A stretch of DNA of 64,000 nucleotides from an uncultured Candidatus Saccharibacteria bacterium (lineage in GTDB: Bacteria > Patescibacteriota > Minisyncoccia > Phycocordibacterales > UBA12088): contig CAZLUD010000001.1 of assembly GCA_964562615.1 (NCBI GenBank), positions 257,072-321,071 on the forward strand, written 5' to 3'. The notes beneath the pieces were generated by a model, which was given only the letters and a program-made list of their open reading frames with translations, did no database searches and was not told the DNA's origin. The position numbers were made by a program, and so were the translations under genes. Numbering within the stretch: the stretch's first letter is position 1; every line of letters starts with the position of its first letter. This document shows positions 1-64,000 of the stretch, in pieces.

Positions 1-1093
1 CAACTGGGTCCTCAAGTGAAAGTACGTTTTGTGTTTCTCTGTCGGTATTCCACAACATGGCTTGTAGCGAAGTAGACTTTCCTGATCCGGTTGGACCAGT
101 AATAAGGATGAGCCCGTATGGTTGATCTATCGCCTCTCTAATAGTAGTGAGCTGCGCTTGATTAAAGCCCAGTGATTCAATTGGCTTTGCTCCTGTCTCT
201 CTATCAAGAATACGCATCACGACTTTTTCTCCATATACCGCAGGAAATGTAGAGACACGGAAATCGATTTTTCTATTACTTATCGTAGCGGAGAATCTTC
301 CGTCTTGTGGCTTTCGCTTTTCGTCGAGCTTCATCGAGGCAAGGATTTTTATACGCGCAACCACAGCTCGGTGCACTTTAGGAGGTAGCACAATAGAAGT
401 GTAGAGCACGCCATCAAGCCTAAAACGTACTCGCACTTTCTCACCGGTGTGTTCTATGTGAATGTCTGATGCCTTTCCTTCAACTGCATTTCGTAGCAAA
501 GTTGCTACAATCTTAGTTACCGGGGCATCTTCTTTAATAGCATCCAGCTTTTCACCTTTTTCTATGGTTGGTGCTTGGTCTAGATTATGCTCTTCTTGAT
601 CACCCTTAAGCTCTGTTTCAAGATCATCAAGTGCCTTCCCTACCGTACCGGAAAGACCTTTGTACATATCCATCACCTTTTGGTAATCAGCTTGCCCGAT
701 CAAAAATATTTTATACGGCATGTTTACCTTTGCCGATATAAAGTTAAGCGCATCAAGCGCTTCGATATTTTCAGGATCAAGCATGCCAATTTCAAGCACA
801 CCCTCTGCTACCCCCAAAGGGACAAATTGGTAGTGCGCAGCCGACTCCTCGGGGATGTACTGCAATACCTCGTACGGAATGAGTGTATCTTGTCGTATCT
901 CTCTTTGAGGAAGTTCGTAGTGTGAGCCTTTTGCATTCAAAATATCAGCGGCGGATATTCCTCGCTTTATCAACAGATCCTCTATTGCTTCACCGGTGGA
1001 GCGTGACTCTTCATCAATGGACGTAACATCAGCCTCATCGATAATGCCTTTTTCTTTTAAGAGCTCAAGTACATTCATACTAGTGTTACTCAT
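1..1093 (-). CDS. pilB: Type IV pilus assembly ATPase PilB/GspE family, 5' portion; gene continues beyond window start
   Basis: Manual translation of minus strand from ATG at 1091-1093 gives MSNTSMNVLELLKEKGIIDEADV... (GspII_E N-terminal domain), then ...DIHIEH...RFRLDGVL... and Walker A LITGPTGSGKSTS near position 1. Not in ORF track because truncated. Confidence 0.8.
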   Translation of the reverse strand, partial: MSNTSMNVLELLKEKGIIDEADVTSIDEESRSTGEAIEDLLIKRGISAADILNAKGSHYELPQREIRQDTLIPYEVLQYIPEESAAHYQFVPLGVAEGVLEIGMLDPENIEALDALNFISAKVNMPYKIFLIGQADYQKVMDMYKGLSGTVGKALDDLETELKGDQEEHNLDQAPTIEKGEKLDAIKEDAPVTKIVATLLRNAVEGKASDIHIEHTGEKVRVRFRLDGVLYTSIVLPPKVHRAVVARIKILASMKLDEKRKPQDGRFSATISNRKIDFRVSTFPAVYGEKVVMRILDRETGAKPIESLGFNQAQLTTIREAIDQPYGLILITGPTGSGKSTSLQAMLWNTDRETQNVLSLEDPV

Positions 1094-1129
1094 TAGTATA
1101 CTACGAGCACACAAAAGAGTTATGCAATA

Positions 1130-1507
1130 TTATCTTGTCCTACCTGGACTAAAGACATTGTTGGAACTACTTTGCGCTTGCACCTGCCCACTTATCGGAG
1201 CAAATGGGTTTGGTCGTCCTATTTTTTGTGGTTCAATCTTTTGTGTCATATCAACAAGTACTCGAAGTGCTGGATCTTCAAAAATAGTTGCATCGAGTCT
1301 GATTCTTTGAAGTTGCAGGAGCTCATTTAATAGCTCTTGCTCAAGCACTGCAGCAGTCCCCCCACCGGCAACAAGCGCGGGATTAGCAACCGCCGCACTT
1401 GATGAAAAGAATGTCGAATACACATAGTAGCCACCTGCTAGCACCAGTACGAGTATGAATATTCCTTTATACGCAAGAAGTTTTTGTAACATAATTATGG
1501 AAGCCAA
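1130..1507 (-). CDS. Hypothetical pilus-associated membrane protein, between pilO-like and pilB
   Basis: 125 aa ORF with N-terminal TM helix (IFILVLVLAGGYYVY); lies inside pilM-N-O-x-pilB operon; start possibly at internal Met (about 1492). Confidence 0.4.
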   Translation of the reverse strand: MASIIMLQKLLAYKGIFILVLVLAGGYYVYSTFFSSSAAVANPALVAGGGTAAVLEQELLNELLQLQRIRLDATIFEDPALRVLVDMTQKIEPQKIGRPNPFAPISGQVQAQSSSNNVFSPGRTR

Positions 1508-2172
1508 TAGGTATTGATACCGATGTCATATGTATACGTCGTGGAGCCAGAATCTGATGATGGGTCGATGCTAAGACTGGTGATATCTACAATGCGCAAA
1601 CTTCTTTCAAGATCATTCATGAAAGAAATAAACTCTTCGTAAGTTGCCTCAACCGTAAATGTCATACCAACCGAGCGATACATTGGCGCTGGCCCACCAG
1701 GCGCTGCTGAGGTAACCATACCATCACTAAATCCTGCCCCACCTACACCTGATGCCTCTGGTGCAAAACCGGCAGGTGCACCAACTTGTTGCGTAGGTGC
1801 TGGGGTTCCTGCTTGGGTAGTAGCGCCAGTGGTGCCCTCTGACTCGCTGCTGTCTCCACTAAATCCAAAATCATCCAGTGTGAGTCCATGTTGCTTAGCA
1901 ATACTTTCGATATCAAGAATAAGGCGCACATTATCTATTTGGTCTGGAAGCATTTTTTGTAGACGCTCCAAATCAGTATCATTAAATGTGTTGTAGCGTG
2001 AGAGGAGACCGTCTCTTGCGGATTGTAGCTCTTTTGCCTTGGTAAGTGCTTGGTCATACCGATCATTCTCTGCGATGAGCGCTTGCACACTTTTGTAGGT
2101 AGGATCAACGTACGTAAAAAACAATCCACCAGCAACCAGTATGAAAAATATGGGCATGAATACTCCGGACAT
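1495..2172 (-). CDS. pilO: PilO-like type IV pilus inner-membrane assembly protein
   Basis: 225 aa, single N-terminal TM then coiled-coil (ENDRYDQALTKAKELQ) and low-complexity periplasmic tail; position after pilN. Confidence 0.55.
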   Translation of the reverse strand: MSGVFMPIFFILVAGGLFFTYVDPTYKSVQALIAENDRYDQALTKAKELQSARDGLLSRYNTFNDTDLERLQKMLPDQIDNVRLILDIESIAKQHGLTLDDFGFSGDSSESEGTTGATTQAGTPAPTQQVGAPAGFAPEASGVGGAGFSDGMVTSAAPGGPAPMYRSVGMTFTVEATYEEFISFMNDLERSLRIVDITSLSIDPSSDSGSTTYTYDIGINTYWLP

Positions 2173-2219
2173 ACTAGTGTTGAGATGCTATTAGGTTGTT
2201 GGTAAAGGTATACATGATA

Positions 2220-2975
2220 TTAAAATCCAAAATCATCAATATTAAGATCATCCACATTGACGTCATCTGTATTCAAAAGCGCGTCATCAGGATTAAATGT
2301 GGCATCGGCAGCAGATGCAGGCAATGATGACTCTACTCCTGCGAGGGCTTCAAATAGTGCTAGGTTCTTTATAAATGAAACTGTCTGTGGCTCAACAGAC
2401 GCTTTGAATGCAAAGGTAATAGTACCCTCATCTGAATCAAGATCACTTACGACCGGCTCAATAAGGAAATTATTTTCTCCGTATGCATCTGATTGGAGTG
2501 CCACCGCCTCAAAATCTGTAGCGACACCCGCCATGCTTATAGTAGGAAATCCGTTGTCATTAGAATAATCAAATGAGTCGTATCGCACAGACTCAAGTGT
2601 TACCTGCTCAAGAATCCCAAATATCGCTGATGGTGCGACATGTAGCTCGAGAATTTCTTTTGCTGCCTGAATGCGTGTATCAAGACGAGTAAGCTCTCTG
2701 ATGAGCGCGGGTTGAAACGCGTCGCGTGCTCGCTCGAGCGTGTCCTTTTTAGTTGCGATACTCTCGGTGAGATATCGCTCATAAAGAAACAATCCAGCGG
2801 ACAAACCTACCGCCGCAAGAAATACAATAAGACTGATGAAGGAACCAAGACCGAGCCCTACCCTCTTGCGAGGCGCACGCTGTGGTGCGACCGATGACTC
2901 GAGAGATTGCTTCGGTATAAATGATGTCTTAAATTTTGGCTCCACAGTATATGTAGTATACGCTAGGTAGTGCAA
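2220..2975 (-). CDS. pilN: PilN-like type IV pilus assembly protein
   Basis: 251 aa, short cytoplasmic N-term, TM (FISLIVFLAAVGLSAGLFLY), periplasmic domain; immediately downstream of pilM. Confidence 0.55.
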   Translation of the reverse strand: MHYLAYTTYTVEPKFKTSFIPKQSLESSVAPQRAPRKRVGLGLGSFISLIVFLAAVGLSAGLFLYERYLTESIATKKDTLERARDAFQPALIRELTRLDTRIQAAKEILELHVAPSAIFGILEQVTLESVRYDSFDYSNDNGFPTISMAGVATDFEAVALQSDAYGENNFLIEPVVSDLDSDEGTITFAFKASVEPQTVSFIKNLALFEALAGVESSLPASAADATFNPDDALLNTDDVNVDDLNIDDFGF

Positions 2976-3008
2976 TTAACTATACGCAACCTGTTGAAAA
3001 CTTACGCA

Positions 3009-4205
3009 CTACTCTTCTTCTTGAAGTTTGCGAAGTGCCAATCCCACTGCAACAGCAAAATCTGGACCAGCACCTTTTAACACTTCTTCAAGAAATGCAG
3101 GTGACTGCACCTTTTGAAATGGATCCGCAAGCACCACCTCCATATCAAAGCGCTCCGCAGCAAAACCCTTTAATCCCTGAATTGATGCCCCGGCACCAGT
3201 AAATACTATTTTGTTTACATTTTTGTTATAGCGCTTTTGGTAGCTAAGGATAGAGCGCTTCGCCTCCGAAAATATAAATTCCATGGTGAGTTGCGCAGTT
3301 TGTGACACGCTCTTTCCGTCTGCTCCTGTCCCTGCGCCGAGTAGCCCAAGTTCGCGCTTCATTTTTTCGGCTTTATCTATTGGTATCCCCAATGATCGCG
3401 AGAGCGATAGAGTGATGTCTTGTGATCCTTTACTTATGATATGTGACACACGGACAATACCGTACTCAACCACATAGAGTTTGGTTGAAGATGCGCCGAT
3501 ATCTATAACGACAAATGGCGCCGTTCCCCTATCCATCACCGCTCTGATAGAGCTGAAAATTTCTATTTCAAAAAATGCTGGTTTTAATCCTGATAGGGTG
3601 AGTACCTCGGCATACTTGCGAAGCATTTCATTATGAATGGCAACAAGCAACACAGTGGTTGTGCTTGTTGGAACCTTTGGTGCTTGCTGTTGAGGAGTGG
3701 CGGCAGCAGGTCCAGAAATCTGCTCTGCCTTTTGCTCTGGTGAATCTTTTGAAAAAAATCTTGCGTCATCATTAGGAATAACAAACCAATCAAGCTGCAC
3801 CTCGGTTATAGGAACGGGGATATATTTGCGTGCTTCTATTGGGATCATTTTTGCCAGCTGCGTTTGATCAAGCGCTGGCATTTCGATAAGCGTGATAAGA
3901 CTTGAGGCAAATGGAACAGACACCCCGCAATCCATAGTGGTAACATTTGCTTCTTGCATCAAATCTTTGAGCGCCTCAGATAATTTGTCTGCGGGCAAAT
4001 TAGTAGAGCGACCTGTCTCAAGTGAAGCATACGGACCAAGCGCTATTTCGCCATACGTTTCAAGTAGTGCTACCCCCTTCTCTTTTCGTAGCTGTACTAC
4101 TTTTATAGATGAATTTCCGATATCAACGCCAAGCACACTCTTTCCAGCTGAACTGAAAAGTCCTGACCCGAGCGAACCAATTAATTTGGAAAACATTCCC
4201 GCCAT
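3009..4205 (-). CDS. pilM: Type IV pilus assembly protein PilM (actin-like ATPase fold)
   Basis: 398 aa; VLGVDIGNSSIKVVQL start typical of PilM/FtsA-like; precedes pilN/pilO. Confidence 0.8.
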   Translation of the reverse strand: MAGMFSKLIGSLGSGLFSSAGKSVLGVDIGNSSIKVVQLRKEKGVALLETYGEIALGPYASLETGRSTNLPADKLSEALKDLMQEANVTTMDCGVSVPFASSLITLIEMPALDQTQLAKMIPIEARKYIPVPITEVQLDWFVIPNDDARFFSKDSPEQKAEQISGPAAATPQQQAPKVPTSTTTVLLVAIHNEMLRKYAEVLTLSGLKPAFFEIEIFSSIRAVMDRGTAPFVVIDIGASSTKLYVVEYGIVRVSHIISKGSQDITLSLSRSLGIPIDKAEKMKRELGLLGAGTGADGKSVSQTAQLTMEFIFSEAKRSILSYQKRYNKNVNKIVFTGAGASIQGLKGFAAERFDMEVVLADPFQKVQSPAFLEEVLKGAGPDFAVAVGLALRKLQEEE

Positions 4206-4268
4206 TGTCTTATATATGCCTTTTTAGTATAGCACCCTAACGCTATTATAAGAGTATCGATTGTTTAT

Positions 4269-4910
4269 ATGTATATTATAGAACGATTGCTTAGTATTCT
4301 ATTCCCCTACTCAGATGAGGTGGCAAACGTGACCACCATGCCGCTTGAAGTGCTCTTTAATAAGATCACCCCCCACGTAATCGAAGATAGCGCTTGTATT
4401 TCCCTTTATTCATATCATGATCCATTGGTACGTGCGCTGGTATATGCGGCAAAGTTTGAAGGCTCAAAAGAAGCAGCATACCGTATCGCCCTACTTATGA
4501 ATGAAGCACTGAAAGAAGTACTGTTTGAAAAACTACTCTTTGAGGGCATTGATACACCATTACTCATACCAGTCCCCCTTGGTAAAGTTCGTATGAAAAC
4601 ACGTGGCTTTAACCAAGCAGAACGTATTGCTCACCGCCTTGCCTTGTTGCTTCCCCAGCTTGGCACCGTGACTACCGGTGTGCTTATTCGTTCTCGTGAC
4701 ACAAAAAAGCAATCGCATATACGCAGTGACGGTGCGCGAGCAGAGAATGTTCGTAAAGCATTTTCAATACCACACCCAGAGCTATTATATGGTAAACATG
4801 TCATACTCATTGATGACGTGGTCTCAACCGGAAGCACTCTCTATGAATGCAGCAAGGTAATAGAGGGCGCTGGAGGTCGACCAGTAGTAGCTATAGCCTT
4901 TGCTCGGTAA
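4269..4910 (+). CDS. comFC: ComF family protein (ComFC-like phosphoribosyltransferase-domain competence protein)
   Basis: C-terminal PRTase motif HVILIDDVVSTGSTL, GFNQAE motif; divergent from pilM. Confidence 0.75.
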   Translation: MYIIERLLSILFPYSDEVANVTTMPLEVLFNKITPHVIEDSACISLYSYHDPLVRALVYAAKFEGSKEAAYRIALLMNEALKEVLFEKLLFEGIDTPLLIPVPLGKVRMKTRGFNQAERIAHRLALLLPQLGTVTTGVLIRSRDTKKQSHIRSDGARAENVRKAFSIPHPELLYGKHVILIDDVVSTGSTLYECSKVIEGAGGRPVVAIAFAR

Positions 4911-5313
4911 GCAAAAACTAACCATATCTATCCAAGACAAGTACATGCTACAGACATTACACACCACACTCTCAACCAAAACAAAAATGCTGGTAGGATT
5001 ACCACTTGTTGGACTTATCCTTATTGGATTATCTATCCATACCTATTATTCGTGGCACGATAAGCAATACTTTGGTGAGATAGTACAAGTTACTGATACC
5101 TCCATCACCATCTCGGATAAACGAATAGGAACAAGAACCCTAGAAATACATCAAGATACTGTCGTTAAAAAAGGGAGAATATCTGAAGTCGCCCTTATGG
5201 AGGGCATGAGCGTTATCATTACCACAAGCAGAACCAATAATCAGCACGCAAGTTTTATTCGCGTGGTGGAGCATCCGCCTCGAAAAAGTTCTCCCTTTGA
5301 TGTCCTTCGCTAA
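4900..5313 (+). CDS. Hypothetical membrane-anchored protein
   Basis: 137 aa ORF with TM segment LVGLPLVGLILIGL; no recognisable domain. Confidence 0.35.
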   Translation: MLGKQKLTISIQDKYMLQTLHTTLSTKTKMLVGLPLVGLILIGLSIHTYYSWHDKQYFGEIVQVTDTSITISDKRIGTRTLEIHQDTVVKKGRISEVALMEGMSVIITTSRTNNQHASFIRVVEHPPRKSSPFDVLR

Positions 5314-5896
5314 CCCCATGAAGCCTACACCTACGACACTTGCGACATACAAGCCGTTTCTATTTATCATCCCATTCGTGGGCTTTTCTATATTGTTTTA
5401 CACACTATCCCCAGAGACTATCATCGAATACATAGGGGTAGAAAACGCATATCTATTTATAGGCGTATTAGCATTTTTAGGAGGAGTTACTACCTTTAGC
5501 GGTATTCCCTACCATATTGTTCTTGTATCACTCGCGCTTGGTGGGCTTAATCCATTTATACTTGGAGGCGTCACTGCATTTGCCGTGATGGCAGGAGATG
5601 CCACCTCATATTATTTAGGAACGCAAACCCGATCACTGTTATCACAGAGGATGAATGAGTGGCTTGAAAAGCTTAGACTGTTGTATACAAACCACCCCCA
5701 CCTCCTTCCTGCAGTATTTTTTGGGTATGGATGTCTCATGCCTTTTTCAAATGATGTCATCACCATCCCCATGGGTATGCTTGGCTACCCCTTTTGGAAG
5801 GTAATCATCCCCCTTGGTCTTGGTAACCTTATTTTCAACACCACCCTCGCCCTACTTGCGGTATACGCCTACGACTATCTTGAGTATTTCTTTTAG
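5297..5896 (+). CDS. DedA / VTT-domain (SNARE-associated) family membrane protein
   Basis: 199 aa polytopic membrane protein, G-rich TM core (LAFLGGVTTFSGIPY...LGGLNPFILGG) typical of DedA/TVP38 family. Confidence 0.5.
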   Translation: MMSFANPMKPTPTTLATYKPFLFIIPFVGFSILFYTLSPETIIEYIGVENAYLFIGVLAFLGGVTTFSGIPYHIVLVSLALGGLNPFILGGVTAFAVMAGDATSYYLGTQTRSLLSQRMNEWLEKLRLLYTNHPHLLPAVFFGYGCLMPFSNDVITIPMGMLGYPFWKVIIPLGLGNLIFNTTLALLAVYAYDYLEYFF

Positions 5897-5906
5897 TAAC
5901 GCGTCA

Positions 5907-6197
5907 TCATACTTGCTGATAATTTCTAAACACTTCATTCTCTGGTAACCGCAAATCCTTGTAGACAAAACTGACACCATATGCCCTCAGCGCAGAAACG
6001 GGATCATCAACTCGCTCAACTCTCTTTGGGGTAAGTATATCTTTAGTAATCACCTCCAAATTACCTAGTCCATCTTTGTGAAAAAATGCATCTTTTTCAA
6101 AAGTATATAGATACCCTCCATCCCCATATAATGCAATGAGGCTTTCTTCCAATGAATCAAATCCGAAAATCTCCACTTCCTTCTTGTATTCATACAA
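5907..6197 (-). CDS. Hypothetical protein (downstream of CDPS, same strand)
   Basis: 96 aa ORF, AT-rich, co-oriented with CDPS; no recognised domain. Confidence 0.35.
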   Translation of the reverse strand: MYEYKKEVEIFGFDSLEESLIALYGDGGYLYTFEKDAFFHKDGLGNLEVITKDILTPKRVERVDDPVSALRAYGVSFVYKDLRLPENEVFRNYQQV

Positions 6198-6227
6198 ATC
6201 AACTCCCTTGTTGTAATGTGCTATCCT

Positions 6228-6437
6228 TCAATCAATTACGTATGGTTTAGGGGTACAGGTATACACAAGAGCTATCCATTTATGTGTGGTGGTGTGGAAA
6301 GAAACTTCATCAAAAATAGTGCATATCACCCCGTCATTGTCAGCGCTATTTCGAATATGTCGCTTGGGAATAGCACAATCAAACGAGTCACTTGATCCAT
6401 GGTATACGTATGCATCATCTAGCTCTGACTGATGCAT
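6228..6437 (-). CDS. Hypothetical small protein (downstream of CDPS)
   Basis: 69 aa ORF 6 nt downstream of CDPS stop; Cys-containing; no recognised domain. Confidence 0.3.
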   Translation of the reverse strand: MHQSELDDAYVYHGSSDSFDCAIPKRHIRNSADNDGVICTIFDEVSFHTTTHKWIALVYTCTPKPYVID

Positions 6438-6443
6438 ATGTAT

Positions 6444-7175
6444 TTAATAGTCCTTTATCAATTGCCCAGCAACTGGCTTTTGTAAATAATCTTCAACCAG
6501 AACACAAAGCTGCCGAAGTTGTAATGTTGAGGCGCTGAAATATTTACCACCTCTTATATCAAGAACAAATTGGCTCATTCCACTATCGACGTAGGTCGGA
6601 TACAAAATCAAATTATACAATGTGTTATTCCAAAATATTCCACCCAGTAACGTTGGGAGTTCACTTATTATGTACCCCGCAAGCTTATCCCTATCTTCAT
6701 TTGATACCGTTACATCTCTAAGTTCAATGTATTTGTTAACAAAATAGAGTACCCGCTCTCGAAATGCGGTATTCGATGTATATTCTTCAGCAAGAATTTC
6801 TCTCAAATGATCATAGCCGCTATTTTTTATGTCACTCCAGAATATTATATGCGTGTTTGCTATATAGGTGGGATCATTCTCTTTTCGTGCAAGATTACGA
6901 ATTGCTTTATCAAACATTCCTTTTATTCCATAACCCTTTTGCTGCACTTTCTCTTCAGCCTCCTCTTTGCTTAATCCCCTAAAGACCATCCAGTTAATGA
7001 CATCAATATCATCAGCGATAAGTATGAGAGCGTTATCCTTTGAATGGTGATGTGCCCATTGCACATACCGCTCCGCGAGCTCGGGTGTAAGGAGCTTATT
7101 TCCTAAACTGATACCCACAAAAATATTGAATAGTTTTTTGTTTATTTCCTCCTCCGTAACATGAAAATATTGCAT
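6444..7175 (-). CDS. tRNA-dependent cyclodipeptide synthase (CDPS, AlbC family)
   Basis: 243 aa; N-terminal IFVGISLGN matches the AlbC catalytic-Ser motif (ALIGISAGN); GYIISELP matches the AlbC Y178/E182 region (Y..AEAP); later YPTYVD matches the Y202 region; size and Rossmann-like layout fit CDPS. Confidence 0.7.
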   Translation of the reverse strand: MQYFHVTEEEINKKLFNIFVGISLGNKLLTPELAERYVQWAHHHSKDNALILIADDIDVINWMVFRGLSKEEAEEKVQQKGYGIKGMFDKAIRNLARKENDPTYIANTHIIFWSDIKNSGYDHLREILAEEYTSNTAFRERVLYFVNKYIELRDVTVSNEDRDKLAGYIISELPTLLGGIFWNNTLYNLILYPTYVDSGMSQFVLDIRGGKYFSASTLQLRQLCVLVEDYLQKPVAGQLIKDY

Positions 7176-7277
7176 ATTGTTATATTAAAACATATTTACG
7201 CGTATGAATATGTGTTCGGTTCTCTACCAAAACCTGCTAGCGCAGTAAAAATCAATCTATATACTGCATGGTATACC

Positions 7278-7883
7278 ATGACAGAATTTTGGGAATCTAG
7301 CTTTCAAAGCAAGCACATGATGTGGGGTGAAAGGCCTGCAGACTGCGTACATGAGGTAGTTGCTTTATTCAAGGAGCAAGGAGTGAAGAATGTTCTTATA
7401 CCCGGCTATGGCTACGGCAGAAACGCCAAGCCATTTATTGATAGCGGATTTGATGTAACAGGGATTGAAATATCACAAACAGCAATTGATTTAGCAAAAA
7501 AACACTCAAGTAATGACATCCTGATTCATCACGGCTCTGTCAGTGCGATGCCATTTGATGACGTGCAGTATGGTGGGATCTTTTGTTATGGGCTAATCCA
7601 TTTATTAGCTAAAGAAGAGAGGGCAAAACTCATCAAGGATTGCTACCGTCAATTACTGCCAGGTGGGTATATGGTATTTGTGGCACTTTCTAAAAATGAT
7701 GCTTCATATGGACAAGGAAAAGAGCTTAGCAGCAACACATTCCTTATGCCGTATGGGGTTACCCTTTTTTACTATGACGCTGATTCCATAAAAAATGAAT
7801 TTGAAGACCACACCATACTTGAGGCAAAAGAAATAAATGAGTCCTCAAGAAAATTTTGGCAGGTGACGTGTAAGAGAAATTGA
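7278..7883 (+). CDS. Class I SAM-dependent methyltransferase (candidate cyclodipeptide tailoring enzyme)
   Basis: Motif I VLIPGYGYGRNAKPFIDSGFDVTGIE, motif post-I/II (HHGSVSAMPFDD), LLPGGYMVF; start taken at internal ATG 7278 (MTEFWESS...); divergent from CDPS. Confidence 0.7.
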   Translation: MTEFWESSFQSKHMMWGERPADCVHEVVALFKEQGVKNVLIPGYGYGRNAKPFIDSGFDVTGIEISQTAIDLAKKHSSNDILIHHGSVSAMPFDDVQYGGIFCYGLIHLLAKEERAKLIKDCYRQLLPGGYMVFVALSKNDASYGQGKELSSNTFLMPYGVTLFYYDADSIKNEFEDHTILEAKEINESSRKFWQVTCKRN

Positions 7884-7911
7884 GAGTTATACCGTATGCA
7901 TATCATGGGTA

Positions 7912-8370
7912 ATGCATAACGACATGATAAAAAGAATTTCAATAGCATCTCTTCAAATAGCAGTTGTACTTATAGGCATAGTGGCATTCGCCATTATGAT
8001 CAGATTCCCTTTAACTGAAGGGCGGGCAATCAATTTGGATATATTTAGCATATACACTGATCCCCTCTTGATATATGAATACTTTGCATCAATGGCATTT
8101 TTTTATGCCTTGTATCAGACATACAAATTACTCGGATACATGCAACAGGATATGCTCTTTTCAAAACACTCTATTGATGCTCTCACAAAAATAAAATATA
8201 GCTCAATACTATTAAGTTTATTGATCATAGGAGCAGGCATATATGTACGGATATTTCACGCGCAAGACGATGATCCTGCAGGCTTCCTTGCGCTTTGTAT
8301 AGTAGCTATATTTGTGCTCAGCATCGTTGCTACTGTAGCGACAATGTTACAGAGAAGATTACGTCACTAG
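7912..8370 (+). CDS. Hypothetical 4-TM membrane protein (co-transcribed with methyltransferase)
   Basis: 152 aa with several hydrophobic helices; 29 nt downstream of MTase stop. Confidence 0.45.
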   Translation: MHNDMIKRISIASLQIAVVLIGIVAFAIMIRFPLTEGRAINLDIFSIYTDPLLIYEYFASMAFFYALYQTYKLLGYMQQDMLFSKHSIDALTKIKYSSILLSLLIIGAGIYVRIFHAQDDDPAGFLALCIVAIFVLSIVATVATMLQRRLRH

Positions 8371-8450
8371 GACGGCGCCTCGTATTGCTTACGCAATATA
8401 CTCCGGCGTACCAGTGTCGCCTTCGCAAAGTCTTGCTTCGGCGTACCGAG

Positions 8451-8475
8451 GGCGGAGAGTGAGGGATTCGACCCG
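8451..8475 (-). repeat. 25-nt direct repeat identical to the 3' end of tRNA-Ser (att-like)
   Basis: ggcggagagtgagggattcgaaccc at 8451-8475 is identical to 12597-12621 (3' T-arm plus acceptor of tRNA-Ser on the minus strand). No matching 5' acceptor, so it is a fragment and not a gene. Confidence 0.75.
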
Positions 8476-8854
8476 CTTTTGCTAAGCCCTGCAGGCTAAG
8501 CACGCTGGTCGCGCCTCGCCGACAATTTTACTTCGCGTTGCTGCGTAAAATCGTAGACCGGCTCCGGCGTTCGAATCCCTCACTTCTCACCCAAAACATA
8601 GTCGCCCAATGCTTCGCATCGTTCTCCTTGTTTTGCGGTGGCGATGTCCCGAAGTTTGAACCGAAAAAGTGGCTCAAATTCAAGGATATTGATAAAAGTA
8701 TACGTGAATTAAGGGCTATGTACAAGATTCATCCTGAATGGTTTGAAACGCCTCACCCAGAGTCCAATAGAGGTAAAAATGAGGTGGATTATTCGATCAT
8801 TGAGCAACCCTACATGGAAACGAAAACGAGGCGTTAGCCTCGTCCCCGCTTTTC

Positions 8855-9073
8855 TTAGCGATCCGTAATAAGATCGTTCAGAGATTTGATATTATGTTCC
8901 TCAAGGTAGGTCCCGAGTTGCATATCAGACCTAACACCAAGGTCAATGCCGTATTGTTTCTCGATTGTGCCAATATGAGTATCATCACGCTTATCGCGCA
9001 GGAGCCCATTTTGGTTTCGAGAACGGCACCCCTTCATGCCAGGTGCGTCGTTCTTGCAATTTGAATTTGCCAT
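8855..9073 (-). CDS. Hypothetical small protein in island
   Basis: 72 aa ORF, no recognised domain. Confidence 0.25.
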   Translation of the reverse strand: MANSNCKNDAPGMKGCRSRNQNGLLRDKRDDTHIGTIEKQYGIDLGVRSDMQLGTYLEEHNIKSLNDLITDR

Positions 9074-9255
9074 AGTACGTCTCGAAATTAAGTTAATAAT
9101 GTCGAGAAAGGTTCGACTACCTCCTTCCTCGCGTCTGACGCGATATGAAGATAGTCATTTTGGCTTTTACAAGAACAGGACGGACTTTAACGTCTCGTTT
9201 TCAGTAATATTATAAATTATTTTAACTAATTCCGCAACCTCCTTTTCCTGCTATT

Positions 9256-9903
9256 TCATAACTCAATAACCTTATACCCTCCAGTAGACACAATAATATG
9301 ATTAATAAGAATAATCCCCAGAAGATCTCCTGCATCAGCTACTCGCTTTGTAATTGTGGCGTCTTCGTCTGAAGGTTCAAGGCTACCTGATGGGTGATTG
9401 TGGGCCAAGACAACCCCTGCCGCTGATAGTTGCAGAGCGGGCTCGAAGACCTCCCTTGGATGTAAAAGTGAAGTATCGAGCGTACCGACAGAAATAATAC
9501 GTCTTTCAATTAATTTTTGTTGTGTGTCAAGGTAAAACGCCACTATATGCTCTTTTTTTGATGAACGAAAATCTGCGCATAAATTCCATATATCCTTCAC
9601 TGATAGCAATTCAATACTGCTCTCACTCCTAAAACGATCAGCAAGAGAAATGACGGCAAGTATTTGAATTGCTTTTGCTTTTCCTAATCCGCGAATCTTT
9701 CGCAAATCTTCCAGTGTTACGTTATTTGCTGATTTTTGAGTTATGAATTTTTCTATTTTTCGAGCAAGCTCAAGTACGTTGCAACCTTTGATTCCTGAAC
9801 CAAGGATGATTGCTATCAATTCAAAATTTCTTAGACGTTTTGCGCCATACTTCTCCATTTTCTCTCGAGGAAGTTCTGTCTTCTTTAGTTCAGCAAGTTT
9901 CAT
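9256..9903 (-). CDS. radC: RadC-like JAB/MPN-domain protein (UPF0758)
   Basis: C-terminal JAMM motif VLAHNHPSGSLEPSDED; helix-hairpin-helix-like N-terminal part. Confidence 0.75.
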   Translation of the reverse strand: MKLAELKKTELPREKMEKYGAKRLRNFELIAIILGSGIKGCNVLELARKIEKFITQKSANNVTLEDLRKIRGLGKAKAIQILAVISLADRFRSESSIELLSVKDIWNLCADFRSSKKEHIVAFYLDTQQKLIERRIISVGTLDTSLLHPREVFEPALQLSAAGVVLAHNHPSGSLEPSDEDATITKRVADAGDLLGIILINHIIVSTGGYKVIEL

Positions 9904-9935
9904 GGCGTAGTTTTAGTATATAATAATCATAGTCG

Positions 9936-10439
9936 TTACATAAGCGAGTCGGCAATCTTCTTGACGCACGTGGATTGATCTTTTTTGAGTTGATGTTCCC
10001 AGAGACGCAACACAACCCAACCTTCAGTATGGAGTTTTTGAGTCACTCTTCTATCGCGTATTCTGTTGCGTTCAATTTTCTCTCGCCAGAAATCATTTTT
10101 GAGTAAATGCTTCCAACGTGGATATTGCCAGCCATGCCAAAAGTTACTGTCGAAGAACACGCAGACTCTATGTTTTTTAAAAACAATATCGGGTTTACCC
10201 AAAACACTCACATCGTTAATAGTAAAAATTTTGCGAGTTTGTTTTTTTAATACAGCAATCAAATTTTGCTCAAACTTGGTTGATTTTGAGCGTATAAGCG
10301 ACATTCGTCGTGATCGTTCTTTAACAGTTAGCTTGTCCGGACTCCTTTTTTTAGAAAAATCACGATTAAGACTATTATGAGTTTGTTTCTTCATAACCAG
10401 ACTGAAAAACTTCTGAGGGAAGTTCATTGCCAAGGCCAC
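9936..10439 (-). CDS. vsr: Very-short-patch repair endonuclease (Vsr)
   Basis: FDSNFWHGW...W..K...N..RD..V...L...GW.VLRLWEH motif set characteristic of Vsr; overlaps the 3' end of the upstream endonuclease gene by 65 nt. Confidence 0.75.
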   Translation of the reverse strand: MALAMNFPQKFFSLVMKKQTHNSLNRDFSKKRSPDKLTVKERSRRMSLIRSKSTKFEQNLIAVLKKQTRKIFTINDVSVLGKPDIVFKKHRVCVFFDSNFWHGWQYPRWKHLLKNDFWREKIERNRIRDRRVTQKLHTEGWVVLRLWEHQLKKDQSTCVKKIADSLM

Positions 10440-11418
10440 CGACGGCGTCCTTATCTATAAGATCTTTCCACTGCCTAATTCTATCTGCTTCAACAGACTG
10501 GACTTGCCAATAAAATTTCAACAATTCTTCATCTATTTCATTGATTCTACTGGCGATTCTTGACGCATAATCATGAAGTTGGGAAAGTATCTGTGATACA
10601 CTTTTTTTCTCCCGCGCGACCAAAACTTCTTGCTGACCACCTGCGCTAAAAGCATCACGCAAGCTTGTGGAGACCGCTCCAAATTCGGTGATCATGTACG
10701 TGGCCGCTCGTTCATAATTAGCACGATTTTTAAAGAGTTCGGGTAGAAGGATCATACAATCGATCTTAAATCTTTCTTTATTCTCCGGTTCCAAGGTTCG
10801 AAATTGTTTAATAACTGGGGAAGATGATTCTGATTCTTCATCAATCCACCACAAACCTTCGCCGTCTTTGAGTTGTTTTCTGTAATATGATTTTATTTGC
10901 TGTATAGTGTCTCCACTTGTTCGCAGCTCATCATAAGAAACACCCATTTTATCAAATATGGATTTTCCTTTTGGTAAGTCCATATTGATTCTATATCTTG
11001 GTGAATGAGTAACGCTTATCTCCGGCAAACACTCTTGGTATAACCGATAACGGACGTCGGGTTCTCCACCCAATTTCCCGAACATGATAAAAATTCGCTC
11101 AACATCTTCCATTCGTGAAGTTTCTAAGACGCTATTACCAGTTGAAGTCCAATGATCTTTAGAGGTTATCTTTACTTCAACTCCAAAATATCCGTTAGCG
11201 ACGATATCAGGAAAAGCATATACCCCTGTCCGCTTAATCGTTCCTTCAAATTCTGTGCCTATGGAAACCTCTTGCATCTTGTCGCAAACGAGACCTTCAA
11301 AATCAAGAGCTGAAATACTCTTATCTCCCCTCAAATGCGCCACTAAAAGTTTTTTCGACTTTTCCAAAAGCTCAACAAACCTTTCTTCGTGGGCGTTTTT
11401 CTTTTCTGAATAAATCAT
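10375..11418 (-). CDS. Putative Type II restriction endonuclease (PD-(D/E)xK fold)
   Basis: 347 aa between the C5-MTase and Vsr; candidate PD..E.K motif in AFPDIVANGYFGVEVK; start 2 nt after MTase stop. Confidence 0.5.
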   Translation of the reverse strand: MIYSEKKNAHEERFVELLEKSKKLLVAHLRGDKSISALDFEGLVCDKMQEVSIGTEFEGTIKRTGVYAFPDIVANGYFGVEVKITSKDHWTSTGNSVLETSRMEDVERIFIMFGKLGGEPDVRYRLYQECLPEISVTHSPRYRINMDLPKGKSIFDKMGVSYDELRTSGDTIQQIKSYYRKQLKDGEGLWWIDEESESSSPVIKQFRTLEPENKERFKIDCMILLPELFKNRANYERAATYMITEFGAVSTSLRDAFSAGGQQEVLVAREKKSVSQILSQLHDYASRIASRINEIDEELLKFYWQVQSVEADRIRQWKDLIDKDAVGGLGNELPSEVFQSGYEETNS

Positions 11419-11419
11419 A

Positions 11420-12406
11420 TTATTTCAAGTTCTTGTCGAGAAACGACCGAATCGACTTCGCAATATGCCATGCTAAAACTGGGGGTACGGCATTACCGAT
11501 CTGTTTATAAGCCTGGGACGTTGATGGTAAAAATTCCATGTCGTCAGGAAACGATTGAATCCTTGCGGCTTCACGAGCCGAAAGTCGTCGCTTACCATTC
11601 CAATGGTATTCAATATTGCCATGATGCTCTGTTCTCATTGTTGGTCCTGGTTTATCGGAATCTATTATTCCGTTTCCCTGTCCTTTATTTTTCTTTGCTT
11701 TAGACCAATAGTGGTTTGATAAGCCGCCTTCTTTGACATTTTCCAAATCACCAAACGCCTCTTTTACTGATACGTGTTTGCCTTTGTGAGTTGGCCTTGG
11801 ATAATCATCGTCCTTAAATAAAGGCAAAACATCTTTACGGGTTCCAACAATAACTACTCGCTCACGCATTTGTGGCACGCCATAATCAGCAGCAAGAAGT
11901 AGTTTATGATTTACATGGTATCCCAATTTTGCAAAATCATTTTTGATAATACCTATGGCTGTTCCGTTGTCTATCGTAAGAAGACCCCTAACGTTCTCAG
12001 CAACAAACATCATCGGTTTCGTCCGACGGATAACCTCGGCCATACTACGATAAAGGAGACCTTTTTCGCTATTAAATCCTCTTCGCTTCCCAGCATGACT
12101 AAACTCCTGACACGGAAAACCACCGAGTACGATATCAACTTTTTTTGGTAGTGGCGTATCAAGCTTAGAATTATGTTTACCACTCAAAATATCAACAATG
12201 CTTCCGCAAACAATATCATGTTTGAAATAATTTTTAAAAGTTTTACATGCTGGTTCGTCTATGTCGTTGGCCCAATCTATAATAAACGGATGTTTCTGGT
12301 ATTTTTTTCCATTTGATTCAAAACCACCGACAAAACCGAGATCTAGACCACCACATCCAGTAAAAAGCGACGCAACCGTAAATTTATTTTTAGTATTGTT
12401 GGTCAT
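11420..12406 (-). CDS. dcm: DNA (cytosine-5)-methyltransferase (Dcm-type)
   Basis: Motif I LFTGCGGLDLGF, motif IV GGFPCQEFS, motif VI ENVRGL, QMRERVVIVG, C-terminal GNAVPP. Confidence 0.85.
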   Translation of the reverse strand: MTNNTKNKFTVASLFTGCGGLDLGFVGGFESNGKKYQKHPFIIDWANDIDEPACKTFKNYFKHDIVCGSIVDILSGKHNSKLDTPLPKKVDIVLGGFPCQEFSHAGKRRGFNSEKGLLYRSMAEVIRRTKPMMFVAENVRGLLTIDNGTAIGIIKNDFAKLGYHVNHKLLLAADYGVPQMRERVVIVGTRKDVLPLFKDDDYPRPTHKGKHVSVKEAFGDLENVKEGGLSNHYWSKAKKNKGQGNGIIDSDKPGPTMRTEHHGNIEYHWNGKRRLSAREAARIQSFPDDMEFLPSTSQAYKQIGNAVPPVLAWHIAKSIRSFLDKNLK

Positions 12407-12520
12407 AAAATTATTTTAGATTGCAATCAATATAGTTATGGTTGTTTAGAATTATTTCTAGTTCACCGTACAACTGTATTTTACCAGAAATTCATTAATT
12501 TGATGAGTGTATTTAGAAAA

Positions 12521-12550
12521 ACCGGCATCTTATTCTAATGCCGGCTTTTC
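12521..12550 (-). terminator. Hairpin plus T-run downstream of tRNA-Ser
   Basis: accggcat-cttattcta-atgccgg followed by T-run on the minus strand. Confidence 0.4.
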
Positions 12551-12595
12551 AATCGTATAAATCCCTTATTTTGCTTGGGTTCAAACTTGGTAATC

Positions 12596-12685
12596 TGGCG
12601 GAGAGTGAGGGATTCGAACCCTCGAGGGGTTTTACCCCCTACCTCGTTAGCAGTGAGGCGCTTTCGGCCACTCAGCCAACTCTCC
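12596..12685 (-). tRNA. tRNA-Ser (anticodon GCU), CCA encoded
   Basis: Minus-strand read GGAGAGTTGGCTGAGTGGCCGAAAGCGCCTCACTGCTAACGAGG...long variable arm...GAGGGTTCGAATCCCTCACTCTCCGCCA; 7-bp acceptor, anticodon loop CTGCTAA. Confidence 0.85.
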
Positions 12686-12753
12686 AATTTGTGGAGATAC
12701 CATACCATGAATAGGTACCACATTGAAAGCACGACGATAGTGAGGCGCTTGTG

Positions 12754-13137
12754 TTATGAAGCGAGACCTAAAAGCTCCTCAGCCTTGTGGACTATTTCTT
12801 CAAGAAAAACCGATGACTTTACCAAATACTCATTAGCTCCTGCCTTGAGTGCTTCCTCCTTCTCTGCATCCTGCGCGTTGTTAGAAACAATAACCACCGG
12901 CACTTCTTTATGAATACCAGCGCGTATCTCTTTGAGTAGCTCTATGCCATTTTCTCCCGGTAGTCCTATATCAAGACATACTAGATCAACCCGCTCTGCT
13001 TCTAGGTACTTTTTTGCATCGATGGCATTTGCCGCATGAAGCACCTTGAATACCGTACTCAGCTTTCTTCCTAAAATATCAGAAATAAAAATATCATCCT
13101 CTACCACCAATACCGTTCGTTTAATTGTTTCAGTCAT
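12754..13137 (-). CDS. Stand-alone response regulator receiver (CheY-like) domain protein
   Basis: VLVVEDD...DLVCLDIGLPGENG...K receiver motifs; 127 aa. Confidence 0.7.
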   Translation of the reverse strand: MTETIKRTVLVVEDDIFISDILGRKLSTVFKVLHAANAIDAKKYLEAERVDLVCLDIGLPGENGIELLKEIRAGIHKEVPVVIVSNNAQDAEKEEALKAGANEYLVKSSVFLEEIVHKAEELLGLAS

Positions 13138-13271
13138 TTGAGTACTTCTATTATTTTATAAGTGAGTCATTCTGTCTAGTGTGTATTGCAGGCGCTGCCA
13201 TACTTGTATGGGTGGCTCTTTCTTCTTGCATCAGCTACAATGACAGGCGCATTAGACATTGAAATAACATC

Positions 13272-13706
13272 ATGAAATCATTACTTGTCATACCAATCAT
13301 TTCTGCACTCGCCATTGTTGGTTACTTGTATAGCAAAAAAGAAACAAACGACCCGATTACACAAGAAGGGTCAATGAATACTCTCACACAAAGTGATATG
13401 ACTGCCACGAGCCTCCTTTCTACCCCATCAGTACAAACATTTAATGTAACGGGAAAGGACTACGAATTTTCTTTGAAAGAGATGCGGGTTAAAAAGGGTG
13501 ATACCGTGCGAATAAACTTTGAAAGTGTTGATGGTACCCACAATTGGACACTTGATGAATTTGAGGTTGCTACCGAGCAGGTAGCGCCGGGCACGCTAAC
13601 ATCAGTAGAATTTATTGCGGATACTGTTGGCGCATTTGAATACTATTCTTCAATAGAGAGCGACGAGGCAAATGGCATGGTGGGGCAACTGTTTGTAGAG
13701 GAATAG
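13272..13706 (+). CDS. Secreted/membrane-anchored cupredoxin-like domain protein (metal site apparently degenerate)
   Basis: N-terminal TM/signal; GTHNW and C-terminal ...YYSSIESDEANGMVG resemble a blue-copper fold, but Cys is replaced by Ser. Confidence 0.3.
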   Translation: MKSLLVIPIISALAIVGYLYSKKETNDPITQEGSMNTLTQSDMTATSLLSTPSVQTFNVTGKDYEFSLKEMRVKKGDTVRINFESVDGTHNWTLDEFEVATEQVAPGTLTSVEFIADTVGAFEYYSSIESDEANGMVGQLFVEE

Positions 13707-13719
13707 TTACGTATAGCAA

Positions 13720-13751
13720 ACGCCGCCGCCTACAGGCGGCGGCGTTTGCTA
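13720..13751 (+). terminator. Perfect inverted repeat after the cupredoxin-like gene
   Basis: agcaaacgccgccgcc-tac-aggcggcggcgtttgct (16-bp GC-rich stem). Confidence 0.5.
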
Positions 13752-15917
13752 TACTTTACCTATCTCATGTTGCACCATCCGCTACAACACCATCTACGTC
13801 TCGACAGCACGCATATAAAAGCTCTTGAAAAGCTTGGTATAAAAACAGTGCATGATCTTCTTACCTTTCTTCCTACTCGATACGAAGATATCTCGCTTAT
13901 AAAGAAAGTGGTCTCCCTAAGAAAAGGAGATGAAGCGGTAGTGTATGGCAAGGTAACTGGGTTGGTCACAAAAAAATCATTTACCCGTGGGCTTCCTATT
14001 TCTGAAGGGGTTATTGATGACGGTACGGCAAAAATGAAGATACGCTGGTTCCACCAACCATACATAGCAAAGATGATTCCAGAAGGATCCCTTGTAAAAC
14101 TTAGTGGCGTGGTAACTGGTGATGAAGGAAAGTTATACCTTGCTAATCCAGAGATAGAACGCACCGACGACCTCCCTATCGACTCACACGATTCGTTATT
14201 TGATAACACTGATGGAACACTCTATGCTGTGTATCGAGAAACAAAAGGTATTACCTCAAAGTGGTTTCGTCATGCGATAAAAAGACTTCTCACCAACGAG
14301 CTACTGCAATCTCTCGTGGACCCAATTCCAGATGACATACTCGCACGCTACCATCTCCCCTCGTTTGCAACCGCTCTTGTCTGGGCGCACATGCCTAAAA
14401 CTGAAAAGGACACCATTTCTGCTAGAAAGCGATTTTCTTTTGAAGAAATTTTATCTATACAACTCGCGCGAGCAAAAGACAGACACGATCTATCAATAAC
14501 CCCCTCATTTGGGATACAGACCACCGCGCGTGATGTCGACCAATTTATGAATGAGCGATTTAGCTTTGCACCCACCAACGCGCAACGACAGGCAGTGCGT
14601 ACTATACTTACAGATCTTTCAGGTACGCACCCAATGGCTCGACTATTAGAAGGAGATGTGGGGAGCGGAAAGACCGCAGTTGCGGCAGCAACCATGTACG
14701 CAGTTATAGCTACCGCACCAAAAGATAATCGCTACGGCACGCTCCAGTGTGCCTACATGGCACCCACCGAGCTCCTCGCCCGACAACAGTTTGATGCCTT
14801 TACAGAGCTCTTTAACCACCTCCCCATCACTATAGGCCTTATCACCTCTCATGACTGTAAAAAGTTTCCGTCAAAAGTACACGGCGCAAGGTCGGCAAAA
14901 GTTTCAAAAAATCAGTTGAAAACCTGGGTGAAGAAAGGTGATGTTGCCATAGTAGTAGGGACACACTCACTTATTCAAAAGAGTATCGAGTTTAAACATC
15001 TTGCGTATGTCATTATTGATGAGCAACACCGTTTTGGTACTGCGCAACGACAAAAGCTCATCCGCAAAGACCACACCGCGCCACACCTTCTTTCTATGAG
15101 TGCAACCCCTATCCCCCGCACCCTTGCTCTCACTATGTATGGTGACCTTGATATCAGTGTACTTGATGAAATGCCAAAAGGAAGAAAGCCTGTGATAACA
15201 CAAGTGGTTGCTCCAAAAGACAGAAATGACGTGTATAAGAAAGTCATTGCAGAACTCACTCGAGGCAAACAAGCGTATGTGATATGCCCACGTATAGATG
15301 AGCCTGATCCAACCAAAGAATCAGCCCTCCTTGCTAAATCGGTGGTGGCAGAAGCAGAACAACTCCAAAAAACAGTGTTCAAAAACTTTACCGTCGCCTG
15401 GGTACACAGCAAGCTAACTCCTAAAGAAAAAGAGGATGTTATGGAACGGTTTGCTACACACAAAATAGATGTACTGGTTGCTACCAGCGTGGTAGAGGTA
15501 GGGGTAAATGTACCTAATGCAACGAGTATTATCATTGAGGGCGCAGAGCGATATGGTCTTGCCCAGCTTCACCAATTACGCGGTCGTGTCATTAGATCTA
15601 GCGAGCAGGCGTATTGCTATCTCTTTTCTGAGTCATCAAGCAAAAAATCTAAGGACCGATTGCGTGCCCTTTCGGAAGCTAAAAATGGTTTTGCACTTGC
15701 AGAGGCTGACCTTGCGCTCCGCGGCGCAGGAGAGCTAATCGGTATTAAACAATCCGGCCTCACTGATAGAGGAATGGACGCGCTCAAGAATCTAAAAATG
15801 GTAGAGGCGGCACGAGATGAAGCCCGAAGACTTGTAGAAGAAGACCCTACACTAAAAAGTATTCCTCTTTTAAAGGAAAGAAGTGACGAGCTCATTCGCA
15901 AGCTCCATTTTGAATAG
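13746..15917 (+). CDS. recG: ATP-dependent DNA helicase RecG
   Basis: Wedge domain then helicase motifs LLEGDVGSGKT, DEQHRFG, C-terminal helicase domain; 723 aa. Confidence 0.9.
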   Translation: MLYFTYLMLHHPLQHHLRLDSTHIKALEKLGIKTVHDLLTFLPTRYEDISLIKKVVSLRKGDEAVVYGKVTGLVTKKSFTRGLPISEGVIDDGTAKMKIRWFHQPYIAKMIPEGSLVKLSGVVTGDEGKLYLANPEIERTDDLPIDSHDSLFDNTDGTLYAVYRETKGITSKWFRHAIKRLLTNELLQSLVDPIPDDILARYHLPSFATALVWAHMPKTEKDTISARKRFSFEEILSIQLARAKDRHDLSITPSFGIQTTARDVDQFMNERFSFAPTNAQRQAVRTILTDLSGTHPMARLLEGDVGSGKTAVAAATMYAVIATAPKDNRYGTLQCAYMAPTELLARQQFDAFTELFNHLPITIGLITSHDCKKFPSKVHGARSAKVSKNQLKTWVKKGDVAIVVGTHSLIQKSIEFKHLAYVIIDEQHRFGTAQRQKLIRKDHTAPHLLSMSATPIPRTLALTMYGDLDISVLDEMPKGRKPVITQVVAPKDRNDVYKKVIAELTRGKQAYVICPRIDEPDPTKESALLAKSVVAEAEQLQKTVFKNFTVAWVHSKLTPKEKEDVMERFATHKIDVLVATSVVEVGVNVPNATSIIIEGAERYGLAQLHQLRGRVIRSSEQAYCYLFSESSSKKSKDRLRALSEAKNGFALAEADLALRGAGELIGIKQSGLTDRGMDALKNLKMVEAARDEARRLVEEDPTLKSIPLLKERSDELIRKLHFE

Positions 15918-15995
15918 TTGACATATAGCAATATATTGTGGTATAATGTTTTTAGCTGTACCCTGCTACCCAAGTATGTACCAAAGGAGCTCGAC

Positions 15996-16505
15996 ATGAA
16001 AAAGCTGTACTCTTTTCTCATCTCTGCAGTGATTCTAATAGGAGTACTTGGACTAAATTGGAAAACAACAATAATAGAAGGGGTTGCGTACGAGATATTT
16101 TCTCAAAGTAATTCTCTTCGTGAAAATTTTGACCAATTCATACGATGTACTCAGGAGATAAGAGCAAGCAATACTGGATGCTCGAGAAATTTTCAAAGAA
16201 TATTTACTGGGAGAGATTCCGCAATTGCTGAATCTTGGCCGGATATATTTGACGCACTTGAAGCAAAGCCTCACTGGGCATGGGTCAAGAGGAATGATTT
16301 CCGCGCATTTCATGATGCAATACAGTCATATGGGCGAAACAAATTGAGAAATGAATGTGTACCTATAATTACCTATATGTACACTGAGGGACGAACTACG
16401 TTCAATTTCGATCACCGCTACCGGTGTAGCGGTGATCCTAGGCCACCTTCGGGTGGCCTTTCCTTTTTACTCCCAACCACAAACTGTGCGCCCGCTTGGA
16501 CTTGA
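15996..16505 (+). CDS. Hypothetical secreted/membrane-anchored protein
   Basis: Start at MKKLYSFLISAVILIGVLG (signal/TM); the 3' end runs through a hairpin and overlaps the tRNA on the opposite strand, so the C-terminus is uncertain. Confidence 0.4.
   Translation: MKKLYSFLISAVILIGVLGLNWKTTIIEGVAYEIFSQSNSLRENFDQFIRCTQEIRASNTGCSRNFQRIFTGRDSAIAESWPDIFDALEAKPHWAWVKRNDFRAFHDAIQSYGRNKLRNECVPIITYMYTEGRTTFNFDHRYRCSGDPRPPSGGLSFLLPTTNCAPAWT
16441..16470 (+). terminator. Rho-independent terminator-like hairpin
   Basis: ggccacc-ttcg-ggtggcc followed by tttccttttt. Confidence 0.5.
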
Positions 16506-16560
16506 ACCAAGGACCCCAAAGGTATAAGCTTTGTGCTCTAACCAACTGAGCTACGGGCGC
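16487..16560 (-). tRNA. tRNA-Ile with anticodon UAU (no encoded CCA)
   Basis: Minus-strand read GCGCCCG-TA-GCTC-AGTTGGTTA-GAGC-A-CAAAG-CTTATAC-CTTTG-GGGTC-CTTGG-TTCAAGT-CCAAG-CGGGCGC-A; clean cloverleaf; anticodon loop CTTATAC gives UAU. Confidence 0.75.
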
Positions 16561-16724
16561 GTATGTTTCTCGAAGCACCTCGAGATATCCCATAACATAC
16601 CTTTAAATAGCACTATTGCCAACTGCAACATAATCCTTAAAGTGCTTATATCTACCCCCACAGATGGTATTTTGTACTACTTTTTACCACACCAATACAA
16701 ACCATCCGTTGCTCTCCCTATGTA

Positions 16725-16754
16725 TTGACATAAAGCCATTTTTTGTGCTATAAT
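16725..16754 (+). promoter_or_regulatory. Consensus sigma70-type promoter (TTGACA-18 nt-TATAAT)
   Basis: TTGACA at 16725-16730 and TATAAT at 16749-16754, upstream of the lipoprotein gene. Confidence 0.55.
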
Positions 16755-16807
16755 ATACATCGAGTACAACCGCACCACCGCAAGTGGTGCCACCGGAGGT
16801 CTTTGAC

Positions 16808-18064
16808 ATGAGTATCGTAATTCGCCTTTTCTCAGCTTTGTTTGTCATGCTTGTGGGAGGGTGTGCTGCCAACAATCAGTATGACCCCTACAGCTCCAGG
16901 CCATCCACTCTTTCGGAAGCGGGCAAAGCCCGCGTCCTGAAAGCGGCAACAGAAATTGGCGGGGCGGAGGCACTCTACTACATTGACGTACCTCCCAGCA
17001 ATTTTTCAGCAGGACTCAAACGCCACCAGGCGTTTCAGGTATGTTCAAGCTCTGAATATTCAGAGGAAGCCTGCACAAAAGCGTGGAGGGAGGCGGTAAA
17101 GTATGCCGCCTCTAAGGAAGAAAAAAGAATCAAGGGGATTCAAGCAAATACTGACAGAATCAACGCAAAAGATGAATTGATTCTGTTGAATCGAATGGAT
17201 CCATTGATGGGAAAGTTGGTGAGGAGAGGGCTTCTCACTGATGGTACCGCTACAGGCGAGTATCAATCACCGGCAGGAAGATTCACCTTAGAGGGGGAAG
17301 ATCTCCCCGAGAGGTTGCTTCCGGATCAAATGCCGCCAGAGCATGAAGCTGCATCCATCACGGGGCTCAAAAAGTTGATCGGGCAGATGCGAGAAACGAG
17401 CCTCGCCAATATAACACCAGAGGAAGCGGTGGAGCTCTATGCCGCAAAGCGCCTAGGAGGGGAGGCATCCCCACCCCGACAGGTTGCTGGAGGTTCGAGA
17501 AGCAATCCCTTATCGGAGCCTCTCTACCTCGAGATTGATCCAAGTAGGATCAAGCGAGGCGGAACCGACTTTGACCTCGATGGTGGTTCATACACCATCG
17601 AGTCTGGGGAGACACGTATATGTCTCCCCGTCCGTCGCCAAGTAGGTGACGGTGCGTGTTTCGTTGCGGTTCGCAGGGATCGCAATGTACAGCTATGTGA
17701 TCCGGAAAGGATCAACTGCACGCAGCAGCTTAGCTTGCCCGTAGGGAACGTGAGGAGGGTAACTCCCCTCTCTCGTAACCTTCGGGTTCCTACATCACTC
17801 GGGAACACGGAACCGGTATCTGTAACACTCGCAGGGGATGAACTCCCTGGGAGCTTCCGCTACAATCTGCCTGGCGGTTTCCAAGGTGGTGGCGGGGGCA
17901 GCCGCCCAGCTCCCGTCATCACCGACCGAAGGCTTGGTCGGTGCACCTACAACTCAACTGAATCGAGAAGCGGTCTCCCCGTCTACTTATGCAAAGACGG
18001 AAAGCCCTACCTTTACGACGGCTCGAGGTTCGAGCCGTTGCGGCAGGGAGGACGTCGAAACTAA
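16808..18064 (+). CDS. Predicted lipoprotein of unknown function (GC-rich, likely horizontally acquired)
   Basis: GGAGG RBS 7 nt before ATG 16808; signal peptide with lipobox LVGG-C; Gly-rich C-terminal region; GC clearly higher than neighbours. Confidence 0.55.
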   Translation: MSIVIRLFSALFVMLVGGCAANNQYDPYSSRPSTLSEAGKARVLKAATEIGGAEALYYIDVPPSNFSAGLKRHQAFQVCSSSEYSEEACTKAWREAVKYAASKEEKRIKGIQANTDRINAKDELILLNRMDPLMGKLVRRGLLTDGTATGEYQSPAGRFTLEGEDLPERLLPDQMPPEHEAASITGLKKLIGQMRETSLANITPEEAVELYAAKRLGGEASPPRQVAGGSRSNPLSEPLYLEIDPSRIKRGGTDFDLDGGSYTIESGETRICLPVRRQVGDGACFVAVRRDRNVQLCDPERINCTQQLSLPVGNVRRVTPLSRNLRVPTSLGNTEPVSVTLAGDELPGSFRYNLPGGFQGGGGGSRPAPVITDRRLGRCTYNSTESRSGLPVYLCKDGKPYLYDGSRFEPLRQGGRRN

Positions 18065-18081
18065 GGGCGAATGCCCAAGGG

Positions 18082-18117
18082 GCGCAGGACAAAATGTCCT
18101 GCGCCCCTATTTTTTTG
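18082..18117 (+). terminator. Rho-independent terminator (convergent with ftsH)
   Basis: ggcgcagga-caaaat-gtcctgcgcc followed by cctattttttt. Confidence 0.6.
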
Positions 18118-18152
18118 CTTGATATTGTCTTTTGCTTCTTCCCCACCTCCTA

Positions 18153-20105
18153 CTAATTAGCTATTGTCACCACTTCATCAATAATAGTTTCCTTTTTCTT
18201 TGGGGTAATGCCGTTTTCTTTTAGGAGCATTTCAAACTCTTCTCTCTCTAGTGTTTCTACTTCAATAAGTCTTTTTGCAATCGCATCGAGTACTGGTCGG
18301 TGCTTGTGTATCACTTCCTTAGCTCGCTCCATTGCTCCGTTTACCAAGCTTGATACTTCTTCATCAATAAGCGCACTTACCTTTTCTGAGTACTCCTTTT
18401 CGTACATGGTCTTTCCGTATAGTGGTTGACCGTTTTCACTCTCAAGCGCAACAGGGCCAAGCGAGTCACTCATACCCCAACGAGTAACCATGTTACGAGC
18501 CAGGCTTGAGACGTGCTGTATATCCGCTGAAGGGCCTGTCGTAAGGTCACCAAACACTTCTCGCTCGGTAACATAGCCGCCTAGTGCCATTGCCATATCA
18601 TCAAGGAATTCTTTCTTTGAGTGCATCTTTTTATCCTCAAACGGAAGCTTGAGTACATACCCCGCCGCGCGCCCACGCGAGATAATAGAAATTTTATGTA
18701 CTGGATCAGCGTGTGGAAGCACACTCGCAACAAGCGCGTGTCCTGCCTCATGATAAGCGGTGATCTCTTTTTCTTTCTTTGAAAGAATGTGGCTCTTTCG
18801 CTCAGGGCCAAGCATCACCTTTTCGATAGAGCGGATAAGGTCGTACTGGGTTACTTCTTTTCTATTTTCTCTCGCAGTGAGAATTGCCGCCTCATTCATA
18901 AGTGAGTACAGCTCTGCCCCAGAAAATCCTGGTGTTCGTTCAGCGATAACCTTTAGATTAGCATCAGCGTGAAGTGGCTTTTTCTTTGCGTGCACAAGCA
19001 GTATCTGCTCTCTGTCCTTTCTATCTGGAAGGTCAATAGTAACTCGTCTATCAAATCTTCCAGGACGCAAAAGTGCAGGGTCAAGTACATCAGGGCGGTT
19101 AGTTGCAGCCATGACTATCACCTTTTCATTTGGCTCAAAGCCATCCATCTCGACGAGTATTTGGTTAAGGGTCTGCTCTCGTTCATCATTACCTCCCCCC
19201 ACACCAGTACCTCGCACGCGACCTACTGCATCAATCTCATCAACAAAGATAATCGCTGGCGCGCTCTTTTTAGCCATATCAAAAAGATCTCGCACACGAC
19301 TCGCGCCCACGCCAACAAACATCTCAACAAACTCCGATCCTGATATAGAGAAGAACGGCACACCCGCCTCACCTGCTACTGCACGAGCAAGAAGTGTCTT
19401 TCCGGTACCTGGGGCACCCATAAGGATGATGCCTTTAGGAATACGCGCCCCGATTTCAAGAAACTTTTTAGGATTTTTGAGAAAGTCTACAATCTCCATA
19501 AGCTCTTCCTTTGCCTCTTTTGCTCCGGCTACATCTGCAAAGGTAACTCGTTGATTGCTATCATTAGGATCAATCATGCGCGCCTTGCTCTGCCCAAAGG
19601 AGAACGCCTGCATCCCTGCCCCACGTACCTGCCGTGCAAAAAACCACACCAAAAACAGAATCACTGCAACCAAAAAGAGTGATGGTGCAAGGGTGAGAAA
19701 CCAAAACTTAAAGCCAGACTCGCTTTTTATATCAACAGAAATTTTTGCGAGCGCTTCGGTAGTCACGCCGTAATTTTTTAGCGTGTCAGTGAGCGCGGTA
19801 TTTACTTCTTTCTTAGAAGTGAGTGATTTTTCTGCAGTGTCAGTAATGACTAGTTCGTCACCGCGCACTTCAATGGTAGCTATCTCTCCCGCGGCAATTT
19901 TTGTCGCAAGCTCGGACAGAGAGATTTCTTCAGACTTCACGCCTTGTTCGCTAAGATACGTAAAAATACTCACCGTGAGAAATAGTGCCAAAATCACTGA
20001 TACCACATTAAGCCAAAACTGATTCCCCGACCCCATTCCAGAGAGTGGAGAATTATCCTTTTTTTGTGTTGGGAGTTTTTTGCCTCCGCGTTGTTTTTCG
20101 CTCAT
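18153..20105 (-). CDS. ftsH: ATP-dependent zinc metalloprotease FtsH
   Basis: AAA motif [26 protein letters not shown] region, zinc site HEAGHA; N-terminal TMs. Confidence 0.9.
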
Positions 20106-20156
20106 ATAGGGCTTACTCTATCACAAACTCTCGTAGTTGCGAGCAATATATACTCG

Positions 20157-20185
20157 TTGAAAAGGGAGTGTATCTGTGGTATGGT
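20157..20185 (+). promoter_or_regulatory. Candidate promoter for infC-rpmI-rplT (TTGAAA-17 nt-TATGGT)
   Basis: Hexamers read directly upstream of infC. Confidence 0.35.
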
Positions 20186-20217
20186 ACCCGATGTAGCTAT
20201 TTCTAATCGTATACGTT

Positions 20218-20820
20218 TTGAAACAAGAAGATCGAGTTCGCATTAATGAAAACATCCGAGCCAGTGAGCTTAGAGTAATTGCCGCCGATGGCGGTAATAT
20301 TGGTGTTATCTCCCTTAGTGAGGCGCTTGCTAAGGCTAAAGAAGCTGGGCTTGATCTTATCGAGATATCTCCCCTTGCCGTACCACCTGTAGCCAGAATC
20401 ATGGACTATGGAAAGTTTCAATATGAACAAAAGAAGAAAGCAAAAGAGATAAAGCAGCGATCAGTGGTTACTGAAACAAAGAACATGCAGGTAAAAATTG
20501 GTACCGGCGACCATGACAAAGAGCTTAAAGCGAGCAGAGTAGATGAATGGCTCAAAGAGGGTCACCGTATCAAAATCGACCTCTTCTTGTTTGGTAGATA
20601 TAAGTACATGGATGAAAAATTCCTTAAAGAGCGCTTGAATCAATTTATGACGGTAATAAAAGAACCGTACAAAATTGCCGAAGAAATGAAAAAGAGCCCA
20701 AAAGGCTATAGTCTCACCATAGAAAGAGACAAAGGAGGCAAGCGAAAGGTTGTTGAAGGGCAAGAAACCCCTGAAAATAACCCCTCAAAAGAGCCTACTC
20801 CTAACGGTGGACAAATATAA
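20218..20820 (+). CDS. infC: Translation initiation factor IF-3 (non-ATG start likely)
   Basis: RINENIRASELRVI...GVISLSEALAKAKEAGLDLIEISP...PPVARIMDYGKF matches IF-3; ORF begins with TTG. Confidence 0.85.
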   Translation: MKQEDRVRINENIRASELRVIAADGGNIGVISLSEALAKAKEAGLDLIEISPLAVPPVARIMDYGKFQYEQKKKAKEIKQRSVVTETKNMQVKIGTGDHDKELKASRVDEWLKEGHRIKIDLFLFGRYKYMDEKFLKERLNQFMTVIKEPYKIAEEMKKSPKGYSLTIERDKGGKRKVVEGQETPENNPSKEPTPNGGQI

Positions 20821-20910
20821 AAAATCGGGTATAGTGGGTAAGCTATATTTTGCTTATCTGTAGCGTTGATATAAAGCAATACAACAGGCAGTAGCAGTGC
20901 CAAAAACACT

Positions 20911-21114
20911 ATGAAGTCAAACAAATCATTCAGCAAAAGAATAAAGGTAACCCGAACTGGAAAGCTAATCACTAGAAAGATTGGCCAGGGTCACAATAAC
21001 TCAAAAGAATCTACAAGAGAGAAGCTAGCAAAAGGCAGAACTCAGCAGATTCAGATGACTGCTAAATCAAGAGCTCGATTCCTTCCGGGTCTTCCAGGTA
21101 AATCTAGTAAATAA
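20911..21114 (+). CDS. rpmI: 50S ribosomal protein L35
   Basis: 67 aa basic protein; position between infC and rplT. Confidence 0.85.
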   Translation: MKSNKSFSKRIKVTRTGKLITRKIGQGHNNSKESTREKLAKGRTQQIQMTAKSRARFLPGLPGKSSK

Positions 21115-21119
21115 TCACT

Positions 21120-21461
21120 ATGTCACGAGTAAAAAGAGGAACAACCAAATTAAAGAGTCGTCGCTATACCCTAGCAAAGATGAAAGGCGGCAGGTTTGGT
21201 ATTGGATCAAAAGAGCGAGCTACACAAGAGGCAATCTTTCATGCGGCAGAACATTCATTTAGCCACCGCAAGGATAAAAAGGGTGATTTCAGACGCCTTT
21301 GGACAGTACGCCTTAATGCCGCGCTCCGTCCCCTCAATTTTTCATATAGCGTCTTTATCAAGAAGCTAAAGACAAAAGAGATCGGCCTAAACCGAAAGGT
21401 ACTCTCAGAGATCGCGCAAGAATCTCCTGAAAGCTTCAAGCGAATCGTCTCTTCTCTCTAA
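21120..21461 (+). CDS. rplT: 50S ribosomal protein L20
   Basis: MSRVKRGTTKLKSRR...RRLWTVRLNAA signature. Confidence 0.9.
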   Translation: MSRVKRGTTKLKSRRYTLAKMKGGRFGIGSKERATQEAIFHAAEHSFSHRKDKKGDFRRLWTVRLNAALRPLNFSYSVFIKKLKTKEIGLNRKVLSEIAQESPESFKRIVSSL

Positions 21462-21481
21462 GAAATATCACTTCTCTCAAC

Positions 21482-21512
21482 AAAAACACGCACCACTAGG
21501 TGCGTGTTTTTG
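21482..21512. terminator. Bidirectional terminator hairpin
   Basis: aaaacacgcacc-acta-ggtgcgtgtttttg. Confidence 0.55.
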
Positions 21513-21885
21513 TAAGTAGCCAAGCAATACCCCCACCAAAGAGCCCTACGCAAAGATCGAGTGTGGTATCAATAAAAAAGCCTGGCTCAATAGCATTTGC
21601 TATACCGCCATACAGCTCAAATATCTCCCAAAGCCCTGCAACCACGGCAACCACGCCGAAGGTTAGCATCCATTCTCGAGACTGAGTGACAAAGGTACCC
21701 TGAACCACATATCTACATAGCCACATGGTAGAGAGGCCAATAAAAAACCCTCCGAGAAAGTGCACCACAATATCAAACCACCAATATAGCCAATACCAGT
21801 AGTATACAAACGCACTATGGTGAAGTATCGCAATCACTAACGCCACCGCGAAAAGAGTCATGAGATGAACCGTTCTGGTCATAGG
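21496..21885 (-). CDS. Hypothetical polytopic membrane protein (Trp/Tyr-rich)
   Basis: Start at MTRTVHLMTLFAVAL...; several TM helices. Confidence 0.4.
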   Translation of the reverse strand, partial: PMTRTVHLMTLFAVALVIAILHHSAFVYYWYWLYWWFDIVVHFLGGFFIGLSTMWLCRYVVQGTFVTQSREWMLTFGVVAVVAGLWEIFELYGGIANAIEPGFFIDTTLDLCVGLFGGGIAWLLTKTRT

Positions 21886-22096
21886 TGCATAGTAACACAC
21901 GCAAAAGCCACTCAAAAGAGTGGCATCTACGTATCGCCAAACATATGTTGCCTTGGAAAAACAAGGTGGGCGATCGCAAACAAGAAGCAAACTTCTTGAA
22001 GATATAGACCAGCCCTAGGATATAACCAAGAAGGACAATATGTCTGGCGACAAGGCTAGTATACCATGATGCATACTAGGTCAATCTTCTAAAAAA

Positions 22097-22702
22097 CTAT
22101 TCAAGGATACCGTCAAGATTTACGTCGTACAGTATCTTTTCCCACACTGTTTTGTAATTCATGATGTCATTCTCTGAGAACCATACCTGAATTTCTCGCT
22201 CTGCCTCCTCTGGACTCTCAGAGCAGTGAATGAGATTTCGTACCGCCGAGCTTCGGTAGGTAGCGTGCGAGTAAGAGTCAACCGTAAGATCTCCTCGTAT
22301 GGTGCCTATATCTGCTGTTTTTGGCTCAGTAGTACCAACATGCTTAACCACTACACCTACTGCTTGATTTCCTTCTACTACTGCTGCAAGCACAGGGCCC
22401 GCAGTCATAAACTTCACATTACCCTCCATGATGTCTCTTCCGTACTCAATTGCTGGTTTATCAACCACCACACCACGGGCGGTAAGTTGCTCAACTACCC
22501 CCTGCCCTTTGCGCTCACACCATGCGTCATCTTTATTGTAGTGCGCTAATACCTGTTCGCGAGTAGGAACAAAAAACTTAAATGCGGTAAATTTTAGTCC
22601 AGTTCGCTCAATACGTGAGAGTACCTCTCCGACTAGTCCGCGCTGGATAGTGTCAGGCTTAAGAATAATAAGTGTTCGCTCTTTTTCAAATTGTCTATTC
22701 AT
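22097..22702 (-). CDS. ndk: Nucleoside diphosphate kinase
   Basis: ERTLIILKPD...RGLVGEV...NVKFMTAGP...; C-terminal extension. Confidence 0.85.
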   Translation of the reverse strand: MNRQFEKERTLIILKPDTIQRGLVGEVLSRIERTGLKFTAFKFFVPTREQVLAHYNKDDAWCERKGQGVVEQLTARGVVVDKPAIEYGRDIMEGNVKFMTAGPVLAAVVEGNQAVGVVVKHVGTTEPKTADIGTIRGDLTVDSYSHATYRSSAVRNLIHCSESPEEAEREIQVWFSENDIMNYKTVWEKILYDVNLDGILE

Positions 22703-22763
22703 GTATGTACTTACTAATTAATTGACCGCACTATAGCTAAAATTCTTATATATGTACAGACAG

Positions 22764-23534
22764 CTAGGCGGTTACCACCACTGGCTTGCCGTTTGTAATG
22801 ACTATGGTGTGTTCAAATTGCGCGCTTCGTGAACCATCTTTTGTACGAACCGTATACCCATCTCTATCGACAACAAAACGATTTTTACCCTCAATGACGA
22901 TAGGTTCAATGGCGAGCACCATATTTGGGACAAGACGAGCTCCCTTGCCAAATCCTGTGACATTTGGCACGTGCGGGTCTTCGTGGACTTTATACCCTAC
23001 CCCATGCCCTCCGTACTCCTCTGCCAAAGAAAACCCAGTGCCAATAACTGATTCTTCAATCGCATTACTGATATCACTTACATAATTATTTGGCAGCGCG
23101 GCCGCTATTGCCCTCTCGAGTGCTCGCTTGGTTACGGCAATAAGCGATGCGGCCCGCTCATCAATGTGACCTACCCCCACCGTTATGGTTGCGTCCACCA
23201 CTAAACCTTTTCGTACCAATCCCATATCCAACGAGACAATATCCCCCTCCTTAAGTATTTGTGGATTCTCATTTGGGATGCCGTGTACCACCACGTTGTT
23301 TATCGAGATACAGGCACTTGCAGGAAACGGCCTTGGAGCCCCTTGTGGTTTATAGTGTAAAAAGGCTGGTATATCTCCCTCTTTGCGAATAAGTGATTCC
23401 GCAAGATCATTTAACTCGTTAGTACTTACCCCAGCAACTGCAGCCTTGCCCACTTCATTGATTACTATCGCGAGGCGTTTGCCCGCGCTTTTGAGTATCT
23501 CTATCTCCTCAGGCTTTTTAAGAGAAATTGCCAT
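22764..23534 (-). CDS. map: Methionine aminopeptidase type I
   Basis: MAISLKKPEEIE..., metal ligands D..D..H..E..E pattern (VVDATI, HGIP). Confidence 0.9.
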   Translation of the reverse strand: MAISLKKPEEIEILKSAGKRLAIVINEVGKAAVAGVSTNELNDLAESLIRKEGDIPAFLHYKPQGAPRPFPASACISINNVVVHGIPNENPQILKEGDIVSLDMGLVRKGLVVDATITVGVGHIDERAASLIAVTKRALERAIAAALPNNYVSDISNAIEESVIGTGFSLAEEYGGHGVGYKVHEDPHVPNVTGFGKGARLVPNMVLAIEPIVIEGKNRFVVDRDGYTVRTKDGSRSAQFEHTIVITNGKPVVVTA

Positions 23535-24129
23535 TTGCGAATTTTATCTTTGAGATTATTTCTTGATGAACCTCTTCCACAGAATTATTACCATGTATCT
23601 TTATAAGACGGTAATCATCGCGCCAATCATAGTAATCAATAATGGGGAGCACTCTTCCTCTGTACCATGCCAAACGCTCTTTGATACCCTCAGGGGAGTC
23701 ATCGTGGCGTCCTCGAGCGAGTAATCGCTCAAATGCAGTCTCATCATCTATATCAAGAAAGATAACAATGGCAGGTAGCCTATTATAAAACTTAAGGGCG
23801 GTGTGGAGTATTTGCGCTTCAAACAACGAACGAGGAAACCCATCAATAAGAATATGTTCAGAGCCACCAAAATTATGGATGAAGCCTTGCGACCAGAGAG
23901 ACACAGAAAGAAACTCTGGCTGAAGCTTTCCCTCTTCCATACTTTCCTTTACTAGCTTCGCGGTATAACTATCTCCCTCCATCATCTCTCTGAAACCAGC
24001 GCCCGTTTCAAATCGAAATACCGCCCCATCGGTGCTTTTTTCTTTGAGATACGCTTCTAGTAAATTGGCCTGTGTCCCCTTACCTGCGCCCTGCATTCCT
24101 ATGAATATTATTGTTTGAGCAACCATATG
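23518..24129 (-). CDS. adk: Adenylate kinase (short form)
   Basis: Start at MVAQTIIFIGMQGAGKGTQ (P-loop); follows secY as in the canonical operon. Confidence 0.8.
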   Translation of the reverse strand, partial: HMVAQTIIFIGMQGAGKGTQANLLEAYLKEKSTDGAVFRFETGAGFREMMEGDSYTAKLVKESMEEGKLQPEFLSVSLWSQGFIHNFGGSEHILIDGFPRSLFEAQILHTALKFYNRLPAIVIFLDIDDETAFERLLARGRHDDSPEGIKERLAWYRGRVLPIIDYYDWRDDYRLIKIHGNNSVEEVHQEIISKIKFANGNFS

Positions 24130-24189
24130 CCTACAATAGCAAAAAAGACGGCTTAATGAAACAGCAAAAATATGGTTTGATACTATAGT

Positions 24190-24756
24190 ATGAAGAAACA
24201 CATAATCACCATCGCCGGTAAGCCAGGAAGCGGAAAATCAACCACTGCTAATTTACTCGCTCAAACGCTAGGCTACGAACGATATTCTTCAGGTGATTTT
24301 ATGCGTACTATTGCGATGAATCACCACATGACCCTTGCCGAGCTTGGTGAGTATGCAAAAACCCATCCAGAAATAGATCTTGAGATTGATGCAGAAAATG
24401 TAAAAGCAGGTACAAAGGACAATATAGTTATCGACGCGCGTCTTGCCTTTCACTTTATTCCAGAGTCCTACAAAGTGTACCTTGATCTTGATTTAGTCCA
24501 ATCTGCGAGTCGTATTTATCACAACCAAACAGAAGCACGTGTACAAAGCGGCGAATCACCAAGCAGTGAAAAGGAGCTTGAAACTATGCTTCGTGAACGA
24601 CTAGAAAGTGAGCGTGAACGATATACCACACTCTATGGCATAAATCACCTCGACCTATCTAACTATGACTTGGTTATAAATACCGAAAAACTATCCACTG
24701 AGGAGATAGTTGATCAGATTATTCACGGCTACAACTCCTTTATAGAAAAAGAGTAG
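24190..24756 (+). CDS. Cytidylate-kinase-like P-loop nucleotide kinase
   Basis: IITIAGKPGSGKST P-loop; about 188 aa; archaeal-type Cmk-like. Confidence 0.5.
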   Translation: MKKHIITIAGKPGSGKSTTANLLAQTLGYERYSSGDFMRTIAMNHHMTLAELGEYAKTHPEIDLEIDAENVKAGTKDNIVIDARLAFHFIPESYKVYLDLDLVQSASRIYHNQTEARVQSGESPSSEKELETMLRERLESERERYTTLYGINHLDLSNYDLVINTEKLSTEEIVDQIIHGYNSFIEKE

Positions 24757-24760
24757 GTTC

Positions 24761-26044
24761 TTAGTACTCTCTGATTGAAAGCTGAGCCTCAACCTTTCTA
24801 ATGAGGTCAAGCACCACAGAAACCGCGATGAGTAGTGAGGTTCCTCCTATTGCAAAGGCGGTAATACCGGTTGCTGCCTGCATCGCAAGAGGGAGTACCG
24901 CGATAAGTCCAAGGAAGAGTGCGCTCACTAGTGTAAGGCGAGTAAGAATATCACCAATGTACTCTGATGTGCTTACACCAGGACGCACCCCAGGAACAAA
25001 CGCTCCTGACTTCTGGAGATTTTTTGCAATCTGGTCTGGGTCAAAGGTAACTGCGGTGTAGAAATAGGTAAAGATGAAGACAAGCACAAAGTAAATACCT
25101 GCATATACCCACTGATTTGCCAAAAATTCGGTTACTTTTGTACCTACGTTATTTATCCATGCAATACCGACTCCTTGCGCAAAGTTAAAGAGCATCTGAG
25201 GAAGAAGCAACATAGAGAGTGCAAAGATGATTGGGATCACTCCCGCTTGATTGAGGCGGATAGGAAGATAGGTAGATACTCCACCTGAAATCTGACCTGA
25301 GCGTGCCTGCTTTGCGTAGGTAATAGGAATTGGTCGTTCTGCCTCTGTGATAACCACCACCGCATACGTGATAATTATTGCCGCAAGGGTAAAGCCGAGG
25401 TACAGCGGAAGTTGTGACACATCAAACGAGAAGAGGAGTTGGTTAACGGTAGTAGGAAGGCTTGCCACAATACCCGCAAAGATAAGGAGCGATACACCGT
25501 TACCAATACCAAACTCAGTAATAAGCTCACCGAGCCACATAAGAAGAAGTGATCCTGCTGATATCACGAGTACGTTTACGACAAAGGTAAGAATGTCGGT
25601 ATTGGCAACAATGCCCTGTCTTGTAAGGAGTACAAGGAAACCAAATCCCTGAGTAAGCGCAAGTGGTACAGCAAGCCATCGTGAGTACATGGCAAACTTT
25701 TTTCTTCCGATCTCTCCTTCCTCGCTATAGAGCGCCTTGAGCTTTGGTGACATCACCGTAAGAAGCTGCATGATGATAGACGCGGTAATGTATGGAGAAA
25801 GTCCAAGCATCACGATAGAAAGGTTCGCGAGTCCACCTCCTGAAAAGATATTAAGCAATCCGAGGAATTGGTTGTTATTGAAAAACTCTTCTAGTGCTAC
25901 AACGTCAATACCTGGTATTGGGATAACGGCAAGCGCTCGAAATACGAGCAACATACCAAGCACAAACAACAATCTATTCCGTATGGATGGATCTTGTACT
26001 GCGAGTTTTAGCTTGTGTAGAAACGTTTTTATCATAGAAGCCAT
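24761..26044 (-). CDS. secY: Preprotein translocase subunit SecY
   Basis: 427 aa, 10 TM, follows rplO. Confidence 0.9.
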   Translation of the reverse strand: MASMIKTFLHKLKLAVQDPSIRNRLLFVLGMLLVFRALAVIPIPGIDVVALEEFFNNNQFLGLLNIFSGGGLANLSIVMLGLSPYITASIIMQLLTVMSPKLKALYSEEGEIGRKKFAMYSRWLAVPLALTQGFGFLVLLTRQGIVANTDILTFVVNVLVISAGSLLLMWLGELITEFGIGNGVSLLIFAGIVASLPTTVNQLLFSFDVSQLPLYLGFTLAAIIITYAVVVITEAERPIPITYAKQARSGQISGGVSTYLPIRLNQAGVIPIIFALSMLLLPQMLFNFAQGVGIAWINNVGTKVTEFLANQWVYAGIYFVLVFIFTYFYTAVTFDPDQIAKNLQKSGAFVPGVRPGVSTSEYIGDILTRLTLVSALFLGLIAVLPLAMQAATGITAFAIGGTSLLIAVSVVLDLIRKVEAQLSIREY

Positions 26045-26046
26045 TC

Positions 26047-26499
26047 TTATGAGAGAATGGAGCCCCCTGCCTTGGTAATTGCCTCCTTTGCCGTTGCTGA
26101 AACTGCGCAGTTAGCAATCTGTAGCTTCTTAGTGAGTGTACCACGTCCAAGAATCTTTATAAGTGGGAGCTTCCCTTTTGTCCTTGGCACCATACCCTTT
26201 TTAAGGAGTGAAAGTGGAGATACAGAATCACCGGTAGCAAAATTCTTTTCTAGTGTATCGAGATTAACTGCAATAGCACGCTTTACCTCATTGTTTACTC
26301 CCTTCGCGCGATTAATACCGTGACCGCGAAGCTTTGGAAGCTTTTTGATCATATCTCGGATCTCAGGGCGAATTCGTGATCCAGCGCGTGCGGTCTGACC
26401 CTTGCCTCCCTTACCAGAAGTTTTTCCACGCTTTCCACCACGTCCTACTCGGCGTGCCTTCTTGTTTTCATTTACCCTTGAAAGATTGTGTAGCTGCAT
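26047..26499 (-). CDS. rplO: 50S ribosomal protein L15
   Basis: RVGRGGKRGKTSGKGGKGQ motif. Confidence 0.9.
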   Translation of the reverse strand: MQLHNLSRVNENKKARRVGRGGKRGKTSGKGGKGQTARAGSRIRPEIRDMIKKLPKLRGHGINRAKGVNNEVKRAIAVNLDTLEKNFATGDSVSPLSLLKKGMVPRTKGKLPLIKILGRGTLTKKLQIANCAVSATAKEAITKAGGSILS

Positions 26500-26501
26500 A
26501 C

Positions 26502-27095
26502 TTATTTGGTTTTAAGTGCTTGAAGTGCCTCTATTGCAGCAACCGCATTGTTGAGCTTGTTCTTGCTGCGTGAAAGAATTTTTGAGGTGACATCGGTAAC
26601 TCCAGCAAACTCAAGTACGGTACGTACTGAGCTACCTGCCACTAGTCCGCGTCCTGGTGCTGGGCGAAGCTCAATAACAGATGAAGCGTACTTTGATCCA
26701 ACTGGATGAGGAATTGATTTTGTCTCTGTCATTGCAACAGTAATCATGTTCCTTTTGCACTCTCGTAGCGCCTTCTCGATAGCAAGTGCGGTGTCGCTTG
26801 CCTTTCCAGTACCTACACCGACTCTTCCGTTTCTGTCTCCTGCTACCATTGCAACAGAGAAGCTAAATCGTCTTCCTCCACCCATCACACGAGTAACGCG
26901 TCGTATGCTGATGAGCTTCTGATCAAATTCAGGACGAACCCGCTCTCTAGTACCACGTCGTGGTCGCTTTGGCATACGTCTGTTTCTAGGACGATCACCG
27001 TATGGAGCATCCTTAGGAGTACTCGCACTCTGAAGTGGCGGCGTCTGCGCTACGCCTTCGTTAGTACTAGTGATTGTTTTCGTTTCTTCTGTCAT
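26502..27095 (-). CDS. rpsE: 30S ribosomal protein S5 (N-terminal extension)
   Basis: RVTRVMGGGRRFSFSVAMVAGDRNGRVGVGTGKA core; abuts rplO with no L30 gene in between. Confidence 0.9.
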   Translation of the reverse strand: MTEETKTITSTNEGVAQTPPLQSASTPKDAPYGDRPRNRRMPKRPRRGTRERVRPEFDQKLISIRRVTRVMGGGRRFSFSVAMVAGDRNGRVGVGTGKASDTALAIEKALRECKRNMITVAMTETKSIPHPVGSKYASSVIELRPAPGRGLVAGSSVRTVLEFAGVTDVTSKILSRSKNKLNNAVAAIEALQALKTK

Positions 27096-27107
27096 ACGGA
27101 TGTGTAA

Positions 27108-27455
27108 TTAAAAATTGAGTCCTCCCTTACGAGCACCTTCAGCAAGCGCCTTTACTGCTCCGGTGTATATGTACCCACCTCTATCAAATACCACCGCAGT
27201 AACTCCAGCGGCCTTTGCATGCTTTGCCACCTCTTCTCCTACCACCTGTGCGCTCGCGAGCTTTGGTGTGGTCATTTTAAGTGATGATGCAGCAGCAAGA
27301 GTTATGCCCTTAGTATCATCTATTATTTGTGCGTAGATGTATCCGTTTGATTTATAGACAGAAAGTCGAGGACGTTCAGCTGAGCCAACAACCTTAGACC
27401 TAATTCGTCCTTGGCGTCTCTTTCTTGTTGCTGCTTTGTGAATGGTTTTTTTCAT
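27108..27455 (-). CDS. rplR: 50S ribosomal protein L18
   Basis: Conserved C-terminal ...[23 protein letters not shown]. Confidence 0.9.
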
Positions 27456-27458
27456 ATA

Positions 27459-27992
27459 CTATACGTTCTTCTTACCCTCCTTCATACGAACATACTCGCC
27501 CGAGTAACGAATACCCTTTCCCTTGTATGGTTCTGGCTTCTTTGTTGCGCGAATGTTTGCTGCAAATTGTCCAAGCGCATCTTTGTCTGCTCCAGAGATA
27601 GTGATTACGTTCTTTTCAATGGTTACGGTAAGACCTTTTGGAATATCAAAAATAACTGGGTGAGAAAATCCAAGCGCACACTTGATGGTGTTACCGACAA
27701 GCTCTGCCTTGTACCCCACACCTTGTACTTCAAGCTTCTTTTCAAATCCCTTGGTGACTCCTTCGATAAGGTTGGCGATGTGCGCCATGGTAGTACCCCA
27801 CATAGCTCGTGCAAAAAGAGTATCCACTGTTGGCTTTGCGGTTACCACGTTATTCTCCACACTCACTGCTATCTCGCTTCTCATTGGCTTTGTGAGTTCT
27901 CCTTTTGGACCTGCAACAACTATAGCCCCCTCCTTGAGGGTTATGGTGACACCTTGTGGTATCTGCAATTCTTGTTTACCGACTCTGCTCAT
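27459..27992 (-). CDS. rplF: 50S ribosomal protein L6
   Basis: Start at MSRVGKQELQIPQGV... Confidence 0.85.
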   Translation of the reverse strand: MSRVGKQELQIPQGVTITLKEGAIVVAGPKGELTKPMRSEIAVSVENNVVTAKPTVDTLFARAMWGTTMAHIANLIEGVTKGFEKKLEVQGVGYKAELVGNTIKCALGFSHPVIFDIPKGLTVTIEKNVITISGADKDALGQFAANIRATKKPEPYKGKGIRYSGEYVRMKEGKKNV

Positions 27993-27999
27993 ATTTGTA

Positions 28000-28395
28000 T
28001 TACCAGACTGTAAAGAGAGCTTCCCCTCCGACATTGCGCTTGCGCGCTTCTCTGTCTGAGAGTATCCCCTCTGGGGTTGATAGTATCATCGCACCGTACC
28101 CTTCTCTAACCTTATTGATCTCGTCTACCCCTTTGTACTCTCTGCGTCCCGGCTTTGAGTATCGCTTCATATCTGTCACCTTACTCTTACCATATTTATC
28201 ATACGCAAGGGTGATTGATAGTGCTGGCTTTCCTGCCTTCTCCGCCTTCTCCACTTTGCCTACGTAGCCAAGTGATGAAAGCGTATCAGCGATAGCATGC
28301 TTGAGTTTAGAATACGGTATTGTCACCATATCATGCTTCACCGCTGAAGCATTTTTTATTGTTACTAGCATTGCTGAAATTGGATCGGTCATCAT
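28000..28395 (-). CDS. rpsH: 30S ribosomal protein S8
   Basis: MMTDPISAMLVTIKNA... Confidence 0.9.
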   Translation of the reverse strand: MMTDPISAMLVTIKNASAVKHDMVTIPYSKLKHAIADTLSSLGYVGKVEKAEKAGKPALSITLAYDKYGKSKVTDMKRYSKPGRREYKGVDEINKVREGYGAMILSTPEGILSDREARKRNVGGEALFTVW

Positions 28396-28396
28396 A

Positions 28397-28582
28397 TTAC
28401 CAGCTTGATTTCTTAATTCCAGGAATTTGACCTAGGTTAGCTAGCTCTCTAAAGCAGATTCGGCACATACCGAAGTCTCGCATATAGGCTCGTTTTCTTC
28501 CGCAACGAAAACACCGTCGCACTTCTCTAGTGCTAAACTTTGGTGTTTTTTCTGATCGGGCAATTACTGACTTTTTGGCCAT
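28397..28582 (-). CDS. rpsZ: 30S ribosomal protein S14 type Z (zinc-binding)
   Basis: 61 aa with CxxC...CxxC. Confidence 0.85.
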
Positions 28583-28726
28583 ACGAAAATAAAACGCCTA
28601 CAAAAACGGCGTAGAGGCATACTATCAAGCAAGTGCCCTAGTGTCAACGATTTATATCTAAAAAACACAAATACAAAACCGCCAAGAGTGTTCTTGGCGG
28701 TTTTAGTATGCAGTGTAAGGATATTT
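28583..28726 (-). promoter_or_regulatory. Unusually long (144 nt) intra-operon spacer with hairpins between rpsZ and rplE
   Basis: ccgccaaga-gtgtt-cttggcgg followed by T-run, plus a cgcctac...ggcgtag hairpin. Confidence 0.3.
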
Positions 28727-29266
28727 TTACGCCTTGAGTGGAAGACCGAGGTAACGAAGAAATGCTTCTGCCTCTTTCTTTGTCTTTGCGGTAGTAGTGA
28801 GGGTAATCGCAAGACCAAATACATCTCGTAGGTCTTCATCAGCAGTCTCAGGAAATACCGTATGCTCTTTGATACCAATGGTGTAGTTGCCCATGTCATC
28901 AACAGCCGTCTTTGGAAGCCCTCTGAAGTCACGAGTACGTGGAAGCGCGATGTGTATAACCTTATCAACAAATTCCTTCATTCTGTCACCTCTAAGGGTT
29001 ACCTTAAAGCCGATAATCTGACCCTTTCTTGATTTAAATGAAGCAATCGCCTGCTTTGCCTGTGTTGGTGCTGGCTTTTGACCAGTGATGCGAGTAAGTC
29101 TATCAATGATAGTGGCAATCTTTGCCTTATCGGTTATTTTACCTACCCCAGAAGAGATAGTAACTTTAACCAAGCGTGGCGCTTGCATCTTGTTGGTATA
29201 GCCGTGCGCATCCTTAAGCGCAGCATAGGCAGTGTCCAATTTTTCTTTTGTTTTTACGAATGCCAT
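28727..29266 (-). CDS. rplE: 50S ribosomal protein L5
   Basis: Strong L5 homology. Confidence 0.9.
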   Translation of the reverse strand: MAFVKTKEKLDTAYAALKDAHGYTNKMQAPRLVKVTISSGVGKITDKAKIATIIDRLTRITGQKPAPTQAKQAIASFKSRKGQIIGFKVTLRGDRMKEFVDKVIHIALPRTRDFRGLPKTAVDDMGNYTIGIKEHTVFPETADEDLRDVFGLAITLTTTAKTKKEAEAFLRYLGLPLKA

Positions 29267-29271
29267 ATAAT

Positions 29272-29502
29272 TTACTTTGCTTTCTTATCAGTAGCTTTGA
29301 CATTTGAGACGTGTATAGGAAACGCCTTCTCTATTACCTGTCCGGTGCTACTTCCCGATCGCGCCTTTCGGTGCTTCTTTTTCATATTAATACCATCGAT
29401 GAGCACCATGTCATCTTTAATGAACACACGTGATATTACTCCAGACTTTCCTTTGTCTGCCCCTGCAATCACGGCTACTTTGTCTCCTTTTTTTACATGC
29501 AT
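29272..29502 (-). CDS. rplX: 50S ribosomal protein L24
   Basis: Start at MHVKKGDKVAVIAGADKGK (KOW motif). Confidence 0.8.
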   Translation of the reverse strand: MHVKKGDKVAVIAGADKGKSGVISRVFIKDDMVLIDGINMKKKHRKARSGSSTGQVIEKAFPIHVSNVKATDKKAK

Positions 29503-29503
29503 A

Positions 29504-29872
29504 TTAGAGGACTTCAGCGGCAAGGTTGATAATCTTTGAAAATCCTTTTTCAGAAAGCTCTCGAGGTATTGGACCGAACACACGGTTTGCGCGTGGCTCA
29601 TTCTTTGCGTCAATCACCACAATCGCATTATCATCAAATCGAATGTATGATCCATCCTTTCTTCGAAACGCTTTTGTTTGGCGAACTACCACACCGCGTA
29701 CTACCTCCTTTTTCTTGAGCATTTTGCGTGGCTCTGCGGTTTGAATTGAAGCAACCACAATATCTCCTATTTGTGCGTAGCGACGCTTTGATCCTCCGAG
29801 CACCTTGAAAATACGAGCAACTTTTGCTCCTGAGTTATCGGTGACCATTACTATTGAAAGTGGTTGCAACAT
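29504..29872 (-). CDS. rplN: 50S ribosomal protein L14
   Basis: MLQPLSIVMVTDNSGAK... Confidence 0.9.
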   Translation of the reverse strand: MLQPLSIVMVTDNSGAKVARIFKVLGGSKRRYAQIGDIVVASIQTAEPRKMLKKKEVVRGVVVRQTKAFRRKDGSYIRFDDNAIVVIDAKNEPRANRVFGPIPRELSEKGFSKIINLAAEVL

Positions 29873-29879
29873 AAATGTA

Positions 29880-30134
29880 TTATACGACCTTAAAATGCTT
29901 GGTCTTACTGATTGGACGAGTCTCTTCTATTAAGACCTTTTCTCCCTCTGCCTTTGTGTTACCAGCATCATGCGCGTGAAATTTCTTCACTTGCTTAATG
30001 AACTTTTGGTACCGAGGGTGCTTTACATATCGGGTTACTGCAACAGTCACAGTATCCTTCATTTTTGCACTAGTCACCACACCGCTAAGTCGGCGTGATT
30101 TCTTTGTTTCCTGTTGTGTTGTTTTGTCGGTCAT
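29880..30134 (-). CDS. rpsQ: 30S ribosomal protein S17
   Basis: 84 aa, S17 OB-fold signature. Confidence 0.85.
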   Translation of the reverse strand: MTDKTTQQETKKSRRLSGVVTSAKMKDTVTVAVTRYVKHPRYQKFIKQVKKFHAHDAGNTKAEGEKVLIEETRPISKTKHFKVV

Positions 30135-30136
30135 AA

Positions 30137-30328
30137 TTATTGAAGCTCTCTTCGTCGAAGCTCGGTAAGGATTCGTGCAATGCCCTTTCGTGCTACTGAC
30201 GCCTCCTTTACGTTTTTGGTACCAGCACCTGCAATGCCGAATCGGAATGTACGCACTACCTCCCTTTTCTCTGCAAGCTCCTTTTTTAGGTCTTCTATTT
30301 TTTTGTCGATTGTATTGATCTTGGCCAT
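30137..30328 (-). CDS. rpmC: 50S ribosomal protein L29
   Basis: Start at MAKINTIDKKIEDLKKELAEKREVV. Confidence 0.8.
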   Translation of the reverse strand: MAKINTIDKKIEDLKKELAEKREVVRTFRFGIAGAGTKNVKEASVARKGIARILTELRRRELQ

Positions 30329-30338
30329 ACTACACAAA

Positions 30339-30758
30339 TTATGCTCTTACGACAAATCGTGCCTTGAGAGGAAGTTTTGCAGCTCCCTTTCTAAGAGCTT
30401 CCTGAGCTACCGCTTCGGTAACACCATCAAGCTCAAAGAGCACGCGTCCTGGCCATACCTGGAACTCAAATCCCTGCGCATCACCTTTTCCCTTACCCAT
30501 ACCTACCTCTGCCGCCTTTTGAGTCCATGGTCTGTCTGGGAAGATGCGGATCCACACCCTACCATTTTTACCCATAGCGCGCGAGATGGTTCGGCGAGCG
30601 GCTTCGATGTGATTAGAACGAATGCGTGCAGAGGTGGTAGCCTTCATGCCGTACTGACCAAAAGCTATGGTAGTACCACGTGACTCTTTCACGTTTTTAG
30701 CAGGATTTACTCGATCTCGCTGCCACTTTCTGTGTTTTATCTTTTTAGGAAATAACAT
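30339..30758 (-). CDS. rplP: 50S ribosomal protein L16
   Basis: Start at MLFPKKIKHRKWQRDR... Confidence 0.85.
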   Translation of the reverse strand: MLFPKKIKHRKWQRDRVNPAKNVKESRGTTIAFGQYGMKATTSARIRSNHIEAARRTISRAMGKNGRVWIRIFPDRPWTQKAAEVGMGKGKGDAQGFEFQVWPGRVLFELDGVTEAVAQEALRKGAAKLPLKARFVVRA

Positions 30759-30768
30759 ACAAATGAAT

Positions 30769-31452
30769 TTATGCGCGATTTTGTCCTTCTTCCATCTCAA
30801 ACACTTCACCTCGGTATATCCATACCTTTACTCCGGTAAGTCCAGTGTAAGGAAGGTACGCCTCATCATGCGCGTAGTCTACGTCAGCACGGAGAGTGGT
30901 AAGTGGAATTCGTCCCTTCTTAATAGACTCCTTTCGTGCCATCTCTGAACCACCAACGCGTCCCTTTACCATGATGCGCACACCCTCAACCTCACGGTTA
31001 GCCATTACCTTTTCAGTAACTTGCTTGAGTACACGTCTAAATGGCATCTTTTTCTCAAGCTGCTCTGCTACCATGTAGGCGACAATCGCTGCGTTGCTCT
31101 CAGGATTTTTTACTTCCTCAACATCGAGTTTTATTTCAGGAACATTTGCAATGTTAGCCTTTTTGATTACTTTAGCAATCTCCTTTTTAAGAAGGGTAGC
31201 TCCTTCGCCGCTTCTTCCAATTACTAGTCCTGGGCGTGATGTCTTTATCAAAATTCGGTATGCCGCTTGTGTGCGCTCAGTCTCGATACCTGCGATATAC
31301 ATACCGCGCAATCGCTTCTTAAGAAACTCACGAATAAGCGTGTCCATCTTAAGCTGAGCAACATACTCCTTTTTTGAAGGAGAAAACCACCTCGCCTTCC
31401 AATCGCGGATGATACCAAGTCTATGTGAATATGGATGGACTACGTGGGTCAT
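30769..31452 (-). CDS. rpsC: 30S ribosomal protein S3
   Basis: KH domain GIIRDWKARWF... Confidence 0.9.
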   Translation of the reverse strand: MTHVVHPYSHRLGIIRDWKARWFSPSKKEYVAQLKMDTLIREFLKKRLRGMYIAGIETERTQAAYRILIKTSRPGLVIGRSGEGATLLKKEIAKVIKKANIANVPEIKLDVEEVKNPESNAAIVAYMVAEQLEKKMPFRRVLKQVTEKVMANREVEGVRIMVKGRVGGSEMARKESIKKGRIPLTTLRADVDYAHDEAYLPYTGLTGVKVWIYRGEVFEMEEGQNRA

Positions 31453-31459
31453 ATAGTGA

Positions 31460-31855
31460 TTATGCTTCGTTAACGACGGGCTTTTTAGCTTTCTTAGTGG
31501 TTGCCTTTTTTACTGCAGGCGCTTCCTTTCTTTCACCAAGCTCGAGTCTGATGTGGCTTGATTCCTTGTGAATTCGTGAAGCTCGTCCTCTAGCGCGAGG
31601 CATCATACGCTGCAAGGTAATACCCTTATCTACTGAGATAGTTTTTATGAAAAGATCCTCAGTTTTGATTCCCTCATCAATAACCTTCGCGTTTGCTACC
31701 GCAGACTCAATAAGCTTCTGCATAGGGAGTGCCGCGCGCTTAGATACAAATGAAAGCTCCTTAACGGCAACCGCTACGTTTTTACCTCGCACCATATCAG
31801 CAAGAAGACGTACTTTTCTTGGTGCCTGACGATAATTTTTAAGGAAAGCCTTCAT
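31460..31855 (-). CDS. rplV: 50S ribosomal protein L22
   Basis: L22 signature, C-terminal basic extension. Confidence 0.9.
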   Translation of the reverse strand: MKAFLKNYRQAPRKVRLLADMVRGKNVAVAVKELSFVSKRAALPMQKLIESAVANAKVIDEGIKTEDLFIKTISVDKGITLQRMMPRARGRASRIHKESSHIRLELGERKEAPAVKKATTKKAKKPVVNEA

Positions 31856-31860
31856 AGGAA

Positions 31861-32202
31861 TTATTTAGATGCCGTTACTGCCCCCTTGGCTGCCTTTGCT
31901 GCCTGAATTTCTGACTCTTTCTTCTTTGTGTCTAGTTCTTTCTGGATCTTTCCTCCGTGTCGTACGAACTTCTTTGTTGGAGAAAATTCACCTAGTCTGT
32001 GTCCCACCATTTCTTCTGTAACCAAGACTGGTAGGTGTGCCTTTCCGTTGTGGACACCAAAAGTAAAGCCAACCATCTCTGGTGAGATCATTGAATCACG
32101 TGCCCACGTCTTAACAACCCCCGCGTCTCGTGGGCTTTTGCCGGCAATCTTTTTCAAGAGCCGATCATATACGTATGGACCTTTTTTAAGCGAACGTGTC
32201 AT
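31861..32202 (-). CDS. rpsS: 30S ribosomal protein S19
   Basis: [11 protein letters not shown]... Confidence 0.9.
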
Positions 32203-32316
32203 GTAAGTAAAGAAAAGCGCTCATCCGAGCGTCCGGTAGATACTATGCGAATACTCATTAATTGTCAAACTAAACTAACACCAAACCACACAAAAACCCT
32301 ACATTCTCACATCACA

Positions 32317-33174
32317 TTACCGCTTCTTGCCAACCTTTCGGCGAGATACGATAAGTTTGTTTGAATACTTTTTAGGCGTTCTTGATTTCTGACCCTTTCC
32401 TGTAGGCTTGCCCCACAGAGAACGAGCTCGGCGATGACCTCTTCCGCCCTTTCCTTCGCCTCCACCGTGTGGGTGGTCGACTGGGTTCATGGCTGAACCA
32501 CGAACCGTAGGACGAATACCAAGCCATCGTGATCTACCCGCCTTACCAAGATTCTGAAGGCGGTACTCTGGGTTAGAAACCTCACCAACAGATGCCCATG
32601 CCTCAGAAAGGACTTTTCGGACTTCAGTTGATGGCATTTTTAGGAATGTATATCCAGCATCTTGACCAATTACCTCAATAAAGTTGCCAGCGCTTCGAGC
32701 AAGACGCGCCCCCGCTCCTGGTTGAATCTCTACATTGTAGATAAATGTTCCTACTGGAATATTTTTTAGAGGAAGACGATTGCCCACTTTAACCTTTGCC
32801 TTCTCTGAAGCAATTATTTCGTCACCTACTGCTAGGTGTGATGGAGCAAGTATGTATGCTCGAGCACCGTCAGCATAGCAAACAAGCGCAATAAAGCCTG
32901 ATCGGTACGGATCGTACTCAATAGTCTCTATTTTTGCTGGAATATCTCTCTTTGCATAGGTAAAATCTATTGCTCTGTGTAGCTTTTTGTGACCTCCGCC
33001 CTTGTGTCGGGTAGAAATTCTTCCTCCCGCTCTTCCTACACCTTGTGAGCCTCCCTTGGTGAGCTTCTTGTGTGGTTCAGTAGCAGTAATAACTCCCTTA
33101 TAGCGAACCACGCTCATATGCCGACGAGAAGGTGTTACTGGTTTATACTTTTTTACCGATGATCTATCAGCCAT
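32317..33174 (-). CDS. rplB: 50S ribosomal protein L2
   Basis: 285 aa, conserved GGGHKKLHR / HPHGGGEG motifs. Confidence 0.9.
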   Translation of the reverse strand: MADRSSVKKYKPVTPSRRHMSVVRYKGVITATEPHKKLTKGGSQGVGRAGGRISTRHKGGGHKKLHRAIDFTYAKRDIPAKIETIEYDPYRSGFIALVCYADGARAYILAPSHLAVGDEIIASEKAKVKVGNRLPLKNIPVGTFIYNVEIQPGAGARLARSAGNFIEVIGQDAGYTFLKMPSTEVRKVLSEAWASVGEVSNPEYRLQNLGKAGRSRWLGIRPTVRGSAMNPVDHPHGGGEGKGGRGHRRARSLWGKPTGKGQKSRTPKKYSNKLIVSRRKVGKKR

Positions 33175-33179
33175 AATGA

Positions 33180-33557
33180 TTATATAAGTTCAATTTTATC
33201 CCCCTTCTTGAGGTATACGTACGCTTTCTTAAACGCCTTTGACTTTCCACTTACTCCACGAAGCATCTTGGTGATGTTTTGCTGCTTCATACGTACAGTA
33301 TGAATCTTGACTGGAGTTACCTTAAAGAGGTGTGTTATTGCCTTTCCTATATCTATCTTAGATGCGTCTATCGCAACCTCAAATACGTACACTCCCTTCT
33401 CTGCGCTGTAGGTAGCCTTTTCAGTAATGCGAGGTCTGCGGATAACCTGCGAGAGGTCGATACCCTTTTTAGTAAGGCTTGCGCGTGTAGTGCTCTTTAC
33501 CACCTCCTTCTTAGGAGTGTCTACCGCTTTTTCTTTTTTTGTTCCGAATATGGCCAT
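33180..33557 (-). CDS. rplW: 50S ribosomal protein L23
   Basis: Position and composition. Confidence 0.85.
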   Translation of the reverse strand: MAIFGTKKEKAVDTPKKEVVKSTTRASLTKKGIDLSQVIRRPRITEKATYSAEKGVYVFEVAIDASKIDIGKAITHLFKVTPVKIHTVRMKQQNITKMLRGVSGKSKAFKKAYVYLKKGDKIELI

Positions 33558-33562
33558 ACTAA

Positions 33563-34240
33563 TTATTTATCCTTGGTGACCGACAATTTTGCTTCAAGTG
33601 TTGAAATAGCGTTTTCTGCACCTACCACTACGACAAACTTATGGGTAAGTACATCAAGCACGTTAAGATTGCGGACTTCCTCTACTTCTACATTGCCAAA
33701 GTTACCAAAGCTTTTCTTTATGAAATCATTTTTTTCAGCAATAGCAACAAGGGCGGCATTTTTCTTTTTAGTTGCAAGATGCTCAAACCCCTTTACTGAA
33801 GCAAGAGCGAGTAGTAGATCCTTTGCTTCCTTAGTCTTTGGAGCGTTAAGTGAAAATTCGTCAACAAAGATAAGTTCACCGTCTTGATACTTTTGAGAAA
33901 GTGCAGTAAAGAGAGCCTTTACACGCATTTTCTTGTTTACTTTCTGTGAATAGTCCTTTTCGTTTCGAGGACCGTGTGCGATACCTCCCCCCTTCCATAT
34001 TGGAGATCTAATAGAACCATGGCGCGCTTGACCAGTACCCTTTTGCTTCCAAGGCTTTCTTCCTCCTCCGCGAACCTCGCTTCTGTCTTTGGTGTGAGCG
34101 GTAGAATTGCGAGCGTTAGCCTGTACTGCAAGCACTACCTGGTGCACAAGGTCGGCATTCCATGGCAAGCCGAACACGCTCTCGGGAAGTGTTACCTTTC
34201 CTGCTTCTTTCGCTTGCTTGTTGTATACGAGAGCTTCCAT
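33563..34240 (-). CDS. rplD: 50S ribosomal protein L4
   Basis: 225 aa; position. Confidence 0.9.
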   Translation of the reverse strand: MEALVYNKQAKEAGKVTLPESVFGLPWNADLVHQVVLAVQANARNSTAHTKDRSEVRGGGRKPWKQKGTGQARHGSIRSPIWKGGGIAHGPRNEKDYSQKVNKKMRVKALFTALSQKYQDGELIFVDEFSLNAPKTKEAKDLLLALASVKGFEHLATKKKNAALVAIAEKNDFIKKSFGNFGNVEVEEVRNLNVLDVLTHKFVVVVGAENAISTLEAKLSVTKDK

Positions 34241-34245
34241 AGTAA

Positions 34246-34869
34246 TTATGAGGTTTTTCTTATCTCTACAAGTGTGCCTGGTCTTCCTGGTACTGCGCCC
34301 TTAAGGTACAGCTTTCCTGCATCACTATCAATAGCAACCACAGTTAGGTTCTTTACTGTAACCCTATCAGAACCCATTCTTCCTGGCATTTTTCTACCTT
34401 TAAACACCTTTGCAGGGCCCTTTGCACCAATTGAACCAGGAGTACGAAAATCGTGCGCTCGGCCGTGAGAGCTTGGGTGACCTGAAAATCCATGACGCTT
34501 TACCACACCCTGAAAACCCTTTCCTTTTGTGGTTGCAGACACGGTAACCACATCACCTTCTTTGAGCATATCTGCGAGGGTAAGTACATCGCCAACGTTC
34601 ACATCAGCAGGTGCGTCATTTTTCATTCTGAACTCTACAAGATGTTCAAATGGGCCCTTTCCCTTAAGATGTCCCATTTCTGCCTTATTTACCTTTCTCT
34701 CTGCTTTAGTACCAAAACCAACCTGAATGGCGCTGTAGCCATCCTTTTCTGTGGTGCGGACTGCGGTAACGGTAACTGATGGTGCATACAGCACCGTAGA
34801 AGGGTGTACTTCACCCCCTTTACCGAATATCTGAGTCATTTTTTCTTTTTTTCCGAGTAGGAATTGCAT
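34246..34869 (-). CDS. rplC: 50S ribosomal protein L3
   Basis: Start at MQFLLGKKEKMTQIF... Confidence 0.85.
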   Translation of the reverse strand: MQFLLGKKEKMTQIFGKGGEVHPSTVLYAPSVTVTAVRTTEKDGYSAIQVGFGTKAERKVNKAEMGHLKGKGPFEHLVEFRMKNDAPADVNVGDVLTLADMLKEGDVVTVSATTKGKGFQGVVKRHGFSGHPSSHGRAHDFRTPGSIGAKGPAKVFKGRKMPGRMGSDRVTVKNLTVVAIDSDAGKLYLKGAVPGRPGTLVEIRKTS

Positions 34870-35113
34870 GTGAAATATATTGGCACAAAAAAACCCGTGC
34901 TGGACGGATGATTGCCTTACAAAAGGCATTCCTGTCCAGTGGTCCCTCTCAATACCTCTATTGGGGACATGGGACTTCTATATGAGAAGTGGTCACACTA
35001 TATACGAATATTCAAAAAACACAAATAGTAAGCATGTTGACACACGACTATGTATGTGTTGATATAACATCAGCACATACCCGCACCTCGGGGATCAGGG
35101 GTTTGGAGTTTAA

Positions 35114-35399
35114 CATGATCACACACGGCTTTTGTCCTATTTGCAATCAATTGGTTGAAGTAGTTGATTCGCATTTTGCACCCGATATTATCGAATCGAT
35201 TGAGGGGTGCTATTCAGTAACTGAACACAAACATGATGGATTGAGTTGCATCGGTACTGGATTATCGCCAAAATCTATCGAGGAAGATGATGATTGGCCG
35301 GAGGATCCACCTCCAGAGCCAAAAAACAATGACCTCGGTCCGGGGGTCGATCCCCTCGGAGAGGAGGAACCTCCTCACAGAAAGAGGATCCTCCCCTAG
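35114..35399 (+). CDS. Hypothetical small Cys-containing protein with acidic Pro-rich tail
   Basis: AGGGG RBS before ATG 35114; CPIC...C...C pattern; ends at the hairpin terminator in the first direct repeat. Confidence 0.3.
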
Positions 35400-35412
35400 A
35401 GTGGTGGCCGGT

Positions 35413-35483
35413 GCGAAACGCGCCGGCCACATCTTTTTATACCACTGACAAATTTTCACTTTTTAAAACAACAACACCGCCCT
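35413..35483 (+). repeat. 71-bp direct repeat, copy 1 (1 mismatch with copy 2)
   Basis: gcgaaacgcgccggccacatctttttataccactgaCaaattttcactttttaaaacaacaacaccgccct; identical but for one base to 36908-36978. Confidence 0.85.
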
Positions 35484-35638
35484 CGAGCGCCCTTCCCTCC
35501 GCTCCGCAACCCGAGCGAAGATCAAGAAGCTCATACGTGACAATTCAACTCGATCGATGCGTTCAAATTACTTGTGAGCTTCGTACGCCTTACGAGGTGG
35601 TGCGACAGGTGTCGCGGTAGTCAATTTGAGTGCCTTAG

Positions 35639-36226
35639 TTAAAATACATCGCGGGCGATTATTATCATTGTTGAAACCAAGCCAAATAAGAAGAACAGGT
35701 ATGAAATCGGCAGTAGCGCAAGACTATTCTCACAAATTACATTTGCATGTGATGCCAACCATCCCTGAAAATTTCTCTTGAAGACAATTTTTTCATCCAT
35801 TTTTTCAAAAGTTGAACGAAAAAATTCAATATGTCCTTTTTCTTTTTTTACAAAACCTCTTACTATCTCCCGATACAAATCCATAAACCCATCAATCACA
35901 CAAAACAAACCGACCGAAAGAAAGCCAAGCACAAAAAAACATATTGGTGCCACTAATTCAAATCGTATGCTCATTTCGTTGATAAACAACTGGGCATACA
36001 TGGTAACCGCAATAATCAACGCAGAACCATTTGCTTTGAAGGAATATTTAATAACAAGATCATTCAATGGGTCGCGTTTTTCCATGTATTCATTTTTAAC
36101 CGCATTGTTGTTCATAAAAAGGTGCACCACGACTTGGGTGAGAAGCTCGCCAGCACCTATGTGTCCGGCAGGGACTTGGTAGTTCCCATTCTGATACTTG
36201 CTATGTGAATGGATTCTCGATTTCAA
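35639..36226 (-). CDS. Hypothetical 3-TM membrane protein, translationally coupled to the upstream CYTH gene
   Basis: 195 aa; start overlaps CYTH stop by 26 nt. Confidence 0.45.
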   Translation of the reverse strand: MKSRIHSHSKYQNGNYQVPAGHIGAGELLTQVVVHLFMNNNAVKNEYMEKRDPLNDLVIKYSFKANGSALIIAVTMYAQLFINEMSIRFELVAPICFFVLGFLSVGLFCVIDGFMDLYREIVRGFVKKEKGHIEFFRSTFEKMDEKIVFKRNFQGWLASHANVICENSLALLPISYLFFLFGLVSTMIIIARDVF

Positions 36227-36779
36227 ATGTAAAAGCCTTGAGAGTTTCCTTGTCGAGCTCGTCGAGAGTCTTGCCGTATTTCTGTTTGTAAATGCCGTTC
36301 ACTGTGTCGAAGATGGCATCCTGATAATCGAATCCGAGCTTTTGTGCAGCAGTTTTTACCACTTCCTCAGAAGAGCCTTCCAGTTCAACGTATGTATCAA
36401 GGAATGGCCATGTATCAATCGCAACCTCGACATCTCCAAGTAACCAAAGTTCGCGTCTGGATTCTTGGTAGGATTTACGCTCACACCCGATCGACTCAAG
36501 AAGTGCAACCGTGTCTCCTAAGTCGTTTACTTCAACGAGGATTTCTTTCTGTCCAGTAATCGTCTTTCCATCGACAGACTTGAGAGTAAGCGTCACTTTG
36601 TTCCCCTCGTCACGAACACGAAGCCATGTATTCGGATCCTGTTTCTCCTTCGGAAGTTCCAGAGTGACACGTCGTTGCATGTATTCTGGACGCACAAGAA
36701 TAGCGCCAAGAGCTTTGAGTGTCTGAGTCAAATCCTCCTTCTGTATATCAAGAAATGTCGCCTCGTATTCTGTCTTCAT
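36201..36779 (-). CDS. CYTH-domain protein (CyaB-like class IV adenylyl cyclase / triphosphate tunnel metalloenzyme family)
   Basis: 192 aa; N-terminal EYEATFLDI (CYTH ExExK-like start), WLRVRDEGNKVTLTLK beta-strand pattern, acidic residues spaced as in tunnel-fold enzymes. Confidence 0.6.
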   Translation of the reverse strand: MKTEYEATFLDIQKEDLTQTLKALGAILVRPEYMQRRVTLELPKEKQDPNTWLRVRDEGNKVTLTLKSVDGKTITGQKEILVEVNDLGDTVALLESIGCERKSYQESRRELWLLGDVEVAIDTWPFLDTYVELEGSSEEVVKTAAQKLGFDYQDAIFDTVNGIYKQKYGKTLDELDKETLKAFTFEIENPFT

Positions 36780-36907
36780 GATGCGATTATATTACAATTC
36801 GAACAGTTAAGGATGTCATTAGGCTATTGATCGATCGGTCTAGTTGTTCGATCAACAACATTCACTCTGAGGAGTGATATTTATTTTACCCTACCGTAGT
36901 GCTACCA

Positions 36908-36978
36908 GCGAAACGCGCCGGCCACATCTTTTTATACCACTGAAAAATTTTCACTTTTTAAAACAACAACACCGCCCT
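36908..36978 (+). repeat. 71-bp direct repeat, copy 2
   Basis: See copy 1; here followed by a perfect hairpin aaacaacaacaccgccc-tttc-gggcggtgttgttgttt that acts as the terminator for rpsJ on the minus strand. Confidence 0.85.
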
Positions 36979-37017
36979 TTCGGGCGGTGTTGTTGTTTGT
37001 CCTCACTTTGTTGTTTG

Positions 37018-37371
37018 CTACACCATCTTCACCTCAATGCTTACCCCAGAAGGCAAGGAGAGGTTGGTAAGTGCTTCAACAATTTTTTGTGAAGGATTCA
37101 CAATCTCAATAAGTCGTTTATGAACTCGCATTTCGAACTGTTCTCGCGCGTCCTTATGAACGAATGCGGCTCTATTAACGGTATATTTCTTAATCTCAGT
37201 CGGTAGCGGTACTGGACCTACCATCTTTGCATCAAAGCGAAGGGCGGTGTCCATTATTTGGCGTACCGATGCGTCAAGCACCTTATTTTCATACGCGCGC
37301 ACACGAATGCGAAGACGTGGTTCACTTGCGTGCGTGCTTTTTTCTTTTTTTGCTTTTTTAGCGGTTGTCAT
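37018..37371 (-). CDS. rpsJ: 30S ribosomal protein S10 (N-terminal basic extension)
   Basis: RLRIRVRAYEN...GPVPLPTE...VNRAAFVHKDAREQFEMRVHKRLIEIV... Confidence 0.85.
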   Translation of the reverse strand: MTTAKKAKKEKSTHASEPRLRIRVRAYENKVLDASVRQIMDTALRFDAKMVGPVPLPTEIKKYTVNRAAFVHKDAREQFEMRVHKRLIEIVNPSQKIVEALTNLSLPSGVSIEVKMV

Positions 37372-37400
37372 GGTGCAAAGCGCGTGAGCGCACTATGTTA

Positions 37401-38597
37401 CTAGGCGACGATCTTGGTGACCACTCCAGCGCCGACGGTCTTACCACCCTCACGGATAGCAAAACGCTGTTGTTCTTCAAGGGCAATTGCGGCAACAAGC
37501 TTTACCTTAAAGGTAACGGTATCGCCCGGCATAACCATTTCTACACCCTCCTTGAGTGTTACCTCGCCGGTAACGTCAGTGGTTCGAACATAGAACTGTG
37601 GCTTGTATCCAGTGAAGAATGGTGTGTGACGACCTCCTTCCTCTTTTTTAAGGATGTATACCTCTGATTCAAACTCTGTGTGTGGAGTAACAGAACCAGA
37701 CTTTGCAAGCACCTGACCTCGGTGTACATCTTCTTTTTTAGTACCTCGAAGAAGAATACCTGCGTTGTCTCCTGCCTGACCTTCTTGTAGTTGCTTGTTG
37801 AACATTTCAACTCCAGTAACCGTAGTCTTAGCGGTAGGAGCCATACCAACAATTTCTACTTCTTCACCTACCTTAACTACACCTCGCTCAATACGGCCGG
37901 TAACTACTGTTCCGCGACCTTCAATTGAGAAGATGTCTTCGATTGGCATAAGGAATGGCTTTTCGATTTCTCGAACTGGCATTGGGAAGTATTCATCCAT
38001 TGCCGTTACAAGCTCAACAACCTTTTCGCTCCATGGACCCTTTGGATCCTCAAGCGCCTTAAGACCTGAACCCTTGATAACAGGAGTGTTTTTACCATCA
38101 AATCCGTTTGCATCAAGAAGCTCTCGGATTTCTTCTTCTACAAGCATTACCATTTCTTCATCATCTACCATGTCTACCTTGTTGATGAATACGATAATCT
38201 TTGGCACACCTACTTGGCGTGCAAGGAGTACGTGCTCACGAGTTTGTGGCATCATACCGTCGGTTGCTGCTACCACGAGCACTGCGCCGTCCATCTGAGC
38301 GGCACCAGTAATCATGTTTTTGATGTAGTCGGCGTGACCTGGGGCATCAATGTGTGCGTAGTGACGACTCTTTGTCCAATACTCACTGTGCGAAAGCGAA
38401 ATAGTAATACCACGCGCCTTTTCTTCTGGCGCCTTATCAATATCATCTACTCCCTTTACGGTAGCTCCGTAGTCGCCTCCTCGGGCGTTAAGGGTGTTGA
38501 GAATCGCAGCCGTAAGCGTAGTCTTGCCGTGGTCAACGTGACCAATGGTTCCTACGTTTATGTGCGGTCTCGAGCGATCAAACTCTGCTGCTGCCAT
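37401..38597 (-). CDS. tuf: Elongation factor Tu
   Basis: [25 protein letters not shown] motifs. Confidence 0.95.
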
Positions 38598-38914
38598 ATA
38601 ATTGTAGCTTAACGCTGATAATAAAGGCTGTTTTCAGATGAAGGCGCGAGAACACCTCCTCGTCTAAAAACGGCACACTGCTTGCGCAACGAGACAACCT
38701 TGAGCATTAAGCACACAATTATTGTTAAGGTGCACAGAAAACTAAGGCGCAACGTGCGGTACATCGGAGTATAGAGGGAGAAAGCCAATAGGTCAAGCGG
38801 GGTTTGTTTATTACAACAACCAAACCATGGCTTACTTGACTAATATTTATAATCGTGTTATATTTTATAAAGCAAAGAGGGAGGGGTCCCTACACACTAA
38901 CCTAGGAGATCCCT

Positions 38915-39505
38915 ATGGATTCGTATGCTTTTGCTTTTTTTCCTGCTTCATTGCTTGCGTGCCTATTTTTAGGCATTAAGTGGTGGCAGGCGAAACGTGA
39001 GATAGCCCGCCTTGTGGGCGAACTCACGGAAGACACCTTCACACCTCCCCTTCTGAACAAGAGAGGATTTTTTTTGAAAGGGCAAAGGGTGTACGAGCGC
39101 GAAGTGCGCCTGAGACATGAAGGTCGAGTAGGTATCGCCTGCTTTGATCTTGTAGGTTTCAAGAGGGTTAACGATGAGAAGGGGCACAAAGTTGGCGACA
39201 ACGTGCTCAAGCTTTTCGCTCGACTCCTTGACGCGCATTTTCGAGTATCCGACATCCTCGCCCACCTAAGTGGGGACGAGTTCGCGGGAATCTTCCCGCG
39301 AATGGAGGAAGAGGTTCTCCACCGCAAATGCTCAGCGCTTGTCGCTGAATTTGAGCGCCGAACTCTTGAGGAGTTTGGTATCAAAGTCAGCGCGAGGTTT
39401 TGCGCATTGAGTTTTTGTGGCAGTAACATCGACACATCCCTTGAAGGGCTACTTGTTTTAGCCGATGAAGGGATGATCGCAAAGAGACAAGGAGAAAGGA
39501 GGTAA
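38915..39505 (+). CDS. Membrane-anchored minimal GGDEF-domain protein (SGDEF variant)
   Basis: N-terminal TM; FDLVGFKRVNDEKGHKVGDNVL, LSGDEFAGIF, ...LLVLADEGMIAKRQG; higher GC than surroundings; own terminator at 39514-39537. Confidence 0.65.
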   Translation: MDSYAFAFFPASLLACLFLGIKWWQAKREIARLVGELTEDTFTPPLLNKRGFFLKGQRVYEREVRLRHEGRVGIACFDLVGFKRVNDEKGHKVGDNVLKLFARLLDAHFRVSDILAHLSGDEFAGIFPRMEEEVLHRKCSALVAEFERRTLEEFGIKVSARFCALSFCGSNIDTSLEGLLVLADEGMIAKRQGERR

Positions 39506-39513
39506 CACGAAGG

Positions 39514-39537
39514 CGGGCGCGCAAGCGCCCGCCTTTC
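39514..39537 (+). terminator. Terminator after the GGDEF gene
   Basis: aggcgggcgc-gcaa-gcgcccgcct then ttctc. Confidence 0.5.
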
Positions 39538-39882
39538 TCATTGGCACCCCGCCACCACCTTTCCACTACCATCAACCACTTCCCCTACACGCAAATACAC
39601 GCCTTGATGGCGTGTATTGCTATGCTATACCCTCTCTTTATTATCCCAGAAGGAGATAAAACTGCGCGAACATCACCGTCGTGCTTGCAAAAAGTCCAGT
39701 CGTAAAGACCGCAAACATTTTTTGATCAAGCTCGTAAAGCTCACCTAGTGCCTGTTTCATATTGCTGATACAAAGCTACTAATAAGCAACAAAAAATGCG
39801 CCTCCTTAGCGCTGGTGTGTACCGCACAATCCCTTGTGCTTATAGAGTATACACCTACCCCATAGATATGCACGTAAAGTTA

Positions 39883-39915
39883 TACACACAAAAGCCCGCA
39901 ACTTGTTGCGGGCTT
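39883..39915. terminator. Bidirectional terminator downstream of fusA
   Basis: aaaagcccgcaac-ttgt-tgcgggctttt. Confidence 0.6.
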
Positions 39916-39935
39916 TTGTGTGTCGTTAGTATTGC

Positions 39936-42101
39936 TTACGCCTTTACTCCACCTCTCTTTTTGATGATATCCATAGCCACATTTGGTGGTACTGGTTGGT
40001 ATGAGCTGAACTCCATCGTCCAGTTACCACGTCCTTCTGTAAGGGAGCGTAGGGTGGTGGTGTACCCAAACATTTCTGAAAGAGGTACCTTTGCATGAAT
40101 AGCTTGATTCATACCACGCGCTTCCATACCTTCAATTTGTCCACGCTTTGATGATAGGTGTCCGTTAATATCACCCATGAATTGCTCTGGGATAACTACC
40201 TCAACATTCATGATCGGCTCAAGAATAATTGGTGTAGCTTTTCTTGTTGCCTCTTGGAATGCTTGTGACGCGGCAATTTTGAAAGCGATTTCTGATGAGT
40301 CAACATCGTGATATGAACCATCGTACAAGTCTACCGATACGTCCACCACTTTGTACCCAGCCTGAATACCTCTATCCATTGCTTCTCTAAAGCCTTTTTC
40401 ACACGCAGGGATATACTCTTGTGGAATCACTCCTCCCTTGATGCTGTTGATGAACTCAAAGTGTGCCTCACGCTTTACCGCCTTTGGAAGATCTTTGATT
40501 TCTTCTTCAGATAGCACAGTCATCGGCTTTACCTTTATCTTTACGTGACCATACTGACCACGACCACCTGTTTGTTTGATGTATTTAACTTCAGCATCTG
40601 CAGGATTCTGAATAGTTTCTCGGTAGGTAACCTGAGGTGCTCCAACATTAGCCTCAACGTTAAACTCGCGCTTCATTCTGTCTACCAAAATATCTAGGTG
40701 AAGCTCACCCATACCTGAGATGATAGTCTCGCCAGTTTCTTCATCACTTGAAACTCTAAAGGTTGGGTCTTCATCTGAAAGACGCCTAAGCGCAACTGAG
40801 AGTTTTTCTTGATCTTGCTTTGTTTTAGGTTCAATACGAAGCGATACCACTGGTTCAGGGAACTTAATTTCTTCAAGGATAATTGGGCGGTTTTCATCAC
40901 AGAGGGTGTCTGAGGTCTTTGTGTCTTTAAGACCCACTGTTGCCGCAATATCACCAGCGCGAACTTCTTGTACATCTTCTCGCTTGTCTGCCATAAGACG
41001 AACCATACGAGAAAGGCGCTCTCGCTGACCAGTACGTGAGTTAAGCACGTATGATCCTGCTTGCATGGTTCCTGAGTACACTCGGAAGAATGTGAGCGCG
41101 CCTACATACGGATCAGTCTGGATTTTAAATGCAAGTGCTGCAAACGGTTCATCGTCTGATGATGGCCGTGGCTCAATTTCGCCTGTTTTTGGACTTATAC
41201 CAATCATTGCAGGAACTTCAAGTGGTGATGGGAGATAGTCAACAACACCGTCAAGAACTAGCTGTACGCCCTTATTCTTTAGCGCAGATCCGGTAAATAC
41301 AGGGAAAATCTTATTTGCGATAACTGCCTTTCGGAGAGTCTTCTTTATATCTTCATTGGTAGGCTCTACCCCATCGAGGTACGCAGTCATAAGTGCATCA
41401 TCATGCTCTACCACCTTTTCAATAAGCTCCGCTCTGTAGGCTGTTGCCATTTCTTTAAGCTCTTCAGGTATCTCGTGCTCAGTTACCTCCATACCCATAT
41501 TGCCTTCAAAGGTGTACGCCTTCATCTTGATAAGGTCTACAACACCAACATGATGCTCTTCTTCGCCCCATGGAATTTGTACTCGTACCGCATTTGGTGA
41601 AAGACGCTTTAGGATGCTATCAAATGATCGCTCAAAGCTTGCGCCTGTTCTGTCCAGCTTGTTAATGAAACAGATTCTTGGTACGTGTGCATCTTCTGCG
41701 TAACGCCAGTTTGTTTCTGATTGTGGCTCTACTCCTGCTACACCATCAAATACCACAATCGCGCCATCGAGTACGCGCATAGAGCGCTGTACCTCAGCGG
41801 TAAAGTCAATGTGACCTGGGGTATCAATAATGTTAAACGCGGTTCTTGATGCCTTGTCTTCCTTATTTGGAACATCGGTTTTAACCCACGAGCATGAGAT
41901 AGCTGCAGCGGTAATAGTAATACCGCGCTCTCGCTCTTGTTCCATCCAGTCGGTTACGGTAGCACCTTCGTGCACTTCTCCGATTTTGTGGCTTTCACCA
42001 GTATAAAAAAGTATGCGCTCTGAGGTGGTTGTTTTTCCTGCGTCAATATGGGCAATAATGCCAAAATTACGTAGTTTATCTAATGGATACTGCCTTGCCA
42101 T
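39936..42101 (-). CDS. fusA: Elongation factor G
   Basis: [23 protein letters not shown]; 721 aa. Confidence 0.95.
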
Positions 42102-42159
42102 ATATTGACTATGCTAAACAATAAAACTACCAATAATACCCCTGCCCTTAGAGACTATA

Positions 42160-42627
42160 TTACCACGCAAAGTGAGCAAATGCGCGGTTAGCCTCTGCCA
42201 TCTTATGTACATCCTCCTTCTTCTTTACTGCAGCGCCTTCATTGTTTGCTGCGGCAACAAGCTCCTTAGCGAGGGCCTTGTAGCTTTCACCAGCTCCACG
42301 ACTTGCTCGAGCTGAGTCCTTTAGCCAACGCATTGCGAGCGCAAGACGTCTTTCAGGACGAACTTCACGTGGCACTTGGTAGTTTGCACCTCCCACTCGT
42401 CGAGAGCGAACCTCAACCATAGGACCCACGTTTTTAAGCGCGGTCTCAAATACTTCAAGAGGATTTTTGCCGTCCTTTTCAATATGATCAAACGCCTGGT
42501 AGAGAAGCTTTCTTGCTGTCTCTTTTTTACCATCAAGCATGAGGTAATTGATGAAACGACCAACCTTTTCGTTGTTGAAACGAAAATCAGGTCGTGGAGT
42601 GATTCTGTTTTTTACTGGTCGTCGCAT
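42160..42627 (-). CDS. rpsG: 30S ribosomal protein S7
   Basis: 155 aa; S7 signature. Confidence 0.9.
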
Positions 42628-42659
42628 GATTGTCTATACAATTAATTGTTCGTACTATG

Positions 42660-43070
42660 TTATGCCTTTGGCTTCTTTGCGCCGTACATTGAGCGGCCCT
42701 TTCGGCGCTTATCTACACCTGCAGCGTCGAGCTTACCGCGCACAATGGTATAACGGATTCCTACGTCTTTTACACGACCACCACGCACAAGCACCACAGA
42801 GTGTTCTTGTAGGTTGTGACCTTCGCCAGGAATGTATGCGGTAATTTCATACCCATTAGAGAGGCGTACGCGGGCAATCTTTCTGATAGCAGAGTTAGGC
42901 TTTCTTGGTGTCTTTGTAGTCACCTTAGTACATACCCCGCGCTTGAATGGAGATGGGTATGATGAAGGCTTGTTTTTAAGCGTGTTAAAACCACGCCCAA
43001 GAGCCACGGTCTTAGCCTTCTGTATTCTGTCTTTTCTTCCCTTGCGGACTAATTGATTGATTGTTGGCAT
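42660..43070 (-). CDS. rpsL: 30S ribosomal protein S12
   Basis: [12 protein letters not shown]...PKKPNSA.RK. Confidence 0.9.
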
Positions 43071-43479
43071 GAAATGCTCGATCTCTCTATACGAGTGAAC
43101 GTGGCGATACTGTACTATCTTAAGTCAAAAAAGGCAAGTGGGTAGTCAGTGATATGTATAGCAAAGGCCGGAACTATTCGTTCCGGCCGGTCCCTTACTG
43201 GGGCTTTATCCTTTTCTCCTATGAATAGATTGTGGTTCTTCCTCATTTTTGACAGGAGTCCTATGCAAACCAAATTTTCTTTTTGATGTTCCTGATCTTC
43301 TCTGTATCTCCTGCGATGCGATTTTATCTAAATACCTTGATTTTTCAAGGATGGAAAATTCGGGAGGCGTCTCAATCGCCGGTGACGACCCTCTACTTGA
43401 GAGGGTTTTTTTCTTTTTCACTGCGTTTCCTCTTTTTTTGGCTACACCGACAATACTATAGAGAACGCATTTGGCAAAT

Positions 43480-44121
43480 CTACATTGATGTACCTGTAAG
43501 TAGCGTGAACACCATTCCAAGAAATGCGCTGAAAAATGGCCACAGAAGTGTGATGAAGATAAACAAAAATAGTATAGCGCCGAGTATGCCGTAGCGGTAC
43601 ATAAACTCCTCAAACGCTCTAAACTTGATCATGAGCCGAATAGGTAGTAGTGACTTTAAAATTTTAGATCCATCAAGTGGTGGCACCGGTACCATATTAA
43701 ATAGCGCCAAGAGAAGATTGAGATACACTACAAAGGCAATAAGCGGAAGCGATGCTTCAGGGAGCGCGAGTGTATCACTAAATCGAATCATCATCGCAAA
43801 CACCACGGCTATGACCACATTTACAAATGGCCCTGCACCTGCAACAAGTGCCTCACCCCATCGCTTGTTTCGTAAATTATGAGGATTGTAAGGGACAGGT
43901 TTTGCCCACCCAAACAATAGATTAGCGCCAGAGAGGAGTAGGATACCTGGAATGATAACTGATCCCATTGGGTCAATATGAGCAAATGGATTTATGGTAA
44001 GTCTCCCCTCTAACCGTGCAGTAGGGTCGCCTAGCCAGTTAGCGGCAAATCCGTGTGCTGCCTCATGAACGACAATAGAGAGGACAAGAACGATGATAAA
44101 AAATATGCTTTCAATGCCCAT
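43480..44121 (-). CDS. Site-2 protease family (peptidase M50) membrane metalloprotease
   Basis: HEAAHG zinc motif and NMVPVPPLDG motif; start at MGIESIFF. Confidence 0.75.
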   Translation of the reverse strand: MGIESIFFIIVLVLSIVVHEAAHGFAANWLGDPTARLEGRLTINPFAHIDPMGSVIIPGILLLSGANLLFGWAKPVPYNPHNLRNKRWGEALVAGAGPFVNVVIAVVFAMMIRFSDTLALPEASLPLIAFVVYLNLLLALFNMVPVPPLDGSKILKSLLPIRLMIKFRAFEEFMYRYGILGAILFLFIFITLLWPFFSAFLGMVFTLLTGTSM

Positions 44122-44252
44122 AGTATCAGTTATAGAATCGTAATGATGACAATGAAGTGATAGTAGCACATACCCATATATATTGTCGCATTATCACCAC
44201 TCTCCACACCCCCACTTGCATGATTTGTATTGTGTTGTAGTATAGCCACACC

Positions 44253-44498
44253 ATGACTAGGGAATGTCCAATCACTGGAAAATCAACAAAAATGGCTAAT
44301 CGCCTATCAAATCGCATTCGCGCGACTAAGTTTAATCCTTGTGGAAAGGTGCGAAGGAAGGCGAATATGCAAAAGCGACGCATTTTTGTACCTGAATTAA
44401 ATACCACCCTTACCGTTGACCTATCAACAAAGGGTCTCAAAACATTGAACAAAAACGGTGCGTACAAAACACTAAAGAAGGCGGGGGTTATTGCGTAA
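44253..44498 (+). CDS. rpmB: 50S ribosomal protein L28
   Basis: MTRECPITGKST...NRIRATKFNP... Confidence 0.8.
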   Translation: MTRECPITGKSTKMANRLSNRIRATKFNPCGKVRRKANMQKRRIFVPELNTTLTVDLSTKGLKTLNKNGAYKTLKKAGVIA

Positions 44499-44506
44499 AC
44501 ATTGCA

Positions 44507-45358
44507 CTAGTTGGTGGCAAATACTGTTGTGCCATCACTCTGAAAGGAAACCATACCCGAAAGGGTATCTTTCTTTTGTATGCCAAATGCTGCAATTTTT
44601 TCTAGCACTTCCTCATGAGGGTGTCCGTAGCTATTGTCTTTCCCTGCAGAGATAACTGCGTAGTCAGGACTCACAAAACCTAAAAACAATTCACTTGTTG
44701 AAGTACGCGAACCGTGGTGCCCTAGTTTAAGCACATCGCTTTCCAACCTCTTTCCATCGAGCGTTACTAAATATTCTTCGATTTCATCAGGTGAGTCCCC
44801 GGTAAACATAAACGCGGTTTTTCCATATCGAAGTTGTAGCACAAGTGACGCGGTATTTGTTTCAATATGATCAAGTTCTCTGTCAGGAAATAGTATCGTG
44901 GCGTGTACACCGGCTCCCAGATCAAGATCAGAGCCACGTAGTGGTGCCTTTATAAACACCCCTTTCTCTTTAGCAATACTGATAAGTCGTTCGTCAACAT
45001 CAGTATCATTTGCTGGAAATGATACCAGCAACATACCAACCTCATATCGCTTCATGACCTCTATAAGTCCTCCAATATGGTCAAAGTCAGGGTGCGTGGC
45101 GACAACCACATCAATACTTCTGTCATAAAACGGCATTACCTGTGACAACTCACGCAACAGTGCACCATTTGACCCACCATCAATAAGCATTTGCGTACCC
45201 GTTGGTGATTCTATAAATGCAGCGTCACCTTGTCCTACAGACAAAAAATGTACATGCAACCGCTGATTACCCTCTTTGTGTATGACATACACCCAAATAG
45301 ATATAGTCCCCACCATGAGGACTATAAGGAGTAACGGGATATATACGTGTCTCTTCAT
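44507..45358 (-). CDS. ComEC-type metallo-beta-lactamase domain protein (stand-alone)
   Basis: FLSVGQGDAAFIE...ATHPDFDHIGG...GHHGS; N-terminal TM. Confidence 0.7.
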   Translation of the reverse strand: MKRHVYIPLLLIVLMVGTISIWVYVIHKEGNQRLHVHFLSVGQGDAAFIESPTGTQMLIDGGSNGALLRELSQVMPFYDRSIDVVVATHPDFDHIGGLIEVMKRYEVGMLLVSFPANDTDVDERLISIAKEKGVFIKAPLRGSDLDLGAGVHATILFPDRELDHIETNTASLVLQLRYGKTAFMFTGDSPDEIEEYLVTLDGKRLESDVLKLGHHGSRTSTSELFLGFVSPDYAVISAGKDNSYGHPHEEVLEKIAAFGIQKKDTLSGMVSFQSDGTTVFATN

Positions 45359-45361
45359 GGA

Positions 45362-45586
45362 TTAAATGCATCCACGCGCACTCATGCGGATTCTGTCTAG
45401 ATACGAGAGGGCGTATTCACCATCTTGAGTGATGTATGGCTTGAGGAGTGTTGCGCAATACTCTTGTTTTGCACCAGCACACTCTACGCATGGTTCGCGG
45501 TTAAGGTACATAAATGCACCAACTATTACTAGCCCTATGGTGATAATGAGAATTATGAATTGCATATATGCTATGGTAAGTCGCAT
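45362..45586 (-). CDS. Hypothetical small membrane protein with CxxC (upstream of, and coupled to, the MBL gene)
   Basis: 74 aa ORF; 4-nt gap to the next gene. Confidence 0.3.
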   Translation of the reverse strand: MRLTIAYMQFIILIITIGLVIVGAFMYLNREPCVECAGAKQEYCATLLKPYITQDGEYALSYLDRIRMSARGCI

Positions 45587-45640
45587 TACCCACGGTGTCT
45601 AGCTACTATTCCCCAACTTAAGAACAGTTCATACTGAGTA

Positions 45641-45752
45641 TTGACAAGCGCATGCAATTAGCGCATTATAAATATGCCTCCCTTACAACGATTTGGCACC
45701 CTACGGGGTGCAGCCGACATTCTCTCCGCGCGAGAATGTCGGCATTTTTTTT
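45641..45752 (+). promoter_or_regulatory. Promoter-like TTGACA element followed by a structured leader ending in a strong intrinsic terminator, immediately upstream of sod
   Basis: TTGACA 45641-45646; hairpins gcaccc-tacg-gggtgc and gccgacattctc-tccgcgc-gagaatgtcggc followed by T8 (45713-45752). Confidence 0.4.
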
Positions 45753-45787
45753 GATACTTTTTTATACTTTTGCGATACACTATAGTC

Positions 45788-46375
45788 ATGCAACCATATA
45801 CACCAATCGAATATACCTTGCCTGAAGTATCAGGCATTTCTCAAAAGCAATTATCTGAACATCTCACCCTCTACAAGGGGTACGTTACTCATGTAAACAA
45901 ATTACACGAGGAGATAGGAGCACTCACTACCACGGGCGGTCATGAGCATGAAATTTCTGAGCTTAGGCGCAGGCTCGGCTTTGAGTTTTGTGGTATGCGC
46001 CTCCACGAATACTACTTTGGTGACTTAGTAGGAGGAAGCAAACCACTTCCACAAGACTCACCACTACATGAAGCGCTCATCAAGCAATATGGATCATTTG
46101 AAGCGTGTATTACAGAAATAAAAAGCACCCTCGCAAGAGGTACCGGATGGATAATTCTTAATTATGATCCTGTCTATGGACGTTTTCACACCAACTGGGT
46201 AGACGAGCATCACATAGGACACCTCGCGACATTACCGGTGATTGTTGCAATAGATATGTGGGAACACGCCTACATGGTTGACTATCTCCCTGGTGAGAAA
46301 AAAACATACCTAGAAAACTATCTTCACGCGATAAACTTTGAAACAGTGGCATCGCGCTTTTCTTTGCGTGCGTAG
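45788..46375 (+). CDS. sod: Fe/Mn superoxide dismutase
   Basis: GGHEHE, DMWEHAYM (D-x-W-E-H-A-Y) signature; ORF track starts at TTG 45770. Confidence 0.75.
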   Translation: MQPYTPIEYTLPEVSGISQKQLSEHLTLYKGYVTHVNKLHEEIGALTTTGGHEHEISELRRRLGFEFCGMRLHEYYFGDLVGGSKPLPQDSPLHEALIKQYGSFEACITEIKSTLARGTGWIILNYDPVYGRFHTNWVDEHHIGHLATLPVIVAIDMWEHAYMVDYLPGEKKTYLENYLHAINFETVASRFSLRA

Positions 46376-47787
46376 TAGTAGACACCATATAGTCCTCCGT
46401 ACATGAGCAAGGCAACCCAATAAGAAAATTGGGGTATGTGCAGGGTTATAAATGGCAGCTCAGAGAGCCAAGTAGTAACCGTAAGTTGATACGAAAGCAC
46501 CATGCTGGTTACCGCACCCGGCACCACGGCAACCAAACTTAGTGGGGATGGCAACAATCCAATAACACCTGTTATAAACCCAAGCGCCATAGCAAGTGGT
46601 ACCACCAAGAGTACTGCTATGTTTGATAGCGGAGCAATAAGTGACATGGCGCCCGAAAACCACAAAAGATGTGGGAGTACAAATAGTTGAGTGGCGCAGG
46701 TGGTTGCCAATATTTCACGAATACTAAACGATCGCGTCACTCGTCCAAACATCCTTTGCATAATAGGGGTAAAATAAATAATTCCTATTGTTGCTAAAAA
46801 CGACAATTGAAATGAGGGGTCGAAGGCAAGAATTAGTGGATGAAAAAACACCATGATCCCTCCTGCGATAATAAGTGCTCGGGTAATGTTGTAGTTTCTC
46901 CCCACCACCCTTGAGAGGAGAACAATAAGCGCCATAATTGAAGCGCGAACAATAGTTGCAGAGCCACCGGTAAGTATTGCAAAAAGAATAATACTGATAC
47001 CTCCAACAAACGCTCCTATACCTGTAGGGAGAAACCCGAGTGCGCGAAGTAACCAGTCGGCAATAATACTGACGTTATATCCAGAGAGAACCACAATATG
47101 GATAAGCCCCGTGTCACGAAAACGACGCAACAACTCCTCACCCATAGACTCTTTTGCACCAAGAAGTAGGCCTCCGAGTAATGACATTTGTGGTTCTGGG
47201 ATAACACGTTGTAGTGACCCTAAAAAGCGTTCTTTGTGTGAAAACAAAAATTCTTTTATTCGATTACCTTCATGTTTCCCAATTATTGATACCTTTGGAT
47301 AGGCCATGATGGCAGTAATGCCATCTTTAAGAAGCCACGCTTCGTATGCAAATTCTCTCCCTTCATCTGTTGTAAATGTGGTGGGGCGCTCAATTACTCC
47401 ATCAAGAGATACCTTGTCGCCATATGAAAGATCGTGACTTAGTGGCAATGTGACGCGAATACGTGTCGTATCCGTTGCTACCACCACATGCTGATTTTTG
47501 TCTCGTGTATCAGGTTCATCGACTATTACTCCTTCAATAACGGCATGTCCATACATGGGACGAGTGGCTTCTATGGCATCGATATGAAGATCGGTACGCA
47601 ACACCCCAATACTTACTGATAGTAAAAAAATTGCCATCACAGTCCCCTTGGTACGTAGGGTGAGTACAGAAACGAATGAAAGCAACCAAAGAAACACCAC
47701 CCCTGAGACGCCAAAATCAAAAAAAGATCGCCACAGGACACCGAGTCCTGTGGCGATCACCATGAGTTCAATAAAATATTTTCTCAT
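46324..47787 (-). CDS. comEC: ComEC/Rec2 DNA internalisation channel protein (membrane domains only; no MBL domain)
   Basis: 487 aa; N-terminal DUF4131-like OB region plus polytopic competence domain. Confidence 0.75.
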   Translation of the reverse strand: MRKYFIELMVIATGLGVLWRSFFDFGVSGVVFLWLLSFVSVLTLRTKGTVMAIFLLSVSIGVLRTDLHIDAIEATRPMYGHAVIEGVIVDEPDTRDKNQHVVVATDTTRIRVTLPLSHDLSYGDKVSLDGVIERPTTFTTDEGREFAYEAWLLKDGITAIMAYPKVSIIGKHEGNRIKEFLFSHKERFLGSLQRVIPEPQMSLLGGLLLGAKESMGEELLRRFRDTGLIHIVVLSGYNVSIIADWLLRALGFLPTGIGAFVGGISIILFAILTGGSATIVRASIMALIVLLSRVVGRNYNITRALIIAGGIMVFFHPLILAFDPSFQLSFLATIGIIYFTPIMQRMFGRVTRSFSIREILATTCATQLFVLPHLLWFSGAMSLIAPLSNIAVLLVVPLAMALGFITGVIGLLPSPLSLVAVVPGAVTSMVLSYQLTVTTWLSELPFITLHIPQFSYWVALLMYGGLYGVYYYARKEKRDATVSKFIA

Positions 47788-48143
47788 GCTTTTAGTTTTC
47801 TCATTACGTCAATGATGAGTGTTACAAACAACAATAAACTCAACAACAGAAACGGTATACCTAGCAGTTGTGATCCGGTTAGCAGTTTTGATAGTCCAAA
47901 CGGAAATAAAATAGTCACCCCGTAAAACTGACACCCGTTTATAAATTTAGATTGCTCGGTGGTGATACCTTTTTCGGCAATCACTTCTTTTGCTGATAAC
48001 CGAGGATATAAGTACAGAGGAATATATTTGAAGATGGTTAATGGGATTATGCCCACCAACATCTTCCAAGAACCAAACACAAATAAGTGCGTTATTCCAA
48101 TAAATTGCAAAAGTACTCCAAAAAAAACGAGTCGCATTGCCAT
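47784..48143 (-). CDS. Hypothetical membrane protein (overlaps comEC start by 4 nt)
   Basis: 119 aa, 3-4 TM. Confidence 0.35.
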   Translation of the reverse strand: MAMRLVFFGVLLQFIGITHLFVFGSWKMLVGIIPLTIFKYIPLYLYPRLSAKEVIAEKGITTEQSKFINGCQFYGVTILFPFGLSKLLTGSQLLGIPFLLLSLLLFVTLIIDVMRKLKA

Positions 48144-48206
48144 CTCTATCTCCCTCCAATAGACGACCTGACAAAAAAGATACTCTTTATAGAAAAATTG
48201 GCAAGA

Positions 48207-48626
48207 CTACACTGCGCCATCCATAGCGATGTTTGCAAGCTCGTCAGCTTTTGCGTTTTGTTCTCTTCTTATATGCACAAATGACACATGAGCAAATCGC
48301 ACAAGAAGCGCTCGCACTCGTTCGTGTTGCTTTTTTAATCCAGGATCTTTTACTTTATACTCGCCTCTCATTTGCTTAATGATAAGCTCACTATCCATAT
48401 GCACGAGCACATTCTTGCTTTCTTGCTTGTGAGCAATGAGTAACTGGAGTCCCTCTATAAGACCTTCGTATTCAGCGTAATTATTTGTTTGGTGCCCAAT
48501 ATACTTTGCGTGTTCAAAAACGATTTCACCTGCCGAATCTTTTGCCCACACACCAATCCCGGATATGCCAGGATTACCCCTTGCTCCTCCATCCGTATAT
48601 AATTCTATAATTTCTTTCATAGGCAT
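48207..48626 (-). CDS. rnhA: Ribonuclease HI
   Basis: LYTDGGARGNPG...AEYEGLIEGL... Confidence 0.85.
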   Translation of the reverse strand: MPMKEIIELYTDGGARGNPGISGIGVWAKDSAGEIVFEHAKYIGHQTNNYAEYEGLIEGLQLLIAHKQESKNVLVHMDSELIIKQMRGEYKVKDPGLKKQHERVRALLVRFAHVSFVHIRREQNAKADELANIAMDGAV

Positions 48627-48630
48627 GCGT

Positions 48631-48658
48631 GCACTATCGCGATATATCGCGATAGTGC
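48631..48658. repeat. 28-bp perfect palindrome GCACTATCGCGATATATCGCGATAGTGC
   Basis: Self-reverse-complementary; between rnhA start and the yerC-like stop. Confidence 0.9.
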
Positions 48659-48666
48659 CTGTGGGG

Positions 48667-49119
48667 TTATCTTTTATTACGTGGGCGCAGACTCTGCCAC
48701 CTCCCGTTACCTACTACTGGTGGCAATCCTACTCTAAGCGCATACTCAATATTTTTCCATAGTGACTCACTGCGTTTGGCATTACTAAACAATCGTTGCA
48801 ACGATTCAAATCCTCCAGTGGTAATCATTGCTGCATACGTTCGTACCGTAGAATCACTCACGCTCAGTATTTTTGCGATTCTATAGGTAGAATATCCTCT
48901 TACCACCATACCTATAATCGCCAAACGCTTGGCAAGCATAACCCGTTCTGTTGGAGTAAACAAACTAAGTATTACTTGAGATTTTTGTTGCGAAAGTAAT
49001 TCAGCAAATTCTTCAGTGATTTTTTTGTCTGCGTACTCTTGAATATGTTTTTTTGAGACATGTGCCACCCCTCCAATATAGCGATATATCGCTATATTGT
49101 CGTGAAAGTTTTCCACCAT
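48667..49119 (-). CDS. YerC/YecD (TrpR-like) family DNA-binding protein
   Basis: LFTPTERVMLAKRLAII...GYSTYRIAKILSVSDSTVRTY helix-turn-helix. Confidence 0.6.
   Translation of the reverse strand: MVENFHDNIAIYRYIGGVAHVSKKHIQEYADKKITEEFAELLSQQKSQVILSLFTPTERVMLAKRLAIIGMVVRGYSTYRIAKILSVSDSTVRTYAAMITTGGFESLQRLFSNAKRSESLWKNIEYALRVGLPPVVGNGRWQSLRPRNKR
49074..49099. repeat. 26-bp perfect palindrome CAATATAGCGATATATCGCTATATTG (inside the 5' end of the yerC-like gene)
   Basis: Self-reverse-complementary. Confidence 0.9.
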
Positions 49120-49129
49120 ACCTAGCCAA

Positions 49130-49159
49130 TCACACTATCGCGATATATCGCGATAGTGT
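49130..49159. repeat. 30-bp perfect palindrome CACACTATCGCGATATATCGCGATAGTGTG
   Basis: Upstream of the yerC-like gene; near-identical to 48631-48658. Confidence 0.9.
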
Positions 49160-49160
49160 G

Positions 49161-50897
49161 TTACACAGAGAGTGATGAATCATCCATTACAATATCTAAT
49201 ATTCTAATACGCACAGAGGTACGTCCCATAAACGTACCGCTCTCTATGTTTCCCATCACCGTCACTCTCTTACCCGCCTCAGGAAACACCGCAAAGTCTG
49301 TTGGTTTTTTAAAAAATGCTATCGCTTCTCGCTTTGTTCTTTTATCATCAACGCAGACCATGCGCACATGCTCACCGCTTTTACCAAATGATGCTACCTC
49401 TTTAATCTGCACTGGTGTGATTTTTAAATACGGTTTTTTGTTACCTTCCCCAAACGGGCGTAGCGTTTCTAAGCTCTCTAGGAACGAATCTGATATTTCT
49501 GTAAGTGAAACCGTAATGACGTGCGGTGTATCAGCGCTATTTGTTACTTTGGGTATAGTGCGCATCACCGTTACCAGTGCCTCTTCCAAAAAATGAATTT
49601 GTTCGTGAGAAACAGAAAATCCTCCCGAACAATCATGTCCTCCCTTATCTAAAAAATGTTCATGTGCTCGCTCCATAATCTCCATTACATTGTAGCCAAC
49701 AGGAGACCTACATGACCCCTTTATTACAGAACCATCTTCTCGTCCCCACAAAAATACCGGTACTCCGTATTCACCCATGAGCGTATTGGCAACAAGTCCA
49801 AGTAAGGAAGGTTTCCATGATGGGTCACCAAGAACAATGACTCCGTTTATTTCTCTGTGCGCGAGACGCTTTCTCACCTCTTTAACGAGCGACGCCACCA
49901 CCCCCTTTCGTTTGTTATTAAGCAAATCAAGTTCGCGCGCGAGCGTCTCTGCCTCCTGCGCACTCTCGGTCGCAAGTAATCTAAATGCTCGTTCAGGTAC
50001 TCCCATTCTACTTGCTGCATTAATACGTGGGCTAATACCAAACCCAATATCATCCTCAGTGAGTGTTTTTTGATCAATACGCAAACGCTTTAGGAGCGCT
50101 CGAATACCTGGTCGAAATGTTTTTCGCATAACCTGAAGACCGTACCGTGCAAAAGCACGATTCTCTCCGACGAGCGGTACCATATCTGATAATGTTGCTA
50201 TAGCAACCATATCAAGAAGCCATTTCTCCCACCCAACAGGGGCACCTTCGATAGGTCTAAGTGCAATTAGTGCTCTCACTAATTGAAACGCCACACCAGC
50301 GCCGCAGATATCTTTATTTGGATATATATCATCCTTTTGTTTTGGATTAACGAGCGCGATTGCTGCTGGTGGACTCTCTGGCACAACGTGATGATCGGTT
50401 ATTATCACATCAACACCAAGCGCTCGAGCACGGTCCACCTCTTTAGTATCTGTCGATCCACAATCGACGGTAATGATGAGTGTTGCTCCGCTGTCTGCTA
50501 TCTCTTCTATTGCCGGCACATTGAGGCCAAACCCCTCAAGCACTCTATGCGGGGTATAAACTCGAACATGTTCATACTTCACTTTTTTAAAATAATCATG
50601 CAGGATGACACCACCAGGAATGCCGTCAGTATCATAATCGGTATAAATGACGATGTGCTCTTGATTATCCATAGCGGCAAGTATTCGTTTTCCCGCTGTT
50701 TCTATTTGAGAAAGTAAAAATGGATTATGAACATCTCTGTCATAATCAGGATACAAAAATACCTTGCGCGCCTCCTCATCAACGAGCCCTCGGGAAATAA
50801 GTAATCGTTCTATAAGCTCTGGCGTCATAGACGCATATTGTACCACGTGGCTACTCCATGATTTATGTACGGCGTGGTAGTCTATTGCTGTATGCAA
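49161..50897 (-). CDS. recJ: Single-stranded-DNA-specific exonuclease RecJ
   Basis: DHH motifs (DYDTDGIPGG, DHH), DHHA1 C-terminal region. Confidence 0.85.
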   Translation of the reverse strand: MHTAIDYHAVHKSWSSHVVQYASMTPELIERLLISRGLVDEEARKVFLYPDYDRDVHNPFLLSQIETAGKRILAAMDNQEHIVIYTDYDTDGIPGGVILHDYFKKVKYEHVRVYTPHRVLEGFGLNVPAIEEIADSGATLIITVDCGSTDTKEVDRARALGVDVIITDHHVVPESPPAAIALVNPKQKDDIYPNKDICGAGVAFQLVRALIALRPIEGAPVGWEKWLLDMVAIATLSDMVPLVGENRAFARYGLQVMRKTFRPGIRALLKRLRIDQKTLTEDDIGFGISPRINAASRMGVPERAFRLLATESAQEAETLARELDLLNNKRKGVVASLVKEVRKRLAHREINGVIVLGDPSWKPSLLGLVANTLMGEYGVPVFLWGREDGSVIKGSCRSPVGYNVMEIMERAHEHFLDKGGHDCSGGFSVSHEQIHFLEEALVTVMRTIPKVTNSADTPHVITVSLTEISDSFLESLETLRPFGEGNKKPYLKITPVQIKEVASFGKSGEHVRMVCVDDKRTKREAIAFFKKPTDFAVFPEAGKRVTVMGNIESGTFMGRTSVRIRILDIVMDDSSLSV

Positions 50898-51290
50898 GAC
50901 TCAATATTTACAAAAATTTTGAAGGGTGAGGTGCCTGGAGTGATAGTGTGGCAAGATGAAAAAGCCTTTATTCTTATGGATAAATTTCCCTCAGTGGAAG
51001 GGCAAGCACTCGTCATTCCTAAAACTCAGATTGACTATATGTTCTCGCTTGATGAGGAGTTGTACCTGCATCTGTGGCATATTACCAACCACCTTGCGAG
51101 AGCTATGAATGCGTCATTTCCAAACACACGAGTCTGCGTCGTAGTAGAAGGATTTGATGTACCACACGTCCATATACGCGTATATCCTGTACCACACGGG
51201 AAACCACTTATTGCTCACAAAGGTGAGATGGCAGATGATGAGGTAATGGAAAAATTAGCACAAACAATACGATCTTCACTTACGCTATAG
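50892..51290 (+). CDS. HIT-family (histidine triad) protein
   Basis: C-terminal HVHIRVYP triad; start at MQDSIFTKIL. Confidence 0.75.
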   Translation: MQDSIFTKILKGEVPGVIVWQDEKAFILMDKFPSVEGQALVIPKTQIDYMFSLDEELYLHLWHITNHLARAMNASFPNTRVCVVVEGFDVPHVHIRVYPVPHGKPLIAHKGEMADDEVMEKLAQTIRSSLTL

Positions 51291-51762
51291 AAACAACATG
51301 CGGATTTACTACCGTGCGATAATCGGCTGAGGTTATCGCCATCGAAACTCCTCTGTCACCCGCATTAAAAATAATCTCGTTGTTGGTATATAGCGATATA
51401 TCGCTATATACCGGAAGGTTCCATAGTATACCAAAGGGTGGCACCCCACCTGGCTTAACACCGTCGGTAATCTCTCCGACCTCTTCAGGAGTAGCAAACC
51501 GTATATCACTTGCACCGAGTACCTCTTTTAGCTTCTTTGAGTCAAATTTTTTATCTCCCGGAACCACCACCATAACAAAAAACTTTTCCCCCGAGCGCTT
51601 TACTCTCACAATGAGTGCTTTAGCCCCTTGAGACAATGAATACTCTGGACGCACCATTGCCGCCTCTTCGCTGGTGCGAACTGGTTCATGAACAAATTTT
51701 TTATATATTACGCCGCGTGATACCAGCAATGATTCAATAAGGGCTACTGTTTTATGCTCCAT
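51280..51762 (-). CDS. YbaK/ProX-family aminoacyl-tRNA deacylase
   Basis: GAKALIV...GGVPPFG motif. Confidence 0.75.
   Translation of the reverse strand: MEHKTVALIESLLVSRGVIYKKFVHEPVRTSEEAAMVRPEYSLSQGAKALIVRVKRSGEKFFVMVVVPGDKKFDSKKLKEVLGASDIRFATPEEVGEITDGVKPGGVPPFGILWNLPVYSDISLYTNNEIIFNAGDRGVSMAITSADYRTVVNPHVVSIA
51385..51412. repeat. 28-bp perfect palindrome GGTATATAGCGATATATCGCTATATACC (inside the ybaK-like CDS)
   Basis: Self-reverse-complementary; same core as 49074-49099. Confidence 0.9.
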
Positions 51763-51764
51763 AG

Positions 51765-52895
51765 TTAGTTACTGTGCTTAAGCGCCTCAAGTCCCACAAG
51801 AGTACCTTCTGCGAGATAATCAAGCATTGCACCACCGCCTGTTGAGAGAAAGGTGAATTTGTCTTCAAGCGAAAGGCGTCCAATAGAGGCGATAGTATCT
51901 CCTCCGCCCACAATTGATGTAGCAGATGAAGCGGCGACTGCCTTTGCTAGTTGTTCTGTCTCTCTTGTGTAGCCCTTTTCATAATTTCCAAGTGGACCAT
52001 TCCATAGAATGGTTTTTGCCTCAGCGACAAGCGAAGAAAGCATGTCAGTAGTTTTTGTACCGACATCCATAATCACATCGTGTGGGAGCACTTCAGTGGG
52101 AGCCACCACCAAAGAATCTTCTCCGCGAGAAACGGTTACATCAATAGGAAGCAGGATATTTTTATTGCTCATAAGTGACGCGATCGCCTGCGTATCAGAA
52201 GAAACAAGGGATTCCCCAACCTCATACCCCATTTCTTTAAAAAAGTCATTTGCGATTGCACCGCCAATAAATATAGTGTCGTAGTGTTGTAGTCTACGTA
52301 TCAGTGGTATTTTTGTAGCAAACTTTGCTCCACCAAGAATAAGAAGTGATGGCGAAACAGGAGTAAGCGCAGTATCAAGATTAGTGACTTCATCCATACA
52401 CTCTATGCCAGCATATGATGGAAGAAGAGTAGGCACGCCAACAATTGATGCGTGCGCTCTGTGTGATGCTGCAAATGCGTCATTAACATACGCCTCAGCT
52501 AACCCAGCGAGTCGCGCTGAAAATGCTTTGTCCGCCTCTACTTCACCGGGATTACTTCGTAGATTTTCAAGTAATAAAACTTCACCTTCTGCAAGAGATA
52601 CTTGAAGACGCTCTGCTTCATCAAGTGTTTTTGCAAAATGAATAGGGACATGTTGCTGTAAGTAGTGATAAACAGGACCAAGGGTACCCTGCCCATCTTT
52701 ACCAATATGTGAAATAAGCACTACTCTACCCCCACCACGAATAATTGCAGTAATTGTAGGGAGCGCTCTTCTAATACGAAAATCATTAGTAATAACACCA
52801 TTATCTATTGGTACATTAAGATCAGCGCGCACCAAGACACACCGACCAGCAATATCCTCAGGAGAAAAAGTTCGAAGTTTATTTAGTTGCGTCAT
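51765..52895 (-). CDS. pgk: Phosphoglycerate kinase
   Basis: RADLNVP, WNGPLGNYE, GGGA motifs. Confidence 0.9.
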   Translation of the reverse strand: MTQLNKLRTFSPEDIAGRCVLVRADLNVPIDNGVITNDFRIRRALPTITAIIRGGGRVVLISHIGKDGQGTLGPVYHYLQQHVPIHFAKTLDEAERLQVSLAEGEVLLLENLRSNPGEVEADKAFSARLAGLAEAYVNDAFAASHRAHASIVGVPTLLPSYAGIECMDEVTNLDTALTPVSPSLLILGGAKFATKIPLIRRLQHYDTIFIGGAIANDFFKEMGYEVGESLVSSDTQAIASLMSNKNILLPIDVTVSRGEDSLVVAPTEVLPHDVIMDVGTKTTDMLSSLVAEAKTILWNGPLGNYEKGYTRETEQLAKAVAASSATSIVGGGDTIASIGRLSLEDKFTFLSTGGGAMLDYLAEGTLVGLEALKHSN

Positions 52896-53658
52896 GCACA
52901 GCACTTACAATTTTTGTAAACAGTGATGCATCAAGTGATGCATGCCCTACCAACAGCCCATCTACCATTCCTTCTGTAATGATAGCCTGAGCATTCTCTG
53001 GAGAAACTGAGCCACCATACAGAATTGGCACCGCAAATGCCACGGACTTCTCTGTCATGTCAGTGAGCACTTTGCGTATAAACAATACTGTCTCGTGCAC
53101 ATCAGTGGGGCGCATTGCATCTTCTGGTGCTTTTCCTATTGCCCACACAGGCTCGTAGGCGACAAGCACTCGCTTGAGCAACGATGGCGAGACATCGTTA
53201 AGTGATTGTTCAATCTCATCTTTAAGAAAATCAAGATACGCGCCAGATTTATCGCGTACTTGTTCACCAATACAAACAATTGGGGTAAGTCCAGCAGCTA
53301 GCGCTGCGTGTACCTTTTTATTGATGAGTGCATTGTCTTCACCTCTGGCTCTTCTTTCTGAGTGTCCTAGTAATACATACTTAACTCCAAGCTGTTTAAG
53401 TTGAGTTGGAGATACATCGCCGGTGTGTGCGCCGGTTGCCGCCATACCTGCGTCTTGCGCGCCCAAAGAGAGAAGTTTTAATCCAGTAAATCCAGCAACA
53501 GCACTTATATGCACATGGCTAGGCGCGAGAACAATATGGACAGCAGTCGCCTTCTTCAGGCCTGTTTTGATAGCTTTTGCAAGCGACTTCACCTTGGTTG
53601 GTGACTCCGGATTCATTTTAAAATTGGCAACAACGTACCGTAGTGTTCTTTTTTTCAT
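52879..53658 (-). CDS. tpiA: Triosephosphate isomerase
   Basis: ANFKMN, AYEPVWAIG, GGSV. Confidence 0.85.
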   Translation of the reverse strand: MKKRTLRYVVANFKMNPESPTKVKSLAKAIKTGLKKATAVHIVLAPSHVHISAVAGFTGLKLLSLGAQDAGMAATGAHTGDVSPTQLKQLGVKYVLLGHSERRARGEDNALINKKVHAALAAGLTPIVCIGEQVRDKSGAYLDFLKDEIEQSLNDVSPSLLKRVLVAYEPVWAIGKAPEDAMRPTDVHETVLFIRKVLTDMTEKSVAFAVPILYGGSVSPENAQAIITEGMVDGLLVGHASLDASLFTKIVSAVHDATK

Positions 53659-53688
53659 GCCACCTAAGTATAGCATGTGAGGAATACT

Positions 53689-53988
53689 CTATTTACGCTT
53701 TAACGAGACTCCAAAAGAAAGCACTACAAGGCCCCCGATTAGTGCTGCAATCTCTTTTGTAGGGAGAGGTTCCGTTGGGCTCACGTATGAGTCGTGCACC
53801 GCGAGTGCCGCGGCAATAGTGAGCACCCCACCTATGATGGTAATACTTCCTCGTACTACTGTAAGTGGGTCAATGCCCACGATTTTTTTTATCTCACGCG
53901 TGATTGCCTCTTTTTGCTTTTGCTCAGTAAGATGCTTGAGTGCTTCATTTTGATTGCGCTTTTCAAGATCGCTATATTCAATAGACAT
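53689..53988 (-). CDS. Hypothetical small membrane protein
   Basis: 99 aa, 2 TM. Confidence 0.3.
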   Translation of the reverse strand: MSIEYSDLEKRNQNEALKHLTEQKQKEAITREIKKIVGIDPLTVVRGSITIIGGVLTIAAALAVHDSYVSPTEPLPTKEIAALIGGLVVLSFGVSLKRK

Positions 53989-54020
53989 ATAATGAGTATA
54001 TATCGCTCACCCTATAGTGA

Positions 54021-55445
54021 CTAGTTCATTTCTCGCCACTCTACAAACATAAAGTCGTCTGATGTGTACGGGGTAAGTGGGGGCGGACTGGTAGAAAGCT
54101 TTCTGTCATAGTTATTTTCTCTTTCAGCATATCCTGAGCAATACACACTTGAACACAACCACTGGGTTCCCTCTCTACCGTTTGAAACGATAGTTCCTTG
54201 GACGGTAAGCAAATCCTGCTTTACATATGAGTCCAGCGAAGTTGGCACCTCGTTAGTACCAGTAGTCGTGTAGTGATTTCTTCCAAAGTGACCCGTTTGC
54301 GCAATATAGATACCACTAAGTGTCATGATGTTGGGTGACTGAAGTGGGATGAGTACATCTTCCTCTGCTACCAACGTAAATCCATCGACCCCAGAATTAT
54401 TTACATACGTAATGTTACCTGAGAGAATTGCTCGTGTTGAAATTGCCGGACTATTTTCATTTGCTGATACGACGGTCACCTTTCCACTTACCACACCATC
54501 GATCCACACATTGTCCTCGACAAAAATGATCGGACATTGTGCGGGTATGATTCGATTTTCTATAAAGCGTTGTCTGTTTATTATTTCATAATTCCTATGC
54601 CATCCAAGTTCGTTAGAATATGCCCACACGTAGCTTGTGCTTTGTACGTCATATATATCTACCGAACCATTATTTTTTAAGACAAGATGATACCCCGCGC
54701 CTCGTGGATTGAGATAAATGCCACCGTTATTTCTTGCTGCATTCTTCATCGCGGTGAGATTAAGAGTGATGCCAGCAAAATCAATTGATGGGGTCGGATA
54801 CTTCCACAACTCATTTCCACTCCCTACGCCAAATATCCCGGGCTTTGTCTCACCCGCAGAGCTACACCCAAAACTCGACGTACAGAACCAATTGGTAAGG
54901 GCGCTGGTAACACTAGAATAATTTGTACCATCCATTCGGATACCACCGTTTGAGTGGTATCTACCAAAAATCTCTCTGTCATTTCCTGCCCACACATTAC
55001 TGTTTAGTATGTATGCATACTCAGCAACCGACGGCCGTGCATACTTTGCATATATCTCTCTTGTTAGGGTTGGCTCTGCAGTGGTGTAGCCTGTTGACCG
55101 TATCTCTACTGCTGATAACTGCCCGCAGTAACTATTACCTTCTACCTCGAGAGAAAACTCTCCCACGGTCCCAGTCTCTGGATCGGTATACTCATGTACA
55201 TATGGACCAGCTGCATTGGTGCCATCCTGCAAATCTTGCGGATAGTGTGCGAGGCGCCATTTGTAATACTCAAGCCCCGCCTCTGCAATATGTATCGCCT
55301 TCTCTCTGTTCTCTTTTGAAAATTGTAATTTTTTTTGTACCAACACAAACCCAACAAGCGATGAGGTAAGTGTCACAAATAGCGTACCAAACACTAGCGT
55401 GAGAATTATGAGAGAACCTTTTTCATTGTGATGATGACGATACAT
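54021..55445 (-). CDS. Pilus-associated protein with prepilin-like N-terminus (minor pilin / PilX-like)
   Basis: N-terminal EKG-SLIILTLVFGTLFV hydrophobic helix; 474 aa beta-rich. Confidence 0.4.
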   Translation of the reverse strand: MYRHHHNEKGSLIILTLVFGTLFVTLTSSLVGFVLVQKKLQFSKENREKAIHIAEAGLEYYKWRLAHYPQDLQDGTNAAGPYVHEYTDPETGTVGEFSLEVEGNSYCGQLSAVEIRSTGYTTAEPTLTREIYAKYARPSVAEYAYILNSNVWAGNDREIFGRYHSNGGIRMDGTNYSSVTSALTNWFCTSSFGCSSAGETKPGIFGVGSGNELWKYPTPSIDFAGITLNLTAMKNAARNNGGIYLNPRGAGYHLVLKNNGSVDIYDVQSTSYVWAYSNELGWHRNYEIINRQRFIENRIIPAQCPIIFVEDNVWIDGVVSGKVTVVSANENSPAISTRAILSGNITYVNNSGVDGFTLVAEEDVLIPLQSPNIMTLSGIYIAQTGHFGRNHYTTTGTNEVPTSLDSYVKQDLLTVQGTIVSNGREGTQWLCSSVYCSGYAERENNYDRKLSTSPPPLTPYTSDDFMFVEWREMN

Positions 55446-55456
55446 GTCTACGGGTG

Positions 55457-56047
55457 CTAATTGCTTCTTACATTTCTTAATGAGGCAGTTGATCGCAAGG
55501 TAAACTCTTCAGGAAGACGGGTAGGATTTATATTTACTATAACGGTAACTCCTACAATTGCCACGTCACTTACTCGAGTGTAATCAAGTATCTCTGTACC
55601 GGTCGCATCATAGTACTCAAGCATTGGTACATCATCCTCACCATTTCGTACATCTTCAGACACCACCGTTACCTCTCCCGTACCATCAACGTATGTAAGT
55701 GGTGTGCCGGTCGGATTTACCGTCTCACGTACAAGCACGGTACCGTTAAGATAATAATGTATGCGCTCTACTGCATTGTCTCTGTCGGTGTCGCTGTAAA
55801 AATACAACTCGGTATCACTCATTGAAATAATCGGATAGGAACCTTCTTCAGAATACGTTGCTTCACGCACATCACGAACCATATATTCAACACCCTTACG
55901 CGCACTTGATAGTGCGAGTGCCTGTTCTATCGCGTTTGCATTTGTTCGGTAAAAAAATAAGACAGACGAAGCAATCGCAAGCATCGCGAGCGTCGAAATG
56001 GAAATCACAATAATACTTTCTATGAGTGTGAACCCTTTCTTTTGCAT
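55457..56047 (-). CDS. Prepilin-type N-terminal cleavage/methylation domain pseudopilin
   Basis: KKG-FTLIESIIVISI class III signal. Confidence 0.55.
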   Translation of the reverse strand: MQKKGFTLIESIIVISISTLAMLAIASSVLFFYRTNANAIEQALALSSARKGVEYMVRDVREATYSEEGSYPIISMSDTELYFYSDTDRDNAVERIHYYLNGTVLVRETVNPTGTPLTYVDGTGEVTVVSEDVRNGEDDVPMLEYYDATGTEILDYTRVSDVAIVGVTVIVNINPTRLPEEFTLRSTASLRNVRSN

Positions 56048-56064
56048 TACTAGATGGATTATTT

Positions 56065-57819
56065 TCATAGAGCAGGAAGGGTAACCCGTAAACTATCCGC
56101 CCCAGAGATATTTACCCCAGTGAGGGTAACGGTTTCATATCCATCCCGCACCACGACAATTGTGTATGGGGTACTGTTACTTACTCCAGAAAAATGCGCC
56201 TGCCCACACGCACCCGTGTTCTTTTGTGTGTCATATCCTCCGCCATACACACGCACAGATGCATCAGTCATAGTGGCACCTGCGTCGTCTACCACTTCAA
56301 CTCGTATCGAGTGTGGTGTGTGCGCAGTCATGTAGAGCGATAGTGTTTTTGTACTTGCCGGTGAAATAGTAACAGGTAACGCTGCACATGCTTGTGCAAT
56401 ATCAAAACCTCCACCAACACCATCAACCGTAAGCGTATACGTATCCCATTCGATTGCATCAAATGAGGTGACTCCTTCACTGTTTGTAGTCTGACTCTCT
56501 GTATATTTATATATTGGATTAATATCCTCGTCTGTACCGATGGTCTTAGTACTCGTAATCGTAATAGGAATACCGCCCCTCGGTACAGGACCGACAAGAC
56601 TTGAAAGATTCCACTCATGAACATACGGCGTGACGGTGGTGGTATCAGTGTGTAACAGGGCGCGAATTCTAAGTTCGCTATACGTCGTAGTGGCAAGTCC
56701 ATATAGCGGAACGGGCGAGGTACTAAAGCCAGTAGCATTACCAATCAAATCGCTTTCTGGTATAGGTACAAAGTCAGTGCCGTTATTGTAAAGCAGTTGG
56801 TATCGTAGTGATGTCGTCTCAGGCATGGTATGCGCAAACGTTACTTCTCCCCATGAAACCAAATACGGCGAGGCGATAGTAAGTGAGTCTGCGGTACCGT
56901 CTGCGTAGTATTCGCCATTAGTGGTAGCAAGAAGTATGTCTCCCCCCGCGCGTGCCGTGTTGGATAGCTGTGCGATACCTCCGCCGCTATCAAATGTGTC
57001 ATGGGTAGTCGTGGTAGCAACAGGATCAAAGGTGTTCACAAACAAATTTGATAACACATCAATTGCGAAACTGCCGGTAGTCGTCTCTCCTTCAACTACA
57101 GAAAGGTTTGCTGGGAGAGGATTAGGATTTTGTGCCGTTGCATCGTACGTGCTATCGGTACTGTAACCTGCTTTGGTAACCGTAATATGATAATTACTTC
57201 CCTCTGGAGTACCTCCCGGAAAAATCGCGACCCCGGAGAGATTGGTAAATGTGGTCACATCAATAGGTGGTGAAACGGTGGTATTTCTTATCCGTACTTG
57301 CGCGCTTGTTACCGGTAATGCTGATGCATCAAACACGGCAATCTTTAATGTGCCGCCACCAGTGATGTTTTCTATACCAACCGGCACCACTGATGAGGTT
57401 ATCGCATACGACTGCACTCTATCTTTTAACGTCCACTCGAGTTCGACTTTAACCTTTTTATAATCTGCGGTGATGCCGTTTTCATCTTCATCATCAAGTC
57501 CATCTTCAGGATCATCGACGTAGGTGATAAAGGTGCGTCTTGTGTAGGTAGTTTGATTGAGTTCTATTGTTTCTGTTTGTGGCAACAATCCCGCTGGTAT
57601 ACCCCCCACAGTACCAAGTGCGTCATAGGACATTGATCTAACAAATTCCATTTTTTCTGTTGCAAGAGACATCGCGCCTACTTTTGCTTTATTACTTCCT
57701 ATGAGGACAATAGATAGACGAAACGTTCCGTACAATCCATAAAAGACGAGCATAATAAGAGCGATGCCGATGATCACATCGATGAGCGTCATTCCCTTTT
57801 CTTTTCTATTGATAACCAT
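56065..57819 (-). CDS. Large (584 aa) pilin-like protein with prepilin-type N-terminus
   Basis: KG-MTLIDVIIGIALIMLVF; Thr/Ser-rich repetitive beta region. Confidence 0.5.
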   Translation of the reverse strand: MVINRKEKGMTLIDVIIGIALIMLVFYGLYGTFRLSIVLIGSNKAKVGAMSLATEKMEFVRSMSYDALGTVGGIPAGLLPQTETIELNQTTYTRRTFITYVDDPEDGLDDEDENGITADYKKVKVELEWTLKDRVQSYAITSSVVPVGIENITGGGTLKIAVFDASALPVTSAQVRIRNTTVSPPIDVTTFTNLSGVAIFPGGTPEGSNYHITVTKAGYSTDSTYDATAQNPNPLPANLSVVEGETTTGSFAIDVLSNLFVNTFDPVATTTTHDTFDSGGGIAQLSNTARAGGDILLATTNGEYYADGTADSLTIASPYLVSWGEVTFAHTMPETTSLRYQLLYNNGTDFVPIPESDLIGNATGFSTSPVPLYGLATTTYSELRIRALLHTDTTTVTPYVHEWNLSSLVGPVPRGGIPITITSTKTIGTDEDINPIYKYTESQTTNSEGVTSFDAIEWDTYTLTVDGVGGGFDIAQACAALPVTISPASTKTLSLYMTAHTPHSIRVEVVDDAGATMTDASVRVYGGGYDTQKNTGACGQAHFSGVSNSTPYTIVVVRDGYETVTLTGVNISGADSLRVTLPAL

Positions 57820-57830
57820 GTGGTGAAAAA

Positions 57831-59054
57831 CTAAATACCTTCAGTGACAGAATATATTGGAGTGATCATTGATACCGCAAAGAATCCGACAACCGCACCG
57901 ACGATAACCATCAAAAATGGTTCGATAATCGTGGACATGTCTTTTGTTTTTTGCTCAACTTCAAGTTCATAAAACTCTGCGACGCGTAAAAGAAGTTCAG
58001 GAAGCTTTCCTGTCTCTTCACCAACGGCAATTAACTCGCCAACGAGTGTTGGGTACAAATCTTCATGCACATGAAATACATCCGCAAGTGGGTTTCCTTT
58101 CTGGATTTTTTCTTTTGCTTCAACTAGCACTGCTCGATAATACGAATGCTGCACCACATCAGCAGTAATCTCGAGTGAATGCACCACATCAACTCCAGCA
58201 GACAATAACGACGAGAGCGTGCGCGCGGTACGTGCAGAGTTAGTCTCTTTGACAAGCTCTTTTATAATAGGCATCTTGAGTAATACGGTTTCAAATATTC
58301 TTCTACCGATGCTGGTTTTAAGTCCGTAATAAAATCCTGCAATAACTCCGATACATAGTATGATCGCGGCGACTGTTTGCTCTTGCATAAAATTACTTGC
58401 CCCGATAATCATTTTTGTTGAGGCAGGAAGCTCTACTCCAAGTTCGGTAAATGTCTGACTGAGGGTAGGTACTACAAAGACCAAAAGGAGTGCGCCGATA
58501 ACAACAAGTGCCGCCATAATGATACCGGGGTAAATCAGCGCCCCTTTGATTTTCTTTTTTAGTCGATAGGTTTGATCCATCTGCTCGCCCACCACAAGGA
58601 GTGAGTTAGATAGCCCACCACTCTCTTCACCGGCACGCACCATAGAAATAACTAGTGATGAAAATACTTTTGGATGTTTTGCTAGCGCTTCATTAAAAGT
58701 GATTCCCTTTTCAATTGATGCCACCAGATCAAGGAGTACCGTCTTGAATCCTGGTTTCTTTGTTTGGCGCTCCATCACCTGAAGAGCGCGTGAGAGGGAC
58801 AGCCCCGCAGAGAGCATGGCGGAAAGATTTTTAGCAAAGTTGATTTTGTCTGTCTCTTTTATTCTTCCAAAGAAACTACTGATAATAGGTATGTGGATAT
58901 TTATAGAACTTCCACCCTTTGTTTCTTCAAATGAAACCACCGTCGCGTTTTCTTTGCGTATATGTTGGTACAACTCAAATCTATCTACCGCCTCAAGCGT
59001 ACCTTCGTACTCCTCCCCTGTATCTCGTTTAGCTTTGTATACAAATGTTGGCAT
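57831..59054 (-). CDS. pilC: Type IV pilus inner-membrane platform protein PilC (GspF family)
   Basis: Two GspF repeats; 407 aa. Confidence 0.85.
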   Translation of the reverse strand: MPTFVYKAKRDTGEEYEGTLEAVDRFELYQHIRKENATVVSFEETKGGSSINIHIPIISSFFGRIKETDKINFAKNLSAMLSAGLSLSRALQVMERQTKKPGFKTVLLDLVASIEKGITFNEALAKHPKVFSSLVISMVRAGEESGGLSNSLLVVGEQMDQTYRLKKKIKGALIYPGIIMAALVVIGALLLVFVVPTLSQTFTELGVELPASTKMIIGASNFMQEQTVAAIILCIGVIAGFYYGLKTSIGRRIFETVLLKMPIIKELVKETNSARTARTLSSLLSAGVDVVHSLEITADVVQHSYYRAVLVEAKEKIQKGNPLADVFHVHEDLYPTLVGELIAVGEETGKLPELLLRVAEFYELEVEQKTKDMSTIIEPFLMVIVGAVVGFFAVSMITPIYSVTEGI

Positions 59055-59164
59055 AGTGTGTACTTATGTCCGTGGCAACAAGCATCTATTTATACCGAAC
59101 AGCAGTACTTCAATGATACCATCCAACTACCATTTATTTTGAAAGTTAATCAACAGTACGAACT

Positions 59165-59206
59165 ATATATAAGGACCTTTCGATATATCGAAAGGTCCTT
59201 ATATAT
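59165..59206. repeat. 42-bp perfect palindrome ATATATAAGGACCTTTCGATATATCGAAAGGTCCTTATATAT between pilB and pilC
   Basis: Verified base by base; central CGATATATCG core. Confidence 0.9.
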
Positions 59207-59234
59207 GATGTTTGTATAAAAAAGAAAACGAAAA

Positions 59235-59275
59235 GGCCGCAAGCGCAAGCTTGCGGCCTTTGGTGAGAAATACTC
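59235..59275 (-). terminator. Terminator after pilB
   Basis: ggccgcaagc-gcaa-gcttgcggcc followed by T-run on the minus strand. Confidence 0.5.
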
Positions 59276-59298
59276 ACCCTAAAAATAATTACTAATTA

Positions 59299-61050
59299 TT
59301 ACTCACTAATCACCCTGAGTACTTCTTCAATAGAGGTAATACCTTGCGCTGATTTAAATATGCCGTCTTCAAGCATGGTGAGCATGCCTTCTGCCCTTGC
59401 CTGCTGTTCAATATGGTCTGCGTCCTTGCCCTCCATAATAAGGTCGCGAATTTTTGACGACATAGAAAGTATTTCGTGGATACCGATACGCCCTTTATAT
59501 GCGTCTTCTTCTTTACCTTTTTTTGGTCTAAAAAATGGAACCTTATCAAGTGTGGTGATCTTTTTATCAACTATCCCCTCTTCATGAAGCGCTTTCATCA
59601 CGCGCTCAATATTTGCATGCACGGCAAGATTATCTACTTCTGCCTTGGTGAGGTTGTACTCCTCCTTTTCTTTTGTAAACTTTCTTACCAAACGCTGGGC
59701 AATAACCACATCAAGAGTAGATACAAGAAGAAATGCTTCTGCACCCATTTCAATAAGACGAGGGATAGCGCCAGCAGCAGAGTTGGTGTGGAGGGTAGAG
59801 AGTACAAGGTGTCCCGTGAGTGCTGCATTAACCGCAAGACTTGCGGTTTCGCCGTCACGAATTTCTCCCACCATGATAATGTCGGGGTCTTGGCGAACAA
59901 GTGAGCGCAGACCTTCGGAGAAGGTAAAGCCAATTTGCGGTTTTACCTGTGTCTGATTTACCCTCTGCATTTGATATTCGATAGGGTCTTCTATGGTTGA
60001 GATATTTACTTCTGGGGTATTAACAATATCTAAAATAGTATAAAGCGTCGTCGTTTTACCTGATCCGGTAGGACCAGTAGTGAGAATCATACCCACGGTA
60101 CGGCGAGTCGCCTCGTGAATCTTTTCTAACCCATTACCATGAAAGCCAAGTGATTCAAGGGTGTACCCCCCACCTCCCTCTCGCAACAATCGCATCACTG
60201 TTTTTTCACCATAGTAGACCGGCAACACTGATACACGGAATGATACTTTTTCGTCATCTATCTTCATTTTGAAACGACCATCTTGTGGGAGACGCTTTTC
60301 ATCAAGCTTTAAATTGGAAAGTACTTTTATGCGCGCCGTAATAGAAGGGCCGGCACTTTTAGGAAGTGACATTGCGTCATGGAGTATACCGTCAATTCTA
60401 TAACGAACGAGCACCGTCTCTTCCATTGGCTCTACGTGTATGTCAGATGCGTTTTGCAAAATTGCATGCTTTAAAAGCGCATTTACAATACGTACCACCG
60501 GAAGATCTTCAGCGAGCTTTTTTAAGTCGGTACCAGAAACTTCCTCGCCTGTATTTTCAGATACTACCGCGAGTGTTTCTGACTCTCGTTTTATGATATC
60601 GCCAAACTCATCCTTGAGTGTTTTTTGATACTGCAGTAGCGCATCCTTGATTGAATTTACATCGGTAAGACGAGGTAAAATCTTGAGTCCTGTCTTCTTT
60701 TTTATGAATTCAATGGAGCGTAGGTCGTCTGTATCTAGCATGGCAACCTCAAGCTCTTTGTCCTGCTTTTTAAATGCGACAATATTATTAGTGCGTGCAA
60801 TAGGCTCTGGGATTAATGACAGAGTATCAAAGTCTATATGCTTCCCTTTTAATGAAATAAATGGGATACCAAGTATGTATGCCTGTACCCGACGCAAATC
60901 ATCCTCAGAGAGATGTCCGTCACTTATTAAAATGTCACCTAGTTTTTTCTTTGTGGCTTTTGCTTTAATCAATGAATCCTCAACCACTTGCTTGGGTACA
61001 AGACCAGAATCAAGTACGAATTCTTTTAGTTGTATTTGATCTACTACCAT
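59299..61050 (-). CDS. pilB: Type IV pilus assembly ATPase PilB (GspE family)
   Basis: TTGPTGSGKTTTLY Walker A, DPIEY, VGEIRD; GspII_E N-terminal domain. Confidence 0.9.
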   Translation of the reverse strand: MVVDQIQLKEFVLDSGLVPKQVVEDSLIKAKATKKKLGDILISDGHLSEDDLRRVQAYILGIPFISLKGKHIDFDTLSLIPEPIARTNNIVAFKKQDKELEVAMLDTDDLRSIEFIKKKTGLKILPRLTDVNSIKDALLQYQKTLKDEFGDIIKRESETLAVVSENTGEEVSGTDLKKLAEDLPVVRIVNALLKHAILQNASDIHVEPMEETVLVRYRIDGILHDAMSLPKSAGPSITARIKVLSNLKLDEKRLPQDGRFKMKIDDEKVSFRVSVLPVYYGEKTVMRLLREGGGGYTLESLGFHGNGLEKIHEATRRTVGMILTTGPTGSGKTTTLYTILDIVNTPEVNISTIEDPIEYQMQRVNQTQVKPQIGFTFSEGLRSLVRQDPDIIMVGEIRDGETASLAVNAALTGHLVLSTLHTNSAAGAIPRLIEMGAEAFLLVSTLDVVIAQRLVRKFTKEKEEYNLTKAEVDNLAVHANIERVMKALHEEGIVDKKITTLDKVPFFRPKKGKEEDAYKGRIGIHEILSMSSKIRDLIMEGKDADHIEQQARAEGMLTMLEDGIFKSAQGITSIEEVLRVISE

Positions 61051-61293
61051 TATGAGTAGTATACCGCATACACGCGGTTACTTTAGACACTTCTCAACAT
61101 GTAACAAAATAAATAGTGTTTAGCGTTACAAAAGAAACAGCACGCAGAGTATTGCGTGCTGTTTGGAATCTTTAACGTTGCTTTCTTTTCCAATTTTTCA
61201 TGAAATTTGCTTTATCAATTTCATGTTTGATTCTTTCTTTTTGCTTTTTCTCTCTTTCTTTTTGCTCTTTTTTTTCTTTGGGAGTCTTTTTCT

Positions 61294-61866
61294 TCACTTG
61301 ATCCCCCCTTGTCTTCTTCCGCCACGCCGGCGGTTTTCCTCTGCCGCCCGTTCTCTGTTTAATCTCTGGCGCTCCTTCGCGCCAGAGATTCGTGCTTTCT
61401 CCGTCTTCCCTGGCGGCGGGTCACGGTTAGCCTCACCTGAAAAAACCTTACTAGGTTTTTCATTTTCCCTTTTCGCTTTAGCCACTATTCTTGGCTTTAT
61501 GTCACTCTTCCAAACCTCCGCACATGCGCGTGATGAGAAAACAGTGAATAGTGGATTACTGTAAATCCAGGCCATGGGCCATTTAACCCTGCATTCTTTT
61601 CCCTTCTCATCTCTCCATGTAATATTATTCCGAGTAGGAAGAATATAACCTGAGGCTGCGAAAAATCGCTCCCCCCATTCTGATAGGAGTTGCTCCTCAT
61701 CTCCCCGTAAGTAGGCCTGAGCAAGGCCTACTTGCATCGTCATACTTGGCAAGAACCAACCATGAGTCATTAGTCGTCGAATTTCTTCCATTTCCTCTTC
61801 CATGCTATTGAAAATGGTCTGGGAATTATTCCTGTCGACGACGGTCGTGCCATAGCTGTCAAACAT
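61294..61866 (-). CDS. Hypothetical protein with Lys/Arg/Glu-rich C-terminal tail
   Basis: 190 aa ORF; no recognised domain. Confidence 0.3.
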   Translation of the reverse strand: MFDSYGTTVVDRNNSQTIFNSMEEEMEEIRRLMTHGWFLPSMTMQVGLAQAYLRGDEEQLLSEWGERFFAASGYILPTRNNITWRDEKGKECRVKWPMAWIYSNPLFTVFSSRACAEVWKSDIKPRIVAKAKRENEKPSKVFSGEANRDPPPGKTEKARISGAKERQRLNRERAAEENRRRGGRRQGGIK

Positions 61867-62132
61867 TTAACTTCTCCTTGGTTTTCCCAACGTATTTTGG
61901 CGTGGGTGGGTTACAACAACTACATGTATTATACATGAAAATATTGATTAGTCAATAGCTTACTTGACAGTTTTTACTCAGATGCTAGTATTATCGCATC
62001 AGAAACGCCCCATGGGGGCGATTCTTTTTGCCCGAATAGTAGGTATATAGTACATATTCATACATACTATATATAATAGAAGGGTATGATGTGTATACGA
62101 GTATTTAGAAGACAATTGAATAACAACTACAT

Positions 62133-63299
62133 ATGGCGCTATTTGATCTAAAAGTAATTAATTCAGTCCTTGACCAGCTCGAAGAAGAGCGTGGTATTCC
62201 TCGTGCTAAAACCCTTGATGCAATCGAACAAGCACTTGCTACTGCCTATAAGAAGGAGTACGGAAAGCGCTCACAGATTGTACGAGCAAAATTTAACCCA
62301 GAAACTGGGGATGTTACCTTTTCCCAAGTAAAGATAGTAGTAGACCCATCGCAGGTACGCATGGAAAGCGACGAACCGGTTGATAAGGATGATGACCGTA
62401 TTCGCTACAACCCTGAACAGCATATATTTATTGACGATGCTCGCAGAATGAAAAAGGATACAGAGCTAGACGAAGAAATTGTATTCCCACTTGAAGAGAA
62501 GGGTGACTACGGACGAATCGCCGCACAAACGGCAAAGCAAGTAATTATTCAAAAAATCCGAGAGGCAGAAAAAACATCGGTATTTGAAGAATACGGCCAA
62601 AAACAAGGAGAAATAGTATCTGGTACAGTACAAAGAATTGAACGAGGCAATATTTACATTGACTTAGGTAGAACTACCGGCATCCTCCCGTACGAAGAGC
62701 AAATACCTGGTGAGCGTTTTCGCCAAGGTGAGCGAGTCAGAGCATATCTGTATTCTGTTGATGAGGGGCACCGTGGTGTGTTTTTGCGTCTTTCTAGGTC
62801 ACATCCTAAGTTTCTTGCAAAGCTTTTTGAGATGGAAACCCCAGAACTACAGCACAAAACTGTGGAGATTAAGGCAATTGCCCGTGAGCCAGGTAGCAGA
62901 TCTAAAATTGCGGTTACCTCATACGATGATCATATCGATCCAGTAGGATCACTTGTAGGTCAACGTGGTGTACGCGTAACTACCGTGATGGGCGAATTGG
63001 GTGGCGAAAAGATTGATATTATTGCCTGGGATGCTAATCCAACAGAATTTATTGAGGAAGCACTTTCTCCAGCAAAAATACTCAATATAGAAATCAACGA
63101 AACTACAAGAACTGCCTTTGTTGAAGTGTCTGAAGACCAGCAATCACTAGCTATTGGAAAGGCGGGGCAAAACGTGCGTCTTGCGGCTAAACTAACTGGT
63201 TGGAAAATTGATATTCACTCTGTAGGCACTCCAGAGAGTGCGGAGTCTACAAATGAAGCTGAGGGTGAGGCACTTTCTGCGGAAACAGAAACAGAGTAA
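62133..63299 (+). CDS. nusA: Transcription termination/antitermination factor NusA
   Basis: N-terminal domain, S1 and two KH domains (IGKAGQNVRLAAKLTGWKIDI). Confidence 0.9.
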   Translation: MALFDLKVINSVLDQLEEERGIPRAKTLDAIEQALATAYKKEYGKRSQIVRAKFNPETGDVTFSQVKIVVDPSQVRMESDEPVDKDDDRIRYNPEQHIFIDDARRMKKDTELDEEIVFPLEEKGDYGRIAAQTAKQVIIQKIREAEKTSVFEEYGQKQGEIVSGTVQRIERGNIYIDLGRTTGILPYEEQIPGERFRQGERVRAYLYSVDEGHRGVFLRLSRSHPKFLAKLFEMETPELQHKTVEIKAIAREPGSRSKIAVTSYDDHIDPVGSLVGQRGVRVTTVMGELGGEKIDIIAWDANPTEFIEEALSPAKILNIEINETTRTAFVEVSEDQQSLAIGKAGQNVRLAAKLTGWKIDIHSVGTPESAESTNEAEGEALSAETETE

Positions 63300-63331
63300 A
63301 GTAACACTGTTAGTAATAATCACCTACGTCT

Positions 63332-63853
63332 ATGAATCTACTTCATGACATTGAACCAGGTACTCGAGATGAGATGAATGTCATCATCGAAATACCACGA
63401 GGATCTAAGAATAAGTACGAAATTGATAAGGCAACAGGGCTTATCGCCCTTGATAGAGCCATGCACACTTCACAGGACTATCCATTTGATTATGGCTTTG
63501 TCCCCCGCACATTGTGGGACGATGGTGACGCGCTTGATGTACTTGTCCTTACCACCTACCCCCTAGCTCCCGGCATACTGGTGCGAGTGCGGCCAGTTGC
63601 GGTTATGGATATGATTGATGGTGGAGAAAGTGACAACAAGGTAATCGCAGTGCCGACCGATGATCCTCGATGGAATGAAGTAAAAGACCTAGGTGACATC
63701 AATAAACACACCATAAAAGAGATTGAGCACTTTTTCTCTACCTACAAAAAAATCCAGAATAAAGAAGTAGCAGTAAACGGATTTAGAGGAGCAGAGGATG
63801 CAAAAAAGGACTACGATAAGGCAATTGCTCAATACCAAGCAAAAGCGGCATAG
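63332..63853 (+). CDS. ppa: Inorganic pyrophosphatase (family I)
   Basis: EIPRGSKNKYE, DYPFDYGF, DGDALDVLV. Confidence 0.9.
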   Translation: MNLLHDIEPGTRDEMNVIIEIPRGSKNKYEIDKATGLIALDRAMHTSQDYPFDYGFVPRTLWDDGDALDVLVLTTYPLAPGILVRVRPVAVMDMIDGGESDNKVIAVPTDDPRWNEVKDLGDINKHTIKEIEHFFSTYKKIQNKEVAVNGFRGAEDAKKDYDKAIAQYQAKAA

Positions 63854-63880
63854 CCAACACCTATAGATATAACAGAACAA

Positions 63881-63915
63881 TCCCCGCCTCGTGGCGGGGA
63901 TTGTTCTGTTTACCG
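63881..63915 (+). terminator. Rho-independent terminator after ppa
   Basis: cagaacaatccccgcc-tcgt-ggcggggattgttctg followed by ttt. Confidence 0.6.
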
Positions 63916-64000
63916 TATTCTATCCACACAGAAGAACTCTCCTATAGTACTTTTGTTGTGTATACTTACCATAAGTATACGGCTTGTGCTTGGTACTTGT

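Follow-up and report, generated by a model that had tools for sequence, protein, structure and literature searches.

A probably solo-acting cyclodipeptide synthase of the XYP subfamily on a strain-variable 1.3-kb cassette in a Patescibacteria population

Introduction

A single cyclodipeptide synthase (CDPS) gene suffices to produce bioactive diketopiperazines from charged tRNAs. In the albonoursin cluster, the CDPS prototype AlbC of Streptomyces noursei is accompanied by the tailoring oxidase AlbA/AlbB, and two-gene pathways of a CDPS and an N-methyltransferase exist in Actinobacteria, where they lead to methylated cyclo(Trp-Trp) in Actinosynnema mirum and to the nocazines of Nocardiopsis. From the candidate phyla radiation (CPR) only one CDPS has been characterised, namely ParcuCDPS (CDPS 90) of Parcubacteria bacterium RAAC4_OD1_1. 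It is a cyclo(His-Pro)/cyclo(His-Glu) synthase, which has been characterised since 2018 and was crystallised in 2022 (PDB 7QB8 and mutants; PMC5816076, PMC7613923). The roles of its catalytic residues have been described together with the definition of the XYP subfamily (X40/Y202/P203 in AlbC numbering), and mutating Y55/E174/Y189 abolishes cHP formation (PMC7613923). Putative methyltransferases were mentioned near CDPS 75 (PMC5816076).

The window, i.e. the whole analysed stretch of 64,000 nt from an uncultured Candidatus Saccharibacteria bacterium (contig CAZLUD010000001.1), carries a further CDPS gene. The initial annotation regarded positions 5907-8370 as one diketopiperazine cluster, composed of the CDPS, a divergent tailoring methyltransferase (MTase), a membrane protein and two small unknown ORFs, and called such a pathway in a reduced genome noteworthy. 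The latter was overstated, because the Parcubacteria CDPS had already been characterised in 2018 and crystallised in 2022 (PMC5816076, PMC7613923); this CDPS type is known from ultra-small (CPR) bacteria, and the window gene adds a member. In our opinion, it is likely that the locus comprises a solo XYP CDPS on a strain-variable 1.3-kb cassette next to a resident MTase and a resident DUF2975 gene, and that the product stays unmodified.

Identity and predicted substrate of the synthase

The minus-strand ORF at 6444-7175 encodes a protein of 243 aa, which passed the cut-offs of both CDPS profiles, with 42.7 bits for PF16715 (Pfam profile search, cut-off 27) and 61.8 bits for TIGR04539 (cut-off 45). 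It contains the motifs G21-I-S23-L-G-N26 and Y168-I-I-S-E172-L-P174 as well as Y192, and the residue set is complete with the catalytic S23, the Ser-polarising D55, Y168, E172 and Y192-P193. These align to S26/D58/Y167/E171/Y191/P192 of ParcuCDPS, i.e. the Ser/Asp pair, Y, E and Y-P are common to both enzymes, and they are invariant or nearly so in an alignment of 58 homologues (135 were found). The residues N26/Y192/P193 correspond to X40/Y202/P203 in AlbC numbering, as expected for the XYP subfamily, and the Y-P pair is kept in all 33 CDPS loci examined. The AF2 model (pLDDT 91.6, pTM 0.88) recovered the Rossmann-like fold of solved CDPSs that is related to class Ic aminoacyl-tRNA synthetases, and all of the 50 best PDB matches in Foldseek were CDPSs with 7qb8 at the top (TM 0.75/0.82). 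Hence, the evidence from profiles, structure and residues fully supports that the ORF is a tRNA-dependent cyclodipeptide synthase. The initial assignment to the AlbC family was correct, and the profile search and structure model it had suggested as checks gave aligned Ser/Tyr/Glu residues without misalignment and matches to CDPSs alone.

Among solved CDPSs, ParcuCDPS gave the best match both in sequence (E 1e-18) and in structure. It shares family, XYP subfamily and CPR origin with the window enzyme, but the two proteins are only 25-30% identical and the window CDPS falls into a distinct clade that is tightly conserved. AlbC displays the same fold and the same Ser/Tyr/Glu/Tyr arrangement (Foldseek E 4e-7 to 3OQV), whereas its identity is 14% and it represents the NYH and not the XYP type.

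By homology, the window CDPS would use the known ping-pong mechanism of the family. A first aminoacyl-tRNA would pass its aminoacyl group to Ser23, polarised by Asp55 as in ParcuCDPS, a second aminoacyl-tRNA would give the dipeptidyl-enzyme, and its cyclisation to the 2,5-diketopiperazine would be aided by Tyr168, Glu172 and Tyr192. The main difference to ParcuCDPS concerns the P1 pocket, for which we report only those positions that are anchored on the ParcuCDPS alignment. The His-selecting triad Y55/E174/Y189 is replaced by L52/T175/I190, and this L/T/(I,V) signature is kept across the clade of 67-81% identity (69-81% by tblastn). Therefore, the first substrate is probably a non-polar amino acid and not His, and is expected to differ from that of ParcuCDPS, although for XYP enzymes the pocket is admittedly a weak guide to the substrate (PMC5816076).

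Distribution and constraint of the clade

Comparison of the window CDPS with ten orthologues resulted in dN values of 0.11-0.27 with saturated dS. The identity to the gene in L039 is 83%, whereas syntenic core genes reach 67% (FtsH), 58% (RecG) and 40% (PilM), and compared to L007 it is 75%, against 46-74% for ribosomal proteins. As judged from these sequences, the clade appears strongly constrained, with a conservation above that of FtsH or ribosomal proteins, and its distribution is patchy: a pattern scan found 33 CDPS loci in 185,579 species genomes. More distant relatives of 30-40% identity occur in many MAGs of Woesearchaeota, Pacearchaeota and Nanoarchaeota. Five independent assemblies carry the window ORF itself with 100% identity.

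The genomic context varies within the clade. In L007 and L014 the gene lies within the ribosomal-protein operon; the L014 copy is truncated to 151 aa, and the L007 copy has D55N, a substitution that abolishes the activity of ParcuCDPS (PMC7613923). In L010, L011 and L013 it is located directly downstream of tRNA-His, in L013 between tRNA-His-derived repeats, and in L042/L044 near resolvase fragments. A functional link to tRNA-His was rejected, because the His-binding triad is absent and the repeats of the tRNA 3' end suggest sites of integration. Recent horizontal transfer as cause of the high identity was likewise rejected for the sampled genomes, since synonymous sites are saturated. DNA similarity to other loci ends at the ORF boundaries, which speaks against a mobile unit larger than the CDPS gene. 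Phage or plasmid carriage was not seen, as IMG/VR and PLSDB contained no CDPS relatives.

The cassette and its neighbourhood

The CDPS is part of a cassette of 1,319 bp (5900-7218), defined as an indel by blastn, which comprises the CDPS, a split 172-aa gene and 43 nt upstream of the CDPS. The cassette is absent from strain L045/L046, which shows 96-99% DNA identity to the window; in the junction alignment only 'AAAA' is found in its place. Positions 1-3916 of L045 correspond to 1984-5899 of the window (98.9%, blastn) and 3921-5154 to 7219-8454 (96.0%), and the gene order in L045/L046 is VTT-MTase-DUF2975 with the CDPS missing. Hence, 5907-8370 is not a single unit: 5900-7218 is a strain-specific indel, present in some and missing from other near-identical strains of one Patescibacteria/CPR population, whereas 7219-8454 is resident DNA. 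The sequence ACGCGT is the sole one common to the cassette ends, and there is no recombinase gene in the cassette. The block had also been described as strongly AT-rich; its GC content is indeed lower (0.379 for the cassette, 0.406 for the MTase and 0.368 for DUF2975), but the drop from 0.44 in the window is merely moderate. In the consensus promoter/terminator scan 3 promoter-like sites were found compared to 9.5 expected, and the 102 nt upstream of the CDPS contained no sigma-70-like promoter, although CPR promoters may differ. An Rfam search of 5000-13500 gave tRNA as the only match and no regulatory RNA.

The two small ORFs, orf69 (6228-6437) and orf96 (5907-6197), are in fact halves of one gene of approximately 172 aa (5907-6437, minus strand), whose start lies 6 nt past the CDPS stop. 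Both are in the same frame, separated by a single TGA at 6228-6230. On its own, orf96 aligns to residues ~80-175 of ~170-aa proteins. When both halves are read as one, 94-98% of the query aligns to homologues of ~172 aa, with identities of up to 69%. The TGA falls on a conserved Gly codon, which is GGA in the closest homologue L049, and is also present in L001 and L003, the two near-identical contigs examined. The gene is probably a pseudogene. The alternative code 25 (UGA = Gly) is unlikely, because TGA ends 7 of 54 long ORFs in the window and the gene's own terminal TGA sits where its homologues end; the GGA in L049 disfavours it as well. The family remains uncharacterised, with sub-threshold DUF6886 matches alone and no PADLOC match, and it is not linked to CDPSs elsewhere, its neighbours being variable. 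Its HGS...GGY...E motifs may recall ADP-ribosyltransferases, which we mention as a passing idea.

Beyond the resident genes follows an island (8475-12596), which is integrated at a tRNA-Ser with anticodon GCT (12596-12685, minus strand; ARAGORN, Rfam tRNA 55.4 bits). Its far edge is formed by an att-like 24-nt direct repeat of the tRNA 3' end (8451-8474, plus strand, repeat search) located 80 nt past the DUF2975 stop, and an inverted second fragment of this 3' end lies at 8568-8585; 3 matches to the 3'-end pattern compare with 0.02 expected. The island contains a 72-aa ORF, RadC (Pfam) and a Vsr protein, a type II restriction enzyme and a C5 DNA methyltransferase (Vsr, REase_II and MTase_II in PADLOC), while L045 has a different cargo with an SduA_C protein. 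The tRNA-Ser repeats bound 8475-12596 and not 5900-7218, i.e. the island adjoins the CDPS cassette yet is separate. The description of the block as directly beside the tRNA-Ser island thus holds in the specific sense that the 24-nt copy lies near DUF2975; the tRNA-Ser(GCT) itself is 4.2 kb off.

The class I SAM-dependent MTase (7278-7883, plus strand, 201 aa) is TPMT/TehB-like and matched Methyltransf_11 (57 bits), TPMT (35 bits) and Methyltransf_25 in Pfam. Its start is 102 nt from the divergent CDPS start, much as initially annotated, and the proposed four-TM protein downstream is a DUF2975 protein (7912-8370, plus strand, 152 aa; PF11188, 60.2 bits) with four hydrophobic segments read by eye in the translation. 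The divergent layout results from the minus-strand cassette sitting within a co-directional plus-strand gene array. The MTase has 5,567 homologues, and those of 56-62% identity with organism names come mostly from Bacteroidota. A 65% identical MTase follows PRT in L047/L048, where the 12.6 kb read contain no CDPS, i.e. the MTase still adjoins PRT-PilM in a more distant relative without the CDPS there.

The comparison of CDPS neighbourhoods took in 33 genome loci plus L039-L044 and L053. Neither the MTase nor DUF2975 nor any shared neighbour was found at 14 other CDPS contexts (relatives 69-83% identical), and no relatives of the MTase, DUF2975 or small ORFs occurred within ~6 kb of other CDPS loci. 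Searching the window neighbours by tblastn against 38 and then 44 loci gave no shared neighbour outside the own population, and all-against-all clustering of 503 neighbour ORFs revealed no recurrent family beyond it. Unlike AlbC in the albonoursin cluster, the window clade has no tailoring gene conserved beside the CDPS among relatives. As in the actinobacterial two-gene pathways, the CDPS adjoins a class I SAM MTase, but here the adjacency is limited to this strain's population, was made by the cassette indel and is kept in no relative, and the MTase belongs to a widespread generic family.

Discussion

The locus could be interpreted as a small cluster, in which the CDPS and the divergent MTase make a methylated cyclodipeptide and the DUF2975 protein serves export or immunity. 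Such an assumption is suggested by the adjacency, divergence and 102-nt spacer, by the below-average GC of all three genes, by the known CDPS plus MTase pathways in Actinobacteria and by the putative MTases near CDPS 75. However, MTase-DUF2975 simply continue the co-directional array after the VTT gene in the CDPS-less L045, L047/L048 have the PRT-MTase order without a CDPS, other CDPSs of the clade lack MTase or DUF2975 relatives within ~6 kb, and MTase relatives of ~60% identity exist in thousands, the named ones mostly in Bacteroidota. We regard a joint pathway as very improbable; a diketopiperazine gene cluster with the MTase as CDPS partner is not supported, and neither is an immunity function of the membrane protein within it, since DUF2975 stays with the MTase in L045/L046. 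Hence, the MTase and membrane protein are a false lead, and an automated 'CDPS cluster' call would over-annotate this locus. Because both are resident genes merely abutted by the cassette, the product most likely leaves unmodified, and the CDPS probably acts solo to form a non-histidine cyclodipeptide; the adjacent MTase may methylate it opportunistically.

It is also quite improbable that the cassette is a decaying remnant, with a CDPS that this strain has ceased to express or to benefit from. The premature TGA in the co-carried gene, the same in L001 and L003, the absence of the cassette from sister strains, the decay of the gene in other lineages (L014, L007) and the empty promoter scan upstream of the CDPS would be consistent with this, but the ORF is full-length with all catalytic residues, identical in the five assemblies and part of a clade under strong purifying selection. 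The CDPS could, however, be heading for loss, given that the other gene of the cassette is interrupted and that some near-identical strains do without the cassette. A role outside secondary metabolism, either in an aminoacyl-tRNA-dependent housekeeping or translation-linked process or as a symbiosis factor of CPR and DPANN, would account for the slower evolution of the CDPS compared to FtsH and ribosomal proteins. The higher identity relative to syntenic core genes in L039 and to ribosomal proteins in L007, the ribosomal-protein operon location in L007/L014, the position downstream of tRNA-His in L010, L011 and L013 and the archaeal relatives point in this direction. Nevertheless, such a role is highly improbable for a gene that is dispensable between near-identical strains, is as rare as 33 loci, keeps all canonical CDPS residues as fits the ordinary reaction, and lies at tRNA-His sites with the repeated 3'-end fragments typical of integration sites.

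Returning to the solo XYP CDPS on a strain-variable cassette, one may speculate that the constrained clade represents an accessory gene of ultra-small symbionts, whose untailored non-His cyclodipeptide affects the host or the community; such a role is possible, but we consider it rather unlikely. The close members of the clade are Patescibacteria, the more distant ones DPANN archaea. If true, reduced organisms would possess a one-gene chemical signal or weapon, which is fed directly from charged tRNAs. The window CDPS, which belongs to another CPR clade of much higher conservation and differs in its predicted pocket, is a sensible candidate in the search for new products, and the presence or absence of the cassette by strain provides a natural comparison for the value of the compound to the episymbiont.

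Identity of the cyclodipeptide synthase

The minus-strand reading frame at 6444-7175 encodes a 243-aa protein with the motifs G21-I-S-L-G-N26, Y168-I-I-S-E-L-P174 and L-Y192-P-T-Y, and its membership in the cyclodipeptide synthase (CDPS) family, already proposed in the initial annotation together with correct ORF placements, is close to certain. It scored 42.7 bits against Pfam PF16715 (gathering score 27) and 61.8 bits against NCBIfam TIGR04539 'tRNA-dependent cyclodipeptide synthase' (cut-off 45), and the profile search thus returned neither an aaRS fragment nor a protein without family. The top sequence matches among solved structures were seven entries of ParcuCDPS, i.e. CDPS 90 from Parcubacteria bacterium RAAC4_OD1_1 (E about 1e-18, residues 9-213 covered). 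An AlphaFold2 model built from 58 homologues (mean pLDDT 91.6, pTM 0.88) was compared to the PDB using Foldseek; the best 50 matches were all CDPSs, led by wild-type ParcuCDPS (7QB8; TM 0.75/0.82). Residues were mapped by HMMER alignment to ParcuCDPS and its published residue roles (PMC7613923). S23 corresponds to the acyl-enzyme nucleophile S26, Y168 and E172 to the catalytic Y167 and E171, and Y192-P193 to Y191-P192 of the XYP signature, while D55 is the counterpart of D58, which forms a hydrogen bond to the Ser and whose exchange to Ala or Asn leaves less than 1% activity (PMC7613923). All these residues are invariant or nearly so in the 58 homologues.

In ParcuCDPS, the P1 residues Y55, E174 and Y189 were shown by experiment to select histidine, and with aliphatic residues in their place the enzyme used Leu or Phe instead (PMC7613923). 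Since L52, T175 and I190 take their place here, the first substrate is predicted to be non-polar, although those who developed the predictive model caution that inference from the pocket is less dependable in the XYP subfamily (PMC5816076). Throughout the clade of 67-81% identity, the L/T/(I or V) signature does not vary; farther CPR and DPANN relatives have other P1 combinations, and the Y/E/Y triad was absent from every CDPS locus examined.

Genomic context of the CDPS gene

The CDPS had been read as part of a biosynthetic cluster with a divergently transcribed methyltransferase (MTase; 7278-7883, plus strand) and a membrane protein (7912-8370, plus strand), which Pfam assigns to DUF2975. 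Three independent tests spoke against such a link. A 96% identical MTase homologue, P0121, led to contigs L045 and L046 of a closely related strain, in which PilM, PRT, a 122-aa ORF, VTT, MTase and DUF2975 genes follow each other, co-directional from PRT on. Positions 1-3916 of L045 match 1984-5899 of the window (98.9% DNA identity) and 3921-5154 match 7219-8454 (96.0%), while the segment 5900-7218 is absent and replaced by four A's. Therefore, the divergent pairing arises from a minus-strand cassette inside a plus-strand array. VTT, MTase and DUF2975 stand together without it, and the CDPS is dispensable between near-identical strains. In two further contigs, L047 and L048, a 65% identical MTase gene directly follows PRT, and neither a CDPS nor a DUF2975 gene was present in the 12.6 kb read. 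Finally, scanning 185,579 species genomes for CDPS relatives yielded 33 loci, among which tblastn with every neighbour (MTase, DUF2975, small ORFs, VTT, PRT, PilM) gave matches solely at L001-L005, five approximately 100% identical contigs. Clustering of 503 neighbour ORFs revealed no family common to different genomes, except in the sister genomes L007 and L014 and for one repeat-derived ORF family in L006 and L009. The CDPSs of L039-L044 and L053, which are 78-83% identical to ours, also lie in contexts that differ from one another, and no conserved genomic context was found for the clade at the loci compared. We consider it probable that the CDPS acts alone and has no connection with the MTase.

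The MTase itself (201 aa, class I SAM; Methyltransf_11/25, TPMT 35 bits) received no equivalog-level assignment in the NCBIfam profile search, and no close characterised structure was found. Its family has 5,567 matches, and its relatives of 56-62% identity (class I, ~210 aa), where the organism is named, belong mostly to Bacteroidota (e.g. Pontibacter, Cyclobacterium, Adhaeribacter, Bacteroides, Rhodohalobacter). This would fit a generic small-molecule methyltransferase; the identity is high across phyla, and the gene was possibly acquired horizontally.

Besides the CDPS and 43 nt upstream of it, the cassette contains what had been described as two small unknown ORFs (6228-6437 and 5907-6197, minus strand). 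Both are present, but they are halves of one gene of about 172 codons rather than separate genes. In an exhaustive phmmer search the second matched residues ~80-175 of ~170-aa proteins. Both share one frame with a lone TGA (6228-6230) in between, and alignments of the fused reading to ~172-aa proteins span 94-98% of the query at identities of up to 69%. The TGA falls on a conserved glycine position, encoded by GGA in the closest homologue and GGT in two others. Because TGA is also the stop codon of 7 of the window's 54 long ORFs and of the split gene itself, which ends where its homologues do, the most straightforward explanation is a G-to-T nonsense mutation that left a pseudogene or a split gene. 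This family (81 matches; motifs YHGS, SFHAT, GGYLY and LEVIT) has no Pfam assignment, with DUF6886 matches weak and sub-threshold. One member, P0264, occurs as a fusion with a PDZ-peptidase S41 protein. Members on three other contigs (L049, L050, L051) have no adjoining CDPS, and the gene is a passenger rather than a partner of the CDPS.

Integration sites and possible recombination

The proposed proximity to a tRNA-Ser island stood, whereas the cassette is not part of it. The tRNA-Ser(GCT) gene at 12596-12685 represents an integration hotspot: 24 nt of its 3' end recur in direct orientation at 8451-8474, and a further fragment lies inverted at 8568-8585 (3 matches to the 3'-end pattern vs 0.02 expected). 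The island of ~4.1 kb carries a 72-aa ORF, RadC and a type II R-M system (Vsr, type II restriction enzyme, C5 DNA methyltransferase), and no integrase was found between 8451 and 12685. At the same hotspot, L045 carries different defence cargo, a 395-aa SduA_C (Shedu-like) protein and a 336-aa ORF. The cassette lies 1.2 kb outside, with the MTase and DUF2975 genes as resident DNA in between, and lacks repeats derived from a tRNA; its ends have the hexamer ACGCGT alone in common, to which we give no weight. The lower GC content of the block is real, but 'strongly AT-rich' overstated a modest difference (cassette 0.379, MTase 0.406, DUF2975 0.368 vs 0.44 in the window). As the resident genes are also low in GC, no common unit can be delimited by composition. 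Elsewhere in the window, a tRNA-Ile (16486-16560) has the anticodon TAT (UAU), whereas bacteria usually read AUA with CAU and lysidine.

Several other CDPS contexts look recombinogenic. In three genomes, the CDPS is directly preceded by a tRNA-His(GTG) gene in the same orientation (L010 2060-2133, L011 5667-5739, L013 1694-1765), with additional copies of the tRNA 3' end in L011 and L013. In L013, 232-nt direct repeats (1761-1992, 4041-4272) surround the CDPS and a 270-aa gene. Inverted repeats of 302 nt (160-461, 2726-3027; 98% complementary) bracket a 301-aa gene and the CDPS in L009; this arrangement may represent a composite or invertible element, or else an artefact of the assembly. Near the CDPS of L042 and L044 lie an HTH gene and fragments of a resolvase.

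Evolution and distribution

The CDPS clade comprises 135 matches, most of them 60-83% identical. The window shares with L039 the macro-synteny FtsH - RecG - ... - CDPS - ... - PRT - PilM, yet identity is 83% for the CDPS vs 67% for FtsH, 58% for RecG, 40% for PilM and 33% for PRT. With the main ribosomal-protein operon of the window (22000-33500, minus strand, including SecY, Adk and Map) as yardstick, the CDPS is 75% and 71% identical to those of L007 and L014, compared to 46-74% for ribosomal proteins and 70% for SecY. Recent transfer among the sampled genomes as the cause of the high protein identity was ruled out by saturated dS. With dN values of 0.11-0.27 and a DNA similarity to other CDPS loci (66-76%) limited to the ORF, this identity reflects strong purifying selection, possibly with a contribution of older transfers. 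Some lineages show decay of the gene, which is truncated to 151 aa in L014 and carries D55N, the counterpart of an inactivating ParcuCDPS mutation, in L007. In these sister MAGs the CDPS (L007 6001-6714, L014 6013-6468) separates the L5 and S14 genes of the ribosomal-protein operon.

The presence of a tRNA-dependent CDPS in a CPR bacterium with a reduced genome, initially regarded as noteworthy, is not new in kind, since the CPR enzyme ParcuCDPS, which makes cHP and cHE, was characterised in 2018 (PMC5816076), and crystallised and engineered in 2022 (PMC7613923). Among the papers listed for CDPSs in Patescibacteria or DPANN in the library searched, CDPSs were mentioned in that work alone. In contrast to ParcuCDPS, the enzyme described here falls into a clade of its own, which is unusually conserved and differs in its P1 signature. 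The novelty is therefore limited to this clade and its signature, the lack of a tailoring partner and the strain-variable cassette. No relatives were found in IMG/VR and PLSDB. Relatives of 30-40% identity that keep the same Ser/Asp/Tyr/Glu/Tyr-Pro residues are frequent in DPANN MAGs of Woesearchaeota, Pacearchaeota and Nanoarchaeota (L016-L024, L026, L028, L030, L031, L034, L037). The distribution suggests a CDPS superclade common to ultra-small bacteria and archaea.

What the first reader, a model, noticed from the sequence alone, without database searches (positions are those of the whole stretch)
8451..12621. Integrase-less 4.1 kb island at tRNA-Ser(GCU) carrying a compact Dcm methyltransferase - PD-ExK endonuclease - Vsr module plus RadC
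A 25-nt sequence identical to the 3' end of tRNA-Ser(GCU) (12597-12621) recurs as a direct repeat at 8451-8475. This is the classic attL/attR signature of integration into a tRNA gene. Between the repeats lie a Dcm-type C5-cytosine methyltransferase, then a 347-aa putative PD-(D/E)xK endonuclease starting 2 nt after the MTase stop. A Vsr very-short-patch-repair nuclease overlaps the endonuclease 3' end by 65 nt, and a RadC/JAB-domain gene follows. No integrase/recombinase ORF is present, so the island may be a decayed or trans-mobilised element. The tight methyltransferase/endonuclease/Vsr packing suggests a self-contained restriction-modification unit that also repairs the T:G mismatches its own methylation creates.
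Basis: partly seen in the sequence, partly recalled or inferred. Interest (0 to 1): 0.65.

Follow-up and report, generated by a model that had tools for sequence, protein, structure and literature searches.

The report
Recombinase-less restriction cassette at tRNA-Ser
A 4-kb block of genes (a DNA-cutting restriction enzyme, its protective methylase, a mismatch-repair nuclease and RadC) sits exactly at the end of a serine tRNA gene; it has no enzyme to move itself, but its two ends are the docking half-sites of a serine recombinase found in related elements, and it is one of many swappable defence cassettes at this site in ultra-small (CPR) bacteria.

Summary
The island is real, but its proposed boundaries and att sites are wrong. 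The repeat is 21 nt exact (23/25), and it also exists in a sister-strain contig (L011) that lacks the island. That empty site sets the insert at 8639-12597 (3,959 bp), joined to the tRNA-Ser(GCU) 3' end through a 4-nt core (CCGC).

The cargo is as described: a C5 methyltransferase, a 347-aa PD..ExK nuclease with an EcoRV-like predicted fold, Vsr, RadC and a 72-aa ORF. The nuclease and methylase families co-occur across phyla. Specificity is unknown.

The ends are the informative part. The head (AGATTACCAAGTTTGAACC) and tail (GGTTCAAACTTCGGGACATCGCCACCGC) recur in about 60 metagenome loci. They follow tRNA-Ser genes of every isoacceptor or join each other in tandem arrays. Joined, they form a ~48-bp imperfect palindrome, like an attP site. 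The head 19-mer is also the 3' end of a large serine recombinase gene in related elements at the same tRNA position.

Cargo in 138 ORFs is dominated by restriction-modification and defence genes. None of 21 complete cassettes encodes a recombinase. Sister genomes carry DpnII or Shedu cargo at this locus.

Best reading: an SCC-like, recombinase-less defence cassette moved by a serine recombinase supplied from elsewhere. Mobilisation is inferred, not shown.

The parts
12596..12685 (-). tRNA-Ser(GCU), intact. Its 3' end (..CTCTCCGCC-A) is the attachment point (B half-site).
   Evidence: ARAGORN; Rfam RF00005 55.4 bits; junction comparison.
12598..12601 (-). Core CCGC at the tRNA-side junction (attL). 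It is shared by the empty site and both junctions, so the crossover lies inside it.
   Evidence: window ..CTCTCCGC|CAGATTA; L011 empty ..CTCTCCGC|AAAACAAGG; window distal ..CGCCACCGC|AAAACAAGG.
12578..12597 (-). Head / P' half-site: C+AGATTACCAAGTTTGAACC. It is conserved at the start of about 60 cassettes. In autonomous relatives it is the last codons (..VQTWKSGG) of a large serine recombinase gene on the opposite strand.
   Evidence: heads after tRNA-Ser GCU/UGA/CGA/GGA; LSR in L189, L166, L121, L115.
12516..12577 (-). Rest of the conserved head. It includes the hairpin AAAAGCCGGCAT..ATGCCGGTTTTT (12516-12549) between the tRNA and the MTase. It looks like a terminator, and a weak promoter-like site (12561->12532) lies over it.
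   Evidence: Sequence; conserved in L018, L026, L027. The promoter scan is not above chance.
11420..12406 (-). C5-cytosine DNA methyltransferase, 328 aa. Motifs: FTGCGGLDLGF (I), GFPCQEFS (IV), ENV (VI), QMRERV (VIII), GNAVPP (X). Target unknown.
   Evidence: PF00145 3.3e-71; TIGR00675; PADLOC MTase_II 4e-92. The TRD (aa ~195-270) does not align to M.HaeIII or M.HhaI.
10375..11418 (-). Type II restriction endonuclease candidate, 347 aa. PD-(D/E)XK core is D71..E81-V-K83, and the predicted fold is EcoRV-like.
   Evidence: PADLOC REase_II 2.2e-49. F69 P70 D71 G79 E81 K83 are invariant in 63 sequences. AF2 pLDDT 89.9. Foldseek best hits are EcoRV, SwaI and HincII, E 2e-3, prob 1.0. It co-occurs with the MTase family on 6 plasmids from 5 phyla and is annotated 'restriction endonuclease' next to a C5 MTase + Vsr in Klebsiella.
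9936..10394 (-). Vsr-family T:G mismatch endonuclease. Probable start is ATG 10394 (152 aa); the longest ORF runs to 10439. It is an optional module, precisely absent from the 94%-identical cassette in L018.
   Evidence: TIGR00632 103.3 bits, cut-off 97.85; E. coli Vsr 1cw0 7e-16, with D51 and H69 equivalents kept and zinc ligands not kept.
9256..9903 (-). RadC (UPF0758 N-terminal + JAB domain), 215 aa. It lies inside the cassette and travels with M-R-Vsr in L026.
   Evidence: NF000642 4.3e-57; PF04002 1.6e-35; L026 89.6% nt over 9287-12642.
8855..9073 (-). 72-aa ORF, no family match. It is called as a gene in the identical contigs L012 and L013.
8639..8837 (+). Conserved cassette tail. On the strand opposite to the cargo it encodes a peptide (GGDVPKFEPKKWLKFKDIDKSIRELRAMYKIHPEWFETPHPESNRGKNEVDYSI..) that begins exactly at the att core. 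Its function is unexplained.
   Evidence: 83% nt to the L026 distal end. The frame is open with a stop at a similar position (44-57 codons) in 25 of 26 tails. Third-codon-position differences are 2.1x those at positions 1 and 2. All 54 database homologues are 39-106 aa with unrelated N-termini.
8639..8668 (-). P half-site at the distal junction (attR): ..TTCGGTTCAAACTTCGGGACATCGCCA, followed by the core.
   Evidence: The same arm lies at the distal end of about 26 cassettes. It is joined to the next head in the tandem arrays L026, L177, L144, L195, L154 and L105.
8635..8638 (-). Second copy of the 4-nt core (CCGC on the tRNA strand) at the distal junction.
   Evidence: 4-nt overlap of the two L011 alignments.
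8451..8634 (.). Not part of the cassette: a resident GC-rich block. In L011 the T copy is the insertion point of a different (Shedu) cassette.
   Evidence: Fold z-score -6.5 on the tRNA-sense strand. No Rfam family.

Best explanation
Window 8639-12597 is a 3.96-kb gene cassette that lacks a recombinase. It has been inserted by site-specific recombination at the extreme 3' end of tRNA-Ser(GCU), within CCGC of ..CTCTCCGCC.

Its cargo is a Type II restriction-modification pair, an accessory Vsr nuclease, RadC and a small ORF. The pair is a C5 methyltransferase and a PD-(D/E)XK nuclease with an EcoRV-like fold. Vsr would repair the T:G mismatches produced by deamination of the 5-methylcytosines the methylase makes.

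The cassette ends are the P' ('head') and P ('tail') half-sites of an attP-like site. This site is recognised by a family of large serine recombinases (LSRs) of CPR bacteria that target the 3' end of tRNA-Ser genes. The LSR is not in the cassette, so movement must depend on an LSR from a related element. That could be in trans, or by excision and integration of a tandem composite, as with recombinase-less SCC-type cassettes in staphylococci.

The tRNA-Ser end therefore acts as a landing pad where defence cassettes are exchanged between strains and between CPR lineages.

Shown:
- the presence/absence polymorphism with exact junctions;
- the conserved head and tail;
- the palindromic head-tail junction in arrays;
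- the head embedded in an LSR gene;
- the R-M/defence-dominated cargo.

Inferred:
- that this LSR family acts on these sites;
- that the cassette is still mobile;
- nuclease and methylase activity and specificity.
For: 1. Empty site. L011 (identical response regulator, flanks 95.6-98.9% nt) joins the tRNA directly to rc(8638..8451). The junctions share only CCGC. Contigs identical to the window break at 8609-8611 and 12597, as expected for strain heterogeneity at these junctions.

2. Same M-R module at other tRNA-Ser genes. The module (87-94% nt) lies immediately 3' of different tRNA-Ser genes (GGA, CGA) in unrelated genomic contexts. Homology starts at ..TCCGCC|AGAT...

3. Recurrence of the head. 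Of 120 metagenome hits, 63 were judged real. Of these, 41 directly abut a tRNA: Ser-GCU 10, UGA 10, CGA 10, GGA 6, ACU 1, and 4 others. The rest follow tails or decayed tRNA ends.

4. Conserved tail. It lies at the distal end of about 26 cassettes. There are 21 complete head+tail cassettes of 1.56-6.85 kb.

5. Palindromic junction. Tail and head joined in arrays give GGTTCAAAsTTCsGGACATC-GCCACCGCC-AGATGTCCAAGTTTGAACC, a ~48-bp imperfect palindrome. This matches the 40-50-bp att sites of serine integrases (abstract of 10.1101/2025.05.02.651858, listed).

6. Link to an LSR. Elements with the head variant AGATTTCC.. carry an LSR with Resolvase + Recombinase + Zn_ribbon_recom domains. The LSR gene is antisense to the tRNA, and its last codons (VQTWKSGG) are the head plus core. 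L098 holds a 5'-truncated LSR remnant, so decay by deletion occurs. In L091 a cassette tail abuts another LSR gene.

7. Cargo. Among 138 ORFs after heads: N6_N4 MTase 9, D12 MTase 7, C5 MTase 6, N6_Mtase 6, Eco57I 6, plus EcoRI methylase, ResIII, TdeIII, AccI, GmrSD and OLD/AAA_15. The same locus holds DpnII R-M + AAA_13 in L001 and Shedu in L011.

8. R-M identity.
Against: - No LSR gene lies in the 64-kb window, and the rest of the genome cannot be read. No circular or excised form was seen.
- Serine integrases normally recombine only attP x attB and need a directionality factor for attL x attR (abstract of PMC3783163, listed). Excision of the cassette and the building of tandem arrays with intact P-core-P' junctions are therefore not explained by the textbook reaction. 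No directionality factor was identified.
- The LSR-bearing elements sampled have a slightly different head (TT instead of TA or GT) and a different tail (P2 type). Cross-recognition is assumed.
- The P arm has 2 extra bases relative to P', so symmetry is imperfect.
- The recombinase test was single-sequence phmmer, which could miss a divergent or novel recombinase.
- The Pfam summary of cargo shows only the 25 commonest families.
- Nuclease fold similarity to EcoRV is modest (E 2e-3, TM 0.34/0.48). Specificity is unknown.
Confidence: 0.6

Rival explanations
1. This is a classical tRNA-integrated island spanning 8451-12621. Its attL/attR are the 21-25-nt direct repeat of the tRNA 3' end, made by a tyrosine integrase that has since been lost.
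For: A significant 21-nt exact repeat in direct orientation lies 3' of the tRNA. The geometry is right for integration into a tRNA 3' end.
Against: The repeat and the whole 188-nt block 8451-8638 are present, 98.4% identical, in the empty-site allele L011 directly after the tRNA. The insert ends at 8638/8639. No integrase or remnant is present. Cassette ends in about 60 loci are the head/tail pair, not long tRNA repeats.
Confidence: 0.04
2. No site-specific recombinase is involved. The tRNA-Ser locus is a variable hotspot where cargo is swapped by homologous recombination between conserved flanks after DNA uptake. The head and tail are merely conserved intergenic modules.
For: There are three different cargos between the same flanks in close relatives (window, L011, L001). 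The conserved head and tail could themselves serve as homology for exchange of the cargo between them.
Against: The same cassette sits after tRNA-Ser genes of different isoacceptors in genomes with no flank homology, always joined at ..CCGCC|AGAT. The distal joins are to unrelated sequences at a fixed base. The empty and occupied sites differ by a clean insertion with a 4-nt core. The head is physically part of an LSR gene.
Confidence: 0.12
3. The cassette is site-specific but is moved by another enzyme class acting on the hairpin-forming head/tail palindrome. Candidates are a host Xer-type tyrosine recombinase (IMEX-like), an integron-type integrase acting on folded single strands, or an HUH/IS200-type single-strand transposase (insertion 3' of a fixed short target, with subterminal hairpins).
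For: The head and tail are subterminal inverted repeats that would fold into a ~19-bp hairpin with the core in the loop. Insertion is always 3' of CCGCC. No recombinase lies in the cassettes.
Against: No tyrosine recombinase or TnpA was found next to any head or tail (the one XerD-like hit, L142, is a chance pattern match). By contrast, LSR genes overlap the head itself in at least 14 loci. No IntI or attI context was seen. Cassettes are multi-gene with their own regulatory regions.
Confidence: 0.1
4. The cassette is a fixed relic. It arrived as part of a larger LSR-bearing element, the LSR part was then deleted, and what remains can no longer move.
For: The window head carries a TAA where the LSR reading frame would be (context). 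A truncated LSR remnant exists in L098. No LSR lies in the window.
Against: All 21 complete cassettes lack a recombinase yet keep both half-sites intact. The same M-R cassette is 87-94% identical at different tRNA-Ser genes in different genomes, each time without an LSR. It is polymorphic between strains about 96% identical in their flanks.
Confidence: 0.15

Closest known systems
Staphylococcal cassette chromosome (SCC) elements, including ccr-less pseudo-SCC cassettes and the tandem defence cassettes mobilised by CcrAB/CcrC large serine recombinases (PMC10055296 / PMC11470126). Enterococcus cassette chromosome (PMC6222049).
   Same: - One fixed chromosomal landing site at the 3' end of a conserved gene.
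- Cassettes of a few kb, in tandem arrays.
- Many cassettes without their own recombinase.
- Cargo enriched in R-M and anti-phage defence.
- The recombinase is a large serine recombinase encoded by only some members.
   Different: - The target is a tRNA-Ser gene end rather than rlmH.
- Hosts are CPR/Patescibacteria.
- The LSRs were not shown to be related to Ccr.
- The att half-site overlaps the 3' end of the LSR gene.
- Every cassette keeps a ~160-nt tail with a conserved coding frame.
- Mobilisation has not been shown here.
CIMEs (cis-mobilisable elements) of streptococci and other att-flanked islands lacking integrase.
   Same: Integrated elements bounded by att sites but without recombination genes. 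They are thought to move by accretion with, and co-excision alongside, an autonomous relative.
   Different: CIMEs use tyrosine integrases and long direct repeats in fda or tRNA genes. Here the sites are LSR-type half-sites with a 4-nt shared core.
Type II R-M systems with a linked vsr gene. Examples are E. coli Dcm-Vsr and HpaII M/R/V (own knowledge). A homologous R + C5-MTase + Vsr trio lies on Klebsiella plasmid CP110748.
   Same: A C5 methylase and its nuclease, plus a Vsr-family nuclease to correct T:G mismatches from 5mC deamination. The homologous R and M families are involved (31% and 46% identity).
   Different: Gene order and overlap differ. The Vsr here lacks the zinc ligands of E. 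coli Vsr and is dispensable (absent from L018 and L027). Specificity is unknown.
EcoRV-like (blunt-cutting) branch of PD-(D/E)XK restriction enzymes (EcoRV, SwaI, HincII).
   Same: These are the best structural matches of the AF2 model. The PD..(D/E)xK catalytic triad is invariant.
   Different: - 9-12% sequence identity and TM only 0.34/0.48.
- An extra helical N-terminal and C-terminal region.
- No Pfam family.
- The cleavage geometry is not known.
Integron gene cassettes.
   Same: Promoter-proximal landing site, arrays of exchangeable cassettes, each with a hairpin-forming imperfect palindrome at the cassette junction, and no recombinase in the cassette.
   Different: No IntI tyrosine recombinase and no attI. 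The cassettes are multi-gene and self-expressed. The recombinase candidate is a serine recombinase, and the site is a tRNA gene.
SSV1-type integrases of archaeal viruses. Own knowledge.
   Same: attP lies inside the integrase gene, and integration into a tRNA gene changes or splits the integrase ORF.
   Different: Those are tyrosine recombinases, and the gene is split in two. Here only the last codons of a serine recombinase overlap the site, and the link to the 55-aa tail is unproven.

Membership tests
Type II restriction-modification system (C5 MTase + PD-(D/E)XK REase) | C5-MTase catalytic motifs I, IV (PCQ), VI (ENV), VIII (QxRxR), X (GNAV) | tested here: met
   The sequence shows FTGCGGLDLGF, GFPCQEFS, ENV, QMRERV and GNAVPP. 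PF00145 3.3e-71.
Type II restriction-modification system (C5 MTase + PD-(D/E)XK REase) | Nuclease with a PD..(D/E)xK active site conserved across the family | tested here: met
   D71, E81 and K83 are invariant in 63 sequences down to 31% identity. PADLOC REase_II 2.2e-49.
Type II restriction-modification system (C5 MTase + PD-(D/E)XK REase) | Restriction-endonuclease fold | tested here: inconclusive
Type II restriction-modification system (C5 MTase + PD-(D/E)XK REase) | Nuclease and methylase inherited together | tested here: met
   They are adjacent in all contexts read. Six of the seven plasmids with a nuclease homologue are the six best methylase hits.
Type II restriction-modification system (C5 MTase + PD-(D/E)XK REase) | Sequence-specific cleavage blocked by the cognate methylation; defined recognition site | not testable with these tools
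   The TRD does not align to M.HaeIII or M.HhaI. No named homologue was found.
Vsr very-short-patch repair endonuclease | Family profile above the curated cut-off, and catalytic Asp/His retained | tested here: met
   TIGR00632 103.3 bits against 97.85. In the alignment to 1cw0 the equivalents of D51 and H69 are present.
Vsr very-short-patch repair endonuclease | Structural zinc site (C66, H71, C73, C117 of E. coli Vsr) and H64 | tested here: not met
   C66->N, H71->W, C73->Y, H64->D in the alignment. This is a divergent member, and its activity on T:G is inferred only.
Classical tRNA-integrated genomic island (tyrosine integrase, long direct repeat of the tRNA 3' end at the far boundary) | The direct repeat of the tRNA 3' end marks the distal boundary and is absent from the empty site | tested here: not met
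   The repeat at 8451-8474 is present in the empty-site contigs L011 and L014. The boundary is at 8638/8639 with a 4-nt core.
Classical tRNA-integrated genomic island (tyrosine integrase, long direct repeat of the tRNA 3' end at the far boundary) | Integrase gene next to the tRNA-proximal att site | tested here: not met
   No Pfam, NCBIfam or phmmer recombinase signal in the island.
LSR-dependent chromosomal cassette (SCC-like), recombinase-less member | Insertion at one conserved chromosomal site with exact, reproducible junctions | tested here: met
   The junction is ..CCGCC|AGAT.. after tRNA-Ser in 37 loci, plus 4 after other tRNAs. The empty site is known.
LSR-dependent chromosomal cassette (SCC-like), recombinase-less member | The two ends together reconstitute a 40-50-bp imperfectly palindromic att site | tested here: met
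   Tail-core-head junctions in L026, L177, L144, L195, L154 and L105. Size criterion from 10.1101/2025.05.02.651858 (abstract, listed).
LSR-dependent chromosomal cassette (SCC-like), recombinase-less member | A large serine recombinase encoded by related elements uses the same site | tested here: inconclusive
   An LSR (Resolvase + Recombinase + Zn_ribbon_recom) overlaps the head 19-mer (1-2 nt different) at the same tRNA position in at least 14 loci. Recognition of the window's TA-type head and P1 tail was not tested.
LSR-dependent chromosomal cassette (SCC-like), recombinase-less member | Tandem arrays with other cassettes | tested here: met
   In relatives: L026 (M-R-Vsr-RadC-SMC cassette followed by an HTH / N6_N4 MTase / ResIII cassette), L195, L144, L105. 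In the window itself the cassette is single.
LSR-dependent chromosomal cassette (SCC-like), recombinase-less member | Excision and circularisation dependent on the recombinase | not testable with these tools
   No circular junction for this cassette was found.
Integron gene cassette | IntI tyrosine integrase, attI and attC (R''-L''/L'-R' with extrahelical bases) | tested here: not met
   No tyrosine recombinase lies near any array. The site is a tRNA end, and the cassettes are multi-gene.

The most novel reading that the evidence does not exclude
Across CPR/Patescibacteria, the 3' end of tRNA-Ser genes may be a general cassette-capture platform run by large serine recombinases. It would function like an integron or SCC system but would be built on a tRNA gene.

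Recombinase-less R-M and defence cassettes would be shuffled between strains and classes. Every cassette carries a conserved 55-codon 'exon' that begins exactly at the crossover point. That exon would be joined to an upstream reading frame, plausibly the recombinase's C-terminus, only across an intact head-tail junction. Integration state would then rewrite a protein involved in directionality or in cassette hitch-hiking.
Probability: 0.25. Interest if true: 0.8.

Novelty: new variant of a known kind. Interest (0 to 1): 0.55.

Why it matters
CPR bacteria have tiny genomes and are often said to rely on restriction-modification rather than CRISPR for defence. How they acquire and exchange these systems is poorly described.

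This locus shows a concrete route. A single tRNA-Ser end accepts interchangeable cassettes: Dcm-type R-M + Vsr here, DpnII R-M + AAA_13 and Shedu in sister genomes, and many other R-M types in about 60 metagenome loci. The cassettes have conserved recombination ends and usually no recombinase.

If the linked large serine recombinases do drive this, three things follow:
- It is an SCC-like system in a completely different phylum, at a tRNA target.
- It gives a simple sequence signature (..CCGCC|AGATnnCCAAGTTTGAACC and the tail) for mining defence cargo in uncultured bacteria.
- It provides natural LSR/att pairs with a short tRNA-derived attB for genome engineering.

The R-M + Vsr module itself is ordinary.

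Tried and rejected
1. Testing the 8451-8590 region as a tmRNA, pseudo-tRNA or known ncRNA. ARAGORN and Rfam (gathering threshold, and E <= 10) found nothing. The region folds strongly but remains unexplained.

2. Predicting the methylase target. The TRD does not align with M.HaeIII or M.HhaI. Plasmid and phage homologues carry only generic names. The nuclease has no PDB sequence relative.

3. Tyrosine integrase. Ten mid-size ORFs of the window are housekeeping genes. phmmer with XerD found nothing relevant.

4. IS200/IS605 TnpA. No hits.

5. Phage or plasmid origin. The head pattern in IMG/VR gave 55 hits, all unrelated coding sequences without a tRNA context. The tail pattern gave none.

6. 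The idea that the tRNA gene travels with the cassette. BLAST homology appeared to cover the tRNA. This was rejected: the tRNAs are different genes, and the shared sequence starts at ..TCCGCC.

7. The idea that the 55-aa tail is the C-terminus of a full-length LSR. The frame fits type-1 LSRs, but no database protein joins them. All 54 homologues are 39-106 aa with unrelated N-termini. In L091 the adjacent LSR is in another frame.

8. Base composition. The cassette (GC 0.37-0.45) is not clearly different from its flanks.

9. Promoter and terminator scans. Not above chance.

Full report
**1. The observation**

ARAGORN and Rfam both find tRNA-Ser(GCU) at 12596-12685 on the minus strand. A second copy of its 3' end lies at 8451. 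The 21-mer GGCGGAGAGTGAGGGATTCGA occurs exactly twice in 64 kb, against 0.02 expected.

The claimed 25/25 identity is wrong. The match is 21 nt exact, 23/25 over the stated span, and 24 nt at 96% ungapped.

The genes are as described, all on the minus strand:
- C5 methyltransferase, 11420-12406 (PF00145 3e-71).
- A 347-aa ORF, 10375-11418, starting one base after the MTase stop.
- A Vsr homologue, 9936-10439 (TIGR00632 above its curated cut-off).
- RadC, 9256-9903.

The 65-nt R/Vsr overlap applies only to the longest ORF. The ATG at 10394 gives a 20-nt overlap and matches the 151-aa gene call in a related locus.

- a 72-aa ORF at 8855-9073;
- an inverted copy of the tRNA 3' half at 8553-8590;
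- the GC-rich, strongly folding character of 8371-8640.

**2. Where the island really ends**

I searched for contigs encoding the identical response regulator (12754-13137). This returned contigs identical to the window (L012, L013) and a 12-kb contig, L011, from a close relative. L011's flanks are 95.6-98.9% identical in nucleotide sequence.

In L011 the tRNA is followed immediately by the reverse complement of window 8638..8451. L014, from another sample, shows the same join. On the tRNA strand the junctions read:
- window, tRNA side: ..CTCTCCGC|CAGATTACCAAGTTTGAACC..
- L011, empty site: ..CTCTCCGC|AAAACAAGGAG..
- window, distal side: ..GGTTCAAACTTCGGGACATCGCCACCGC|AAAACAAGGAG..

The insert is therefore 8639-12597 (3,959 bp), flanked by a 4-nt core, CCGC. 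The 21-nt repeat belongs to a resident 188-nt block that pre-dates the insertion.

Two further observations fit strain heterogeneity at exactly these joins. The contigs identical to the window break at 8609-8611, about 30 nt inside the shared block. Others break at 12597.

The locus is a hotspot:
- L011 has a 2.55-kb insert (a 336-aa ORF plus a Shedu SduA protein) exactly after the 24-nt tRNA-end copy at window 8451/8454. It begins ..CTCTCCGCC|AAGATTA...
- L001 is the closest GTDB representative, a Saccharibacteria MAG with RecG 92% identical. Between the same outer flanks it carries a DNA-alkylation-repair-like gene, a Dam methylase, DpnII, a second methylase and an AAA_13 ATPase.

**3. The cargo**

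The MTase has all the catalytic motifs. Its target-recognition region does not align with M.HaeIII or M.HhaI.

The 347-aa protein has no Pfam, NCBIfam or PDB sequence match. It does hit a PADLOC Type II REase model at 2e-49. It belongs to a family with 803 cluster representatives at 50% identity.

In a 63-sequence alignment, F69-P70-D71, G79, E81 and K83 are invariant. This is a textbook PD..ExK site. An AlphaFold model is confident (pLDDT 89.9). Its best PDB matches are all restriction enzymes of the EcoRV branch (EcoRV, SwaI, HincII). The scores are modest: E about 2e-3, TM 0.34/0.48.

Co-inheritance is strong. MTase and nuclease are adjacent in every context read. Six of the seven plasmids holding a nuclease homologue are also the six best MTase hits, spanning Staphylococcus, Pelobacter, Klebsiella, Bacillus and Enterococcus. 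On the Klebsiella plasmid the homologue is annotated as a restriction endonuclease and sits beside a C5 MTase and a Vsr.

Vsr aligns to E. coli Vsr. The D51 and H69 equivalents are kept, but the zinc ligands and H64 are not. It is an optional module. The 94%-identical cassette in L018 lacks precisely 9920-10374, and L027 has M-R only.

RadC travels with M-R-Vsr in L026 (89.6% nt over 9287-12642).

I conclude that this is a Type II R-M pair of unknown specificity with an accessory Vsr. Function is inferred from homology and context, not shown.

**4. The ends are the informative part**

The same M-R module (87-94% nt) lies immediately 3' of tRNA-Ser(GGA) in L018, L019 and L026, and 3' of tRNA-Ser(CGA) in L027 and L029. 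These genomes have unrelated flanks. The tRNAs are different genes, and shared sequence starts at ..TCCGCC|AGAT(T/G)(A/T)CCAAGTTTGAACC.

In L026 the cassette (M, R, Vsr, RadC, SMC-like) ends with a homologue of window 8795-8635. It is followed at once by a second head and a different cassette (HTH, N6_N4 MTase, ResIII). The junction reads GGTTCAAAGTTCCGGACATC-GCCACCGCC-AGATGTCCAAGTTTGAACC, a ~48-bp imperfect palindrome.

I judged 63 real and the rest chance matches in coding sequence. Of the 63:
- 41 directly abut a tRNA: Ser-GCU 10, Ser-UGA 10, Ser-CGA 10, Ser-GGA 6, Ser-'ACU' 1, and four called Asp or Trp;
- the others follow tails or decayed tRNA ends.

The tail arm, with about 25 further conserved bases, marks the distal end of about 26 cassettes. 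It is followed either by unrelated chromosome or by the next head. Twenty-one complete head-to-tail cassettes measure 1.56-6.85 kb.

Pfam scanning of 138 ORFs downstream of heads shows cargo dominated by DNA methyltransferases and restriction or defence genes:

| Family | ORFs |
|---|---|
| N6_N4 MTase | 9 |
| D12 MTase | 7 |
| C5 MTase | 6 |
| N6_Mtase | 6 |
| Eco57I | 6 |
| EcoRI methylase | 3 |
| ResIII | 3 |

TdeIII, AccI, GmrSD, OLD/AAA_15 and HNH also appear.

**5. Which recombinase?**

I ran phmmer with XerD, gamma-delta resolvase and IS608 TnpA against every ORF of at least 100 aa in the window and all relevant loci. It found no tyrosine recombinase or HUH transposase in any context that mattered. 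It did find serine recombinases in L121, L166, L189 and L115.

With one of these as query, full or partial copies appear in at least 14 loci. All carry the head variant AGATTTCCAAGTTTGAACC. The protein has the Resolvase + Recombinase + Zn_ribbon_recom architecture of a large serine recombinase.

The gene lies antisense to the tRNA. Its last codons..VQTWKSGG, are the reverse complement of the head plus the core. The head of the recombinase-less cassettes is thus the 3' end of an LSR gene, differing by one or two bases.

Other supporting observations:
- A 5'-truncated LSR remnant exists in L098.
- In L091 a complete cassette is followed directly by a second LSR lineage (28% identical) with a different P' arm.
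- The palindromic 48-bp head-tail junction fits the 40-50-bp att sites of serine integrases (abstract of 10.1101/2025.05.02.651858, listed).

The window has no LSR.

**6. Mechanism proposed**

The cassette was integrated at the tRNA-Ser 3' end by an LSR acting on its head-tail site (attP-like) and on the tRNA end (attB). The crossover lay within CCGC.

Because the cassette has no LSR, the enzyme must come from a related element. This could be in trans, or by movement of a tandem composite. The latter is what CcrAB does for recombinase-less cassettes next to SCCmec (PMC10055296, PMC11470126).

One side-effect is visible in the sequence. The empty tRNA gene ends ..GCAA, and insertion supplies an encoded CCA.

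Shown:
- the polymorphism and its junctions;
- conservation of both ends;
- the arrays;
- the physical overlap of the head with LSR genes;
- the cargo spectrum.

Inferred:
- that these LSRs recombine these sites;
- that the TA-type head and P1 tail are recognised;
- that the cassette is still mobile.

Difficulties:
- Canonical serine integrases recombine only attP x attB and need a directionality factor for excision (abstract of PMC3783163, listed).
- Arrays with intact tail-head junctions need either composite circles or non-canonical pairings.
- No directionality factor was identified.

**7. Unexplained features**

(a) The tail encodes a conserved peptide of about 55 aa on the strand opposite the cargo. 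The peptide begins exactly at the core.
- The frame is open, with a stop at a similar position (44-57 codons), in 25 of 26 tails.
- Third-position differences are 2.1-fold those at positions 1 and 2.
- All 54 database homologues are 39-106 aa. Their N-termini are unrelated and derive from whatever lies beyond the junction.
- The frame is continuous with ..VQTW(K/T)SGG of the type-1 LSR across a tail-head junction, but no such fusion protein was found.
- The window's own head has a TAA at that position.

(b) The resident block 8451-8638 holds the tRNA 3' end in both orientations. It also holds an inverted copy of the sequence that follows the tRNA in L001. It is more conserved than its flanks (98.4%) and folds with z = -6.5.
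- Its direct tRNA-end copy serves as the insertion point for the Shedu insert in L011.
- The crossover interval common to both insertions is CGC. Any central dinucleotide there (CG or GC) would be palindromic.
- A palindromic central dinucleotide might allow recombination in either orientation, which could account for inverted copies. This is speculation.

**8. Comparison and novelty**

The R-M + Vsr module is a new member of a known kind.

The cassette system is closest to SCC and pseudo-SCC elements. It also resembles CIMEs, integron cassettes, and (for the att site within the recombinase gene) SSV1-type integrases.

I found no description of tRNA-Ser-targeted LSR cassette arrays in CPR bacteria in four literature searches. 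A survey of HGT in Patescibacteria reports genomic islands, including one with a type I R-M system. The terms 'integrase' and 'recombinase' do not occur in its text (PMC12455944).

I rate it a new variant of a known kind.

**9. Verdict**

| Claim | Confidence |
|---|---|
| The island is real, with corrected boundaries 8639-12597 | about 0.9 |
| The cargo is an R-M + Vsr system | about 0.8 |
| It is an LSR-type cassette lacking its recombinase and mobilised by a related LSR | about 0.6 |

Interest: 0.55.

Noticed in passing
window 8451-8638: A resident 188-nt GC-rich block. It contains the tRNA-Ser 3' end in direct (8451-8474) and inverted (8553-8590) orientation. It also contains an inverted copy (8591-8634) of the sequence that directly follows the tRNA in L001. 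It is 98.4% identical in L011 and folds at -119.7 kcal/mol (z -6.5) on the tRNA-sense strand. No Rfam family matches. Origin and function are unknown.
   Followed up: partly
window 8639-8837 (+) and about 26 other cassette tails: A conserved peptide of about 55 aa (GGDVPKFEPKKWLKFKDIDKSIRELRAMFKQHPQWFE..DYSI*) is encoded from the exact crossover point. It shows codon-position bias, but its N-terminus differs in every locus. No full-length partner protein was found.
   Followed up: partly
window 5900-7218: A 1.3-kb insertion relative to L011. It carries a cyclodipeptide-synthase-like gene (6444-7175, PF16715 7e-11) and two small ORFs. It artificially extends the N-terminus of the neighbouring SAM methyltransferase ORF (7161-7883, against 201 aa in L011).
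   Followed up: no
L011 4345-6892: A sister strain carries a 336-aa ORF plus a Shedu SduA_C protein. They are inserted exactly after the 24-nt tRNA-end copy (window 8451/8454) and begin with AAGATTA. The head and tail are only weakly similar to the main family.
   Followed up: partly
L001 2706-8860: The closest GTDB relative carries a different cargo at the same tRNA-Ser locus: a DNA-alkylation-repair-like gene, a Dam (D12) methylase, DpnII endonuclease, an N6_N4 methylase and a 766-aa AAA_13 ATPase. The AAA_13 domain is the ABC-ATPase type found in PrrC/RloC-type anticodon nucleases.
   Followed up: no
window 16486-16560: tRNA-Ile with anticodon TAT (UAU). This is uncommon in bacteria, which usually read AUA with a lysidine-modified CAU tRNA. 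It is conserved in the related loci L001, L002, L004, L005 and L011.
   Followed up: no
window 9936-10394: The Vsr homologue lacks the zinc ligands of E. coli Vsr (C66->N, H71->W, C73->Y) and has H64->D, while keeping D51 and H69.
   Followed up: partly
L091 2-793; L098 72-1130: A second large serine recombinase lineage (28% identical to the L189 type). It also ends at a tRNA 3' end or cassette tail, but with a different half-site (CAATTTTCACTTTTTGTGAAATCG).
   Followed up: no
L011 4153-4165 vs window 12593-12605: The empty tRNA-Ser gene does not encode CCA (..CTCCGCAAAA). Insertion of the cassette supplies it (..CTCCGCCAGAT). All cassette-bearing tRNA-Ser genes seen have an encoded CCA.
   Followed up: no
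window 8413-8448: CGGCGTACC occurs twice within 35 nt in the GC-rich spacer between the DUF2975 gene and the tRNA-end copy. The second copy lies just outside the Shedu insertion point seen in L011.
   Followed up: no
L004, L005: More distant Saccharibacteria relatives have two adjacent, divergently oriented tRNA-Ser genes at this locus (GCU, plus one called ACU by ARAGORN).
   Followed up: no

Follow-up and report, generated by a model that had tools for sequence, protein, structure and literature searches.

Introduction

In archaea, the gene for ribosomal protein S10 closes the str/tuf unit and the gene for L3 heads a separate operon, and the border between the two is a known break point. The cyclases of the Pycsar and CBASS defence systems belong to families other than CYTH, either CD-NTase or, for PycC, the class III type. 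Small archaeal CYTH proteins, or triphosphate tunnel metalloenzymes (TTMs), are represented by Saci_0718 SaTTM of Sulfolobus acidocaldarius (PDB 7ns8), Pyrococcus PH1012 (2dc4) and Pfu-838710 (1yem), and class IV adenylate cyclases of the CyaB type, such as Yersinia pestis AC-IV (YpAC-IV, 2fjt/3n10), have the same CYTH fold. Ribosomal protein genes and tuf have been found within horizontally acquired regions of Patescibacteria, with no hotspot described (PMC12455944). Natural transformation also occurs in Patescibacteria, in which engineered insertions have been placed at a neutral site located between convergent ORFs (PMC10633639). We located no literature on an interruption between S10 and L3 or on CYTH proteins in Patescibacteria.

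We analyzed a stretch of 64,000 nucleotides from an uncultured Candidatus Saccharibacteria bacterium, referred to here as the window, in which a CYTH gene and an ORF for a small membrane protein (TM ORF) lie between rpsJ and rplC. An earlier note on this DNA had proposed that the two genes were recently inserted and resemble a signalling or abortive-infection module. Our analysis indicates that they are probably a young gene insertion that does not constitute a functional two-gene module.

Results

Gene layout between rpsJ and rplC

The tuf and rpsJ genes are spaced by 29 nt and rpsJ is the last gene of the tuf-rpsJ unit. Elsewhere in the window, a 398-aa ORF at 3009-4205 is tuf-sized but unrelated to tuf. 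Pfam searches and the ORF list bore out the reported separation of rpsJ from rplC by about 2.1 kb, which we measured as 2.15 kb, and its content of a CYTH gene, a hydrophobic ORF and a small plus-strand gene. The features of the interval and its borders, including those that differ from the closest sister locus (L013), are as follows.

34246-34869, minus strand: rplC, ribosomal protein L3 (Pfam PF00297, 1.1e-16), first in the rplC-rplD-rplW-rplB... unit
35115-35399, plus strand: small Cys-containing gene, 94 aa, convergent with rpsJ, with an ortholog in L013
35404-35430, plus strand: hairpin with a 12-bp stem and T-run, from a terminator scan, 5 nt past the stop of the small ORF
35413-35483: direct repeat copy 1 (L3 side), 71 nt, continuous with the small-ORF/L3 flank of L013
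35484-36907, minus strand: inserted segment of 1,424 bp, comprising CYTH, TM ORF and non-coding flanks, absent from L013
35639-36115, minus strand: TM ORF, 158 aa from ATG, at most 195 aa from TTG 36226
36201-36779, minus strand: CYTH/triphosphate-tunnel-metalloenzyme gene, 192 aa (Pfam PF01928, 7.5e-11)
36786-36796, minus strand: -10-like box TGTAATATAAT, 6 nt upstream of the CYTH ATG, from alignment of CYTH upstream regions
36908-36978: direct repeat copy 2 (S10 side), 71 nt, continuous with the S10 flank of L013
36961-36998: hairpin (inverted repeat) with a perfect 17-bp stem, AAACAACAACACCGCCC-TTTC-GGGCGGTGTTGTTGTTT, directly 3' of the rpsJ stop
37018-37371, minus strand: rpsJ, ribosomal protein S10 (Pfam PF00338, 1.7e-31; ORF list)

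The rplC start most likely lies at 34869, giving 207 aa, as in the calls for L004 and L005. The small Cys-containing ORF was present on the plus strand as described, but it starts at ATG 35115, with GGAG 8 nt upstream, and not at 35114. It matched no Pfam, NCBIfam or PHROGs family. Since its ortholog in L013 (P0123, 94 aa, 80-82% identical) occupies the same place, the small gene is older than the insertion.

The hairpin at 36961-36998, after which TTTTAAAAA comes next on the minus strand, is the presumed terminator of rpsJ, and that at 35404-35430 is the presumed plus-strand terminator of the small ORF. Both hairpins are intact in L013, and the small-ORF hairpin is half-replaced in repeat copy 2. 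An Rfam scan of positions 34000-40000 (E<=1) returned only sub-threshold chance matches, such as FinP over the hairpin (28 bits, where the gathering score is 45), so the repeat is not explained by any known RNA family. A sigma-70 consensus scan gave no convincing promoter for rplC or for the cassette. We also considered whether the duplication carries the rplC promoter and dropped the idea, as the extended -10-like TGGTATAAA inside the repeat was not enriched in the window (8 found against 6.4 expected).

An empty site in the closest sister

The flanks of the interval in L013 are 91-95% identical to the window at the DNA level, and the products of fusA, tuf and the S10, L3 and L4 genes are 98-100% identical at the protein level. 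By blastn and three-way alignment, L013 is an exact empty site, with the small gene present and a single copy of the 71-bp sequence that is duplicated in the window, and both CYTH and the TM ORF were absent from it by tblastn. Positions 5976-6463 of L013 matched window positions 37396-36908 at 95.5% and positions 6392-7079 matched 35484-34800 at 88.9% (blastn); the stretch common to both matches occurs once in L013 and twice in the window. This filled and empty pair bears out the earlier proposal of a recent insertion. The arrangement was common to six independent assemblies (NCBI, JGI and Logan samples), which rules out a chimeric assembly.

The two repeat copies are 70/71 identical and are the only occurrences in the window, with 0 expected by chance; the exact 34-nt repeat core had 0 matches in metagenome_contigs and viral_contigs. 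The flanking direct repeats noticed earlier are real, but they bracket the CYTH and TM unit alone (period 1,495 nt) and not the whole gap, with the small plus-strand gene outside. One edge of the duplication is at the loop of the rpsJ hairpin and the other is 4 nt from the loop of the small-ORF hairpin.

Of the 71 positions, the copies disagree with each other at 1 and with L013 at 3-4. Because they are closer to each other than to L013, the duplication would postdate the split from the L013 lineage, a direction that rests on parsimony and on small numbers (1 versus 3-4 mismatches in 71 nt); gene conversion could mimic such a pattern. Alternatively, the arrangement may be ancestral in the species group and L013 may have lost the cassette by deletion. 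Recombination between the 71-bp direct repeats would yield the exact L013 structure, and the comparison involves one close relative only. We nevertheless regard this history as very improbable, given that the synteny survey of 72 relatives found no CYTH gene in any other S10-L3 gap, that the nearest CYTH orthologs are all elsewhere, beside greA or a tRNA gene, and that each repeat copy resembles the other more closely than it does L013. The repeat would, moreover, still demand an earlier insertion with duplication.

Insertion after the split, as we favor, could also have been brought about by a small mobilisable element, with the 71-bp repeats resembling attL and attR, excision as a 1,495-bp circle and re-integration in the region of the rpsJ terminator, through either Campbell-type recombination dependent on RecA or a recombinase acting in trans. 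The direct repeats and the clean empty site agree with this, as does the Logan contig L009, in which the cassette end is joined to the cassette start through the repeat, making it a circular permutation of the cassette. This junction hints that a circular or tandem form exists, something that passive insertion alone would not predict. Population polymorphism was concentrated in repeat copy 2, an independent duplication-flanked insert of a single gene was found at the rpsJ 3' end in L064, and a transposase and a reverse transcriptase are among the junction cargo of other genomes. However, the two ORFs of the insert include no integrase, transposase, relaxase or recombinase, there are no terminal inverted repeats, and the cassette, the TM gene and the repeat were found nowhere else. 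L009 comes from a low-coverage sample, and a de Bruijn assembly with k=31 could have produced it by passing through the 36 nt over which the repeat copies agree perfectly, the contigs L007 and L008 simply end at the repeat, and other close genome pairs differ at the junction without flanking repeats. We consider the mobilisable element, by either route, to be unlikely.

The membrane-protein ORF

The membrane protein had been described as a 195-aa protein with three transmembrane segments, overlapping the CYTH gene by 26 nt and translationally coupled to it. A hydrophobic ORF ending at 35639 is present, and an ORF of such length occurred in 1 of 5,000 shuffles, but gene callers in three sources start it at ATG 36115, 86 nt past the CYTH stop, giving 158 aa, and its third hydrophobic segment is weak next to the two strong ones. 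The overlap and the coupling, which need the first in-frame TTG at 36226, were not supported by these calls. The GC content of the ORF is 34.8% as compared to 44-48% in neighbouring genes. A search of 1.84 billion representative proteins returned no homologue, the sole database match being the ORF itself, and no domain was found by Pfam, NCBIfam or PHROGs; one PHROGs match of unknown function (E 0.003) was set aside as marginal.

Family, fold and genomic context of the CYTH protein

The profile check proposed in the earlier note confirmed the family assignment, with 42.6 bits against PF01928 (cut-off 23.2), and the structure search agreed with it. The AF2 model (pLDDT 92.8, pTM 0.83) has 8 long strands, consistent with the eight-stranded antiparallel beta-barrel tunnel fold, and Foldseek gave a probability of 1.00 to PH1012, SaTTM, YpAC-IV and ThTPase, with E values of 4e-12 to 1e-9 for the first three. 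Across 28 sequences, the residues E4, E6, R37, R54, R56, E58, K67, E79, R109, E110, D122, E132 and E134 were invariant. The acidic and basic tunnel residues, whose absence the earlier note had named as grounds for refutation, were kept, those from R37 to E134 aligning with their equivalents in solved TTMs and E4 and E6 of the ExExK motif aligning with the archaeal EVEIKF/EIEVKF. The Lys position of this motif is Thr in the window protein and in most close homologues, and Lys in the distant P0082, P0095, P0103 and P0108; since this Lys is replaced, the protein may not have the same activity as characterised TTMs. Although JGI labels the protein 'adenylate cyclase class 2', it scored 35.7 bits against the class IV adenylate cyclase equivalog TIGR00318 (cyaB), below the cut-off of 57.95. 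Judged from sequence and fold, the predicted role is most likely housekeeping triphosphate hydrolysis, independent of the neighbouring ORF, and cyclisation of ATP is less likely.

The -10-like box upstream of the CYTH ATG has a counterpart in relatives, which carry TGATATAAT at the same position, and this suggests that CYTH is transcribed from a promoter of its own into a near-leaderless mRNA. The GC content of the gene is 45.4%. Our searches found 340 CYTH homologues. In Patescibacteria, orthologs of 42-90% identity occur as solo genes at 45 other loci, mostly in the order tmk-X-greA-CYTH; in 15 loci, with 54-88% identity, greA is the immediate upstream neighbour. Neither S10, L3 nor a homologue of the TM ORF was found near any of the 45, and no membrane partner was seen in them. 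At the DNA level, the closest known CYTH sequence shares only 77% identity with that of the window. Homology to the relatives ends at the CYTH stop codon on one side and 13-18 nt before the ATG on the other, and blastn against all fetched loci found no donor for the non-coding flanks or the TM region of the insert. When the relatives' greA, secE, nusG, tmk and HD-like neighbour were compared with the window by tblastn, no match was obtained, which places the ancestral CYTH locus outside the window and indicates that no remnants of it came with the insert. The window CYTH may have been moved, copied or imported.

These results bear on the proposal that the CYTH protein is a nucleotide cyclase whose product activates the membrane protein, as in a Pycsar- or CBASS-like abortive-infection pair on a defence islet. 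Both ORFs are on the same strand and arrived in one insert, class IV adenylate cyclases belong to the CYTH family and YpAC-IV is among the structural neighbours, and the TM ORF is AT-rich and an orphan, as defence cargo often is. Yet the pairing occurs in one species only, against 45 loci with CYTH solo in housekeeping contexts, and the TM ORF has neither a family nor a recognisable nucleotide-binding domain, although its orphan status does not prove the absence of a functional link to CYTH. The gene callers passed over the TTG start that overlap and coupling require, the cyaB score fell short of its cut-off, PADLOC returned no match for CYTH, the TM ORF, the small ORF or a nearby GGDEF ORF, and archaeal triphosphatase-type TTMs are the closest matches in both sequence and structure. 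We find little to recommend a defence pair, which has a very low probability in our judgement, and the housekeeping triphosphatase that the earlier note held in reserve is the better reading.

The S10-L3 junction in relatives

The earlier premise that S10 is followed directly by L3 does not hold in this clade. The S10-L3 gap exceeded 500 nt in 28 of the 72 relatives and 1 kb in 19, with unrelated cargo (Pirin, DUF3141, DDE transposase, reverse transcriptase, HlyIII, aminotransferase, sugar transferase and many unknowns, depending on the genome), and in the same survey all L3-L4 gaps were 135 nt or shorter. The S10-L3 junction is a recurrent, lineage-specific soft spot for unrelated cargo, and it and the fusA-tuf junction are recurrent breakpoints with unrelated cargo in the clade. 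Duplication-flanked inserts at S10-L3 were seen only in the window and in L064 among the relatives tested; in the pairs L023/L047 and L043/L045 the junction differs by replacements without repeats.

One could suppose that the rpsJ terminator region of Paceibacteria-type genomes is a preferred docking site for small recombinase-less cassettes, which would arrive with ~70 bp duplications edged at hairpins and exit as circles. The CYTH and TM unit, with its permuted form in L009, and the L064 insert would then be two snapshots of an undescribed route by which ultra-small bacteria capture genes at hairpins or terminators. We offer this as a speculation that is quite unlikely to hold.

Discussion

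We propose the following sequence of events. In the background state of this Paceibacteria-type lineage, the tuf-rpsJ unit would have ended at its own hairpin terminator, with the rplC unit separate and the small convergent gene between them. After the split from the L013 lineage, a segment of 1,424 bp would have entered the spacer between the two convergent terminators, duplicating 71 bp of the target with edges at or near the apical loops of both hairpins. The cargo would have been, first, the clade's ordinary solo CYTH/TTM gene with its own -10 box, whose orthologs are normally just downstream of greA, and second, the AT-rich TM ORF, an orphan encoding a small membrane protein. Because the position lies between convergent terminators and no transcript would be broken, the site would tolerate the insert. 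The CYTH protein would form a beta-barrel tunnel in which the conserved Arg and Lys bind triphosphate and the conserved Glu and Asp hold metals. For a 71-bp target duplication, no known mechanism has been demonstrated.

The locus has the appearance of a defence islet, a CYTH gene and a membrane ORF within a ribosomal cluster, and comparison with relatives led instead to a relocated housekeeping gene. The filled and empty sites document gene movement in an uncultured Patescibacterium at base-pair resolution, with an unusually long target duplication and two terminator hairpins at its bounds. The analysis also brings out a well-conserved Patescibacteria CYTH subfamily that is usually greA-linked and is without the motif lysine. 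The S10-L3 and fusA-tuf breakpoints matter where 'syntenic ribosomal protein blocks' are used to bin these organisms or to infer their phylogeny, and such junctions could be natural neutral sites for engineering them.

Comparison with known systems

The locus resembles Pycsar and CBASS in that a gene of a nucleotide-processing family is followed by a small membrane ORF on the same strand, on recently acquired DNA. It differs in that Pfam, NCBIfam and PHROGs showed no sensor domain in the TM ORF, CYTH and the TM ORF are not conserved as a pair, and PADLOC gave no match. CyaB class IV adenylate cyclase shares the CYTH fold (Foldseek E about 1e-9 for 2fjt/3n10) but is only 14-15% identical to the window protein, which is not a member by the TIGR00318 test. 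In sequence and structure the archaeal TTMs came closest (profile E 2.9e-9 to 7e-7; TM-scores 0.66-0.77, with Foldseek E 4e-12 to 1e-9). Like the window protein they are single-domain proteins of ~170-190 aa, and their ExE, RxR, Lys and distal Glu/Asp tunnel residues align with it. They are, however, only 20-24% identical to it, the ExExK Lys is Thr in the Patescibacteria subfamily, and the window protein has an extra C-terminal helical tail of ~40 residues.

As in neutral-site or Campbell-type single-crossover insertion, the insert lies exactly between convergent terminators and is flanked by duplicated target, but no recombinase is present here. The target duplications made by transposons are far shorter than the 71 bp seen here. 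In gene order the locus would match the archaeal arrangement, in that the tuf-rpsJ unit ends in a presumed terminator and rplC heads a separate unit; here, however, the host is bacterial and the break is filled by variable cargo that differs among close relatives.

Gene layout

All ribosomal genes of the window lie on the minus strand, as judged from the ORF list and Pfam, and the region around rpsJ and rplC is arranged as follows.

39936-42101, minus strand, fusA
38915-39505, plus strand, GGDEF ORF (Pfam)
37401-38597, minus strand, tuf
37018-37371, minus strand, rpsJ (S10; Pfam)
36201-36779, minus strand, CYTH ORF (Pfam, 42.6 bits against a cut-off of 23.2)
end at 35639, minus strand, hydrophobic ORF, no family
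end at 35399, plus strand, small ORF, no family
34246-34869, minus strand, rplC (L3; Pfam), then rplD, rplW, rplB and further genes

Neither the hydrophobic ORF nor the small ORF had a family in Pfam, NCBIfam or PADLOC, or a meaningful match in PHROGs. The host belongs to the Patescibacteria by its protein matches; source names included Minisyncoccota and Kaiserbacteria, and S10-related loci were labelled Paceibacterota. The small plus-strand ORF (35115-35399) encodes 94 aa; the protein shows a CPIC...C...C pattern, and its tail is acidic and Pro-rich. It was found only in the window species and in the nearest sister genome, L013 (80-82% identical), in both of which it lies antisense between rpsJ and rplC.

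A 1,424-bp insert between two convergent terminators

A 71-nt direct repeat (35413-35483 and 36908-36978, 70/71 identical) occurs just twice in the whole 64 kb, where none is expected by chance. The earlier note had described an insertion between S10 and L3 flanked by these repeats. Both are present, but the repeats enclose only the CYTH and hydrophobic-ORF unit (period 1,495 nt) and the small ORF lies outside. At copy 1, on the L3 side, the small-ORF hairpin-plus-T-run terminator (35404-35430) is entire while the perfect 17-bp rpsJ hairpin is reduced to one of its arms; at copy 2, on the S10 side, the rpsJ hairpin (36961-36998) is entire and the small-ORF hairpin is halved.

Searching species-representative genomes with S10 gave 80 loci (L013-L092), of which L013 (CAYPBQ010000002.1) was the best. 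Its proteins are nearly identical to those of the window (fusA 99%, tuf 100%, S10 100%, L3 99%, L4 98%), its flanking DNA is 91-95% identical, and its S10-L3 gap of 658 nt contains solely a small reverse ORF, 80% identical. By blastn, window 37396-36908 paired with L013 5976-6463 and window 35484-34800 with L013 6392-7079, so that the two matches overlap in L013 by 72 nt, corresponding to the 71-nt repeat. Since this segment is single in L013 and double in the window, the window carries, relative to L013, a 1,424-bp insert (35484-36907) and a 71-bp target duplication. The insert falls precisely between two terminators that are convergent and both intact in L013; one edge of the duplication falls at the rpsJ-hairpin loop and the other 4 nt from the small-ORF-hairpin loop. 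The repeat copies differ from each other at 1 position and from L013 at 3-4 positions each, numbers which, though small, fit a duplication younger than the split from L013. The same filled arrangement recurs in each of six assemblies made independently, from two NCBI metagenomes, one JGI sample and three Logan runs, which rules out a chimeric assembly. The observation in the earlier note was largely right, and with an empty site in L013 its inference of a recent insertion was right.

Within the species, polymorphism clusters in repeat copy 2 (36911-36959; window against the assemblies L005, L006 and L008). Of eight differences separating L005/L006 from the window, six fall there, two restoring L013-like bases and one matching copy 1, and the CYTH coding sequence has none. 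This pattern suggests gene conversion or recombination at the S10-L3 junction.

The S10-L3 junction varies in the clade

S10-L3 synteny, given in the earlier note as holding in almost all bacteria, proved variable in this clade when gaps were measured raw and then corrected for unaligned gene ends. Raw gaps in 72 relatives ranged from 6 nt to 5.8 kb; after correction the median was 162 nt, with 28/72 (39%) above 500 nt and 19/72 above 1 kb, and four further loci had no L3 within 6 kb. The L3-L4 gaps were all at most 135 nt, tuf-S10 gaps were at most 150 nt in 72/78, and fusA-tuf gaps had a median of 1.3 kb. The cargo at S10-L3 differs from genome to genome: Pirin, DUF4395, DUF3141, a DDE transposase (L027), a reverse transcriptase (L042), HlyIII, aminotransferase IV, a sugar transferase, large surface proteins and many proteins of no assigned kind. 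The close pairs L023/L047 and L043/L045 differ here without flanking repeats. An independent second duplication was seen in L064 (6325-6392 and 7198-7277), where the final 21 nt of rpsJ and its terminator surround a 234-aa ORF that matches no Pfam family and follows rpsJ directly; in the second copy the hairpin loop is longer by 13 nt. S10-L3 is a soft spot in this clade, and the str/S10 cluster of Paceibacteria-type genomes has two recurrent breakpoints, fusA-tuf and S10-L3, with L3-L4 and tuf-S10 held tight.

In the window, the fusA-tuf gap is filled by a stand-alone GGDEF-domain ORF (38915-39505, plus strand; Pfam 4.9e-17). Its flanks are 93-95% identical to L013, nearly the entire ORF (38966-39493) has no blastn match there, and the L013 ORF at this position (3870-4409) is only 39% identical. 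On this comparison the difference looks like allele or cassette replacement at the second variable junction.

The CYTH gene is a conserved solo gene

The CYTH protein had 340 homologues, essentially all from Patescibacteria. Every 82-88% identical relative with a readable upstream flank has the order tmk-X-greA-CYTH, followed 3' by secE-nusG-rplK, an HD-like gene or an acetyltransferase, and greA is also upstream in the 54%-identical L109 and L114. One 90%-identical relative has a tRNA gene upstream, and another 54%-identical group has the order NUDIX-CYTH-DksA/TraR. None of the 45 CYTH loci outside the window species lies near S10 or L3, and the hydrophobic ORF has no homologue at any of them; CYTH is an ordinary solo gene, and a conserved one. 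There is no greA, secE or nusG within the window, so its ancestral locus lies outside the window. Homology of the insert to relatives starts only 13-18 nt upstream of the CYTH ATG, a stretch that includes a conserved -10-like TGnATATAAT box.

CYTH lies immediately 3' of greA in many relatives (among L001-3, L010-12, L093-95, L102, L105-107, L109 and L114) and, in the L096/L097 group, between a NUDIX gene and a DksA/TraR-type zinc-finger gene. GreA and DksA both work via the RNA polymerase secondary channel, and these adjacencies may reflect a functional link or coincidence. Just 3' of the greA-CYTH-HD unit of L011 is a 326-aa ORF (7114-8094, minus strand) with a weak Zn_ribbon_recom (serine-recombinase C-terminal) match; it is absent from the near-twin L010, and the ancestral neighbourhood therefore also borders mobile DNA. 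In some contigs of more distant Patescibacteria (L118, L119, L125) there are two divergent CYTH genes on opposite strands, separated by ~1.6 kb; their identities to the query are 49% and 39%.

The CYTH protein is most likely a triphosphatase

Both profile and structure searches bore out the CYTH assignment. In an alignment of 28 sequences, E4, E6, R37, R54, R56, E58, K67, E79, R109, E110, D122, E132 and E134 are invariant. A profile search of PDB sequences, with SaTTM Saci_0718, Pfu-838710 and PH1012 as best matches, aligned EYEATF to the archaeal ExExK motif (EVEIKF/EIEVKF), and likewise the RxR, K and E residues; the acidic and basic tunnel residues, whose absence would have refuted the earlier reading, are kept, with the motif lysine being Thr in this subfamily. 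The AlphaFold model was confident (pLDDT 92.8), and Foldseek ranked the same archaeal proteins first, with class IV adenylate cyclase and thiamine triphosphatase behind them. The class IV adenylate cyclase equivalog model scored 35.7 bits, below its cut-off of 57.95, and by this test the protein is no class IV cyclase. Taken together, these results identify a CYTH/triphosphate tunnel metalloenzyme (TTM) family enzyme whose activity is most likely that of a triphosphatase.

The hydrophobic ORF

Read from its first in-frame TTG, this ORF spans 195 codons and shares 26 nt with CYTH; the earlier proposal of translational coupling depended on this start. The gene callers (NCBI, JGI, Logan) choose ATG 36115, giving 158 aa and a start 86 nt past the CYTH stop, so coupling is unsupported. 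The protein had been described as three-TM; two hydrophobic segments are strong but the third is weak. An ATG ORF of such length arose in 1/5,000 shuffles of the 717-nt region, and it is probably a real gene. Neither a search of 5.8 billion clusters nor a HMMER scan run exhaustively over 1.84 billion representatives returned any homologue but the ORF itself. Its GC content is 34.8% against 45.4% for CYTH, which indicates a composite insert; the surrounding ribosomal-protein genes, tuf and fusA are at 44-48%.

Possible routes of insertion and comparison with known systems

The observed footprint would result if staggered breaks at both hairpin loops led to capture and fill-in; single-crossover integration of a circle bearing the 71-nt segment would leave it too. 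We regard a terminator-targeted route of cassette capture as rather improbable. The Logan contig L009 (SRR21875704) carries the cassette in circularly permuted order: window 35413-35772 is joined to 36907-35844 across the 71-nt repeat, present as the copy-1 variant, and only ~70 nt are missing. It may be an excised circle or tandem copy, but can equally be an artefact of a k=31 de Bruijn graph path through the 36 nt that both repeat copies share perfectly, and is taken as a lead only. For Patescibacteria, both natural transformation and homologous insertion between convergent ORFs are documented (PMC10633639).

The earlier suggestion of a defence or signalling module is not supported: the defining features of cyclase-plus-TM-effector defence pairs that were tested failed here, with no PADLOC model match and no conserved pairing of CYTH with the hydrophobic ORF at the 45 loci. 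The insert has the footprint of an integrated islet, but it has no recombinase and no second copy was found. The CYTH protein itself belongs to the CYTH/TTM family and would work as its other members do.
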